From Macrostomum lignano (lineage: Eukaryota): 64,000 nucleotides of DNA. The DNA lies in the NCBI GenBank assembly GCA_002269645.1, contig NIVC01002024.1, positions 1-64,000 of the forward strand. Reading direction: 5' to 3'. This document shows positions 1 through 64,000 of this stretch, one piece after another. The position numbers were made by a program, and so were the translations under genes. The first letter of the stretch is position 1, and each line of letters begins with the position of its first letter. The notes below the pieces were generated by a model that searched no databases, was not told where the DNA came from, and was given only the letters and a program-made list of their open reading frames with translations.

Positions 1-853
1 GTACGAATATACTACTACAATATTAGTACTGCAATGAAAAATAATATAAATAAAATAAATATAAAATTAAGAAATTCTAAATAAAAGTACAACATTCAAA
101 ATCGACTATATTTCATTACAAATATAGTATTTGAAAGAGTGCCTAAATGTTATCTACGAAACTTTGAACGAGCTTTAACGACTAACGAAGCAAAAAGTAA
201 GTAAGGAATTTTAAAAAACAAGTATTGTATGAAGTTGATGTATAGGAATTCGCTATTCAATTTATTCCATAAGTGATAAAAATAAGTCTATAGGTATCAA
301 TCAGAAAATAACAAATTTGTATTAAATATGGTATTTTTATGGATTTTTTCGGTTTTTACGGACGAACTATATGACTAACAACAGAACTAGGCCTTTCATA
401 TCACCGATTCCAGAACCATAATCGGTTCGGATCTTCTGAGAAAAAGCAGTATAGGCCTAACGATTTAACTTTGATGAATGTTTTTTGACTGCCTTAACAG
501 CCTCACGTTGCACTTTTTTAGTTTTCTTCATGGCTATTGCAAATTTCAATAAATACAACTTTAAAGCACGTATATCCTTCCTTCTAGTTAAGGAGAGAAA
601 AAGTTATACTTTACAAATTGGATCTGGTTCTAGAACCAGAACAAGCAATATGAAAAGGCCAAACGACACAGTCTATACTTTCAGTACCAGAACCAGTACC
701 AGAACTAGTACCAAAAAATAAAACACAAAATACAAGTAAAAAACGAAAAATAACCAAGAAACATGTCTGAAATAGTACAAAATAAACTCTAGCAATTATT
801 ATATGCGTTAACACTGGTTTACCATATTTCGTTTAAGCGAATTCTACATACAT

Positions 854-2614
854 GTATGAAACATTCGCCGACACTTATTCAGACACTTCTACAGACACTT
901 TAGTTTCTGTCGTACGGTTAGGAACAAGCATTAAATTTGTCTAGGACACTTCCTAATTCATATTTAATGAAATAAAGCAGTCCATGCATAGTTTTAATTT
1001 TGAAATTTTGTTTTTGTGCACTCGTTCCAGACTTTCAAATTATGGCTTTTATCGCGTAGCGTGCACATGCATCGTGTACAACGATTAGCTGCAGTGTGCT
1101 AAATAGTTCACTGAGGTATTAAAAGCGTACAAGGAGACGAACCTCAAGTATTTGTACATTTTAGTTGAAGTTAAAAGTTCAAGCTTTTAGTGAATCATTG
1201 GAAAATAAAACTATCCATTTTAAATCGTGCAACATATTGTTTTGTCTCGGACATTTGTGACACTGTCACTTAGGGTTGCAAGGTTTTTAAAAAGAGAAAA
1301 CTGTTGCTTTTCCAATGCTGAAGTATTTGTGTTGTATGGATCAGGGTTTTTCGTCAAAATTTGGATGCATGTATACATCTAAACATGTATATGCAGATGG
1401 AAATATAATAATCAAGATGCCATATGTATATTTGCCAACATTTTCAGATTTTGTATAAAAATGATCAAGGTTGAGGATTACCCTATGGTATAACTGTTTT
1501 CTCCATTTTACTATTTCAAAGTGCCCACGTGAAGTTAGATTTAGCATGCCAGCCTTAAAAAATAAAAAAATCTACATAGTGTATAATTGTATACTCTTTT
1601 ATTTAAGGCTATATTTATTCCCAATATATTTGCTTAGATAAATCAAAAAGTATTTACTTTACTTGAAAAAAATAATGTTCACTACAAATATTTCAATGTA
1701 GAAACCAGGAAACATAAACCTATCAAGTCTTATATAGAAATGAAGGATAAAGATATGGATAGAATATAATAAAGCCATTGTGGGCATTAAATATAAAACA
1801 AAAGAATCACTTAAGGCAAAATTTGAAAAAGTGAATTTTTGGCATGCTCCAAGAAAAGAGGCTTATAATTTGAAATATTTTTGCTTTTGTTTGACAAAAA
1901 ATATGTATAGATTTATACTTTTAGGCAAGGTTTATTTTCTCTTAAAATTCTAATTGTAAATTTGCCAGTAAGCTTAAAAATTGTTGTAAGTTGAAGCTCA
2001 AATAAAATTAGTCTTAACTCCAATCTGACTTTCCAAAGTAAATCCCTAAATTATTTGTTACAATTGCTTTTAAAAACTTGCCATTTCATTCATTCATTAA
2101 TCAAAATTTTGTTCTAGAAACTGATACCTATAGAAGGTTTATAGTTTTTAAGAAATCTAGTAACTAGTGTCAGAGAAATATGTTTATATAGGTTTTATAT
2201 ATATCAACCTTATATATAAAAAAGGTTGCACACTGAGATTTAAATACAGCTTCTAACATGTGTGTCCAGAGGTGAGATTATGGCCAACTGCACACCAATG
2301 GCATACCAACTCCATACTGACATGCCAACTGTATACCAACTGTATACAAACACCATATCAACTCCATACCAATATGCCAACTGCATACCAACTCCATACC
2401 AACTGCATACCAACTCCATACCAACATGCCAACTGCATACCAACTACATACCAACTGTATGCCAACTGCATACCAACTCCATACCAACATGCCAACTGCA
2501 TACCAACTCCATACCAACTGCATGCCAACTGCATACCAACTACATACCAACTACATACCAACTATACCAACTGTATACCAACACCATACCAACTCCATAC
2601 CAACTCCATACCAA
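854..2614 (+). repeat. Left TIR: ~1.43 kb AT-rich arm plus inner tandem array (CCAACTGCATA/CCAACTCCATA-type units, ~2284-2614)
   Basis: Mirrors 9646-12185. The same 68-aa ORF appears at 1341-1547(-) and 11493-11699(+). I saw 2 substitutions (1217/11822 and 1568/11472) and one 1-bp indel (~1300), without checking every base. Confidence 0.95.
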
Positions 2615-2824
2615 GAATGTTAAATTGCGAGACTCGTAGGAACTTTTAGGTTCTCTTTTTGTACAACTCTTGGGATACTTCTGCCATGTTGCCATCTTTC
2701 CTGACTCTTTTGATGACTAAAATCGCACTCTTCCATATTCTAGGACCAGTTATTACAAGGCCCACCGGATGCTGTTCTGCCTTGTGTAGGTGCGGTCCTA
2801 CCATGCCCTTCTCTTTCTGTCATT

Positions 2825-3732
2825 GTGACGTTCAACAACAGCGATGAACTATCGATTCAGTCGGTTTGCCAGAGGCTTTGCGTTTGCTCACGTTCATTTA
2901 ATTTTAATCATTCTAATATCCGTGTGCGAGACGGATTTCGTAGGTGCGGACGTGATCGAGTGTCTGTTGTCCAATTAATAACCGATCCTAGCAAGGTTGC
3001 ATTTTTGCACGGTGTGTATGGTTGTGGAAACAAAGGCCACCGTGGTAATGGCATTGCTTGGCTGCAGCGTGTAACTAAGCCACATCTGACGCAGTCAGTT
3101 GTCCTACGTCGAGAGATTCCGGGTCACCATTTTCAAAGTTCAAAGCGACTGCGGAAGCAAGTTTTGCAGAGCTTTCGGCTCCTTATTTCTTCATGTGATG
3201 TGTCTGTTCTTCGTTCTCTGCTCGTTGTCTCGCGCGGCTTCAGTCAGCTACAATCGACTGTGCACCGTCGGCGTTTCATGCAGCGGCGATCACGCCCAAC
3301 TGATGAGGAGCAGCGGCAGCACGCGCTGCAAGACGAGCAGCGGCATTCGAGCTGGATGAACAGCGGCATCCGCAGATACAGGACGGCCAACGGCAACTCG
3401 CACTGCAGGAGGAGCCGCGGCAGCTCGAGCTGGATGAACAGCGGCATCCGCAGATACAGGACGGCCAACGGCAACTCGCACTGCAGGAGGAGCCGCGGCA
3501 GCTCGAGCTGGATGAACAGCGGCATCCGCAGATACAGGACGGCCAACGGCAACTCGCACTGCAGGAGGAGCCGCGGCAGCTCGAGCTGGCTGAACAGCGG
3601 CAGTCCCAACAGTACGAGTGTCCCGCTCTTGGACCACTAAAACCAATGCGTCGGAGATCGCAGAGGCCCCAGAGATCTTTAAGGTCGGTCCAACCAGCGA
3701 TGTCATTGCGCTCGCGAACGAGGCATGTGTAG
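2825..3732 (+). other. Possible second, frameshifted ORF of the element with a Q/E-rich 26-aa repeat
   Basis: The ORF 2825 frame reads TDEEQRQHALQDEQRH. From ~3347 an adjacent frame reads (ELDEQRHPQIQDGQRQLALQEEPRQL)x3 to a stop at 3730-3732. No family recognised. Confidence 0.3.
3347..3601 (+). repeat. 78-bp tandem repeat, ~3.3 copies
   Basis: TCGAGCTGG starts at 3347, 3425, 3503 and 3581. Confidence 0.95.
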
Positions 3733-5735
3733 TGTGAGCATCTTTTGCGTGTATTTTGTTAGGTAATTGATTGTATTAGTTTCTATATTGTTATTGAATT
3801 ATTATTTTGCTTTAGTTAGTCATGCGTTTTTGATGTACTTTTCTCTTGTTAGTTAGAATCTAAAATTGTAAACAGGTTAGAGTTAGACGCCAAATTTGTG
3901 ACTCAGCGGAGGGTTGAGTTTTCTGCGAACCCCAGCTTTGCGCGGTCAGCCAATCAGAACCGGCCTGGACCCTGGCACGCGGCAAGTTCCAGTTCTACCC
4001 GGCGCCGCGGGCACAGTGCAAATCGGCTTAAGCAAGCGGCCGGCCAGACGACCACCACCCGGCTTGAGGGGGGTTGTGAGGGTTTGACTCTGACTATATA
4101 TGAAAGTGTATTTGGCAATCGGATCTCGCCTTCTTTTCCCGGTTCTTGGTTTTGTCCAGCTTCCCGGCCGGTGGCCTGTTTCCCTTTGGTTCGCGCTTTG
4201 AGGCGTTTTGAATTCGTCACCCCCGGTCCATACCTTTGTTCCCCGCCCAACCGCTTTAGTCTTGTAGCGTAACGATTCGGCATCCTTGTCTGACGTCGTC
4301 GCTATCAAGCGCGGTTTAGATAGAGACTGTCGGATCTGATCAAGTACGCGGCCTCGACCCCGAGGGCCTCAGTGTCACACTGAAGGGCAGCGCTTATAGA
4401 ATTTAGTCAGTGCTCCGTTGAACAGTCGATTCGGCAGTGCTCTTGTTTGAGAGTAGGTTCTGGTTTAGGCCAGGGGTTAGGAGTCTTCTCCGTGGTCGTG
4501 TTCGGTTCCTCTTCCTCTTCTTCTCAGCTGAGATCTGCTTGCCAGTTGCGTAATCTAATTATTATTGTTAACCGTTATCGTCGTTTTGTCAACTCAGTTA
4601 TCTGCGCCGCTTTGAACTTGAATCTTGTAACTATTGAATGTGTCAAATTAAACCGTCAAGTCAATTGCTTATTAGCTATTCTTATAGGATTATCACTCCC
4701 TAAATCTTTCGGTTCGTGTTCCCTCGTGTTCTTTCTTTTCTTGTACTGTACCTGCGGCTATTGGAGAAAGACTGGTAGGACTCGCCGACCGGCGATAGGC
4801 AATTAGGGCCAATAGCTTTAAAATCTCCGAACGCTTCAAGTAGGTTTGTCTAGGGCCTAAATAATTGCTCACCGTGCATGCTATTTATCTAATTGCCTTT
4901 ATTTATCACACATGAGTAACATACTAGGATGATGCGTGACGGTATATCGGATGCGTGTTGAATAACAGTTTGTCCAGCTTCTTTTGCACGAAAATAAGAA
5001 CGCTGGTATTCGAGCATTAAACAAAGTCATACCTTCGTATAGCTTATTGGCTGATCTATTGTACCATGCAACAATTTTCATTGCAACAAAGTATGTAGTT
5101 GAATGACTTCAGCGTAGTAGTAACTATGAGACAAGTACCTTATGTGGTTTTTAATCTATACTTCCTTGAACGATTAATTGTAGTTTATACTTATATTTGA
5201 ACAGTTTTATTTCCTTTACTCGTATTAGTTGTCAGTCCTTGTGTTGAAATAAATTCTTTCGGATAAATAAAGCAAAGGAATGTTTCATGGCACGTATTTC
5301 GTTGATTGGAACAATTTTTTTGTGACATTTATTGGCCTATAAGTGATAAGTGACAGGTGTACAGGTTTCACAGGCCAAAAAAATTACGATTATACTCAAA
5401 TGGAGAGTATTTAGCTGCCAGAAAAGAGTATATAGTAGACACTACAAGTTTTAGAACTCACGTTGTCCAAACGGTTTACTAACGGCGTTTAGTCCCAGCT
5501 TTTAGCGCATACAGAAAAATAGAGAATTATAAAATGGCGGTAAACTATAAAATGCAAATCCGTACATGTATATATGTAGACCTTTTCAACACAGTTAAAA
5601 GTTTTTGTTATCAATACATTACACAGCACGATCATCAGTTATGAATTTATACTTTCAACGGCATAATACCATTACAAACACGAATAAACTCAAGAAAATA
5701 AGTAAACCGTCCACATTATGTTAATAACACGGAGA

Positions 5736-6817
5736 TCACCAACACGTTAGCCGTAAAAAAAGAGCGCAGCAGTTTCGCTTCACGTCATTGAATGCCGCTG
5801 ACAAAGATACTTTTCGTACAGTCAAATCACTGACACAGTAGCTAGTGCGGCCACAGAATACGTATGCAATATAGTGACCACTATTCACGCGACTACCAAT
5901 GTGAACGATGAATGCACGAAGCTTGTAGCTTCTGCCACTCAAAGTAAGCTTCATCTCGATGGGTACAACTTTAGTGTTCTTCTCGAATAGTACAGTTTGT
6001 CCCTTTCTGCGCTTGACAGAGACTCGGCTAATTCCCATGCATATGTGCTCCGACGTTGTTGCAAGTGTTTGTGCATAGCTGCACCCCCGACGTCGCAAGT
6101 CGGACAACGGATGTCGGTGTGGTCTTGAGTAGAAAACAGTGACTGTCTAATGAGTGCCGGGAAATCAAGCGAGTCGTCGTGATCAGGATTGATAAACGTA
6201 GAATAGTTGCCGTGTCTCTAGGTAGCAGTCGTGTCACTTTGAAACAGGCGGAACAACTCAAAGTTGTAGAAATCTACGAAATAAAAAAGATGGATAGGAA
6301 CAGTACTCATGGTGCAACTGTGAAGACCAACACACAGTGGAAGCGCGATTGAAAGGTATTCTTTGCCTTCCCATAAGTCAGCAAAGTATATACTGTCTTC
6401 GAAGGTAACTTACAAATAAATTTAGATTCAGGATGCAGGCTTAAATCACTTTACTAAAACGCATTTAAATAGTCATAAACTTAATAAACCGTTCACCCTT
6501 ACCTCGCAGCTAAATCGCGGTTTGAGCTCAGAAAGAAACAGCATTCCGGTCAGAAACTCTAAGGCACAGTTTTGTGCCATAGGATCCATATGAAATGCTT
6601 TACTGCACCACTGAAACGCGGCTGAATGCAGCAACAGAACGTCTTTGCCTGTCATTAGGCAGTTAAGGAACAGCGCAAGTGGTGAATCTGCATCACACGA
6701 TAGTGCGCTCGTTAATGTTGCAACCAAGCATTGACTGGCGGCATTGAAAGCACAATACGTGCCCGTCGGATTCGGTGGCCCCTCTGGCGACCGTGGCGAT
6801 AGTGCAGGAAATGACAC
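5736..6817 (-). pseudogene. Ubiquitin-specific protease (USP/peptidase C19) domain carried inside the transposon; spliced and frameshifted
   Basis: Cys box GPPNPTGTYCAFNAASQCL, then QNCALEFL. A GT-AG intron (donor GAG|GTAAG at 6502, acceptor TTTCGTAG|ATT near 6274) joins RFSCE to ISTTLSCSAC. A second CxxC (DIRCPTC) follows in a shifted frame. His box YKLRAFIVHIGSRVNSGHYIAYV, then VSDLTV. Confidence 0.8.
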
Positions 6818-7239
6818 TGCAGTGTCGGCGCGTCCTAATAAAATTGGCGGTTAGGAACGAATTTACCATCAAAATGTCCCAGTGAACAGCCCAGTCACAT
6901 CCATTTAACAACAAAAAATGCGCCTCGACGTAAGCAAAAGAAACGAAACTTAAAAGTACAAATACTTATGGAAAGCAACATGTTGAATGCTAATTCATGG
7001 AAATTAGTAAAACTTAAAAGGGCATAATCGGTGACACGAAAAGCAAAAAATGATGGAATCATAAACTTTAGATCTCTAATCAGAGAACAATCACGTAACA
7101 GAAACGTGCATCATACGGAACATGTTGGATTGTGCAATATAAATACCTGTGCCAGTCGAGACGGAGGAGGCCTACAAAGAGAGTTGATTGATAAGGTTGC
7201 ACCTTACCCACAAGTTGCTGAGACATGGCACATACATTA

Positions 7240-9575
7240 CTACGACAGATCTAGTGGGAGACGCAAATTGTGGCGGAGTGAGTGTACGGCGTATACACAA
7301 TACGTAAACCAATACAAGGGTTGACTGAAGGTATTTCTAAACTGAAAAAATGCAATTTCATCACTCACAATTTGCTCATCTGGTAGGCTCTGACAGGTGG
7401 TATTCTGTGCTGTTGGTGCAGGTGAAATGCCCGAGCGAGACCCACTTGCAGCAGGCGCAGCTAGAGTACAGGTCGTGCGTGCAATAGCAGGCCGAACCTG
7501 GACAATGACGGGCTGGCTGCCCGAGCGAGACCCACTTGCAGCAGGCGCAGCTAGAGTACAGGTCGTGGGTGCAACGGCTGGCGGAATTGATAATGCCGAT
7601 TGAATGAAGCTGGTTCTTTGTCTTTTTGAGGCTCTTGACCTTTTCCAGGGATCTCCAGGTGGGTTTAACGGAGCATCAAAGCCACATTTGCGTCCTCTAG
7701 CACGCTTCGGGGGGCGAATTGGATGTTGCTCGTGCTGCAACCGCTTCAGTTGCAGTTTTACGGTTGTTAGTTGCGCACGGACAAATCTTGGTAACCTGAG
7801 CCGAGAACTTGGAGAAGGCAGTGCTTCGCTTTTGCCCCAGCTGAACCATGATTCAACAGCGGCGTTGGTCACGTGTGCGCTACGATTTCCTCCAAACACT
7901 GCCACACTCCAAAGAGGAAACAGTGACATCCACTTTCGCAATACAACCTGAACAGCCTGAGGGTAGAAAAGATTGTTCAGCACGCCATTGCCATCGCTTG
8001 CTGTCACTTCGCTTGTCAAATCGTTGAAGTACTTCGCAAAAGGTGATGAGGCTCGTAGTCCAGTCTCCAATTCAGCCAATGCGACGTCTTCTTGCACTGC
8101 ATTTGAGACATTAGCAGAATCTTCAGCCACTTGGTTTTCATCAGGAATCTCCAACGAACTGAAGTCGAACCTACCATGTAGAATTTGTAAAGCCTTCAAA
8201 GTGGCAGGACCTACTCGCCTGGAGGTAAACACCTCGACCATTGCCTTCCAAACAGCTTGGGCGCAACGCAAAGTTTTCGACGTCACTAATAGTGCAAAAG
8301 AGAGCATGAACTCGCGATAAGTAACCTTATCGATTTTATTGGTGACTTCAAAGTCCTGGCAACAGCGCGCAGCAAATGCGAGCTACAGATAAACACAACA
8401 GGAGATTCAGGTGGCTTCAGATCAGCACTCCGAAGTCGATTGTACTGTACACGCAGGTAGTCTGTAACACAGGTCGTACATGCGGCTCGGAGAATACCAT
8501 GAATGAAAACCCAGCTAAAGTCAGACACGTAGATTTGCGGACCTTTCTTGGGTAGTTCCCACAGTCCTATGTTGCAGTGACGAGCGAAATCTGCTAAAAA
8601 ATGCATTAGCCAACTGGACACATTTTCCGAGCGCGTGACCTCCATGATGCTTTCTGATACAGCTGTTCTCTTTATATCCGGGGTTGCAACAACAGCACTG
8701 CACAGAAGTACAGTGCTCGGCACGTTCTGGGTCTGTCGCACAATTCCGCCGGTGGAGTCTAAGTGGAGAGGAGCAAGCTGATTGCCTTTCAGCACGTCGC
8801 GAAGCAAATCCAACTGCATGGAGGTATGGAGAATCACACCAACTGGTGCAACGTCAATCTTTTGGATATAGCCGCTAATGACTCCATCCTCGTTTATAGT
8901 CAACTTCCAGTCTTTCATTTGGAGTCTTAAATCTCTTATGTCGTCTGGAGACTTGTCGTCGGCAGCTTTTGTCCGACTAACAGTTGTACGGACAGCAGAT
9001 AGAGAGCATGCTTCGCTACCAAACAGCTCGATTGCTTTCACATAGATCTGCGTTGGCTTGGCAGCAGCGTTGTTGGCCTGAGATAAAACAAAGTTACGGC
9101 ACTCTTGTGAACCTCGTTGCCACAGATAGCGATAAGAGGAACAACTTGATGGAACATCATTCCTCGAGTGCTCTGAGATTCTTCGTAGCGTCAGTGTAGA
9201 GGACTGCCCATCAGTCGGCGCCTTGTTTAAGGTGACGACGAATGCCATACTGCAACCAGAGCCTTCGGCACAGACTAGGCGCATCCAAAGAAAACTGCAG
9301 TCCTTCCGATGGCGCTTAAATGCACGCAGTCTAACCTTATTAACTGAGAACTGACAATACTCACCATGCTGTCTTAACAGTAGATAAATGACTTCATCAA
9401 ACCAAGAAGGCTTAAGTTTACAAGTTCTTGTATCAAAGTGATTCACGAAGAGATTAGTTGATATGCATGATTCCACAAAAACACCTCCAGCAGAAAAAAC
9501 TTGTGCACCAGCAGCACCTGACTGGTCACCGCTAATGGCTTCAGAAGTGTCGTACACACTTTTCTTCGCTGCCAT
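7240..9575 (-). pseudogene. MULE/NOF-like DDE transposase split by one frameshift (~8345-8355)
   Basis: ORF 8286-9575 carries LHLDSTG (D1), YVSDFSW (D2) and CSSH (CxxH signature). ORF 7240-8307 continues in another frame (FEVTNKIDKVTYREFMLSFALL...) and carries TNAAVESWF (catalytic E). Confidence 0.85.
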
Positions 9576-9645
9576 GCAAAGAAGCCTGAAACATGAAACA
9601 ATGGTATGAATTTGCCATGTTTTCGTTTAGTGTGGCATAATATAA

Positions 9646-12185
9646 GTTGGCATGTTGGTATGTAGTTGGTATGTTGGTATGGAGTTGGTATGCAGTTGGC
9701 ATGCAGTTGGTATGGAGTTGGTATGCAGTTGGCATGCAGTTGGTATGGAGTTGGTATGCAGTTGGCATGCAGTTGGTATGGAGTTGGTATGCAGTTGGCA
9801 TGTTGGTATGGAGTTGGTATGCAGTTGGCATATTGGTATGGAGTTGGTATGTTGGTATGGAGTTGGTATGCAGTTGGCATACAGTTGGTATGGAGTTGGT
9901 ATACAGTTGGCATACAGTTGGTATGCAGTTGGCATGTTGGTATGGAGTTGGTATGCAGTTGGCATGCAGTTGGTATATAGTTGGTATAGAGTTGGTATGC
10001 AGTTGGTATGCAGTTGGCATGCAGTTGGTATATAGTTGGTATAGAGTTGGTATGCAGTTGGTATGCAGTTGGTATGGAGTTGGTATGGTGTTGGTATGCA
10101 GTTGGCATGTTGGTATGTAGTTGGTATGCAGTTGGCATACAGTTGGTATGGAGTTGGTATGCAGTTAGCATGTTGGTATGGAGTTGGTATGCAGTTGGCA
10201 TGTTGGTATGGAGTTGGTATGCAGTTGGCATACAGTTGGTATGGTGTTGGTATACAGTTGGCATGTTGGAATATAGTTGGTATGGTCGTATGGAGTTGGT
10301 ATGCAGTTGGCATGTTGGAATATAGTTGGTATGGAGTTGGTATGCAGTTGGTATGCAGTTGGCATGTTGGCATATAGTTGGTATAGAGTTGGTATGCAGT
10401 TGGCATGCAGTTGGTATGTAGTTGGTATGCAGTTGGCATGCAGTTGGTATGTAGTTGGTATGCAGTTGGTATGCAGTTGGTATGCAGTTGGCATGTTGGT
10501 ATATAGTTGGTATAGAGTTGGTATGCAGTTGGTATGCAGTTGGCATGCAGTTGGTATGTAGTTGGTATGCAGTTGGCATGTTGGTATGGAGTTGGTATGC
10601 AGTTGGTATGGAGTTGGTATGCAGTTGGTATGGAGTTGGTATGCAGTTGGCATATTGGTATGGAGTTGATATGGTGTTTGTATACAGTTGGTATACAGTT
10701 GGTATACAGTTGGCATGTCAGTATGGAGTTGGTATGCCATTGGTGTGCAGTTGGCCATAATCTCACCTCTGGACACACATGTTAGAAGCTGTATTTAAAT
10801 CTCAGTGTGCAACCTTTTTTATATATAAGGTTGATATATATAAAACCTATATAAACATATTTCTCTGACACTAGTTACTAGATTTCTTAAAAACTATAAA
10901 CCTTCTATAGGTATCAGTTTCTAGAACAAAATTTTGATTAATGAATGAATGAAATGGCAAGTTTTTAAAAGCAATTGTAACAAATAATTTAGGGATTTAC
11001 TTTGGAAAGTCAGATTGGAGTTAAGACTAATTTTATTTGAGCTTCAACTTACAACAATTTTTAAGCTTACTGGCAAATTTACAATTAGAATTTTAAGAGA
11101 AAATAAACCTTGCCTAAAAGTATAAATCTATACATATTTTTTGTCAAACAAAAGCAAAAATATTTCAAATTATAAGCCTCTTTTCTTGGAGCATGCCAAA
11201 AATTCACTTTTTTCAAATTTTGCCTTAAGTGATTCTTTTGTTTTATATTTAATGCCCACAATGGCTTTATTATATTCTATCCATATCTTTATCCTTCATT
11301 TCTATATAAGACTTGATAGGTTTATGTTTCCTGGTTTCTACATTGAAATATTTGTAGTGAACATTATTTTTTTCAAGTAAAGTAAATACTTTTTGATTTA
11401 TCTAAGCAAATATATTGGGAATATAATATAGCCTTAAATAAAAGAGTATACAATTATACACTATGTAGATTCTTTTATTTTTTAAGGCTGGCATGCTAAA
11501 TCTAACTTCACGTGGGCACTTTGAAATAGTAAAATGGAGAAAACAGTTATACCATAGGGTAATCCTCAACCTTGATCATTTTTATACAAAATCTGAAAAT
11601 GTTGGCAAATATACATATGGCATCTTGATTATTATATTTCCATCTGCATATACATGTTTAGATGTATACATGCATCCAAATTTTGACGAAAAACCCTGAT
11701 CCATACAACACAAATACTTCAGCATTGGAAAAGCAACAGTTTCTCTTTTTAAAAACCTTGCAACCCTAAGTGACAGTGTCACAAATGTCCGAGACAAAAC
11801 AATATGTTGCACGATTTAAAACGGATAGTTTTATTTTCCAATGATTCACTAAAAGCTTGAACTTTTAACTTCAACTAAAATGTACAAATACTTGAGGTTC
11901 GTCTCCTTGTACGCTTTTAATACCTCAGTGAACTATTTAGCACACTGCAGCTAATCGTTGTACACGATGCATGTGCACGCTACGCGATAAAAGCCATAAT
12001 TTGAAAGTCTGGAACGAGTGCACAAAAACAAAATTTCAAAATTAAAACTATGCATGGACTGCTTTATTTCATTAAATATGAATTAGGAAGTGTCCTAGAC
12101 AAATTTAATGCTTGTTCCTAACCGTACGACAGAAACTAAAGTGTCTGTAGAAGTGTCTGAATAAGTGTCGGCGAATGTTTCATAC
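9646..12185 (-). repeat. Right TIR, with an expanded inner tandem array (~9646-10755, ~1.1 kb)
   Basis: Reverse complement of the left arm. The array of TATGCAGTTGG/TATGGAGTTGG units is about 3x longer than the left one. Confidence 0.95.
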
Positions 12186-12759
12186 GTCCAAAAATACGAT
12201 TCTCGATGTAATGCCTATTTAAAAACTAAAACACCGTATGAAGAAACTGGGAGCCCTCTAATCAAAACTTAAAACAAACAAATAAAACCAAAAAAACCTA
12301 TCAATAAAGGCTAAAATAAAAATATACCAAAAAAGTGCATGTATAGGCTCTATAGGTTCAATTCTTGTAAATTTTAACGATATTATCACTATAGTGTACT
12401 TTGGCTTTGGTGAGTACGAAGCTGAAAGCTGAGATCTGGAAGGAAACGCGCATTATCTGGAAGGAATTATCTGCAGGGCATTATCTGGAAGAAGAAGGCA
12501 TTATCTGGAAGGAAACATTATCAATCTAGAAGCCTGCAAGACGTCAAAGCTCCATCTGTTCCATACTCGAACTTACAGACTCCCAAGTTCCCCCTGCTTA
12601 GTACATTAATATGCAGAAAGTAGGCCTACTTTAGTGTACTTTGGCAAAAACCATTGTGAGTACAAAGCTCACAATGCGATTTAAAATAGGTAATTAAGCA
12701 TTATTCTGTCAATGAAAAATATTGAGTATAAGGATTGCTCATAATATTTGGCGATTATT

Positions 12760-13162
12760 ATAACGAAGAGCTTGCGTGCACGGCCGCCGTTCACGTAAGC
12801 TCAGAATTGCGTGCACGGCAGAGCTATATCTTATAGGCTTATACAGTAAGTCATATACTATTCGAATTAATATTCAAGTTAACAAAAAAAACAATGAATT
12901 AAGATTACATTTGCAGTCCATGGTGTACGGGGGATAAAACATTATAAAACAATATAGTAAAAATATTTTTTAATTAGGTTTGCCAATGCCAATGCGTGGA
13001 TTTAAGGGCCCCAGTCCCGGCCAATTGCCGGCTGCCGTGCACGCAATTACAACACTAGGTGTACGGCTGCATACATGCAAATAAAGCACTAGGTAGATAG
13101 CCGCCGTGCACGCAATTCTGAGCTTACGTGAACGGCTGCCGTGCACGCAAGCTCTTTGTTAT
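12760..13162. mobile_element. MITE-like element with 60-bp TIRs
   Basis: 12760-12819 versus the reverse complement of 13103-13162: 58/60 identical. An internal GCCGTGCACGCAATT sub-repeat sits near 13033. Confidence 0.7.
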
Positions 13163-15679
13163 TATAAATATAGCCTATATAGGCCCTATATTATTTGAAA
13201 GCCTGAAAAATGAGCAACTTTTAACATCTAACAACTTAATGGCGGTTAAATAGGAAATACATAAGGTGATAAATGGACAAAAGTTATTGCATAAATGAAT
13301 GAAAAAAATTAGTCATTTATTAAAAGCATATAGCAGTATTGCCGTATTGGTAAATGGTAATACTTTTCTACAAGTAAATATGCCAAGGCCCAAGGGACTG
13401 TACTGCCATACAAGAATGTGATGGTAGGAATAGGTAGGCCTAAGAAGCAGACTTAGTACTATTCTGTTATACATATATATACATGTTATAGGCCTATGTT
13501 TCAAGTAAATAATTTTAACTGTACATGGCATTGTAAATTTTAGCTAGGCCTACTCCAGTAGGGGCCTAAGCTCTTTTCTGACTCTGTTTTCATTTGTAGC
13601 ATACCTTATTTAATGTAAGCCTATCTGGTTGGTGTCTAGAAGGTATTTACAAAAGTATTCTATTTTTCCTAATTTCTAGGCCTAGTGTTTATAGGCACTC
13701 AGTTAGGTAATAAAGAATATCAAAACCATTTCTTGCTCTATAGAGTCCACAAGCTTCCTGAGAGAATGTCTTGGGTGTGAGTTCACATTTCAGTTTTAGA
13801 AGGGTTGTTAGGTAGGCCTATTTTTTGTTTCTAAATAAACATGGAAGGAAAGTAATTTGAGAGGACAAGTGTACAGATTTTTTGTAAAGGTAAGCATTTT
13901 TGTAGTATTTAATATGGTGCTAGGCCTAGTTGTCTAGCTTTTGGCTTAGTTCTCTTTCTTTCAATATAAAAATGTTCCAAAAAAGAGTTTTACTCTTTGT
14001 CAATCTCTTGATTCAAGTTCTAAAATTGGTATTTGAAAAGCCTCACTTTTTGTTTAAAAATGTCTTTCTTTATTGTTTAGCTAGTTAGCTTTGTTGCCCT
14101 ACCCTATAGGCCTATAGCCTGAAAACAGATGTTTATGACAAGAGATAAAAAGGTAAGATGCTAGTCGTAAAGACACTTCTTTTTCCTCTTGCAAGCTAGG
14201 CCTGGCCTAAATAATTTCAATGTATTAAAGATTGAATCTTAATTGTTATTTTTAAGCAATAAAGCCAATCTATTGAAAAATAAAAAAGTAAATTTTCTAT
14301 TTATAATTTTTGACAGGTCAAAACTTAAATGTATATAGGCCTATAACTTTTGCAAACACATTTTCAAACAGCATAACTGTAGTTTTATATGTTAAATTAT
14401 TTTTTCATTTTAAATAAACTATTAATGAGGATTTATGATTGTTAACAATAAAACTGACAAACCATGTCAAAACATGTCATACAAAAACTCATTGAAGTGT
14501 TCAATAGTTTAAAAGAATGATTTAGATTCAGTTGTGTAACTTCGCACATAGATTGCAAATCAGCAGGTGATATAATAGTTGTAGTTGCTATTGGATGTCC
14601 AGCCATATTGTAAGCAATAATGATAAAAAATAAAAAGATAAATAGGCCTAATCTGCTTAACACTTAAAATTTTGCAATTTAAACTATTAGTAAATATGTT
14701 AGCAAAACTTAAATATATAAAAAATAGTTTATTATATGTTGACTGAACTCTATTAGAATAAGTATAGAAAATATATACACGCGCAACATAGGGTCAAAAA
14801 ATGTAGCTCAAAAATGCCATATATAGAACACATTCAAACCAAATATAGGCATTGTACTAATTAGATTATAAGGTATTTAGCCTTAATAAGAGAGTCATAG
14901 TTATTCCTGCCATTTACCCAAAAACTGCACCACGTTATATCACAATACTACCTACCTAGACTCTAGTTGCAACACAATCTAGAAAATTTCAAAATTGCGA
15001 TGGATGGCCTAGTTGGATGCTTTTTTCTATTTATTCCAATATAGAGATTGAACTTAAGGATTCTAATATTTTTCTAGATACCTATTGGCTGGCCTAGCCC
15101 TATAATTATAAATAATATAGTATAATATAATATAACCTATATATTGGTTCTATATTTTATAGCTAATTACCTTTTATGATACAATTTACCATTTTTGTTC
15201 AATTATAAAGATTCAAAAAGGTTCTAACTTTTCATAAATATCATAATTTTGATAAGCTAGAATTCTAAAAAAATCAAAAAAATACTTGGAGATAGTCATA
15301 GTTTTCATTATCCAAATAAAAAATGTACCTAGGCCTATCAATCAAAATTTTTCTCTCTATAAAATAAGTAATTGTTCTCTTTTCTAAATTTTGTATTTTT
15401 TTATTATAACTGTTAAAGCTTATAGATTCTGAACCTAGGGAAAACCAATCCCTAGAACTATTTTTGCATATTTTAAAATTTAAATTCATACTCAAACAAC
15501 ATTAAAAACTTGTTATTAATTAGTATAGAGATATTACAAAATGGAGTAAATTTGTATATTTGAAGCAAGCATTGATCTTTTTGGCTATGTTATTGCGCAG
15601 AATGTTAGGCAATATTTGTCTAAAGCATGCATTGGGAAACTCTGGCTTCTGCCTCTGCTTTTATTTACAACCTTTAGAT

Positions 15680-16070
15680 TCTTTAAAACTTCTATCTTCT
15701 CTTCTATTTTCTCTCTTCTCTCTCCCCTTATCTCTCGTCTGTTTTCTCACCTCTTCTCTCATCTCCATTCTCTTTTTTTATCTCTGCTCTCTTTTCTCAT
15801 TTCTCTCTTCTCTCCTCTCCCCCCCTCATCTCTTATCTCTTTTTCTCCTCTTGTCTCTCTTCTCTTCTCTCTCCTCTCTTCTTTCTACTTTGCTCTCATT
15901 TCTCATCTCTCCTATCTTGTCTTGATCCTCTCTTCTATCTACTCTCCTGTCTCTTCTCTTCTCTCTCATCTCTAATCTATACTCTCTTATTTGTCATCTT
16001 TCCTATTTACTTTCTCTACTCTATTGTCTCATCTCTCCTGTCACCTATCTGCTCTCTCATCTCTGTTTTC
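15680..16070. repeat. CT-rich low-complexity (polypyrimidine) tract
   Basis: Almost only C/T (TCTCTTCTC...). It produces the spurious L/S-rich ORFs. Confidence 0.9.
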
Positions 16071-16442
16071 TTCAAAATTGCTACTTACCCTTTGATTTGC
16101 CAGACACAATTTGGTGCTAGCCAAATTGTCTGGGTTGGTTGACAGTAGCATATATAATTTACCATTGGAGATACGAAGTTTGAAAGTCAATGGGGTGTAG
16201 GTACTGGTAAATAGGACGATGAAAGATTATAAAGTTTTTTTAATTGCCTATCAATGTAGAACCTTTGTTTTTACTTGTGGTCAATAGAAACCAATTGGTG
16301 TTTAAAGAAGTACTTCTGGGCATTGTGCATACCTCAGTTGCCAGATAAGACTGCAATTCTGATCCCGCCTGTAATTCTGCAGCACTCGAGCCCCAAACCA
16401 TCCCGTGAACTCAACGTCAATCTCAAGGATCCCAAAAGCCCC

Positions 16443-17709
16443 ATGGAGACCCGTCACAGGAAGGCGGCCTCGCCACAGCGCCGCAGGGACACCAGCAGGT
16501 CCCGGAGTCGAATCTCGCGGCCATCGCTGCCAGCCTCCGCTGCCGCCAGCTCCTCACCGGCTGGCAGGGGCGGTCGGCGCCACGGCTTTGCTGGTGGGCG
16601 GAACAGCCTGGCTGGCGGGGTGCCGAGACACCTGCGATATGATCCAAGCATTGAGCTGCGGCAGGTGCGTGCGCTTGCTGGGGGTATTGGGAGCATCCCA
16701 GGTATCCCAGGTACTGGGCAGCCGCACCCAATCCCAGGTATCCCAGGTACTGAGCAGCCGCACCCCATCCCAGGTATCCCAGGTACTGAGCAGCCGCACC
16801 CCATCCCAGGTATCCCAGGTACTGAGCAGCCGCACCCCATCCCAGGTATCACAGGTACTCAGCAGCTGCACCCCATCCCAGGTACTGAGCAGCCGCACCC
16901 CATCCTCAGGTGAAGGAGTGCATTCCATCCCAGGTATCCCAGGTACTGAGCAGCCGCAACCCATCCCCAGGTGAATGAGTGCATTCCATCCCAGGTATCC
17001 CAGGTACTGAGCAGCCGCACCCCATCCCCAGGTGAAGGAGCGCATCCCCATGTACACGGACTGGGCCAAGCAGGACGAGCTGTTCGAGACGACGCGACTC
17101 GACAGGCAGCGCTACGAGGCCAAGCAGGCGCAGAAGCGGCTGTTGCAGAGCCTCAACAGCAGCGTGGGAGGCAACTTGAACTCATCGCTGAACTCAAACG
17201 CCTCAGACGGCAGCTGCTTCGAGATGGAGGACGATGAGGCGGTTCTGCTGCGTCGGCAGCGCGACATCGACAAGTCGAAGAACCTGACGGCGTACGCGAA
17301 CTACGTGAAGTCGGTGCCGAAGCCTCTGCGGGAGAAGGGCGACCCGCGGACTCCGAACAAGTTCGTGCGAATGTCCCGCAGAGCCTGGGACGGCTGCGTC
17401 AAGCAGTGGAAGCTGCAGCTTCATCGCTGGGATGACGCAGCCAGCAGCAGCGCTGGCATCTCGCCGCGGTCCTCGCCATCGTCCACGCCACCGCCACTGC
17501 CTGCGAAGCTTCCGACTGACGATGAAGACGGCGACTCTCGGACCCTCACCGCTGCACCTGCCGCCACCTCCAGCGTCCAGCCCGACGCTCTGCATAGCGG
17601 CTTGACCAGCGACGTTCAGGGACTCGCTGTGGGAGCCGCCTGTCCCAGACTCACCCGCAAGAGGTCCTCCGCCCTCACCGACTCGCCCTCCAAGAAGCTC
17701 AAGCACTGA
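16443..17709 (+). CDS. SLBP: Histone RNA stem-loop binding protein (exons 16443-16664 and 17032-17709; 5' end uncertain)
   Basis: SLBP RNA-binding domain EDDEAVLLRRQRDIDKSKNLTAYANY...PRTPNKFVRMSRRAWDGCVKQWKLQLHRWD. Phase-0 intron with CAG|GTGCGT and CCCCAG|GTGAAG. Confidence 0.92.
16690..17031 (+). repeat. Intronic 36-bp minisatellite grading into a 61-bp repeat that includes the splice acceptor
   Basis: Unit CCCATCCCAGGTATCCCAGGTACTGAGCAGCCGCAC. AG|GTGAA starts recur at 16910, 16971 and 17032. Confidence 0.9.
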
Positions 17710-18838
17710 GTTGAATGTGCTGCTCAAATACTGAGTTGAATGTGTTGCTCAAATATTGAGTTGAATGTGTTGCTCAAATATTGAGTTGAATGTACTGCTC
17801 AAATATTGAGGTAAATGTGCTGCTCAAATATTGAGTTGAATGTGCTGCTCAAATATTGAGTTGAATGTGCTGCTCAAATATTGAGTTGAATGTGTTGCTC
17901 AAATACTGAGTTGAATGTGCTGCTCAAATACTGAGTTGAATGTGTTGCTCAAATATTGAGTTGAATGTGTTGCTCAAATATTGAGTTGAATGTACTGCTC
18001 AAATATTGAGGTAAATGTGCTGCTCAAATATTGAGTTGAATGTGTTGCTCAAATATTGAGTTGAATGTGTTGCTCAAATATTGAGTTGAATGTGCTGCTC
18101 AAATATTGAGTTGAATGTGCTGCTCAAATATTGAGTTGAATGTGTTGCTCAAATACTGAGTTGAATGTGCTACTCAAATATTGAGGTAAATGTGCTGCTC
18201 AAATATTGAGTTGAATGTGCTGCTCAAATATTGAGTTGTGTGCTGCTCAAATATTGAGTTGAATGTGCTGCTCAAATATTGAGTTGAATGTGTTGCTCAA
18301 ATATTGAGTTGTGTGCTGCTCAAATATTGAGTTGAATGTGTTGCTCAAATATTGAGTTGTGTGCTGCTCAAATATTGAGTTGTGTGCTGCTCAAATATTG
18401 AGTTGAATGTGTTGCTCAAATATTGAGTTGAATGTGCTGCTTAAATACTGAGTTGTGTGCTGCTCAGTGATGCTCAAATACTGAGTTGTGTGCTGCTCAA
18501 ATATTGAGTTGTGTGCTGCTCAAATATTGAGTTGTGTGCTGCTCAAATACTGAGTTGTGTGCTGCTCAGTGATGCTCAAATACTGAGTTGTGTGCTGCTG
18601 AGTGCTGCTCAAATACTGAGTTGTGTGCTGTTGAGTGCTGCTCAAATACTGAGTTGTGTGCTGTTGAGTGATGCTCAAATACTGAGTTGTGTGCTGCTGA
18701 GTGCTGCTCAAATACTGAGTTGTGTGCTGTTGAGTGATGCTCAAATACTGAGTTGTGTGCTGCTGAGTGCTGCTCAAATACTGAGTTGTGTGCTGCTGAG
18801 TGCTGCTCAAATACTGAGTTGTGTGCTGCTCAGTACTG
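17708..18838 (+). repeat. Minisatellite downstream of SLBP (25-bp, then 23-bp, then 33-bp units)
   Basis: TGAGTTGAATGTGCTGCTCAAATAT. The first unit overlaps the SLBP stop codon. Confidence 0.95.
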
Positions 18839-19383
18839 CTCAGGCCAGCACCGTTTTCTGTGTGGGTAATGATGGGATACTCTTTAGGGTTGGGGTCAGT
18901 GATATTCATTTTTTGCTTTCTGTAATCGGTACTTATTGAAATTTTACGTCAGTTTTTTTCACCAGTGGTGCTGTAATCAAGCTGCATCTTATTAATTGTA
19001 ACATTGGCTTTGCTGCATTATGCTAAATACTCTTTTTCTCTATTTTTGTCACAATATGCTGTAGTGCAATAAGTTTATAATATAATAATGTAATTAGAAT
19101 GTTTTTCTTAATTAATACAACTTTAAAACAAGTAGTACTTTTTCATAAAGTTTTTCGTTTAATAATGTTAACAAAATAGTTCCGAAAAGACCAAGTAAAA
19201 AGTGACAAGTGCACTTTTAATTCGTTAATGTTTTGGGTTTGAATTTTATTCGTAAGCTTCTTTTAATTTGTTTTTTATTTTTTTAAATAGGCTTTCACTA
19301 GCTTCAGTTTAAGCAATTAAGCATTCCTTTCTTATGAGCTTGCTCATGGCAATATGACTTGTGAAAGGTGAAGCAGAGTTCGG

Positions 19384-20162
19384 AGTTAATGACCCTGGCT
19401 ATTAGAATGTCAAATTAGAGTTTATGGCCCCAGCTATTAGAAAGTCAAATTAGAGTTTATGGCCCCAGCTATTAGAATGTCAACTTAGAGTTTATGGCCC
19501 CAGCTATTAGAATGTCAACTTAGAGTTTATGGCCCCAGCTATTAGAATGTCAAATTAGAGTTTATGGCCCTAGCTATTAGAAGGTCAAATTAGAGTTTAT
19601 GGCCTTAGCTATTAGAATGTCAAATTAGAGTTTATGGCCCCAGCTATTAGAAAGTCAAATTAGAGTTTATGGCCCTATCTATTAGAAGGTCAAATTAGAG
19701 TTTATGGCCACAGCTATTAGAATTTCAAATTAGAGTTTATGGCCCCGGGTATAAGAATGTCATATTAGAGTCTATGACCTTAGCTATTAGAAAGTCAAAT
19801 TAGAGTTTATGGCCCTAGCTATTAGAATGTCAAATTAGAGTTTATGGCCCTAGCTATTAGAAGGTCAAATTAGAGTTTATGGCCCTAGCTATTAGAATGT
19901 CAAATTAGAGTTTATGGCCACAGCTATTAGAATGTCAAATTAGAGTTTATGGCCTTAGCTATTAGAAAGTCAAATTAGAGTTTATGGCCCCAGCTATTAG
20001 AAATTCAAATTAGAGTTTATGACCCTGGCTATTAGAATGTCAAATTAGAGTTTATGGCCCAGCTATTAGAATGTCAAATTAGAGTTTATGGCTACGGGTA
20101 TAAGAATGTCAAATTAGAGTCTATGACCTTAGCTATTAAAATGTCAAATTAGAGTTTATGAC
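19384..20162 (+). repeat. 35-bp minisatellite
   Basis: CAGCTATTAGAATGTCAAATTAGAGTTTATGGCCC tandem units. Confidence 0.95.
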
Positions 20163-20313
20163 AATGATTTTCAGAATCGTAAGAGTTTATATTAGTTAAA
20201 AATGACATGGTCTAAATGGTTTTGCAATTTTCTTATGATTAATTAAGCGAGAGAAATTGTGTGCGATAAAAGATTGGCAAACACCAAGAGGCGCTAGCTT
20301 AGTTGCTAAGCAA

Positions 20314-23300
20314 ATGAATCCAAGCAACGGAGGCGGCGGCGGACCGCCCTCATCAAATGCTATGCATACTACTAATAACTATGGCAGTAGTAATAAGAAA
20401 CGAGCGGCTCATTTTGGCGGCGGCAATCAGAAGCGCCCGAAATTCGGCGGCAATAAATTGTTGAAAATTTCACCGGACGCCTGGCCGGAGTTTCGTCAGA
20501 TATTAAACGAATCGCATTGTCACATTTGTAACTCTGCGCTAGGCTCGCCGACAATCGCTATGCAGCATTTCAATGGTCAGAAGCACAGGCGTCAGTGGGC
20601 GCTGTCTAATCCTGATAGGCCGAATTTGCCTGTTGCTGTGCTTAGGAATGGAGTGTATTATACTAGCAATATGCACGACCTGGAGATGGCCAGGGCTAAT
20701 GCTATCGATGAGGTATGCGGCTGGCTGGCTAAAATTGAAAAATTAATCTTTCATGCTGATAGGATAGGCATTCACTAGATCCTTAGATATTAATGTGATG
20801 GGATAGACATGTGACATTAATGTGACAGGGTAGACAATGAGAGTGACATTAATGAGACATGATAGACACTGAAGTGACATTGTGACGGGATAGACACTGG
20901 AGTGACATTAATGTGACTGGATAGACACTGGAGTGACATTAATGTGACTGGATAGACACTGGAGTGACATTAATGTGACTGGATAGACACTGGAGTGACA
21001 TTAATGTGACTGGATAGACACTGGAGTGACATTAATGTGACTGGATAGACACTGAAGTGACATTGTGACGGGATAGACACTGGAGTGACATTAATGTGAC
21101 TGGATAGACACTGGAGTGACATTGTGACGGGATAGACACTGGAGTGACATTAATGTGACTGGATAGACACTGGAGTGACATTAATGTGACTGGATAGACA
21201 CTGGAGTGACATTAATGTGACTGGATAGACACTGGAGTGACATTGTGACGGGATAGACACTGGAGTGACATTAATGTGACTGGATAGACACTGGAGTGAC
21301 ATTGTGACGGGATAGACACTGGAGTGACATTAATGTGACTGGATAGACACTGGAGTGACATTAATGTGACGGGATAGACACTGGAGTGACATTAATGTGA
21401 CTGGATAGACACTGGAGTGACATTAATGTGACTGGATAGACACTGGAGTGACATTGTGACGGGATAGACACTGGAGTGACATTAATGTGACTGGATAGAC
21501 ACTGGAGTGACATTAATGTGACTGGATAGACACTGGAGTGACATTAATGTGACTGGATAGACACTGGAGTGACATTGTGACGGGATAGACACTGGAGTGA
21601 CATTAATGTGACTGGATAGACACTGGAGTGACATTAATGTGACTGGATAGACACTGGAGTGACATTAATGTGACGGGATAGACACTGGAGTGACATTAAT
21701 GTGACGGGATAGACACTGGAGTGACATTAATGTGACGGGATAGACACTGGAGTGACATTAATGTGACGGGATAGATACTGGAGTGACATTAATGTGACGG
21801 GATAGACACTGGAGTGACATTAATGTGACGGGATAGACACTGGAGTGACATTAATGTGACGGGATAGATACTGGAGTGACATTATTGTTATAAATGGCAT
21901 ATTATGTTTCTTAATTTTAAAAAACCGACCAGGCCACATTTCTCAAAGGCGTCGATGTGGCCGCAATGAACGCCGACCCGGACATGCGGCATCTGATCCA
22001 GCAGCGGCACTGCTCGCTGTGCGGCATCTACTTCTCTTCGGCTATGGAGATTCGCGGCCATCTGACCAGTCCCAACCATTTGGCCAACACTGGCGCGGGC
22101 CGGCCCAGCGAATCCGCTGGCTTTGATCGGAGACCGCCTGGGAATCATGTTGGAGTGAGTGATTAGGAGATGGGAGTGACTAAAAAGAGATGGGAGTGAC
22201 TAGAAAGAGATGGGAGTGACTAGAAAGAGATGGGAGTGACTAGAAAGAGATGGGAGTGACTAGAAAGAGATGGGAGTGACTAGAAAGAGATGGGAGTGAC
22301 TAGAAAGAGGTCGGAGTGACTAGAAAGAGATGGGAGTGACTAGAAAGAGATGGGAGTGACTAGAAAGAGAAGGGAGTGGCTAAAAAGATATTGGAGTGAC
22401 TAGAAGAGTGACTCTGGAGTCTGGAGTGACTAGAAGAGTGACTCTGGAGTCTGGAGTGACTAGAAGAGTGACTCTGGAGTCTGGAGTGACTAGAAGAGTG
22501 ACTCTGGAGTCTGGAGTGACTAGAAGAGTGACTCTGGAGTAACTAGAAGAGTGACTCTGGAGTGACTAGAAGAGTGACTCTGGAGTAACTAGAAGAGTGA
22601 CTCTGGAGTAACTAGAAGAGTGACTCTGGAGTAACTAGAAGAGTGACTCTGGAGTAACTAGAAGAGTGACTCTGGAGTGACTAGAAGAGTGACTCTGGAG
22701 TGACTAGAAAAGTGACACAGCGAGCCCCAACCCAAAATCGCCTCCCACTGCCTTCCCAAGCAGCGAGACGGGATTCGGCAACCGCAGAACCCGTCTGGTC
22801 ATCAGACCGGCGCTGCCTCATCAGCGTTGGTAGAAAGAGGTGCAGCCAACGCAAATTCGGATCATTCTAACATGGCCGGTTCTGCTGGAACTGCTGAACC
22901 TTCAAATAAAATCGATACCTTTAATCAACCTTGTCAACAACAGTCAGCTTCTATGGAAACGGTTGCTATTGTCTCGCCGCCTGGCAACAAAAGTAATAAC
23001 GGCCTGGCTCATTCTTCTAAATCAGCTTGGCAGGTGAGATAGCGTCTTTAGTTTTTATTGTCTTGATTTTTTCTTAGAATATTGTCTTGGTTGTTTCTAA
23101 GAATCTCGTCATGAATGTTTCTAAGAATCTTGTCGTGATTTTTTCTTAGAATCTTGTCTTGACTGTTGCTAAGTCTTGTCGTGATTGTCTCTAAGAATCT
23201 TGCCTTAATTGTTTCTAAGAATCTTGTCGTGATTTTTTCTTAGAATCTTGTCTTGACTGTTGCTAAGTCTTGTCGTGATTGTCTCTAAGAATCTTGCCTT

Positions 23301-26300
23301 AATTGTTTCTAAGAATCTTGTCTTGACTGTTGCTAAGTCTTGTCGTGATTGTTTCTAAGAATCTTGCCTTAATTGTTTCTAAGAATCTTGTCTTGACTGT
23401 TGCTAAGTCTTGTCGTGATTGTTTCTAAGAATCTTGCCTTAATTGTTTCTAAGAATCTTGTCTTGACTGTTGCTAAGTCTTGTCGTGATTGTTTCTAAGA
23501 ATCTTGCCTTAATTGTTTCTAAGAATCTTGTCTTGACTGTTGCTAAGTCTTGTCGTGATTGTTTCTAAGAATCTTGTCGTGATTGTTTCTTAGAATATTG
23601 TCTTCGTTGTTTCTAAGAATCTTGTCTTGACTGTTGCTAAGTCTTGTCGTGATTGTTTCTAAGAATCTTGTCGTGATTGTTTCTAAGAATCTTGTAGTGA
23701 TTGTTTCTTAGAATCTTGTCTTAATTGTTTCTAAAAATCTTGTCGTGATTGTTTCTTAGAATATTCTCTTCGTTGTTTCTAAGAATCTTGTCTTGACTGT
23801 TGCTAAGTCTTGTGATTGTTTCTAAGAATCTTGTCTTGACTGTTGCTAAGTCTTGTCGTGATTGTTTCTAAGAATCTTGTCTTGACTGTTGCTAAGTCTT
23901 GTGATTGTTTCTAAGAATCTTGTCTTGACTGTTGCTAAGTCTTGTCGTGATTGTTTCTAAGAATCTTGTCTTGACTGTTGCTAAGTCTTGTCGTGATTGT
24001 TTCTAAGAATCTTGTCTTGACTGTTGCTAAGTCTTGTGATTGTTTCTAAGAATCTTGTCTTGACTGTTGCTAAGTCTTGTCGTGATTGTTTCTAAGAATC
24101 TTGTCTTGACTGTTGCTAAGTCTTGTGATTGTTTCTAAGAATCTTGTCTTGACTGTTGCTAAGTCTTGTCGTGATTGTTTCTAAGAATCTTGTCTTGACT
24201 GTTGCTAAGTCTTGTGATTGTTTCTAAGAATCTTGTCTTGACTGTTGCTAAGTCTTGTCGTGATTGTTTCTAAGAATCTTGTCTTGACTGTTGCTAAGTC
24301 TTGTCGTGATTGTTTCTAAGAATCTTGTCTTGACTGTTGCTAAGTCTTGTGATTGTTTCTAAGAATCTTGTCTTGACTGTTGCTAAGTCTTGTCGTGATT
24401 GTTTCTAAGAATCTTGTCTTGACTGTTGCTAAGTCTTGTCGTGATTGTTTCTAAGAATCTTGTCTTGACTGTTGCTAAGTCTTGTCGTGATTGTTTCTAA
24501 GAATCTTGTCTTGACTGTTGCTAAGTCTTGTGATTGTTTCTAAGAATCTTGTCTTGACTGTTGCTAAGTCTTGTCGTGATTGTTTCTAAGAATCTTGTCT
24601 TGACTGTTGCTAAGTCTTGTGATTGTTTCTAAGAATCTTGTCTTGACTGTTGCTAAGTCTTGTCGTGATTGTTTCTAAGAATCTTGTCTTGACTGTTGCT
24701 AAGTCTTGTCGTGATTGTTTCTAAGAATCTTGTCTTGACTGTTGCTAAGTCTTGTCGTGATTGTTTCTAAGAATCTTGTCTTGACTGTTGCTAAGTCTTG
24801 TGATTGTTTCTAAGAATCTTGTCTTGACTGTTGCTAAGTCTTGTCGTGATTGTTTCTAAGAATCTTGTCTTGACTGTTGCTAAGTCTTGTGATTGTTTCT
24901 AAGAATCTTGTCTTGACTGTTGCTAAGTCTTGTCGTGATTGTTTCTAAGAATCTTGTCTTGACTGTTGCTAAGTCTTGTGATTGTTTCTAAGAATCTTGT
25001 CTTGACTGTTGCTAAGTCTTGTCGTGATTGTTTCTAAGAATCTTGTCTTGACTGTTGCTAAGTCTTGTCGTGATTGTTTCTAAGAATCTTGTCTTGACTG
25101 TTGCTAAGTCTTGTGATTGTTTCTAAGAATCTTGTCTTGACTGTTGCTAAGTCTTGTCGTGATTGTTTCTAAGAATCTTGTCTTGACTGTTGCTAAGTCT
25201 TGTGATTGTTTCTAAGAATCTTGTCTTGACTGTAGCTAAGTCTTGTTGTGATTGTTTCTAAGAATCTTGTCTTGACTGTTGCTAAGTCTTGTCGTGATTG
25301 TTTCTAAGAATCTTGTCTTGACTGTAGCTAAGTCTTGTCGTGATTGTTTCTAAGAATCTTGTCTTGACTGTTGCTAAGTCTTGTCGTGATTGTTTCTAAG
25401 AATCTTGTCTTGACTGTAGCTAAGTCTTGTCGTGATTGTTTCTAAGAATCTTGTCTTGACTGTTGCTAAGTCTTGTCGTGATTGTTTTTTGTCTTGACTG
25501 TTGCTAAGTCTTGTCGTGATTTCTTGTCTTGACTGTTGCTAAGTCTTGTCGTGATTGTTTTTTGTCTTGACTGTTGCTAAGTCTTGTCGTGATTTCTTGT
25601 CTTGACTGTTGCTAAGTCTTGTCGTGATTTCTTGTCTTGACTGTAGCTAAGTCTTGTCGTGATTGTTTCTAAGAATCTTGTCTTGACTGTAGCTAAGTCT
25701 TGTCGTGATTGTTTCTAAGAATCTTGTCTTGACTGTAGCTAAGTCTTGTCGTGATTGTTTCTAAGAATCTTGTCTTGACTGTAGCTAAGTCTTGTCGTGA
25801 TTGTTTCTAAGAATCTTGTCTTGACTGTTGCTAAGTCTTGTCGTGATTGTTTCTAAGAATCTTGTCTTGACTGTAGCTAAGTCTTGTCGTGATTGTTTCT
25901 AAGAATCTTGTCTTGACTGTAGCTAAGTCTTGTCGTGATTGTTTCTAAGAATCTTGTCTTGACTGTAGCTAAGTCTTGTTGTGATTGTTTCTAAGAATCT
26001 TGTCTTGACTGTAGCTAAGTCTTGTCGTGATTGTTTCTAAGAATTTTTTCTTAATTGTTTCTAAGAATCTTGTCCTGATTGTTTCTTAGAATCTTGCCCT
26101 TACTGTTTCTTGGAAATTTGTCTTGTTTGTTTCTTAGAAGCTTGCCTTCAATTTTCTAAGAACTGTTTCTAAGAAATGCCTTTTTGACACTCATTCTAAG
26201 AAAAACTCTTTAGTCCACGAATTCTAGGAGCCTAGGATTAAAGAATAAGAACTGAAAATACTGGAAAAATAATTTCACTAGCTTCCCATAAATCGCCCGC

Positions 26301-26717
26301 CTGCGCCAGACCGGTCAGTCGCCAATAGTCTGCGGCTCCTGCAACATTCAAATCTGCACTCTGGCTGCGGCTAAACGGCACTACGAATCTGCTGAACACC
26401 TGAAAGCCGCCACCGCAGCCGCCGCGGCCGCTGCCTCCGCTGCCGCTGCTGTGGCAGCCGCCGCCGTCACGGCCACCCCTAGCAGCGATTGTCAATCGTT
26501 TCGTCTGCATAAGAAAACTCTCCATCACAAGAATCGATCCTATTTGCAGAGACAGCAGCAACAGCCGCCGCCGCCGCCGCCGCAGGGTCCGCCATTTCAG
26601 CAGATGTACCAGCAGCCGCCGCAGCAGCAGCAACAACAGCAACAGCACAGACAAGACCACAGGCAAAAGTTTGGCAAATTTCAAAAATTCAACTCTCATT
26701 ATCACCAATCGTTTTAA
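20314..26717 (+). CDS. Matrin/U1-type C2H2 zinc-finger protein (ZMAT3/ZNF385/ZNF346-like), 3 fingers; exons ~20314-20712, 21933-22154, 22761/22764-23033, 26310/26319-26717
   Basis: Fingers CHICNSALGSPTIAMQHFNGQKH, CSLCGIYFSSAMEIRGHLTSPNH and CGSCNIQICTLAAAKRHYESAEH (C-x2-C-x12-H-x5-H). Phase-0 GT-AG junctions are consistent. Poly-A/Q/P C-terminus. Confidence 0.8.
20790..21886 (+). repeat. Intronic 31-bp minisatellite (28-bp variant)
   Basis: GTGACATTAATGTGACTGGATAGACACTGGA. Confidence 0.95.
22166..22715 (+). repeat. Intronic compound minisatellite (20-bp, then 30-bp, then 23-bp units)
   Basis: GGGAGTGACTAGAAAGAGAT, then CTGGAGTGACTAGAAGAGTGACTCTGGAGT, then AACTAGAAGAGTGACTCTGGAGT. Confidence 0.95.
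23060..26170 (+). repeat. Intronic 46/43-bp minisatellite, ~3.1 kb
   Basis: GATTGTTTCTAAGAATCTTGTCTTGACTGTTGCTAAGTCTTGTCGT, with a variant lacking 3 nt. Confidence 0.95.
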
Positions 26718-27574
26718 TCTTGTTATTCGTAATTAATTAAGCAATTTTATGGTTTCTTTATTTTGTTAAATATTCTGCTACTATTTATAATAAATTAACA
26801 ACATCTTATGCATAATTTCATTGCTTAGCATATTACTCGGTAAGAGTAGTAAACTTTGTTAAAGTGCCGATTTTTGTTCTGAATTGATTTTGTTATTTTT
26901 GCTTTTATCAATGTGCTTTTACACTATTTGGGGTGTCAACACAAACAATCTCCATTTGAGGACAATCTCTATGCGTGGAGAATTTTCTTAAAAATTCTAT
27001 TTCGGAATTTTTTTGAAAATTCCATTGGAAACCATTTTCAGAATATTTGAGGACAGTTTTCTTAGAAACTTATTTTGAGGATAATATTCTTAGAAACTCC
27101 ATTCGAAGACAATTTTCTTAGAAATTTATTTTTGGGACAATTTGCTGAGCGCCCCCCGAAAACGAAACTTCAATAACTAAAACATAAATCCATAGGTTAT
27201 GAAATGTTTATAAAGCAAGTTTGAAAAAACATTTAAAGATTTACTTATGATTCAATAATATATCGTTTTAAAGGGTGCATTGCGACATAGAGAAGTGGGA
27301 TAAGAAAAGATTTCTTGTGTGTACAGTTAGTTCACGCTACAAAATCACATGCTTGCACACGAAATTTAATGTACTTGTAACGCAAATTAAAGCAACTCTG
27401 TTAAATGGTGAAACCAATAGTTTCGCACATATTTCAAAATAGTGACACGAATAGGCAAACGTTTTACATTTATCCCAACTCTGTAGCTCTCCATTGTTAA
27501 TTTATCACTCTAAATATCGATTTAAAAACAAACAACTTAATCCCTGTTACAGTTCCGGATCCCTAATCCCGTTC

Positions 27575-27925
27575 CAAATCCTGATCCATCATTTCAAATC
27601 CCAAATCCCTTACTTCAAATACCAAAAGCTCTCACTTCAAATCCCAAAATCCTTCACTTAAAATCCCCAAATCCCTCATTTCAAAGCCAAATCCCTTCAA
27701 ATCCCAAAATCCCTCATTTCAAAGCCAAATCTCTCATTTCAAATCCAAAAATCCCTCGTTTCAAAGCCCCAAACTCAAATCCCAAAATCCCTCACTTCAA
27801 ATCCCCAAATCTCTCACTTCAAATCCCAAATTCCATCATTTCAAATCCCAAATCCTCCACTTCAAATTTCAAAATCTCCTATTTCAAATCCCAAATCCCT
27901 CACTTAAAATCCATGTCTCTCATTT
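27575..27925 (+). repeat. Degenerate ~22-bp tandem repeat
   Basis: Recurring TCAAATCCCAAAATCCCTCACT-like units. Confidence 0.75.
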
Positions 27926-27956
27926 AACTCCCTATCATAATTATCCCGAGTCCCAA

Positions 27957-29286
27957 TTAGTTGGCAAGGTCCTCGCAGGCGGGCACCCGGAATAGCAGCC
28001 GGTGCTCCCCTGTGCTCAGCGTGAGTTGTCCTGGCGGCCCAGGCAAAGCCAGCCGGGCCACCTCCCGCAGCAGGACCGGCCTGAACTCGTCCAGCGATCC
28101 GAGGCCGCGCTCTCTGAGGTGGCCCTCCGGCAGGCTGAGGCTCACCGAGTCGGCGTCGTGCAAGCGGCGACCGCGTCGCTCCGACAGCTCGTCAGCTCGC
28201 TGCATCAGTCGGGGCAGCAGCGGGTTCAGCCGCTTGCGGAGCACTTCACGAAGCGCGCCCAACTCGCCCTGAAGTGTGCAGGTACGCTTGGCTAGATTAG
28301 CAATCCATTCATAAAATTTATACTTGATTGGCTAGATTAGCAATCCATTCATAAAATTCATACTTGATTGGCTAGATTAGCAATCCATTAACGAAAATTC
28401 ATACTTGATTGGCTAGATTAGCAAGCCATTCATAAAATCTATACTTGATTGGCTAGATTAGCAATCCATTCATAAAATTCATACTTGATTGGCTAGATTA
28501 GCAATCCATTCATAAAATTCATACTTGATTGGCTAGATTAGCAATCCATTAACGAAAATTCATACTTGATTAGCTAGATTAGCAAGCCATTCATAAAATC
28601 TATACTTGATTGGCTAGATTAGCAATCCATTCATAAAATTCATACTTGATTGGCTAGATTAGCAAGCCATTCATAAAATCTATACTTGATTGGCTAGATT
28701 AGCAAGCCATTCATAAAATCTATACTTGATTGGCTAGATTAGCAATCCAATTTATAATTGCTATAATCGGGCTGCTCACCAGCAGCACGAGTTGCCTCTG
28801 CGGATCGGCGCCCTCCAAGAACACTGCCTGCTCAGACTCGCCAACCTCCAGAAATGCCACCTGCTGTTGCTGCTGCTGCAGGCTGGATTGCTGCTTCCGC
28901 CTGGGCAGATCAGCGGATGCTGAGGCGCCCTCTCGATCGCGCTGCAGAGTGCGCAGTTGAGCAGCCAGCTCAGGCAGCTGCAGGTACTCGGCCTCGGCCT
29001 CGAGCCGCTCCCAGTCGTCAAATCGTTGCAAATCGCAGGGCGGTAGGAAGCGACCGCCGTGCCTGAGAAAGTCCAGCGCCATCCCAAACACAGCCGGATT
29101 CCGGTCGAGAAACGGCCGGCCAGTCGAATCAACGCAGCCGGCCAATTCTCGGCCGGACAGTAGGCGGGCTAATCGACAATTTGGAAACTTGTCGGCGATG
29201 TTGGGCGATACGGCTACGGTTTTGCCGCCGATGTTGAACTCGACGGCTTTCTGCTGCTGCTGATGCTGATGATTGTTTTGCTTCAT
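27957..29286 (-). CDS. KCTD-like BTB/POZ (T1-type) domain protein, 2 exons (29286-28780 and 28268-27957), ~273 aa
   Basis: VEFNIGGKTVAVSPNIADKFPNCRLARLL...FLDRNPAVFGMALDFLRHG...LEAEAEYLQLPEL. Phase-0 intron with CTG|GTGAGC and ACTTCAG|GGC. Confidence 0.88.
28289..28749. repeat. Intronic 40-bp minisatellite
   Basis: GGCTAGATTAGCAATCCATTCATAAAATTCATACTTGATT fills the KCTD intron. Confidence 0.95.
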
Positions 29287-29863
29287 TGATTTGACTAAAC
29301 CTGAGCTGCTCTAGACTGAGAAATTGGTGAAAACTACTTCTTATTGGGCTGTTGGATATTTTACAGGCATGCTATGCACTGTCTGGCAGAAAATCTTCTC
29401 TATTAGCACTGGTTGAGTGTACTCAACTCCGCCACCAGCTGAGAGAGGGAAGGCCTCCGTGTGTATAGGGGAGGGGAGAGAGAAGGGGTGCGCGGGATCT
29501 GGCTATAACAAACCATGTGTACGTACGTTATTCACGCTAACCTCTTATGCGACCTGCTGGTCTGATGCTGTGAGAGAGAGAGGGAGGAGAGAGAAACTGG
29601 TAGAAACTGGCGTGTTCATTGAGTACGACACACACAGCTATTGACAATTTCACCTTTGCATGCTTCCATTCTCAGAAAAAAAGATTTTACGTCTATCCTA
29701 CATTAGGGGCTCATTTAAAGGACAATTTTGATTTCATCTCAAAGCAATAATAAGCTAGGCTGAAATTTCTGTTTGGCCCTTAAATACGCAAAAGCTATGA
29801 GTACATGCTAAACAACATCATTACTTTTGTTACTCTAGTTAAGGATAGTTTAGCCGGATAATC

Positions 29864-30192
29864 AACTGCCACAGAACTGCACTCGGCCATAGACAATAAA
29901 GCCAATCAAAGCCACACTGCCACAGAACTGCACTCGGCCATAGACAATAAAGCCAATCAAAGCCACAGCCACAGAACTGCACTCGGCCATAGACAATAAA
30001 GCAAATCAAAGCCACTGCCACAGAACTGCACTCGGCCATAGACAATAAAGCCAATCAAAGCCACTGCCACAGAACTGCACTCGGCCATAGACAATAAAGC
30101 AAATCAAAGCCACTGCCACAGAACTGCACTCGGCCATAGACAATAAAGCCAATCAAGCCACACTGCCACAGAGCTGCATTTGGCCATAGACA
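29864..30192 (+). repeat. ~49-51-bp tandem repeat, ~6-7 copies
   Basis: CTGCCACAGAACTGCACTCGGCCATAGACAATAAAGCCAATCAAAGCCA. Confidence 0.9.
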
Positions 30193-31136
30193 AATAAATC
30201 TGATTTCTCAAGAGCATACTCAACGCACTGGCAAAAGGACAAATATCAGTTCTTTATCAGCCTCCAGCTCATTTTATAAGAAACTCGAGTTTATTGCGTC
30301 CTACTTGAGTTGTCTCATGATGGGGCATGGCAGCTTTTTAGACTAGCAATATTCGCCCCCTCCATTTAGGAGGCGAAAAAGAAAAAATCGATTTGTTTGA
30401 ATAATCTACATGTAGCTTTTGACGTTGAAAATGTTTTAAGCAAAAAAGGCACCCGGTCGAGAGCTGGCTATCTTAGCCTAAGATATCAGTACCCCTGTGA
30501 GCTTTGGCATCAAAGCCAGCTATCTCTTTGATGCTCGGGATTGGCCTACCAACAACTCCCAATTTTCGGCAGTGCTCGAAGCGTAAGTTGAGCACTCATA
30601 AAAATATTGATGCTCGCATATTACTCATGCATTGCGTCTATTTTTGTCGTCGAAGCAAACAATGACAATTTTCCATACCCTTAGCTAGCATTTTTTAGCG
30701 GGCAGTTTGACCCAGATTGATGCCTAAGCCCGAGTTTCTATTGTTAGTCAGTCTATAGCTAGAGAAAAAAGAATGCTCGCTACGCAAAAGCAGACTGTGC
30801 AAAGCATCAAACAGAACAAGCACGTATGGGTATACTACTAGCTGGCCAACCAGCTCATCTCGCTTCTGAGCTGTTCTCTCACGACTGCCTCTCTCTCTCT
30901 GCGTACAGTATAGTGAGCAATAAAATCGCTAGAGCTGTGCTCTGAGCTCGTTGCGAACTAGAATACAGAAAGCGGCTGGTTTTATCGGAATACTAAATAA
31001 AGGTGAGAAACTGTAGAAAACTTGCATTTTATTCAATTTTGCTTGGATACTAAATTGTGTATTTTAGCCAACAGACTATACTAGATGAGTGAAATAATGT
31101 TTCACAGAGAAGACTAATTTAGCGGCAAGGGTGGCT

Positions 31137-34100
31137 CAGTAGAAGTTCACTCAACCGATCAACGTTGCTTAGTTATACCACGGTGCTTAGTGGTATAGTT
31201 CACTCAATGGATCAACGTTGCGTAGTGGCAGTTCCCTCAATGGATCAACGTTGCTCAGTGGCAGTTCACCCAATGGATCAACGTTTCTTAGTGGTAGTTC
31301 ACCCAATGGATCAACGTTGCTTAGTGGCAGTTCACTCAATGGATCAAGGTTGCTCAGTGGTAGTTCACTCAATGGATCAACGTTGCTCAGTGGTAGTTCA
31401 CTCAATGGATCAACGTTGCTCAGTGGTAGTTCACTCAATGGATCAAGGTTGCTCAGTGGCAGTTCACTCAATGGATTAACGTTGCTTAGTGGCAGTTCAC
31501 TCAATGGATCAACGTTTCTTAGTGGCAGTTCACCCAATGGATCAACGTTGCTTAGTGGTAGTTCACCCAATGGATCAACGTTGCTTAGTGGCAGTTCACT
31601 CAATGGATCAACGTTGCTTAGTGGCAGTTCACCCAATGGATCAACGTTGCTTAGTGGTAGTTCACCCAATGGATCAACGTTGCTTAGTGGCAGTTCACTC
31701 AATGGATCAACGTTGCCTAGTGGTAGTTCACCCAATGGATCAACGTTGCTTAGTGGCAGTTCACTCAATGGATCAACGTTGCTTAGTGGCAGTTCACTCA
31801 ACTGATTACCGTTGCTTAGTGGCAGTTCACTCAATGGATCAACGTTGCCTAGTGGCAGTTCACTCAATGGATCAACGTTGCTTAGTGGTAGTTCACTTAA
31901 CTGATCAACGGTGCTTAGTGGCAGTTCACTCAACTGATCAACGTTGCTTAGTGGCAGTTCACTCAACTGATCAACGGTGCTTAGTGGTATAGTTCACTCA
32001 ACTGATCAACGGTGCTTAGTGGCAGTTCACTCAACTGATCAACGTTGCTTAGTGGCAGTTCACTCATCTGATCAACGTTGCTTAGTGGCAGTTCACTCAA
32101 ATGATCAACGTTGCTTAGTGGCAGTTCACTCAATGGATCAACGTTGCTCAGCGGCAGTCCACCCACATCAACGTTGCTTAGTGGCAGTTCACTCAACTGA
32201 TCAACGTTGCAGTTCACTCAATGGATCAACGTTTCTTAGTGGCAGTTCACCCAATGGATCAACGTTGCTTAGTGGCAGTTCACCCAATGGGTCAACGTTG
32301 CTTAGTGGCAGTTCACTCAACTGATCAACGTTGCTTAGTGGCAGTTCACCCAATGGGTCAACGTTGCTCAGTGGTAGTTCACTCAATGGATCAACGTTGC
32401 TTAGTCGCAGTTCACTCAACTGATCAACGGTGCTTAGTGGTAGTTCACCCAATGGATCAACGTTTCTTAGTGGTAGTTCACCCAATGGGTCAACGTTGCT
32501 TAGTGGCAGTTCACTCAACTGATCAACGTTGCTTAGTGGCAGTTCACTCAATGGATCAACGTTTCTTAGTGGCAGTCCACCCAATGGATCAACGTTGCTT
32601 AGTGGTAGTTCACTCAATGGATCAACGTTGCTCAGCGGCAGTCCACCCACATCAACGTTGCTTAGTGGCAGTTCACCCAATGGATCAACGTTTCTTAGTG
32701 GTAGTTCACCCAATGGATCAACGTTGCTTAGTGGCAGTTCACTCAATGGATCAACGTTGCTCAGTGGTAGTTCACTCAATGGATCAACGTTGCTCAGTGG
32801 TAGTTCACTCAATGGATCAACGTTGCTCAGTGGTAGTTCACTCAATGGATCAACGTTGCTCAGTGGCAGTTCACTCAATGGATTAACGTTGCTTAGTGGC
32901 AGTTCACTCAATGGATCAACGTTTCTTAGTGGCAGTTCACCCAATGGATCAACGTTGCTTAGTGGTAGTTCACCCAATGGATCAACGTTGCTTAGTGGCA
33001 GTTCACTCAATGGATCAACGTTGCTTAGTGGCAGTTCACCCAATGGATCAACGTTGCTTAGTGGTAGTTCACCCAATGGATCAACGTTGCTTAGTGGCAG
33101 TTCACTCAATGGATCAACGTTGCCTAGTGGTAGTTCACCCAATGGATCAACGTTGCTTAGTGGCAGTTCACTCAATGGATCAACGTTGCTTAGTGGCAGT
33201 TCACTCAACTGATTACCGTTGCTTAGTGGCAGTTCACTCAATGGATCAACGTTGCCTAGTGGCAGTTCACTCAATGGATCAACGTTGCTTAGTGGTAGTT
33301 CACTTAACTGATCAACGGTGCTTAGTGGCAGTTCACTCAACTGATCAACGTTGCTTAGTGGCAGTTCACTCAACTGATCAACGGTGCTTAGTGGTATAGT
33401 TCACTCAACTGATCAACGGTGCTTAGTGGCAGTTCACTCAACTGATCAACGTTGCTTAGTGGCAGTTCACTCATCTGATCAACGTTGCTTAGTGGCAGTT
33501 CACTCAAATGATCAACGTTGCTTAGTGGCAGTTCACTCAATGGATCAACGTTGCTCAGCGGCAGTCCACCCACATCAACGTTGCTTAGTGGCAGTTCACT
33601 CAACTGATCAACGTTGCAGTTCACTCAATGGATCAACGTTTCTTAGTGGCAGTTCACCCAATGGATCAACGTTGCTTAGTGGCAGTTCACCCAATGGGTC
33701 AACGTTGCTTAGTGGCAGTTCACTCAACTGATCAACGTTGCTTAGTGGCAGTTCACCCAATGGGTCAACGTTGCTCAGTGGTAGTTCACTCAATTGATCA
33801 ACGTTGCTTAGTCGCAGTTCACTCAACTGATCAACGGTGCTTAGTGGTAGTTCACCCAATGGATCAACGTTTCTTAGTGGTAGTTCACCCAATGGGTCAA
33901 CGTTGCTTAGTGGCAGTTCACTCAACTGATCAACGTTGCTTAGTGGCAGTTCACTCAATGGATCAACGTTTCTTAGTGGCAGTCCACCCAATGGATCAAC
34001 GTTGCTTAGTGGTAGTTCACTCAATGGATCAACGTTGCTCAGCGGCAGTCCACCCACATCAACGTTGCTTAGTGGCAGTTCACCCAATGGATCAACGTTT

Positions 34101-35530
34101 CTTAGTGGTAGTTCACCCAATGGATCAACGTTGCTTAGTGGCAGTTCACTCAATGGATCAACGTTGCTTAGTGGCAGTTCACCCAATGGATCAACGTTGC
34201 TTAGTGGTAGTTCACCCAATGGATCAACGTTGCTTAGTGGCAGTTCACTCAATGGATCAACGTTGCCTAGTGGTAGTTCACCCAATGGATCAACGTTGCT
34301 TAGTGGCAGTTCACTCAATGGATCAACGTTGCTTAGTGGCAGTTCACTCAACTGATTACCGTTGCTTAGTGGCAGTTCACTCAATGGATCAACGTTGCCT
34401 AGTGGCAGTTCACTCAATGGATCAACGTTGCTTAGTGGTAGTTCACTTAACTGATCAACGGTGCTTAGTGGCAGTTCACTCAACTGATCAACGTTGCTTA
34501 GTGGCAGTTCACTCAACTGATCAACGGTGCTTAGTGGTATAGTTCACTCAACTGATCAACGGTGCTTAGTGGCAGTTCACTCAACTGATCAACGTTGCTT
34601 AGTGGCAGTTCACTCATCTGATCAACGTTGCTTAGTGGCAGTTCACTCAAATGATCAACGTTGCTTAGTGGCAGTTCACTCAATGGATCAACGTTGCTCA
34701 GCGGCAGTCCACCCACATCAACGTTGCTTAGTGGCAGTTCACTCAACTGATCAACGTTGCAGTTCACTCAATGGATCAACGTTTCTTAGTGGCAGTTCAC
34801 CCAATGGATCAACGTTGCTTAGTGGCAGTTCACCCAATGGGTCAACGTTGCTTAGTGGCAGTTCACTCAACTGATCAACGTTGCTTAGTGGCAGTTCACC
34901 CAATGGGTCAACGTTGCTCAGTGGTAGTTCACTCAATGGATCAACGTTGCTTAGTCGCAGTTCACTCAACTGATCAACGGTGCTTAGTGGTAGTTCACCC
35001 AATGGATCAACGTTTCTTAGTGGTAGTTCACCCAATGGGTCAACGTTGCTTAGTGGCAGTTCACTCAACTGATCAACGTTGCTTAGTGGCAGTTCACTCA
35101 ATGGATCAACGTTTCTTAGTGGCAGTCCACCCAATGGATCAACGTTGCTTAGTGGTAGTTCACTCAATGGATCAACGTTGCTCAGCGGCAGTCCACCCAC
35201 ATCAACGTTGCTTAGTGGCAGTTCACTCAACTGATCAACGTTGCTTAGTGGCAGTTCACTCAATGGATCAACGTTGCTCAGTGGTAGTTCACTCAATGGA
35301 TCAACGTTGCTTAGTCGCAGTTCACTCAACTGATCAACGGTGCTTAGTGGTAGTTCACCCAATGGATCAACGTTTCTTAGTGGCAGTTCACTCAATGGAT
35401 CAACGTTGCTTAGTGGCAGTTCACTCAACTGATCAACGGTGCTTAGTGGTATAGTTCACTCAATGGATCAACGTTTCTTAGTGGCAGTTCACTCAATGGA
35501 TCAACGTTTCTTAGTGGTAGTTCACTCAAG
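31137..35530 (+). repeat. 33-bp minisatellite, ~4.4 kb, with higher-order repeats
   Basis: Unit TTGCTTAGTGGCAGTTCACTCAATGGATCAACG. Identical variant blocks start at 31977, 33384 and 34527. Confidence 0.97.
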
Positions 35531-35835
35531 TGTTGGATAGTGGTTTGGTTGCAGTTCACTTCGGGAAAGCCTACTTAAGGACAGCACATTTTGCTAGTAA
35601 CGCACGTTTGCTTTTAAAAAGAAGCAAAGCAAGGCTTCCGCGACTAAACGAGCATTTTTATGTTTCAATTTGTTATACAATTTACCGTTATTTTGCAGCT
35701 TATTAACGTAAATATTCATAGCAAGAATATAAGACAATAAATTAGGGCTATTGCTAGTAAATCAAGCTTGCAACAGTATGCTAGTTGCGTGGAAATTAAC
35801 TACGAGCTACTTCGAATTCCAGGGATTGCAGCACA

Positions 35836-36984
35836 ATGAACCTAGCCCGACAGCAAAGACGTCGTGTACTGAAAGACATAATAACAATTATTCTGGCAAT
35901 GATGTTGGCTATTATTATCTACAAACTGCTGGTCAGCGGCAGCCTCATGCAGATCTGCTCCAAAGATAACAATGCTCTTGTGCCAGATCACGGCACAGTG
36001 CCAGCGACTATTGACAACCCTCTGCCGTCGGGTGCCTGCGGCGCCTACAGCGAGCTCCGCAACGTGAACTTCCTGCACAAGTCCATCAGCGAGGGCATCT
36101 GCAAAGGCGCCGCCGCCTACACCATCGTGGACAGCGCGTTTCCGCTCTGCCGACTCAAGCAGCACCTGCCGCAGGTGCTCATCAAAGGCGTAAAAGCTGG
36201 AAGCAGGGAAGCGACACTGAAGAGTCCCGTTAGCCAGAGAAGCATACCGTGCTTCATCTATTCGTGCAAGGACATCATCTCGGCAGCGGTCTATCAGTCG
36301 CACATATTCGAGGCCAATAGCGTTCTCATTTTGCAGAAAATTGTAAAGAAGTTTCAAGAAAAATATTTAGTAACCTTCGTGGACGTCGGCTCGAACATCG
36401 GCGTGTTCAGCCTGTCGGTCCTCGATCTCGGAGTGCCCGTCATCGCGCTGGACGCGAACATCCGCAACCTGATTCGAATCAAGCTGTCAGCCGAGGCGGC
36501 CAGTTCGCCTCACAAGCTGCACCTGCTGTGGAACTTCGTCAGCACGCGAGTTTATTTCACCTACCTGAACCTCCCTCAGCAGTGCAACGTCGGCGGCGCC
36601 ACCAACTTTGGCGGCAAATCTGTCGTCGACACGATCCCGGTGATGTCGGCCACCGCGGACTCCATCGTGCCGCTCATCGACACCAAGCTGGTTGTATTAA
36701 AAGTTGCCATCGAAGGAAGCGAAGGCGAGTTCTTCAAGAGCGCGCAGAAGCTGTTCGACACCTTCACGATTCCCGTGGTGCACATGAAGTGGCTCAATTG
36801 GCAGATGAGCGAGGAGGAGCGCCAGTTCATGATCAGCTTCTTCGCTGAGAGACGATACAGCCCTAGGAGCATCAAGGACGCATCAATAGTTGTTGCTAAT
36901 CCAGCGGACCGGAAATTTCAATGCGACCGTTTGCTCTGGATTCGCGACGACTATCTTGGTCTCGTGCTCGAATCTTTAAAGTGA
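35836..36984 (+). CDS. Type-II membrane FkbM-family SAM-dependent methyltransferase, copy 1 (382 aa; KVAIEG and HMKW variants)
   Basis: N-terminal hydrophobic anchor IITIILAMMLAIIIY and motif I VTFVDVGSNIGVFSL. Single uninterrupted ORF. Confidence 0.85.
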   Translation: MNLARQQRRRVLKDIITIILAMMLAIIIYKLLVSGSLMQICSKDNNALVPDHGTVPATIDNPLPSGACGAYSELRNVNFLHKSISEGICKGAAAYTIVDSAFPLCRLKQHLPQVLIKGVKAGSREATLKSPVSQRSIPCFIYSCKDIISAAVYQSHIFEANSVLILQKIVKKFQEKYLVTFVDVGSNIGVFSLSVLDLGVPVIALDANIRNLIRIKLSAEAASSPHKLHLLWNFVSTRVYFTYLNLPQQCNVGGATNFGGKSVVDTIPVMSATADSIVPLIDTKLVVLKVAIEGSEGEFFKSAQKLFDTFTIPVVHMKWLNWQMSEEERQFMISFFAERRYSPRSIKDASIVVANPADRKFQCDRLLWIRDDYLGLVLESLK

Positions 36985-37603
36985 CGCTGCAAGCTTTATT
37001 GTCGAGACAGTTTGTCTTTAATTGCAAAATTTTGGCAGGAAAGATTCTAGATCCGATGTTAGATATTTTTTACACCCTTCTGCGAGCAACGATTACTCAC
37101 AAATTTTGTATGCTTCTGCTACTTCTGCTTCTAATCTGATGATTACGAGCTAGAAAGTCAGTGCTGTTACACCCTGTGTTACTCGTAGCTCGTGTGTAGG
37201 AGTGCGTGTTTGAGCACAGTATTGGCGCGCTTGTAGTGTGCTCAGGAGTCAGGGAAATGGGCAGAATTGTCCCATTGTGGGACTGGCTGTGTTGACGACC
37301 TTGCCGAAGGCATTGAAACCTCCTGCCAATATTTTATTTTACAGTCATCTGCACTTGTGCGACACCTTCTGTGACCCAGCCAACTGCGTTCCTTACACAT
37401 TTAGTTTAACGACGCAGACTGTAATAAACCATAAATTTGCGTACATGTATGCACTATTGCACCAACGTGTGTTCGCGATTGTACCGATAGCCGTGAGCTA
37501 AATACAATAAAAATGCTCAGTGTCACTTGTGCATCATTTATTTGTGTAAGTTCACGTCCAGAGCTTGTGTACTTCGGTGCGCTAAATGGCCTTCTTGAAG
37601 TCA

Positions 37604-38418
37604 TGATGTCACTTGGATATGATGTCACTTGGATATGATTTCACTTGGATATGATGTCACTTGGATATGATGTCACTTGGATATGATGTCACTTGGATAT
37701 GATGTCACTTGGATATGATGTCACTTGGAAATGATGTCACTTGGATATGATGTCACTTGGATATGATGTCACTTGGATATGATGTCACTTGGATATGATG
37801 TCACTTGGATATGATGTCACTTGGATATGATGTCACTTGGAAATGATGTCACTTGGATATGATGTCACTTGGATATGATGTCACTTGGATATGATGTCAC
37901 TTGGATATGATGTCACTTGGATATGATGTCACTTGGATATGATGTCACTTGGATATGATGTCACTTGGATATGATGTCACTTGGATATGATGTCACTTGG
38001 ATATGATGTCACTTGGATATGATGTCACTTGGATATGATGTCACTTGGATATGATGTCACTTGGATATGATGTCACTTGGATATGATGTCACTTGGAAAT
38101 GATGTCACTTGGATATGATGTCACTTGGATATGATGTCACTTGGATATGATGTCACTTGGATATGATGTCACTTGGATATGATGTCACTTGGAAATGATG
38201 TCACTTGGATATGATGTCACTTGGAAATGATGTCACTTGGATATGATGTCACTTGGAAATGATGTCACTTGGATATGATGTCACTTGGAAATGATGTCAC
38301 TTGGATATGATGTCACTTGGAAATGATGTCACTTGGAAATGATGTCACTTGGAAATGATGTCACTTGGATATGATGTCACTTGGAAATGATGTCACTTGG
38401 AAATGATGTCACTTGGAT
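37604..38418 (+). repeat. 16-bp minisatellite
   Basis: GATGTCACTTGGATAT. The GGAAAT variant becomes frequent toward the 3' end. Confidence 0.97.
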
Positions 38419-38749
38419 CTCAGCGAGACCTCAATTACGCAGGCAAATATCGATTTAGTTAAATCCTACCTTTCAATGACTAGCGGCAGATTGTACTCGT
38501 AATCAACTACTTAACAGTAGGAAGGTCAAGCCATTTTCCGCCCTTCGAACTACCAAAGTGAAAGGGATCCTCCATCCCTTGACAAATTTTCGTTGCTGCG
38601 CCGGAACGAAGCGATGCAGGCACACGAAATTCAAGAACATGGGCTAAATTTTTGTCTAGCACCTTCACAAACAAGAATCAAGTCGCCAGCCCTCCGGACC
38701 ATCGAGATATTCAACGATTCTGTCAGAAAGAATCGATTTGGGATTGTAG

Positions 38750-38826
38750 CAATCGATTTGAGATTGTAGGGATCGATTTGGGATTGTAGGGATCGATTTG
38801 GGATTGTAGGAATCGATTTGGGAATT
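38750..38826 (+). repeat. 20-bp tandem repeat, ~4 copies
   Basis: ATCGATTTGGGATTGTAGGG-like units. Confidence 0.8.
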
Positions 38827-39205
38827 TTAATAATTTATATCAACGATGAGTTTTAATCCTATCATTTATATAGTTTTTATCTTTTTTCAATAGAAGCCAG
38901 AAATATTTTAGCGATCAGATAGCTCACTCGCAGATGCAGCCCAGTTCAAATGAAATGAAAAGCATCGCAACGAATTTTGAGTAGGATTTTTTAGACCTCA
39001 TTCGACACCTAACGGCCCGCCGCTAACGGAGCCCATCCACGCTAAAAAATCCCGTTAACGGGACCCAACCCACGGTGGAGTGGGCTCTCTTAACGGGGGC
39101 CGGCCCACGAGCGGAGAAGGGTGGGTGTGGGGTGAGTGTGGAACGCTAGTGCGCATTAGCGTACAAGACAAAATCCAACGCTTCTTGTACTCGCGTCCCT
39201 AGCAT

Positions 39206-39740
39206 AAGAATCGGGGATTCGGATTCCAACATGAGGAAACAGAGATAGGGAATTAAGAATCGGGGATTCGGATTCCAACATGAGGAAACAGAGATAGGGA
39301 ATTAAGAATCGGGGATTCGGATTCCAACATGAGGAAACAGAGATAGGGAATTAAGAATCGGGGATTCGGATTCCAACATGAGGAATCGGGGATAGGGAAT
39401 TAAGAATCGGGGATTCGGATTCCAACATGAGGAAACAGAGATAGGGAATTAAGAATCGGGGATTCGGATTCCAACATGAGGAAACAGAGATAGGGAATTA
39501 AGAATCGGGGATTCGGATTCCAACATGAGGAATCGGGGATAGGGAATTAAGAATCGGGGATTCGGATTCCAACATGAGGAATCAGGGATAGGGAATTAAG
39601 AATCGGGGATTCGGATTCCAACATGAGGAATCAGGGATAGGGAATTAAGAATCGGGGATTCGGATTCCAACATGAGGAATCGGGGATAGGGAATTAAGAA
39701 TCGGGGATTCGGATTCCAACATGAGGAATCAGAGATAGGG
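39206..39740 (+). repeat. 49-bp minisatellite, ~11 copies
   Basis: AAGAATCGGGGATTCGGATTCCAACATGAGGAAACAGAGATAGGGAATT. Confidence 0.95.
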
Positions 39741-40059
39741 ACAAAGGCATTACACAATTAAGTCGTAAAAGTAAACCATAACTCAATTATAATAACAAGG
39801 TAGTAGATATTTATTAGATCCTGAGTCGCATAAAATGAAACTCAGCAAATAGTGATCTAAATGGAGCATACCTTATTGACAAATAATCAATAACAAAACA
39901 AACAACAAACAACAACAATCAATAACAAGTTCAAAAATGACACTTTTGATTTTTATAGTGCCAAATTGATATAAATCAGTGCTGATCCCTGAAGCCATGC
40001 CTAAAAAGGCCAAAATCAGCGCTGGAAAGCTCGAATTGGCGCCGGAAGCCAAATTTGGC

Positions 40060-40490
40060 GTCAGGATCCCCAAATCGGCGCCAGGATCCCCAAATCGGCG
40101 CCAGGATCCCAAATCAGCGCCAGGATCCCCAAATCGGCGCCAGGATCCCCAAATCGGCGCCAGGATCCCCAAATCGGCGCCAGGATCCCCAAATCGGCGC
40201 CAGGATCCCCAAATCGGCGCCAGGATCCCCAAATCGGCGCCAGGATCCCCAAATCGGCGCCAGGATCCCCAAATCGGCGCCAGGATCCCCAAATCGGCGC
40301 CAGGATCCCCAAATCGGCGCCAGGATCCCAAATCAGCGCCAGGATCCCCAAATCGGCGCCAGGATACCAAATCAGCGCCAGGATCCCCAAATCGGCACCA
40401 AGATCCCAAATCAGCGCCAGGATCCCCAAATCGGCGCCAGGATCCCAAATCGGCGCCAGGATCCCCAAATCAGCGCCAGGATCCCCAAAT
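40060..40490 (+). repeat. 20/19-bp minisatellite
   Basis: CCCCAAATCGGCGCCAGGAT. Confidence 0.95.
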
Positions 40491-40729
40491 CAGTTCCGGA
40501 ACGCTGAAATCAGCGCTGGAATGGCGCACAAGTGGCAGCGTATATCAGCCTGCTACTTCTTGGCTCCAATTTCAATATTCCGGCGCCAATTTCAGCTTCT
40601 CGGCGCCTATTTTAGCGCCCTGGCAAGGTCAATGCAACTAGCGCTCACGCGGAAAAAATGTTTTTTATTTTTTGAATTAGTGCCATGTATCTTGCAAACC
40701 AATGCGAGTCAAGTTCTGGCGTCTGCTTC

Positions 40730-41255
40730 TCCACAGCACCACAATGGCATATCCCAACCATTGTGGGCTGGCCCGCAAGGCGGGCTGTTCCGGCTCGCCC
40801 CTTGGCCCCGTGCCCCTGGCCCCCATCCCCGCCACTGTCATTAATCGTCAGATTAACGACTGGGCGGACATCCTGCACTTGCGCAGATGGGATGGTGCGG
40901 CAGTGCCCAATCCATCCCTCAAGCTGCGGACCAAAATCGAAAAGATATCCGCGCTCTCACTATGACCTTCACAGGTCTCGGTTGCTTTGCCAGGCACTGT
41001 TTCCTCCGAAGTGCCCGCCGGAGCGAACTCTGCCCTTTCTGCAACCTCGAGAACGAAGACGCCAAGCACTTCGTCTGCTACTGCCCGGCCTTCAACCGAG
41101 ACCGGCTCAACCACCTCGGGCCCAACCCGTCCCTGGTCGACGTTTGCCGGCCCGAGAACATCCCACGGCTCATCCGGTTCCTCCGGGCCACCAAGCGAGC
41201 CTCCGTCTTCCCCACCGAAGGCAACGCTGCTGACAGGACCGGCAGACCTCCCTGA
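40730..41255 (+). mobile_element. 5'-truncated non-LTR retrotransposon fragment (C-terminal CCHC zinc-finger region)
   Basis: NRKDIRALTMTFTGLGCFARH...CPFCNLENEDAKHFVCYCPAFNRDRLNHLG, typical of LINE ORF2 C-termini. Frameshifted upstream. Confidence 0.7.
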
Positions 41256-41872
41256 CCGGCCCCGCGCCCTAGCCTTTGCGGGCCTTTCCGGGATTAGTGG
41301 AATGGGCGACGCTCTCCTCCCCGCTGCGTCTTCGGACCGCCCTGCAGCTAAGTCAAGTAAGTCAAGGGCTGGCCCGCGTTAAGGGAGCCCATCCCATCGT
41401 GGGGCGCATCCCGCTAACGGGCTGTTTTTAGCGTGGGATGGGTTCCGCTAACGGGCGGCCATATTCGAGAGAGAGTAGACTGAGGAGAGCCTCAGAGCCG
41501 CATTTTAGCGGGTGAGTGCAGGACTGAGTGAACCATGGGACGTCAATGAAGTGCCCCGAGTCCCTGAGCTCGCAGGGGAAATGGGATAGAGAATCTGCGG
41601 CTCCTCTCATGAAGAAGCCGAGAGAAAAAGCAGAGCATGCTAGGGGGGGAGGGGAGGGGGTTGGACGGCAGCACTAATGATGAAGGAGTTGAAGATTCAC
41701 CTCATGGGTGCTAAGTTCGAAAACCCTGCAGACCTCGCAGTGTACAGTCACTCGTGTTTTAGGATCGGACCATCCTTATATCAGCTAAATTCTCTCTTTT
41801 AAAAGCTTGAGCATACAAAAGCAGCTAAACCAGAAGAAAAGCCCAGCTGCGTGCTTGAAGATTTGATACGCA

Positions 41873-42439
<567 letters not shown>

Positions 42440-42556
42440 TTTTAGCCGCAAAAGCTTGTTTCAGATTATTGCCAGACCCCTGGAACTGTTCATCCCTCGT
42501 GCCCCGCTGGAAAAAACGTAATTAAATCTTTAAAAACATTGCAGGTGCGCTCAACA

Positions 42557-43726
42557 ATGAGGCAATTGAAGATGCCCATAATCCTTCTAACGCCGTTGGT
42601 AGTAATCGGATTGTTTTATGGGATGTACCGCAGCTGGCACTTCGATGCAATTTTCGGCAAAAAAATGCTAACTGGATTAGAAAAGCTACCAGCAGTGAGG
42701 ACCCAAAAGAAAAATTCAACATTACAGCTTGACGTCATTAAGCCATCAGAAGCGTCTTCTCCGGAAAACGCGCTGGTCATTCACAGGCCGCTGCCTGCCA
42801 AAATGTGTGATGTCTATCGAGAGCTCCGCAACGTCAACTTCCTGCACAAGTCCATCAGCGAGAGCATCTGCGAAAGCGCCGCCGCCTACACCATCGTGGA
42901 CAGCGCGTTTCCGCTCTGCCGACTCAAGCAGCACCTGCCGCACGTGCTCACCGAAGGCGTCAGAGCTGCGAGCATGCAGACCTTCATCAGAAGCCCCCTC
43001 ACCCAGAGAAACGTCTCCAGCTTCGTCTACTCGAGTCCCGACCTCATCTCGACCAGCATCCGCACGGAGCACATCTTCGAGGAGCGGAACGTCCGCATCA
43101 TGCAGCAAATCATTCGCAACCTGGCCGCCAAGTCGCCCGTCACCTTCGTGGACGTCGGCTCGAACATCGGCGTGTTCAGCCTGTCGGTCCTCGATCTCGG
43201 AGTGCCCGTCATCGCGCTGGACGCGAACATCCGCAACCTGATTCGAATCAAGCTGTCAGCCGAGGCGGCCAATTCGCCTCACAAGCTGCACCTGCTGTGG
43301 AACTTCGTCAGCAGGCAGGTGTCGCTCATGTACCTGAACTTCCCGAAGGACTGCAACATTGGCGGCGCCACCAAGTTCGGCAGAGCCGTCGTCGACACGA
43401 TCCCGGTGATGTCGGCCACCGCGGACTCCATCGTGCCGCTCATCAACACCAAGCTGGTCGTGTTGAAGGTCGACATCGAAGGAGGCGAAGGCGAGTTCTT
43501 CAAAAGCGCGAAGAAGCTGTTCGACACCTTCACGATTCCCGTGGTGCACATGGAGTGGCTGAGGAAGCACATGAGCGAGGAGGAGCGCCAGTTCATGATC
43601 AGCTTCTTCGCTGAGAGGCGCTACAGCCCGAGGACTGCAATGCTTTGGAACATTCCGGCCAATGTAAAGAACAAGAATTTTAACACCGATTCTCTGTTTT
43701 GGATTCACGGAGACTTTAAACAATAG
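42557..43726 (+). CDS. Type-II membrane FkbM-family methyltransferase, copy 2
   Basis: TM anchor IILLTPLVVIGLFYG, then VTFVDVGSNIGVFSL, KVDIEGGE and VVHMEW. Uninterrupted ORF. Confidence 0.88.
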   Translation: MRQLKMPIILLTPLVVIGLFYGMYRSWHFDAIFGKKMLTGLEKLPAVRTQKKNSTLQLDVIKPSEASSPENALVIHRPLPAKMCDVYRELRNVNFLHKSISESICESAAAYTIVDSAFPLCRLKQHLPHVLTEGVRAASMQTFIRSPLTQRNVSSFVYSSPDLISTSIRTEHIFEERNVRIMQQIIRNLAAKSPVTFVDVGSNIGVFSLSVLDLGVPVIALDANIRNLIRIKLSAEAANSPHKLHLLWNFVSRQVSLMYLNFPKDCNIGGATKFGRAVVDTIPVMSATADSIVPLINTKLVVLKVDIEGGEGEFFKSAKKLFDTFTIPVVHMEWLRKHMSEEERQFMISFFAERRYSPRTAMLWNIPANVKNKNFNTDSLFWIHGDFKQ

Positions 43727-44044
43727 GCAGGCGGTTTTAGATTAGCTGGTCTTTCGATCGGCAAATTAGGGCTTAATTCCCTAATGATTTTACGTACATG
43801 TATCTAAGGACAAAATTAGCAGTATTGAAATCGATAAAACGTACACATAGTTTGTTGATTGCGTCTCTAGTCAATTAAGAAGTCATTAACCATATTCATT
43901 TTAGTTCCTTTGATGATGCTGCATGTAATTTGTTGAAATCAAAATTTTGTTTCGACTTTTGCTGGGACTTGTCTTTGGCAAGTATATGTTTTGAGACTTT
44001 GAAGCTGCCTCATTCTAGCAGCTTAATTACTTCTTTATCAGTGA

Positions 44045-44330
44045 TTGGGACTCACAACTGAAAGGTCGGGGTTTCGATTTTCGACCTGCTCGGAACAATT
44101 AGTGTCATTTGAGCAAGGCACTCGACTCTGCATTGCTTCAGTTCACCCAGCTGCAGAATGGGTGCCAGCATTAGCTGGGGTAATTGAGGCTGTGTGTGGC
44201 GACCCCCCAGTCCTTGGACTGAACAGCCGTACGCAGCCTTCAGATGCGCCGCGCAATAGCTGCGGCTGAGCTGTCGGTTGCACATCTGGCTATTAAGTTT
44301 TACAAGTGTAATCAACCATATATTATTATC
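44045..44330 (+). mobile_element. tRNA-derived CORE-like SINE remnant
   Basis: B-box-like GGTTTCGATT followed by GTGTCATTTGAGCAAGGCACTCGAC...GCTTCAGTTCACCCAGCTGCAGAATGGG, which resembles the CORE domain consensus. Confidence 0.55.
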
Positions 44331-45496
44331 AGCGATTAGGAAATAAGTAGGCTACTTTGGGTGTGCCGTAAGCTTGGCAGTGTGGTTCAGAGTTCCTCAT
44401 CTACTTCTGGTGCAGTTTTTCCCAGCTCAAAATCGACCAAAAGCATAGAATTGGAAGTGTCTTTGTCGTGAGTCATCATGTTGACTTTTGCTCGCTGTAT
44501 GGACGCTGCCAAAATCTAGTTAACGAATTATTGCTGAAGATTGGGCCATAGACATCCTGTGCTCTGGTATTTCTCCACGAGTACGAGTATACTGTGTAGC
44601 TCTGTACTACTCACCATAGAACCCCTCTATGCTACCCAAAAGGCATGCAGTGACAGTATTTATGACACACCCGAAGTATATATAATTGATTTCTGCTCAT
44701 TCGAAATGGAAATTAACTAGCTAGATGAACACTCATGCAGCTCCTTGGTTCCTGCACTCCTCATCTGGGCTAAAATCACGCAGTGCACTAAATTGGCCAA
44801 GTTCGATCGATTGAAACAGGATAACAAATTAAATTGCAAATAACGTTATGCATCGCGTCAGATCTACTGCCGACAACACGAGAAAGGAATGATCCGAATG
44901 AGACAATAAATCTTCAGGACCGGAAACGAGTCCAATCTAGGCACGAATTCATACACACGCTCATACAGGGTGTACAGTGGCACTTTGACTTTCTAATCGT
45001 AAGGCATGGGCAATCTCTGCGCTTTTTAAATAAATTATAACTATTAAACCATTGTGTTATTAAATGTTACAGAACCAGCGAAGAGTTTTGCAGAAATATT
45101 CAACTCTTAATAATATGATAAAACATCATGTTTATAGAAAAACAATACGTCTATCGATTAAAAAATGTCCCAGACAGTTGGACTCAGCCATGTGCTTAGG
45201 CCGAAACGGCATTTCAATTTCTATTGCGCAGTGACCATATTGGCCCGGTTAGCCCAGTTACAGATTAACTGGACCAGTTACTCAAAACAGATTAACCTGT
45301 TTCAAGTCGTTTATGTAGCGATTCGAAGCATGAGTAAACAATATAATTGTCTGAAAAAAATCTAGTCAAAAGTACACAGCAGAGCCAAACGAACAGCAAC
45401 TGGTTCTACAGATAGTCAATCGGTTCATGCAACATTTCGACATTGTTTTCAAGCATGTGCAAGTTCAATCATATAAGCACTCATAAACAGACTCGT

Positions 45497-46618
45497 TCAA
45501 AGCAGCACGCCTGCATCCTCAATATCCTTGTGCACCCAAACAAGGTCATCTCCCTGATACCCTGTGTGGCTGATGTTGATCAACTTCGTCAGATCGTTCG
45601 TGCTCCTCGCGCTGTAGCGCCTCTCAGCGAAGAAGCTGATCATGAACTGGCGCTCCTCCTCGCTCATGTGCTTCCTCAGCCACTCCATGTGCACCACGGG
45701 AATCGTGAAGGTGTCGAACAGCTTCTTCGCGCTCTTGAAGAACTCGCCTTCGCCTCCTTCGATGTCGACCTTCAACACGACCAGCTTGGTGTCGATGAGC
45801 GGCACGATGGAGTCCGCAGTGGCCGACATCACTGGGATCGTGTCGACGACGGCTCTGCCGAACTTGGTGGCGCCGCCAATGTTGCAGTCCTTCGGGAAGT
45901 TCAGGTACATGAGCGACACCTGCCTGCTGACGAAGTTCCACAGCAGGTGCAGCTTGTGAGGCGAATTGGCCGCCTCGGCTGACAGCTTGATTCGAATCAG
46001 GTTGCGGATGTTCGCGTCCAGCGCGATGACGGGCACTCCGAGATCGAGGACCGACAGGCTGAACACGCCGATGTTCGAGCCGACGTCCACGAAGGTGACG
46101 GGCGACTTGGCGGCCAGGTTGCGAATGATTTGCTGCATGATGCGGACGTTCCGCTCCTCGAAGATGTGCTCCGTGCGGATGCTGGTCGAGATGAGGTCGG
46201 GACTCGAGTAGACGAAGCTGGAGACGTTTCTCTGGGTGAGGGGGCTTCTGATGAAGGTCTGCATGCTCGCAGCTCTGACGCCTTCGGTGAGCACGTGCGG
46301 CAGGTGCTGCTTGAGTCGGCAGAGCGGAAACGCGCTGTCCACGATGGTGTAGGCGGCGGCGCCTTCGCAGATGCTCTCGCTGATGGACTTGTGCAGGAAA
46401 TTGACGCTGCGGAGCTCGCTGTAGGCGCCGCAGGCACCCGACGGCAGAGGGTTGTCAACAGTCGCTGGCACCGTGTCCTTTGTTTTCATGGCCCGCCTCT
46501 TTGAAGAAATAACTGAGTGGATGCGACTGCCGAAGATCTCACGATGCATCCCCAGGGCCAGCAGCAGTAGCGCCATCAGGAACAGCACTAGCTTCATCAG
46601 TCTTCTCAGTTGCTGCAT
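45497..46618 (-). CDS. Type-II membrane FkbM-family methyltransferase, copy 3 (373 aa)
   Basis: TM anchor LVLFLMALLLLALGM and the same motifs. The core is near-identical to copy 2, in convergent orientation. Confidence 0.88.
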   Translation of the reverse strand: MQQLRRLMKLVLFLMALLLLALGMHREIFGSRIHSVISSKRRAMKTKDTVPATVDNPLPSGACGAYSELRSVNFLHKSISESICEGAAAYTIVDSAFPLCRLKQHLPHVLTEGVRAASMQTFIRSPLTQRNVSSFVYSSPDLISTSIRTEHIFEERNVRIMQQIIRNLAAKSPVTFVDVGSNIGVFSLSVLDLGVPVIALDANIRNLIRIKLSAEAANSPHKLHLLWNFVSRQVSLMYLNFPKDCNIGGATKFGRAVVDTIPVMSATADSIVPLIDTKLVVLKVDIEGGEGEFFKSAKKLFDTFTIPVVHMEWLRKHMSEEERQFMISFFAERRYSARSTNDLTKLINISHTGYQGDDLVWVHKDIEDAGVLL

Positions 46619-46740
46619 GGCGGATTCTGCCTTGCTTCGATTGGTACTGACGCAGTGAAATAGAAAATTTTGTCATTTTGCCCGTTACAAATGTTTATTG
46701 ATAATGCATGTACTTTACCGATTTGTAGCTATTAGTACTA

Positions 46741-47278
46741 CGAGGGTTGCTACAAAAGTTTCCGCTTTGCTTTGCTTTTCCTGAGTGCAAGTTGTGTCTG
46801 ATTATGCCGTGTGTTTATCTATAACCAGCCTTATAGACAAAATGTTTTCTCAAATTCTGTGTACGTGAGAGATAAAGCAAGGTTCAATCTTAAGGAGCTG
46901 CAAGACACGAAGGGTGACAAAATGACCAAAACATCCTTCATAGAGCTTCGGGTGTCCAAGGAGAGTCGACACCATTTTATCCAAGGGTAAAACAGCGACG
47001 CAGACCTTTGATGAGGTGCTCCTTGCATTTGGTGTTCATGCTCTTGCTCTCGATGGTGTCACTAAGCTGTCCTGCACAGGTCAAAAACCAAACGACGACT
47101 GCTGTCCTTAATTATTTAAAGTAAAATCCAACTGCAAGTGTGCCAGCAATCAACCTTTAGGCAAATCTGGCGACATAAGTGACAGTGATCGATTGGTATA
47201 GCTGTAAAGCGATGCCGATAGGGATTTCTAATCATTGTTAACTTCAAGCAAACATGAAAACTTTTACAACAACCCTCG
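46741..47278 (+). mobile_element. Internally deleted mariner-family element (538 bp), TA target-site duplication
   Basis: TA|CGAGGGTTGCTACAAAAGTTT ... AAACTTTTACAACAACCCTCG|TA. An internal frame from 46974 reads ILSKGKTATQTFDEVLLAFGVHAL, resembling the mariner N-terminal HTH. Confidence 0.8.
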
Positions 47279-47571
47279 TAGATCAGCCTGTTGGGCCTGT
47301 ATCAGTGTCTAGTGAACCTTCAGGCAGCCCTATAAGACGGATGCCTACTCATGAACCATTGCCTTAAGTGAAAGCTACGCTCTATACCCCTAACACGATT
47401 TGATTTTATATTTTAGTTAAACCCCGATTTGAATAAAAATCACAATGGATTTTTTTGTTATCGAAATTCATCTTTTTATTGTCTCTCATAACCATAATTG
47501 TAGGAAAGCAATGCATTGCAGGTATTATCAACTAACTAAACCCCCATGCATATCTAATACCCTCTCTACAT

Positions 47572-48395
47572 CTCACTGTACCCTCCAGACTCCCGGTGTA
47601 CCCCTCTCGACATCTCACTGTACCCTCCAGACTCCCGGTGTACCCCCTCTCGACATCTTACTGTAGCCTCCAGACTCCCAGTGTACCCCCTCTCGACATC
47701 TCACTGTACCCTCCAGACTCCCGGTGTACCCCCTCTCGACATCTTACTGTAGCCTCCAGACTCCCGGTGTACCCCCTCTCGACATCTCACTGTACCCTCC
47801 AGACTCCCGGTGTACCCCTCTCGACATCTCAATGTACCCTCCAGACTCCCGGTGTACCCCCTCTCGACATCTTACTGTAGCCTCCAGACTCCCGGTGTAC
47901 CCCCTCTCGACATCTCACTGTACCCTCCAGACTCCCGGTGTACCCCTCTCGACATCTCAATGTACCCTCCAGACTCCCGGTGTACCCCCTCTCGACATCT
48001 TACTGTAGCCTCCAGACTCCCAGTGTACCCCCTCTCGACATCTCACTGTACCCTCCAGACTCCCAGTGTACCCCCTCTCGACATCTCACTGTACCCTCCA
48101 GACTCCCAGTGTACCCACTCTCGACATCTCACTGTACCCTCCAGACTCCCAGTGTACCCCCTCTCGACATCTCACTGTACCCTCCAGACTCCCAGTGTAC
48201 CCCCTCTCGACATCTCACTGTACCCTCCAGACTCCCAGTGTACCCCCTCTCGACATCTCACTGTACCCTCCAGACTCCCAGTGTACCCCTCTCGACATCT
48301 CACTGTACCCTCCAGACTCCCAGTGTACCCCCTCTCGACATCTCACTGTACCCTCCAGACTCCCAGTGTACCCCCTCTCGACATCTCACTGTACC
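47572..48395 (+). repeat. 43/42-bp minisatellite with a 128-bp higher-order period
   Basis: TGTACCCTCCAGACTCCCAGTGTACCCCCTCTCGACATCTCAC. ORF-track starts recur at 47810, 47938 and 48066. Confidence 0.93.
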
Positions 48396-48754
48396 CAAGT
48401 CACACAGACATATTAGTCATTGATCACTCTATGAAATACTTTGTCGAAAAACCTATCTATATTGACTCATTATAAATGTGTACATTGACTACATCATCTT
48501 ACCTTTATAAAGATCGGATTCCTGAGAGCTGAAACTAACTCCAAAACAATAGAGTTATTTGAGTACGTTCGTTAAATTCAATGCATTCAGTAGAGTGTGG
48601 CTACATGTATATTCCGCCTAAACATACACCTCCTCATCTGTAATTGTGAGAATGCTTCTCATTGGCTGGGCGGCCTCTGCACTGGCAGTGGAGAAAATGG
48701 GAAGTTTTGGCTTTCTGGAGTAGGGGCGAGTAGCCTAGGGAGGGGGCTGCTGGC

Positions 48755-49303
48755 GCCCCTGGTGCTAAAGCCCCTGGTGCTAAAGCCCCTGGTGCTAAAG
48801 CCCCTGGTGCTAAAGCCCCTGGTGCTAAAGCCCCTGGTGCTAAAGCCCCATGGTGCTAAAGCCCCTGGTGCTAAAGCCCCTGGTGCTAAAGCCCCTGGTG
48901 CTAAAGCCCCTGGTGCTAAAGCCCCTGGTGCTAAAGCCCCTGGTGCTAAAGCCCCTGGTGCTAAAGCCCCTGGTGCTAAAGCCCCTGGTGCTAAAGCCCC
49001 TGGTGCTAAAGCCCCTGGTGCTAAAGCCCCTGGTGCTAAAGCCCCTGGTGCTAAAGCCCCTGGTGCTAAAGCCCCTGGTGCTAAAGCCCCTGGTGCTAAA
49101 GCCCCTGGTGCTAAAGCCCCTGGTGCTAAAGCCCCTGGTGCTAAAGCCCCTGGTGCTAAAGCCCCTGGTGCTAAAGCCCCTGGTGCTAAAGCCCCTGGTG
49201 CTAAAGCCCCTGGTGCTAAAGCCCCTGGTGCTAAAGCCCCTGGTGCTAAAGCCCCTGGTGCTAAAGCCCCTGGTGCTAAAGCCCCTGGTGCTAAAGCCCC
49301 TGG
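48755..49303 (+). repeat. 15-bp near-perfect minisatellite, ~36 copies
   Basis: GCCCCTGGTGCTAAA. Confidence 0.98.
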
Positions 49304-49744
49304 CATCCCAACATGGTGTCTGAGCCACCGATACCCAAGGGAGAGAGGGCGATCAGGTAGATTCAGCAAGCATTGTGCAGGCTCAAGAGAACTGTAGGAC
49401 AACCAGACCTATATCCTCTCCACGAATGCCTCAAAGTGAACAGGCCTAGCAGAGACTGTTGGATATAAAATTAGCCGATAAGCGGGGTTGTTGCTGTTGT
49501 AAAAATAGCCCGGTTCTTATCGGATTCGTACATGAATGATAAACGTCTGTCAATCATTTACCAGCATTATTGCTCAATGGGAACTGTCATTTTTACATAT
49601 CTTAAAAAGCATATGCACTGCTTGCGTAAAACTATAGAGTAGATAAAGAAAGTAATGAGTCAAATAATGGAGTCTGTACCGTCAACGCTATCGTTTGTCA
49701 GTTGATTTATTTGTCAGGCATTAATCCATTACTGAATAATGAGC

Positions 49745-50783
49745 TGGGAGTGGGGATCTGGGAGTGGGGATCTGGGAGTGGACTGGGAGTGGGGATCTGG
49801 GAGTGGACTGGGAGTGGGGGTCTGGGAGTGGACTGGGAGTGGGGGTCTGGGAGTGGGGATCTGGGAATGGGGATCTGGGAGTGGGGATCTGGGAGTGGGG
49901 GTCTGGGAGTGGGGATCTCGGAGTGGGGATCTGGGAGTGGACTGGGAGTGGGGATCTGGGAGTGGGGTCTGGGAGTGGGGATCTCGGAGTGGGGATCTGG
50001 GAGTGGACTGGGAGTGGGGATCTGGGAGTGGGGATCTGGGAGTGGGGATCTGGGAGTGGGGATCTGGGAGTGGGGATCTGAGAGTGGGGATCTGAGATTT
50101 GGGTTCTGGGAGTGAGAATCTGGGAGTGGGTATCTGGGAGTGGGTATCTGGGAGTGGGTATCTGGGAGTGGGGTTCTGGGAGTGGGGATCTGGGAGTGGG
50201 GATCTGGGAGTGTGGATCTCGGAGTGGGAATCTGGGAGTGGGGATTTCGGAGTGGGGATCTGGGAGTGTGGATCTCGGAGTGGGGATCCGGGAGTGGACT
50301 GGGAGTGGGGATCTGGGAGTGGGGATTTCGGTGTGGGGATCTGGGAGTGGGAATCTGGGAGTGGGGATCTGGGAGTGTGGATCTCGGAGTGGGGATCTGG
50401 GAGTGTGGATCTCGGAGTGGGGATCTGGGAGTGGGAATCTGGGAGTGGGGATCTGGGAGTGGGGATCTGGGAGTGGGGATCTGGGAGTGGGGATCTGGGA
50501 GTGGGGATCTGGGAGTGGGGATCCGGGAGTGGAGATCTGGTAGTGGAGATCTCGTAGTGGGGGTCTGAGAGTGGACTGGGAGTGGGGATCTGGGAGTGGG
50601 GATCCGGGAGTGGGGATCTGGGAGTGGACTGGGAGTGGGGATCTAGGAGTGGAGATCTGGGAGTGGGGTTCTGGGAGTCGGGATCTGGGAGTGGACTGGG
50701 AGTGGGGATCTAGGAGTAGAGATCTGGGAGTGGGGTTCTGGGAGTGGGGATCTGGGAGTGGGGATTTGGGAGTGGGGATCTGG
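49745..50783 (+). repeat. G-rich 14-bp minisatellite
   Basis: GGGAGTGGGGATCT and variants. Confidence 0.95.
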
Positions 50784-51178
50784 GTTATCCGGTCTTCAGC
50801 TTTCCACAGCGGCCTCCCAAATCCAGCGCAGTTGACCAGCTGTTGAAGGCAGCAGCTAGGAAGTTTGTATTGCTGCTCCAAAATAAATAATCTTTCCCAG
50901 CGTGCAACAGCTGCTGCCCCTAATCCATGGACATTGTCTGCAGCAAGCCAGTGTGCAGGAATTGAGCTGCTGAAAATATTCTTACTCAAAAAGTGGATTA
51001 AGACCGATTGCAAAGTACCATTTATTATTCAGTAATTCAGTAATAAAAGACGTCGACTCACGCACTCTTATACCTTTCTCTATTACTTCTAGTATAGGCT
51101 GCGCCGCATCTGTCAAGTTCCCTGCGGTCTTCTGAGAGATTGCGCCTGATCTGGTTTTGAGATAGAGACAGCGCTAAG

Positions 51179-51478
51179 CAGGGGCTTCGCCATGTGTTTT
51201 TATGGTGGGGGGGACAAAGCCAAGAATTCTACATGTACTTGTATTTTGAGAATCTGTGTTGTTGGCACTCATTTTGGTGCCGTAGTCACTCATTTTGGTT
51301 CCGCAGTCACTCATTTTGGTTCCGCAGTCACTCATTTTGGTGCCGCAGTCACTCATTTTGATGCCGCAGTCACTCATTTTGATGCCGCAGTCACTCATTT
51401 TGGCACCCTAAAGCAAAAGGCTTGTCCCCCCATAGTTTTTACTGGGCGGCGATGGCGATGCCGGTGGCGACGCCCCTG
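51179..51478. mobile_element. Possible hAT-like MITE (14-bp TIR CAGGGGC[T/G]TCGCCA) with an internal 21-bp tandem repeat (51265-51405)
   Basis: The TIR pair and subterminal GGGGGGACAA motifs are present on both ends. No clean 8-bp TSD. Confidence 0.45.
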
Positions 51479-51695
51479 GATTAAGTATGAGTATCTTCAG
51501 TTCTCTTAAGTATATCTTAAGTGCTTCATCTGAACCGATCAGCTTCTCCTCTACATCTGCAGCACAGTGCACTTTAGTCTCGCAGCATACGACTGGACAT
51601 AATTTTATCAACTAATAGCTAAAAGCAATGACCAAGAAGTTTAATTCCTGCAATCAGAATGGTGACGCACTCAGTGCTGCGATCTGAGGCTCTGG

Positions 51696-51890
51696 ATGAC
51701 GGCACCAGGGCTCAGATGTTTTCGGGCAGTCGTTGAGACCGTTCTGCTCCACGTGAACGCTGAGACATGGACCCTGACGGATGCCCTGGAGAAGCAGCGT
51801 GTCTGGCTCCGAGTCCAACTCTATGCCAGCAGACAATTGCGTGAACGACGTTCTGACTGCCCAGTTCTGACTCTGACTCTGAGGGGGGTT
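51696..51890 (+). mobile_element. Short RTE-like LINE RT C-terminal fragment
   Basis: LRCFRAVVETVLL..NAETWTLTDALEKQ resembles AVMETVLLYNAETWRLTAALERQ in the element at 54312-55760. Confidence 0.6.
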
Positions 51891-52077
51891 GACCTTTTTC
51901 AGGAGTACGGCCCAAATTTGTGCGTTCTAACAGCTGTTTTTTGTTATAGCTAATACAATAGAAATATACAACAAAAGTTTACGGGTTGGGAATTTCAAAA
52001 AACATTAACAGTAGGAATACCAAGCCATTTTTCCGCCCGTCTTAAGCAGGTGAGCAGCGTCCTGAACAGGTTGGGGG

Positions 52078-52133
52078 CAGGGGCCTACGGCCGACCTCCA
52101 AGAGGTGCCCCTGGTTTTAACTAACGGACCGTA
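52078..52133 (+). ncRNA. Candidate minimal HDV-like self-cleaving ribozyme at the LINE 5' end
   Basis: P1 CAGGGGC/GCCCCTG; P3 ACC/GGT; L3 TCCAAGA; J4/2 CTAA; P2 TACGGCCG/CGG(A)CCGTA. Folded by hand. Confidence 0.72.
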
Positions 52134-54252
52134 CCATCACCGAGCCTGCGAAGAGAATCGAGGAAACGCGTCTACGCCTTCGTCTATCTCCGAGAACCTT
52201 CTATCCGTCATGCGACTCTGCGGCGGAAACAGCGATAGTACATTCCACCGCCGACGGACGCGCAGGAGACACAGGATAACAGCATCGCGCAAAGCCGGGC
52301 CGAACCAAGAGCTCCTGGTGCAGTTCAACTGCAATGGCATCAAAAGCCGTAATACGGAGCTGGCCACAGGCTGGCCTCCCTGCGCCCCGCCGCTATACTC
52401 CTACAGAAAACAAAACTTAAGAGAGAAGAAGACTATAACCCGCCGTGGGGTAACGTGGTGGCCGCCAGAGAAGATGGACTTCAAAACGCCGGACCCGATG
52501 TCCGCGCTGACGCACCATCAGCTCACTCAAATCGGCCTCCCGACCCATCTGGTACAGGTTCCGCCGGGACACGGCGCCGTACCAACCCGCGCTGTCGGCT
52601 GAGATTCCCAGGACTCCGCGAAAACTGGTGCGCCGGATGTCGCAGCGGCCGCACCACCAGCAGCGTCCGTTTCACACCATGGCATGGCACAGACAACCAG
52701 CCAGCACAAACCAGCATACGAGCGTATCCGGACGAGACAACACCAGCACGCTACCGCCAGCCCAGCCCACTATCCCAAAAATCAACAAAAAAATTACGGG
52801 ACGGGGAGGCACCACGGTGCTAATCCGGGATGATGTCCAGTATGACAGACTCAAAGTCGATAAAGAACACGACCTTCTTGACGTCGCCGCCTGCCGCATC
52901 TGCCTTAAAGGACAGCAGCCGATCGTGATTGCATCTATCTACGCACCGCCAACCAGCTGCCAACGCCCCGACAAAACATGGCAACCCAGCTTCACCAACC
53001 TCCCGACCACCGGCAGAGTCATCCTAGGAGGCGACTACAACGCACACGGAAGCTGGGACCGCCATATTGATGAAGATGTCGGAGACCAGACTGTCGACGA
53101 GTGGGCTGCCCACAATGGGCTTGTCATCTGTAACGCCACCTGTCACACACGCACCTGCCCTAAGTACTGGCCGCCTTAGTAGCCCAGACGTGACTATCTG
53201 TAGTAGTGCCATTGCCGGAACCATCACGGACTCCTGGAAGACGCTACCAGACTGGGGAAGCGATCACCTGCCGATCGTCTTCGGCCTCTCAGCCTCTAAC
53301 GCCGATAAAACTCGCCATTGTGGGCAAAGACGTTGGATTTACAAGAAAGCAGACTGGGGAGCCTTCAGAGAATCGCTAAACACATGGGCAGAATCCGAAC
53401 GCAGCGATACCACACTAAACATGGAGGCCACACGCCTCTCCGAAGCTATCCTGATCGCAGCAAGACTTGCCATCCCGCGCAGCTCCGGAAAAAAGGCGCG
53501 ACGCCTCCCCTTCTGGAACGAAGCCTGCGACGAGGCCACCAAAGCTACTCGCACCGCAAGACGAACTGCAGAGAAAATATCGCTGCTGCAGACAGAGCCC
53601 GCTACAACGCCTCAGGCTGCCTCCGGAGAGAGAAGAAAGCCTTTCTGCTCGATAAAGCGGCAAGCTTCAGCGAGGACTCGGACATTTTCGGCCTACTCCG
53701 CGCTATGAGAGGCGAGGGTTTCAAAACCCCGGGTCCGGCAACCATTATCAGGGCCGCGTCCCCAGACTCGCCAGAGCGCATCGCCCGCACTAACAAAGAG
53801 AAGGCCGAACTCTTCTGTCAACTTTACGCCGGAGTTAGCCGAGTCCCCAGACGAAAAACGGACTCAGCAATCAGATACGAGACGAACAAGGCCACGGCTC
53901 CTATGAGCGACCCCCAAGCTGACGGCCCGGACGCCCTTTTCAATATCGACGAGCTCCGCGCCGCTATCCGCTGCCTGAAATCAGGGAAGGCTGTGGGAAC
54001 CGACGGCATCTCTAACGAGATGCTTCAACGCCTCCCGCCGACCGCTGACAAAGCCTTACTTAGCCTTATCAAGCGCACCTGGCGTGAGGGCAAAACACCC
54101 ACCATTTGGCGAACCGGCACCATTATACCGATTCAGAAAAAAGGGCAAGACGCCACATCACCGGACAATTACCGCCCCGTCGCACTCACCAGCTGCGTCG
54201 CCAAGTGTGCGGAGCGTATGCTTCTGGCCCGTCTCAATTACGACCTGGAGAG

Positions 54253-54255
<3 letters not shown>
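52078..54255 (+). mobile_element. ingi/Vingi-like (I-group) non-LTR retrotransposon; 5' end present, 3' truncated within RT, frameshifted
   Basis: APE motifs VQFNCNGI, GRGGTTVLIR, IASIYAPP, ILGGDYNAH, SPDVT and WGSDHLPI. Linker RWIYKKADW. RT start KAVGTDGISNEML and DNYRPVALTSCVAKCAERM. No ORF1 lies ahead of the APE. Confidence 0.85.

Positions 54256-54311
<56 letters not shown>
54256..54311. repeat. (AG)28 microsatellite at the junction of two LINEs
   Basis: Direct reading. Confidence 0.98.
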
Positions 54312-54314
<3 letters not shown>

Positions 54315-55760
54315 CCGGCCCGGATCACGTGGCCCGCCAGTTGAAGTCGTCGCCTGCGCAGGATGATGGACGGGCGCTGCAGCTTGGCCCGATCGTACAG
54401 GGACTCGATCCCGACGCTCTCGTCAGCTCGAAAGGTCGCACTGAGTGCACCGAGTCCAACTGCCGCTCCAGCGCAGCCGTCAGCCTCCATGTCTCGGCGT
54501 TGTAGAGCAGGACGGTTTCCATCACCGCCTGCCACAGCCGAAACTCTGGCGGTCGGGCAGCGCTTTGGACTGGACGACGGCCCGGATCGAATGGAAGGCC
54601 GCCCAGACAAGTCCTCTGCGCCGCCGGAGGTCCTCTTCCACGTGGGGCACCAGACCGCGGAGGTGGGTGAACCGCTGGCAGCGTGCGAGCCTGGTCGTCT
54701 GCCCGTCTGCGCCGCGACACGTCAGTTCCGCTGGGATTTCGGCCGGCACAGTCAGCACCTCGGTCTTCTACATGTTGACAACGAGACCGACGCTCGATGC
54801 CACCCTCGACCAGCCTGTCGATCTGGCGTTGGGCGCCTTCAACGGACAAGGACAGCACGCTCAGGCATTGGGGGCGACCGATACGTATGCGCAGCAGGAA
54901 GCCGTCGTCAGCCGAGGGGAGTGCGGTCCGAAGCACTCAGTCCAGCAGCAGCACAAAGAGGAATGGCGCCAGCGTGTTGCCCTGCAGAACTCCTGATGAA
55001 GTGTCAAAGAGGTCAGACAGGCCGTCCGCCGTCATCACAGCAGCTGTCACAGCTGTCATCGACGCTGTCACAGCAGCTTGAGCGCCATGACAGCGTCGAT
55101 TAGCTGCTGGGGTACCCGGAAGGCTCGAAGGACAAAGGGAAGCGCGGCTCTCAACACCGAGTCAAACGCCTTTCGAAAGTCAACGAAGACAGACAATGAT
55201 CAGCGTAGACTGGTGGATGCGCGCCTCCTCGATGACACGGCGGAGTGCGAGGATCTGGGTCACTGTACCGCGTTGTGGCCGGAATCTGTTCTACTCGTAT
55301 CGCAGGTACGGGTCCAGTACCGACTGCAGACGATCGAGCAGCAGCCGGTTGAAGAGCTTCGCGGTGCAGGACATCAGCAAGATCCCGCGGTGGTCTTCTT
55401 TCCGCGTTGTCTCTGCCTTCTTCGGGATCGGCACGATGTGCACAACCGTCCACTCGGTGGGCGCGGGGGTGCCAGCGAGCATGAGGTTCATGACGCCTGT
55501 GACCTGGGAGGCTACACAGCGGAGCCGCAGCAGCTCTAACGGCGGTTCTGATGTCGGAATACTCCGCCTCGCGCTGATCTCCAAACACGCCGACGAAAGC
55601 GCCTGAGAATTGACGCTTCACGTGGGCGCCCGACAGAGCGTGATAGTAGCGCCGTGGCCGCTGCTTTGGCGGTCGGTAGAGCTGGTCGTGGAGCCGCAAG
55701 TCGCAGAGCAGAAGCCGATAGTCTGATCGGAGAGCCTGTGGAGCCATGGTGTCGCAGTTG
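54312..55760 (-). mobile_element. RTE-like non-LTR retrotransposon remnant, degenerate
   Basis: SDYRLLLCDLRL (APE end), PIPKKAETTRKEDHRGILLMSCTAKLFNRLLLDRLQSVLDPYLR, FTHLRG, AVMETVLLYNAETW and LRRRRLQLAGHVIR. Multiple frameshifts. Confidence 0.8.
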
Positions 55761-58084
55761 GTGTCGCAGCGAACCAGCGAACCAGCGAACCAGCGAACCA
55801 GCGCATGCTCGAGTTGCGCCAGTCTCCTCGTGCCCCGTGCGTCGCTTCCGTCAATTCTACTTTAGTAGTCCTTGCGTCGCTTGTGCACCAGGGTGCACAC
55901 AGCCCCCTGCCTCTAAAAAATTCGGTTCAATCAATCAGGGATAGGGAATCAGGGATTCGACGAGGATCAAAGGGAGGATTAAATGGCGATCTCGCAGGTT
56001 GACTTAAACTCGTGGATAAACTCTGTGGTGTGGTGACCCTAGGGAAGTGGTGGCTCGTCTAAGATAAAGGTGCGGAAGCTAGGTTCCGGAAAGTTACCCA
56101 AGAGCCGAACAAGTCGAATAAGAGCCGCGCTCGGCGCGTAAGGGGAAGGGGAAGAGCCGGGCTGCCACAAAGGTGGTAAAAACGCGCTGCTCAAATAGCA
56201 CGTAATGAATTCATGTCCCATGCTCGTGGCTCGTTATGTGCAATACCTTGAATTGCCGTTCCATTGGGTTCCATTTCAGTGATTTTTTTAACAAAGTATC
56301 GCGAAGGATAAAGTGGGGGAAGGAGTGGGGTGGATGCAGGAATGAGTCATCTGATGAGTCATCGGGGAGAAGAGCCTGGATATCTAGGGTTCACCGGGAT
56401 CGCGTTCGGCGCACTTAGTGAATAAAACATGATTTTTATGGGACCTGAGCTGCTGTTACATGTAGATGTACATCTATATCGGAGTCATAGTCTGCAGTCA
56501 TCCGGGCTTGTCTTGCAATCTATGCATGATAGCGTTTTGTGTTCATTTCCAGTCGTTAGAAAATACCCTAGACTTCAGGTCATCGTCCATTTTATTGCTA
56601 AAAGCTACGTGTACATTATAATATAATGTACATGTACGATGTACTATATTTTTTATAAAAATTAAATAAGTGTACTAGTATAAAACAGCACTGTACAGTA
56701 GACTTTGCCAGAGTAAAAAACCCTGCAGAAGTCCTCTCAGTCTGCAATGCGTTCCTGCATTCCCAATTACAGCTTTACCGGGTTAGCAATTTACAGTACA
56801 TGTACGTACACACTATCGCAATCCTCCCTGTAATTGTCTCTCTTAATTTTTTGTACTCTCTGTAGCTGAATCCAGCTGCTCGCCAACATCTTAGCTACCT
56901 TGATCTGAAGGAGTGAATGGTCAGGTTGCTCAGTAATTAATTTCAGCACTCAAGCCCGCGGTCTACATGTAATTGAAGCTTTCGGTCTACATGTAATTCT
57001 CAACAAGAATGACACGAAGAACCCCATGAATCAGTTTACTCGCCCAAAACACCCACTCCAACCCCGCGAATCAGGCAACGAGAAAGTTGAGTTCCATGCA
57101 GGAACATCGAAGAATTTTAAACACTAAACTACTACAGTCAAACGAGAGGTACGTTTTCTCTGCGCGCGCTAATTCCGCCATCGTTTATAGCTGCATTTAA
57201 CAATTTTAAGATGAAAATAAAAATAAAGGAGAATAAATTCGCGCGTATTTTGCTAAAACATCTGCTGAATAAATGTGAAATTATTTCATGCATGTGCAAA
57301 AATTAACTAAAATAATACAAAATACATGTTTTGTTGTTTGTTTTTTGAAGCTTCATCGAGGAATTTCAAAAAGGTTATTTTCTTAGATAAGTCCAATTCA
57401 ATCAACACTTACGACTTAAATTTAAAGGAAGTGTGTAAAACAGTTGCGTTTACTGCATTTTTCTTTTTTTCTGTAGCTGAAAGCTCTTATTGCGATACCT
57501 GTATGGCTTTTAAAAGATACTATTCATCGTAGACATGCTCTGTTCAACCTACTTTTTGTAAAATTAATAAACTATAAATATTTTTAGGCGATGACCATTG
57601 CCAGTCTTTTTATTGTCTTTTCAATATAAATTAAGATTAAGCATGCATTTTAAAATTATATTTTTACAAAGAGTTATACTTAATTTTTAACATTTCTACA
57701 ATATTTTTTACATTTTTTGATATGACTAATTTTTAAGACTACAAACTATAGGTATTTAATTTGATATATAAACAATTTATGCTGCAAAGTATAGCCAGTA
57801 TTAAACTTATAGATTAATATAAAATATTCCAAATTATAAAGAAATTTCTGTTTTAGTTTGATATCTTATATAAATTTGTTGCTATTAATGCTCTGGCATT
57901 GAAACTATATAATCGTTATATAATATACTTGAAATAATAACAGAGTTTTTTCTATATAAATTCATATCAAATATTTCATTAGCTATGATTCTGGGAATGT
58001 TATCTTAAACTGATCAATATGCAATCTTAAAAACTCTATTGCCTGTTTCACAATTAAACTTTGAAACATTTCCTAGAGTGCCTT

Positions 58085-58650
58085 GTACTTTCTACCTCAC
58101 CCTACAGGAGTGTCCCTCACCCTTCAGAGTGCCTCTTGCCCTTCAGAGTGCCCCTCAATCTTCAGAATTCCCCTCGCCCTTCAGCGTCCCTTCCGAGTGC
58201 CCCTTGCCCTTCAGAGTGCCTCTCATTCTTCAGAGTGCCCCTCGCTTTTCAGAGTGCCCCTCACCCTTCAGAGTCCCGTCAAAGTGCCCCTCACCCTTCA
58301 GAATCCCATCAGAGTGCCCTTTCACCCTTCAGAGTCCATTGAGAGTGCCCCTCACCCTTCAGAATCCATTGAGAGTGCCTCTCACCCTTCGGAGTCCATT
58401 GGGAGTGCCCCTCACCCTTCAGAATCCATTGAGAGTGCCTCTCACCCTTCGGAGTCCATTGGGAGTGCCCCTCACCCTTCAGAATCCATTGAGAGTGCCT
58501 CTCACCCTTCGGAGTCCATTGAGAGTGCCCCTCACCCTTCAGAGTCCATTGAGAGTGCCTCTCACCCTTCAGAGTTCTCCTCACCCTTCAGAGTGCCCCT
58601 CACCCTTCAGAGTGCCCCTCACTCTTCAGAGTGCCCCTCACCCTTCAGTG
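58085..58650 (+). repeat. Compound 19-bp / 30-bp minisatellite
   Basis: CCTCACCCTTCAGAGTGCC and CTCACCCTTCAGAGTCCATTGAGAGTGCCC. Confidence 0.9.
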
Positions 58651-60240
58651 CGCCCCTCGCATGCACCATCCTTTTAGTTAAAATTCTACAATTTAGTATA
58701 AAGTTATCAACAGATATGCGCCTATAATGCACCAATATAGTAAACTTATAGAACTATAGTTGAGTATAACTAGCATGATTTATTAAGACCAATACTGTTT
58801 ATATCATTCAGCTTCTAGTGGTCAGAGCTACTATAGTGGTCTACAGACTTCCAGACATTTGCTAGCAGAGTTTATATTAATGGAAGCAAAACCGTTGTAT
58901 CTTAAAGGAAGTTGGTAAAGTCTAAACTTGTTCATAATTAGTTTTAATTTAGAAAATCGACATCAGATTTGCGCTTTAAAACGATATTACTCCTTTATAT
59001 AACTTATAGTTTACCACTCTTCTGTATTACTAACTTCACTAACCACTATGGTGACTGCATATACAGTTCTTGAATGCAAATTCTTCGAATAAATTGTTGG
59101 ACACATTTGCTTAATTTGCATTTCCACAGTTAAGGATACTAGCTTACAATGTAGTTCGAGCCCTGCATGGCTGACTCTTTGAATCTCAATATTATGTCCG
59201 ATAAAGTCTCTGAAAGTCTCTGCTAAGCGCTGCGCACACTGACTAGAGAGATAAAGTATTTTTTCTTGCAAGGACGCCAATTCTATTTTAGATTCTCTCG
59301 AGTTAATACGCTATTTTTCTTAGGCGGAGTTAGGTTGCTTTCGCAGTTTTGTCTGTCCCCACCTACTTCAGACTATATGGTTTAAACTTCTTTTTTTTAA
59401 AACGCAAGTTCTCTTTTTTCTTTGCGTTTTTAGTGGGCTGGCGAAGTAAATATATTTAAATGTAGTCATCCTCGGCAGAATCCTTGTTTCTATTTTAGTA
59501 TGTCCAATATGTATCGTTGGTGGCTACGCCTTCGGCTTTGTGTTTATACACTGTACGGTCTACCATTGTCTGGATGTGCAATCAGATGTTCATTGTTCAG
59601 CCTTGAACTAGCCGCCCCACCCTAAAGGCGAAGCTCGCTTATTATAATTTATATCTAGCTCAAAGTGTGCGTTTTTGGCTATTTAACAAGCTAAAAATAG
59701 TAAGCTGAATGTTTGTTGTTGAATGCAGCTAAGAGCTTGTGTTTCCGTTCGGTGAGCAAGAACGAGAGAGACACGCATGCAGAGAGCTTCGGTTTCGAAC
59801 CTTAGCCTGGACGTGTGTTGCACGGTAGGGCTGTGCCTGCGTGCGTACAGACAGAGGTAGCCCCTCCAAACTCAACACAGGCCAATTAGGTTTTGCGTAG
59901 CCCACCTCACAGCTCTCTCACTGTTCTCTCTTTCGCTACCGTAAGAAGCAAATTGCATTAAATAAAAAAATGACGCAGGGCCTCCACTGCACTATCTCTC
60001 TCTCTCTCTCGCCTCTCTCGCCTCTCTCCCATGCCTTACTTTATATTATTCTAACACCGCGTTTCCGTGTTGTTGAGAACTGTTTGAGATTGCAGTTTTT
60101 CTTTAGGACGCGCGCGCGCTTTAGTGTTGTGCTAAAGTTCTAAAAATCTTTGCAGCAATAGCAAAGGTGTCTTGGCGGTTTGCCAACGGAAGACGTACTG
60201 CCGTGATTCTCCCTTCCCTCTGCGTCCCTTCTCTGTTGCT

Positions 60241-63200
60241 ATGCCAACTTCTGCCAGTAGTTCGCGGGTGTCAGCAGTGCTGCTTCTGCTGACAGTCTGC
60301 AGTTTGCCGGTCCTACAGTTGACGAAAGCATCGACAACCGACGCACCAGCGACAGATGCGCCTACATCAACGGAGGCGCCTACGGAAGCTCCGACAACGA
60401 CAATTTCAACTCTGCCGTCGGTGACCGATCTCAAACCGGATGCGGCAAGAGCCTCAGTAGATTCGGTGTATTTTTCATGGACGCCTGTGACTGAATCAGG
60501 CGCTTCATACTGTGTCAACTGCTCGGGAAAGCCTGGTGAATGCAACATCACCGCCAGCAACTACACCTGTACCGGTTTAAGCTCCGGCGCAGAGCACAGC
60601 GTGACAGTCGTAGCACAAGCTCCAGGACATCTGGACAGCCCGCCCAGCAGCGCCACAGGCAAAACTCGTGAGTGAAGCTTCTTGGGTCAAACACTTGGAA
60701 ACAGCGCTGACATCAATTGTAGTTGGCTCTTGACTTTTGTCATCTCAGACACATTTTCTCTTGGAGCTTTTGAAACTCAGCAACCCCATTTTTGAGCAAA
60801 TGTCTTCCTATGACAGATGTGTTAAAACAGAACGGCTCACTAAGAGAAACGCAAAGACACAATAAGACAGGCACTGTTGTGACACACTAAAGCAGACATT
60901 GTGACACACTAAGAAAGACACTGTGACACAGACACTGGCAGACGCTGTGACACACTAAAACAGACAATGGGACACACTAAGACAGACAATGAGACACTAA
61001 AGCAGACACTGACACACTAAAGCAGACACTGTGACACACTAAAGCAGACACTGACACACTAAAGCAGACACTGTGACACACTAAAGCAGATACTGTGACA
61101 CACTAAAGCAGACACTGTGACACACTAAAGCAGACAATGTGACACACTAAGACAGACAGTGTGACACACTAAGACAGACAATGTGACACACTAAGACAGA
61201 CAATGAGACACGAAAACAAACACTGTGGCACACTAAAGCAGACACTGTGACACACTAAGACAGACACTGTGACACACGAAAACAGACACTGTGACACACG
61301 AAAACAGACGCTAAGACGCACTCAGCCAGGCTTCAACACTTGAAATGCCTAACTTGTCAGAGGCAATGAATGCAGGGGATACGAGAAATGTTTGCATGTC
61401 GTTAAATAAAATTTGAATAACGCTGTATATCGAGTCCTTAACAACTTTGCTACACTTGGATTTCGTGTTAGCAACTATGCAAGGTTTTTGCTACTAAAAA
61501 CTATCGAAGCTTATACATGTAATTTTGTTCGGAATTTCCTGAGAAATTTAGAAACTATGTGAATTTGCGCAGTTCTTCTTGTGCAGTAAGGGTGCTTTTT
61601 TAAACCAGCTACTAGCTGCAAATGGAAACTTCAGTGTGTTTACCTTCCTTCATCATCCAATTCTTAAACAGTTTGATAGCAAGTTTTTATTTACTGCAGT
61701 TTCATATATTTTTAGTAAGACAAAATGATGACGATGAAGATAGCAGGTGGTGATTCTGATTACTAAGGAGCGTAAGATGTACAGACTGTCTCTATAAGAT
61801 GGCTGCTGCATTCGCAATGACTGTATGTTGTAAGCTGAGTTCACACTTTTTACAGGTTATATCAGATAGTTATTAACTTACTATACCGGAACTGAAGACA
61901 CTGCAGTCAGTGAATAAGTATTAGCAGTATTAACTATAACTGTATTGAAAATGCACATTTGTACACCTTGTTTGATTTGCTTCCAGTGGTCGCTCCCGTG
62001 GCTTCTGTCACCGTGACGGGCTTCAATGTGACCTGTCTTGATGTAGAGTGGCCAGCCTCCAATACGTCAGGTGTGACATACAACCTGACCTGTGGCTCCG
62101 ATTCTCCGATTGATGCCGGCCGAGAGCTGAAAGGCAGTTGCTGCGGTCTGCAGTCAGGAGAGAACCACACGGCAACTGTTGTTGTGGTTAAGGCTGGCTT
62201 TAACAACAGCTCTCCCGCCAGTATAGTGGGACAGACTCGTGAGTTTTTACACCCGATGTTTCTGAGTTTCTTGCCTCAGCGCCGGGGCATTGTTTGATTC
62301 GAATTGTGCACTGAAACCCAGCAAAGGCTTTGCAGTTAGTCTGTAGAAATCGAATTTGAAAATCAAGGAAAGTTTCAAGCAGTGCAATTAGGGCACAAGA
62401 GTGCATTCTATTCACTCACCTTTACTCATAAGTAGTTTTTGTGACGTGGCTTCTTCGATGTTTTTGTGAGGCTTCCGACGTGCATGTAACTTACTGTCAT
62501 TTTACAGAGCACTTATGAGGGGTTAATTATTGACCGGAAAGTCCTAACTTACTACTTTCAGTAGCGTAGTGATCTTTTAAGTTTTTTTTGCAACAGCTAT
62601 CCAACAATAGCGCACGATTTATTGTGCTCTAACTGACCTTATTTGTAACACGAATTGCAACCCGGTTTTAGTGGTGTCACCTGTGGCTTCTGTCACCGTG
62701 ACGAACTCCAATGTGACCTGTCTTGATGTAGAGTGGCCAGCCTCCAATGCATCGGATGTGACATACGAGCTTGACTGTGGGTCAGGTGCAATTAAAGTGG
62801 ACCCAGGAACCTCAGGCTCCTGCTGCGGTCTGCAGTCAGGAGAGAACCACACGGCAACTGTTGTTGTGGTTAAGGCTGGCTTTAACAACAGCTCTCCCGC
62901 CAGTACAGTGGGACAGACTCGTGAGTTCAGCAGCTCTGTGTGCTCAGATGAGCTGCTCTGAGTCAGATGGCTTTGTTGCTGTGATGCTTTGCGGCTTTTA
63001 GGGATGTTGATTGACAGGGCTGAAGTTTGATTTTTCTGAATTAAATTCCTCTGCAAATCGGAGTGCTTGATGCTTAATTGCTCAGCTGACGCAGGCCTTT
63101 AATTCGACTGTGATGCTTTGCGGCTTTTAGGGATGTTGATTGACGGGGTTGAGCTTTAACTGACGGCTTTGATTTTTATAAATTACTCGTAAATTCCTCT

Positions 63201-63939
63201 GCAAAGCAGAATGTAAGTTTACGACAGTTTTTGCCAGGTAGCGAGTTCACCCATGCTTAATAGCTGATCTGACGCAGGCTTGTAATTCAATTTTCAAAGT
63301 GTTGAAAAAATTGCTGTGGATGTGGTGCAACTTTAAGGCCAATACAAAAGCCTTTTTACTGCAGTGATGTCACCAATGTAGAGATATTTTATGTTTCAGT
63401 TGCGTGGCCTTTAACACAAATTTTCAAATTTTACTGCTTTCCATCGCTCTGATTTTGCAGCAGAAATGATTGCAGCAGCTGATGCAGCTTGAGCGATAGC
63501 TCCGCCTTTGCCTTTTTTCTGAGTTTAAAATTTTTGTAGAGTTGTTTTGGTACAGTTTGCATCCGATAGTTATTAACTTACTATACCGGAACTGAAGACA
63601 CTGCAGTCAGTGAATAAGTATGAGCTGTATTAACTATCGCTGTATTTAAAAATGCACATTTGTACACCTTGTTTGATTTGCTTCCAGTGGTCGCTCCCGT
63701 GGCTTCTGTCACCGTGACGGGCTTCAATGTGACCTGTCTTGATGCAGAGTGGCCAGCCTCCAATACGTCAGGTGTGACATACAACCTGACCTGTGGCTCC
63801 GATTCTCCGATTGATGCCGGCCGAGAGCTGAAAGGCAGTTGCTGCGGTCTGCAGTCAGGAGAGAACCACACGGCAACTGTTGTTGTGGTTAAGGCTGGCT
63901 TTAACAACAGCTCTCCCGCCAGTATAGTGGGACAGACTC
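60241..63939 (+). CDS. Secreted or cell-surface fibronectin type-III repeat protein, 5' part (exons 60241-60667, 61987-62238, 62672-62920, 63688-63939; continues beyond the window)
   Basis: Signal-peptide-like VSAVLLLLTVCSL, then a T/P/A-rich mucin-like stalk and FN3 hallmarks (FSW...Y...GLSSGAEHSVTV; VEW...Y...GLQSGENHTATV). All introns are phase 1 with ACTC|GTGAGT donors. Confidence 0.85.
60870..61320 (+). repeat. Intronic degenerate ~22-bp minisatellite
   Basis: GACACACTAAAGCAGACACTGT. Confidence 0.88.
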
Positions 63940-64000
63940 GTGAGTTTTCACACCCGATGTTTCTGAGTTTCTTGCCTCAGCGCCGGGGCATTGTTTGATT

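What the first reader, a model, noticed from the sequence alone, without database searches (positions are those of the whole stretch)
5736..9575. Foldback/Mutator transposon carrying a USP-type (C19) deubiquitinase behind its transposase
Seen: on the same strand, directly downstream of the DDE transposase and inside the TIRs, lies a USP domain. It retains the oxyanion Asn and catalytic Cys (N-P-T-G-T-Y-C), the QxxxxEFL motif, two CxxC pairs, the GHY His box and the downstream Asp, and it has its own GT-AG intron. Known: Mutator-like and some other DNA transposons commonly carry Ulp1/C48 SUMO proteases, and some carry OTU domains. I do not recall a C19 USP cargo being characterised. Inference: the element may encode a transposase-USP fusion or a co-expressed deubiquitinase. 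It could protect the transposase from degradation or strip repressive ubiquitin marks (e.g. H2AK119ub) as an anti-silencing device.
Basis: partly seen in the sequence, partly recalled or inferred. Interest (0 to 1): 0.85.

Follow-up and report, generated by a model that had tools for sequence, protein, structure and literature searches.

The report
Mutator-like flatworm transposon carrying USP protease
This is a decayed copy of a multi-copy, long-inverted-repeat Mutator-like DNA transposon of the flatworm Macrostomum lignano whose transposase gene is followed by a ubiquitin-specific protease (USP) module, at the place where its relatives carry a SUMO/ubiquitin-like protease (Ulp1), which suggests that this transposon group needs some ubiquitin-type deconjugating enzyme.

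Summary
Window 852-12187 is one copy of an 10-13.5 kb transposon of Macrostomum lignano. It has about 1.4 kb near-perfect terminal inverted repeats plus 11-nt minisatellite arrays. Six other copies lie at different sites with 8-9 bp target duplications.

On the minus strand it encodes a DDE transposase with a conserved D..D..CxxH..E core. The fold model matches the IS256-family transposase ISCth4 best and has a WRKY-like N-terminal domain, so it is Mutator/Rehavkus-like.

Two downstream exons encode a divergent but complete USP/C19 domain (Pfam UCH E=1.5e-9 in intact copies). The window copy is dead: one frameshift in the transposase and three in the USP. Copies L001 and L004 are intact.

The USP is not a recent host capture, because no similar host USP was found. 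At least eight distant transposase relatives carry a USP Cys box in the same ORF, and two loci show further USP exons. The closest relative family (40% identity) and more than 20 others carry Ulp1/C48 (often with PHD) at that position, and two carry OTU.

In-frame expression in M. lignano is unresolved. The RNA-seq-based gene model splices into the USP exon out of frame.

Protease cargo in transposons is known, so this is a new variant of a known kind.

The parts
852..12187 (-). Whole transposon copy. Termini are A(T/C)GTATGAAACATTCGCCG...CGGCGAATGTTTCATACGT. This copy has no target-site duplication.
   Evidence: BLASTN to six GenBank copies ends at 849-854 and 12185-12190. Termini are shared with L001-L006. 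The flanks share no k-mer of 6 nt or more.
852..2283 (.). Left terminal inverted-repeat arm, unique part.
   Evidence: Inverted pairs 854-1299/11740-12185 (100%), 1285-1615/11425-11755 (98%), 1616-1830/11209-11423 (100%) and 1818-2372/10666-11220 (98%).
2284..2614 (.). Left subterminal minisatellite: 11-nt unit CCAACTGCATA, about 31 copies.
   Evidence: TRF.
9654..10754 (.). Right subterminal minisatellite: 11-nt unit GTTGGTATGCA, about 104 copies, inverted relative to the left array.
   Evidence: TRF; inverted-repeat pairs.
10755..12187 (.). Right terminal inverted-repeat arm, unique part.
8340..9575 (-). Transposase, 5' part up to the frameshift. It holds a WRKY-like C..C...H..H region (about 9278-9156), catalytic D (8759-8757), D (8522-8520) and CxxH (8387-8376).
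   Evidence: ORF 8286-9575. It is 96% identical to PAA77430.1. Conserved columns D271, D350, C395 and H398. Coordinates. Fold.
8339..8340 (-). Site of a 1-nt deletion that frameshifts the transposase in this copy. The intact copies read CCAGATAAAATCG; the window reads CCAATAAAATCG.
7240..8339 (-). Transposase, 3' part. It holds TNAAVESWF with the catalytic E at 7854-7852, a basic linker, two 90-nt (30-aa) repeats at about 7606-7428, and a stop at 7242-7240.
   Evidence: ORF 7240-8307; N569/E573/K580 conserved; repeat copy number varies between copies; coordinates.
6835..7368 (-). Intron joining the transposase ORF to USP exon A in the RNA-seq-based GenBank models. The donor is ATT|GTGAGT (phase 0) and the acceptor is ttattag|GACGCG. 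Alternative phase-1 donors CAA|GTGGGT lie at 7535 and 7445, and A|GTGATG at 7364.
   Evidence: The P0001 sequence reads ...PDEQI/DAPTLQCHF.... Donor scan. The in-frame model P0006 uses the repeat donor.
6503..6834 (-). USP exon A: Cys box NPTGTYCAFNAASQCL (catalytic Cys codon 6754-6752) and QNCALEFL. It is intact in the window.
   Evidence: P0006 covers it at 99% identity.
6274..6502 (-). GT-AG intron inside the USP (gtaagg...tttcgtag). It contains a window-specific 8-nt insertion at 6372-6379.
5736..6273 (-). USP exon C: CSAC and CPTC zinc-ribbon pairs, His box (His codon 5876-5874) and Asp (5828-5826). It is broken in the window by 1-nt deletions at about 6187 and about 6083 and by an extra T at 5761.
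   Evidence: Pfam UCH. Comparison with six copies. Coordinates. The exon is intact in L001, L004, L005 and L006.
3724..4910 (.). 1187-nt insert present only in this copy (nested insertion or local rearrangement). It is not part of the family consensus.
2825..3640 (+). Repeat-rich ORF on the opposite strand (78-nt repeats at 3314-3602). It is present in all copies and called as a gene in L003, L004 and L006. Its function is unknown and it may be non-coding.
   Evidence: No Pfam hit.

Best explanation
**What it is (shown).** The window holds a recently inactivated copy of an autonomous cut-and-paste DNA transposon family of Macrostomum lignano.
- The transposase belongs to a large, Pfam-unmodelled, mainly animal branch of Mutator-like (IS256/MULE-type, Rehavkus-like) DDE transposases.
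- It has a WRKY-like DNA-binding domain and long TIRs with subterminal minisatellites. It makes 8-9 bp target duplications.
- In this branch the 3' end of the transposase gene carries an interchangeable papain-fold ubiquitin/ubiquitin-like deconjugating protease. Most lineages have Ulp1/C48, often with a PHD finger and sometimes a YqaJ nuclease. A few have OTU. One sub-group, and independently or divergently this M. lignano family, has USP/C19.
- The USP has been carried and kept open in the element lineage. It is not a fresh host-gene capture.

**How it most likely works (inferred).**
- The protease is made as a C-terminal extension of the transposase. In M. lignano this needs a phase-1 donor inside the 30-aa repeats rather than the strong phase-0 donor, which yields transposase alone.
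- It removes ubiquitin or a ubiquitin-like modifier from the transposase itself or from chromatin or repair factors at the element.
- The effect would be to stabilise the transposase or to counter ubiquitin/SUMO-dependent silencing or repair signalling.
- The particular protease class matters less than having one.
For: **Multi-copy mobile element.**
- Six GenBank copies have different flanks and 8-9 bp TSDs. They are 97.7-97.9% identical to the window over 2.6 kb.
- L001 and L004 have an open transposase ORF and both USP exons open.

**Transposase class.**
- 629 relatives at E<=1e-3 share invariant or near-invariant D, D, CxxH, N..E..K.
- The AF2 model has mean pLDDT 75.8. Its best PDB matches are ISCth4 (IS256 family) at probability 1.0, E=7e-5, and the AtWRKY18 DNA-binding domain at probability 0.97.

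**USP identity.**
- Pfam UCH scores above the cut-off.
- All catalytic motifs are present.
- The only PDB hits are USPs.

**Not a recent capture.** A 5.8-billion-protein search finds only the element's own fragment.

**Conserved architecture.**
- Eight distant relatives end with G[LIM]xNxxNxCW[LI]NS in the transposase ORF.
- The concatenated USP pieces of L009 hit UCH at E=3.9e-16 over model positions 2-254.
- L008 has three USP exons.

**Protease swap.**
- The closest family is P0007, at 40% identity. Its locus has C48 His and Cys boxes plus a PHD-like finger downstream and no USP.
- Pfam finds C48 in 14 and OTU in 2 of 105 relatives scanned. A family-specific HMM finds C48 in 21 of the 154 proteins searched.

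**Expression.** GenBank models derive from RNA-seq-guided assembly (PMC5730564). The phase-1 donors CAA|GTGGGT score the same as the annotated donor. An independent gene model, P0006, uses one of them to give an in-frame fusion.
Against: **Expression in frame is not shown.**
- The RNA-seq-based CDS of five annotated copies splices into USP exon A out of frame and stops 40 codons later.
- With that splice the USP frame has TGA at the junction.
- There is no ATG upstream of the catalytic Cys in exon A.

**The USP may not be active.**
- It is very divergent. The Pfam alignment starts at model position 71 and does not cover the Cys box.
- The Cys box has one extra residue between the oxyanion Asn and Cys. 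The usual Asp of QxDAxEF is Cys.
- The single-sequence structure model failed at pLDDT 34.5.

**No measure of selection.** Copies within the family are more than 99.5% identical, so selection on the USP cannot be measured.

**Classification is incomplete.**
- No Pfam MULE or Transposase_mut model hits the transposase.
- The tree that separates the M. lignano family from the USP-bearing clade is a crude NJ tree without support values.

No biochemical or genetic evidence exists for any function.
Confidence: 0.75

Rival explanations
1. The USP module was once part of the element but is now a non-functional relic in the M. lignano family. It is transcribed and spliced but never translated in frame. 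Its open exons in some copies reflect only the youth of the copies.
For: - The annotated RNA-seq-based CDS is out of frame with exon A.
- There is no upstream ATG.
- Two of six GenBank copies and the window copy carry frameshifts in exon C.
- The Cys box is atypical and the sequence is very divergent.
Against: - The master sequence keeps both exons open, both splice sites and every catalytic motif, despite divergence beyond BLAST range from all other USPs.
- The transposase lineage is only 40% identical to its nearest relative, which implies long maintenance.
- Equally good phase-1 donors exist in each repeat unit.
- The sister family shows the same out-of-frame annotation for its C48 exons. 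That points to a shared expression trick or an annotation limit rather than decay.
Confidence: 0.15
2. The USP is expressed as a separate protein and not as a transposase fusion. One route is spliced-leader trans-splicing, because the M. lignano leader ends in AUG. Another is internal initiation.
For: - About 30% of M. lignano genes are SL trans-spliced and the SL ends in ATG (PMC8629364).
- For the sister family, SL-ATG joined to the acceptor cccacag|ATTATTAAT gives exactly the C48 frame.
- A phase-0 AG (CCAGAG|GGGCTACCGAAT) upstream of the USP Cys box would give M-GLPNPTGTYC.
Against: - On the main exon A acceptor (ttattag|GACGCG), SL-ATG gives the wrong frame.
- The phase-0 AG has a poor pyrimidine tract.
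- Distant relatives have the USP Cys box in the transposase ORF itself.
- No SL read evidence is available here.
Confidence: 0.08
3. This is a one-off Pack-MULE-style capture of a host USP gene fragment that is decaying neutrally.
For: Mutator-like elements are known to capture host fragments (own knowledge; also PMC6446971 abstract). The window copy's USP is frameshifted.
Against: - The USP is in all seven copies at different loci.
- No similar host protein exists in a 5.8-billion-protein search.
- It is a complete domain with conserved intron and splice sites.
- USP is found at the same position in at least eight distant relatives and two further loci.
Confidence: 0.02
4. The USP-like motifs are a chance resemblance and there is no protease domain.
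For: There is no significant single-sequence PDB hit and the structure model is poor.
Against: - Pfam UCH scores above the curated cut-off three ways.
- All 18 sub-threshold PDB hits are USPs aligned on the His box.
- The ordered motifs Cys box, QxxAxEF, CxxC, CxxC, GHY, D and LFY are all present.
Confidence: 0.01

Closest known systems
Rehavkus / Mutator-like elements (MULE superfamily in the broad sense)
   Same: - 9-bp-class TSDs (8-9 bp here).
- Long TIRs and a minisatellite next to the termini.
- A PHD finger in many relatives.
- A DDE core with CxxH.
- An IS256-like fold and a WRKY-type N-terminal domain (Rehavkus features from PMC6446971).
   Different: - No Pfam MULE or Transposase_mut hit.
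- About 220 residues lie between the second D and E, because of a helical insertion.
- This family has no PHD finger and carries a USP.
- Rehavkus is described from arthropods and annelids only. No Repbase reference sequence could be compared here.
Ulp1(C48)-carrying DDE transposons: Mutator elements of hydra, lancelet and plants (KI-MULEs), and Ginger1 with Ulp1/OTU/PHD
   Same: A C-terminal papain-fold ubiquitin/Ubl protease is attached to or follows the transposase, often with PHD (PMC2836005). More than 20 relatives of this transposase, including the nearest family, have exactly that.
   Different: Here the protease is C19/USP rather than C48 or OTU. Ginger1 transposases are integrase-like and unrelated in fold family.
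Helitron-like elements carrying OTU, VTD or UCH domains
   Same: These are transposon-borne deubiquitinase domains. Different DUB classes substitute for each other in related elements (PMC9741609). The Pfam UCH domain is enriched in two Helentron (HLE2) subgroups (PMC11417382).
   Different: They are rolling-circle RepHel elements, not DDE cut-and-paste elements. There is no evidence that the USPs are related to this one.
Trichomonas vaginalis XP_001314237.1 (transposase_11 + Peptidase C19)
   Same: A DDE transposase is joined to a C19 ubiquitin hydrolase. It is mentioned in one sentence in PMC2836005.
   Different: It has an IS4/IS5-type transposase (Pfam PF01609), comes from a protist and is uncharacterised. 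It was not compared here.
Cellular USPs (weak best hits USP12/46, USP25/28, USP30/35)
   Same: Cys box, QxxAxEF, two CxxC pairs, 'Y.L.A.VVH.G....GHY' His box, Asp and terminal LFY.
   Different: - No hit below E=0.045 to any solved USP.
- The core is compact, about 270 aa.
- There is one extra residue between the oxyanion Asn and the catalytic Cys.
- It is encoded inside a transposon.
Drosophila Foldback (FB) and Galileo long-TIR elements
   Same: Very long inverted arms built partly of short tandem repeats (own knowledge).
   Different: Here the arms have a 1.4 kb unique terminal part plus an inner array. Galileo is a P-superfamily element. The FB transposase was not compared.

Membership tests
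USP / peptidase C19 (Pfam UCH PF00443) | Significant match to the family profile above the curated cut-off. | tested here: met
   Scores are 30.2 bits (window ORF), 36.5 bits (corrected window peptide) and 38.3 bits (intact copy L001), against a cut-off of 23.9 bits.
USP / peptidase C19 (Pfam UCH PF00443) | Cys box with the catalytic Cys and oxyanion Asn. | tested here: inconclusive
   NPTGTYCAFNAASQCL is present by inspection. The Pfam alignment starts at model position 71, and there is one extra residue between Asn and Cys.
USP / peptidase C19 (Pfam UCH PF00443) | His box (GHY) and downstream catalytic Asp/Asn. | tested here: met
   YKLRAAIVHIGSRVNSGHYIAYV...VSD lies within the Pfam-aligned region and aligns to the USP12 His box.
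USP / peptidase C19 (Pfam UCH PF00443) | Deubiquitinating activity. | not testable with these tools
   Needs Ub-AMC, Ub-PA or chain-cleavage assays.
Mutator-like (MULE/IS256-type, including Rehavkus) transposons | RNase H-fold DDE core with a C/DxxH motif, related to IS256. | tested here: met
   D, D, CxxH and E are conserved in 101 relatives. Foldseek's top five hits are ISCth4 transposase at probability 0.98-1.0.
Mutator-like (MULE/IS256-type, including Rehavkus) transposons | Match to Pfam MULE, Transposase_mut or DBD_Tnp_Mut models. | tested here: not met
   No such hit for the window ORFs, P0001 or 105 relatives.
Mutator-like (MULE/IS256-type, including Rehavkus) transposons | 8-10 bp target-site duplication. 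| tested here: met
   TSDs of 8 or 9 bp in six copies. The window copy itself has none.
Mutator-like (MULE/IS256-type, including Rehavkus) transposons | WRKY/GCM1-type zinc-finger DNA-binding domain at the N-terminus. | tested here: inconclusive
   Foldseek hit to the AtWRKY18 DNA-binding domain at probability 0.97, target-normalised TM-score (TMt) 0.62, E=0.19. Conserved C..C...H in relatives.
Rehavkus group | [quoted passage not shown] | tested here: inconclusive
   Minisatellites are present in both arms. PHD is absent from this family but present in 14 of 105 relatives and in the sister family. No Rehavkus reference sequence was available.
Pack-MULE / host-fragment capture | Cargo nearly identical to a host gene, usually a fragment, in one or few copies. 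| tested here: not met
   No host homologue was found. The domain is complete and present in all copies and in distant relatives.
hAT, P, Kolobok, KDZ/Zisupton superfamilies (considered because of CxxH, the helical insertion and Ulp1) | Profile or structural match to these transposases. | tested here: not met
   There is no Pfam hit to hAT, P or KDZ models. No Hermes, P-element or RAG1 structure is among the 50 Foldseek hits listed. A profile search of PDB found nothing.

The most novel reading that the evidence does not exclude
A whole invertebrate branch of Mutator-like transposases is natively fused to catalytically active USP deubiquitinases. USP, Ulp1 and OTU modules have replaced one another repeatedly at the same position. 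Production of the protease-bearing isoform is gated by alternative 5' splice-site choice or by trans-splicing. If so, removing ubiquitin or SUMO is a general, selectable requirement or counter-defence of this transposon superfamily.
Probability: 0.3. Interest if true: 0.75.

Novelty: new variant of a known kind. Interest (0 to 1): 0.58.

Why it matters
Transposon-borne Ulp1, OTU and VTD proteases have been catalogued for 15-20 years, but no role for them in transposition has been established.

This case shows three different ubiquitin/Ubl protease classes occupying the same slot behind homologous transposases. The swap is visible even between two families within one genome. That argues the selected property is deconjugation itself.

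It also offers a tractable system. M. lignano is transgenic-capable. It has intact copies (L001, L004), transcribed elements and a natural USP-versus-C48 comparison. The question 'what do transposon DUBs do?' therefore becomes directly testable.

The work also flags a large transposase branch that has no Pfam model. The GenBank annotation excluded transcripts overlapping repeat annotations, yet these copies are annotated as ordinary hypothetical genes.

Tried and rejected
- Pfam on the individual window ORFs found nothing for the transposase or for the Cys-box ORF alone.
- Rfam on the window found nothing.
- phmmer of the USP against PDB at E<=0.01 found nothing. At E<=10 it found only weak USP hits.
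- Single-sequence AlphaFold of the USP gave pLDDT 34.5, which is unusable, so no fold search was made.
- A word-indexed search with the 101-sequence profile returned only the query. Low-complexity repeats probably filled the candidate list, and the search was wasted.
- A profile search of PDB with the transposase alignment gave no real hit.
- tBLASTN of the M. lignano USP against the sister-family locus L007 found no USP.
- Pfam on raw three-frame translations of L007 gave no C48 hit. The C48 assignment there rests on tBLASTN to C48-bearing relatives.
- -1 frameshifting at the splice junction was considered and set aside. With the annotated splice the USP frame reads TGA at the junction.
- KDZ/Zisupton, hAT, P and Kolobok were considered for the transposase and not supported.
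- The one alignment-A3 member with a Pfam UCH hit at E=8.9e-6 could not be identified by motif searches. Eight Cys-box bearers were found instead.
- dN/dS across copies was not attempted. The six GenBank copies differ from one another at only a handful of the 74 variable alignment columns over 2.6 kb, so there are too few substitutions.


Full report
**1. What is in the window**

The window is eukaryotic and very repeat-rich. Around the finding there is a pair of long inverted arms. Segments 854-1299/11740-12185, 1285-1615/11425-11755, 1616-1830/11209-11423 and 1818-2372/10666-11220 are 98-100% complementary. Inside them lie inverted arrays of an 11-nt unit, at 2284-2614 (about 31 copies) and 9654-10754 (about 104 copies).

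On the minus strand between the arms lie four ORFs:
- 8286-9575 (429 aa);
- 7240-8307 (355 aa);
- 6473-6817, which holds NPTGTYCAFNAASQCL and QNCALEFL;
- 5736-6107, which holds GHYIAYV.

Pfam UCH (PF00443) hits the last ORF alone at E=4.5e-7, 30.2 bits against a 23.9-bit cut-off.

**2. Organism, copies and boundaries**

The joined transposase ORFs are 96% identical over their full length to 'hypothetical protein BOX15_Mlig004567g1' of Macrostomum lignano (P0001). P0001 is one of a cluster of five annotated proteins.

I fetched the six encoding loci from GCA_002269645.1 (L001-L006).
- All share the element from termini ACGTATGAAACATTCGCCG... to ...CGGCGAATGTTTCATACGT.
- All have different flanks.
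- They carry 8- or 9-bp target-site duplications: GTACACTGT, TTATTAAT, CTTCAGAA, GCGACTTT, GTAAAACAA and TTATTTTC.
- Their lengths are 10.4-13.5 kb.

In the window the element is 852-12187. This copy has no TSD and carries a private 1187-nt insert at 3724-4910.

Over the 2.6 kb that includes the USP, the six GenBank copies are nearly identical to each other and 97.7-97.9% identical to the window.

**3. Gene model and state of the copies**

Comparison with the intact copies gives this model in window coordinates.
- The transposase runs 9575->7240, with a 1-nt deletion at about 8339/8340 (CCAGATAAA in L001 against CCAATAAA in the window).
- An intron runs 7368-6835.
- USP exon A is 6834-6503.
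- A GT-AG intron runs 6502-6274 (gtaagg...tttcgtag).
- USP exon C is 6273-5736.

Relative to L001, the window lacks a T at about 6187 and a G at about 6083, and it has an extra T at 5761. The window's USP therefore has three frame breaks and its transposase has one, so this copy is dead.

The state of the GenBank copies is as follows.
- L001 and L004 have an open transposase ORF (868 and 988 aa) and both USP exons open.
- L002 and L003 lack the G in exon C.
- L006 has a truncated transposase.
- L005 is defective.

A 90-nt (30-aa) repeat near the transposase C-terminus varies in copy number between copies.

**4. The USP**

The spliced product of L001 is 286 aa and has, in order:
- the Cys box;
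- QNCALEFL;
- CSAC;
- CPTC;
- YKLRAAIVHIGSRVNSGHYIAYV;
- VSD;
- a terminal ALFYG.

It hits Pfam UCH at E=1.5e-9, 38.3 bits, model positions 71-254. phmmer against PDB finds nothing at E<=0.01. At E<=10 all 18 hits are USPs (USP12/46, 25/28, 30, 35), aligned on the His box.

A search of 5.8 billion proteins finds only P0006, a fragment of the same element. No M. lignano host USP resembles it. It is therefore a genuine but highly divergent C19 domain and not a recent host capture. A single-sequence structure prediction failed at pLDDT 34.5.

**5. The transposase**

Pfam has no model for it. An exhaustive HMMER search of 1.84 billion representatives finds 629 relatives at E<=1e-3 and 200 at E<=1e-10.

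Their alignment shows an invariant or near-invariant D271 (DATG), D350 (VTDFS), C395xxH398, N569 and E573 (TNxxVExWF), and K580. There are also N-terminal C..C...H positions.

An AlphaFold model built with that alignment has mean pLDDT 75.8, with the core above 90.
- Foldseek against PDB gives the IS256-family ISCth4 transposase as the top five hits (probability 0.98-1.0, E=7e-5 to 1e-3).
- It also gives the AtWRKY18 DNA-binding domain at probability 0.97.

IS256 is the prokaryotic counterpart of eukaryotic Mutator transposases, and WRKY-type fingers are their usual DNA-binding domain (own knowledge).

The other features also fit the 'Rehavkus' group of Mutator-like elements as described in PMC6446971: 8-9 bp TSDs, long TIRs, minisatellites next to the termini, and PHD fingers in relatives. 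I could not compare a Rehavkus reference sequence. The Pfam MULE models do not hit, so I call it Mutator-like/Rehavkus-like rather than a proven member.

**6. What relatives carry at the same position**

Pfam scans of 105 relatives gave:

| Domain | Members with a hit |
|---|---|
| Peptidase_C48 (Ulp1) | 14 |
| PHD | 14 |
| YqaJ | 5 |
| OTU | 2 |
| UCH | 1 |

A family-specific HMM raises C48 to 21 of the 154 proteins searched.

Motif searches then showed that eight relatives end with a canonical USP Cys box, G[LIM]xNxxNxCW[LI]N[SA]xxQ. They are P0018, P0024, P0041, P0053, P0068, P0070, P0107 and P0147. Seven of them share 25-31% identity with P0001. The box lies in the same ORF as the transposase, about 100 residues after the TNxxVExWF motif. 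The gene calls stop shortly afterwards. For the four that Pfam detects there (P0041, P0053, P0070, P0107), it aligns those residues to UCH model positions 1-23.

In locus L009 (the P0053/P0162 family) the remaining USP exons lie downstream. The concatenated pieces hit UCH at E=3.9e-16, 59.8 bits, over model positions 2-254 of 254. L008 (the P0070 family) shows three USP exons before the contig ends. A transposase-USP fusion is therefore a conserved architecture in part of this superfamily.

The nearest relative of the window's transposase is P0007 (Mlig026520, 40% identity, also M. lignano). Its locus has no USP. Downstream in the same transcription unit it has:
- a C48 His box, NQHFMLLFVDLERHNVAVLDPL, at L007 10567-10632;
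- a Cys box, QQDGNSCGVLV, at 11514-11546;
- a PHD-like finger at 11916-11957.

All three were found by tBLASTN to C48-bearing relatives.

In a crude NJ tree, seven USP-bearing relatives fall in one large clade that has no C48 bearers. P0001 groups with P0007 elsewhere. The M. lignano USP is therefore either a second acquisition or a misplaced long branch. Either way, one protease class replaced another between two families within one genome. The His boxes HIGSRVNSGH (M. lignano) and HIGGQVNSGH (L009) are similar, but the rest is too divergent to decide.

**7. Expression**

GenBank models for this assembly come from RNA-seq-guided transcript assembly plus TransDecoder. Transcripts overlapping annotated repeats were removed (PMC5730564). 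So the element is transcribed and spliced, and it was not recognised as a repeat.

The annotated CDS uses donor ATT|GTGAGT (phase 0) and acceptor ttattag|GACGCG. That puts exon A out of frame, giving the tail DAPTLQCHF...LQH and then a stop. The USP frame needs a phase-1 donor.
- CAA|GTGGGT occurs in every 90-nt repeat unit and scores the same on a simple consensus count as the annotated donor.
- An independent gene model, P0006 (UniProt A0A1I8HZW9), uses it to give ...TLAAPAA-RRADTAVS... in frame.
- A weaker A|GTGATG donor lies 4 nt after the annotated one.

Exon A has no ATG before the catalytic Cys.

The sister family's annotated CDS (P0156) also enters its C48 exon out of frame. The M. lignano spliced leader ends in ATG (PMC8629364). 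Trans-splicing onto that C48 acceptor would start the C48 frame. On the main USP acceptor it would not.

Whether the USP is made as a fusion, made separately, or not made at all is therefore unresolved here.

**8. Mechanism (inference)**

The most economical reading has three parts.
- The element encodes a Mutator-like transposase.
- Through alternative splice-donor choice, it also encodes a transposase-USP isoform.
- The protease removes ubiquitin or a ubiquitin-like modifier from the transposase or from chromatin or repair factors at the element.

The interchange of C48, OTU and USP at one position argues that deconjugation as such is the selected activity. The same argument was made for VTD/OTU in Helitrons and herpesviruses (PMC9741609). 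A role for the ubiquitin pathway in transposition was proposed for Ulp1/OTU in Ginger1 and Mutator elements (PMC2836005). No activity or target is shown.

**9. Novelty**

Protease cargo in transposons is well known.
- Ulp1 occurs in Mutator elements of hydra, lancelet and plants.
- Ulp1, OTU and PHD occur in Ginger1 (PMC2836005).
- OTU and VTD occur in Helitrons (PMC9741609).

C19 itself has been noted twice in the literature I could search. One is a T. vaginalis transposase_11+C19 protein, mentioned in a single sentence. The other is UCH enrichment in two Helentron subgroups.

I found no description of USP modules in Mutator-like elements, nor of a C48/USP swap between sister families. The library is limited to open-access papers, and Repbase reports are not searchable.

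I therefore rate this a new variant of a known kind, of moderate interest. It is more valuable as an experimental entry point than as a surprise.

Noticed in passing
window 35836-36984 (+), 42539-43726 (+), 45497-46618 (-): Three paralogous ORFs (373-395 aa) have Pfam Methyltransf_21 (FkbM-type methyltransferase) hits. Segments 42814-43634 and 45604-46424 form a 99% inverted pair, and 35994-36878 is an 88-93% copy. This looks like a recent local gene-family expansion.
   Followed up: partly
window 17032-17709 (+) and 28720-29286 (-): Two ORFs match host-gene domains: the histone stem-loop-binding protein RNA-binding domain (E=2e-24) and a BTB_2 domain (E=9e-11). They are probably exons of host genes.
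   Followed up: partly
window 3724-4910: A 1187-nt segment lies between GTTACTCATG and CCTCGTTCG. It is present only in the window copy of the element and absent from six GenBank copies. It may be a nested insertion with a CATG duplication. It has no match elsewhere in the window or the fetched loci.
   Followed up: partly
window 2825-3640 (+); L003 15019-16152, L004 15292-16425, L006 14930-16063 (-): An ORF on the strand opposite to the transposase lies inside the element. It is rich in 78-nt repeats with variable copy number and is called as a gene in three GenBank copies. It has no Pfam hit. It could be a second element gene or just a repeat-borne ORF.
   Followed up: partly
L007 8091-8117 / 10297-10341 (sister family Mlig026520/Mlig032215): The RNA-seq-based CDS (P0156) joins CG|GTAAGT (phase 2) to cccacag|ATTATTAAT, which needs phase 0. 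It therefore enters the C48 exon out of frame, just as in the USP family. Because the M. lignano spliced leader ends in ATG, trans-splicing at that acceptor would start the C48 frame exactly.
   Followed up: partly
window 852 and 12187 flanks: The window copy has no target-site duplication, whereas all six GenBank copies do. This hints at recombination between copies or a flank rearrangement.
   Followed up: partly
window 7428-7606 and homologous positions in L001-L006: A 90-nt in-frame repeat (30 aa, APTTCTLAAPAASGSRSGSQPVIVQVRPAIA) near the transposase C-terminus varies from about 2 to about 8 copies between element copies. Each unit carries the phase-1 splice donor that would put the USP in frame.
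   Followed up: partly
window 17600-18360, 19240-20170, 23680-25900, 31060-35450, 37460-38600, 41750-42500, 48660-49400, 49790-50620: There are many long tandem arrays with periods of 8-46 nt. The 31-35.5 kb block is a 33-nt array in repeated blocks. This agrees with the reported 15% tandem-repeat content of the M. lignano genome.
   Followed up: no
L009 13432-13896: A called gene with a Macro-domain hit lies about 3.5 kb downstream of the USP exons in the metagenome contig that carries the P0162 transposase-USP element. I did not check whether it belongs to the element.
   Followed up: no
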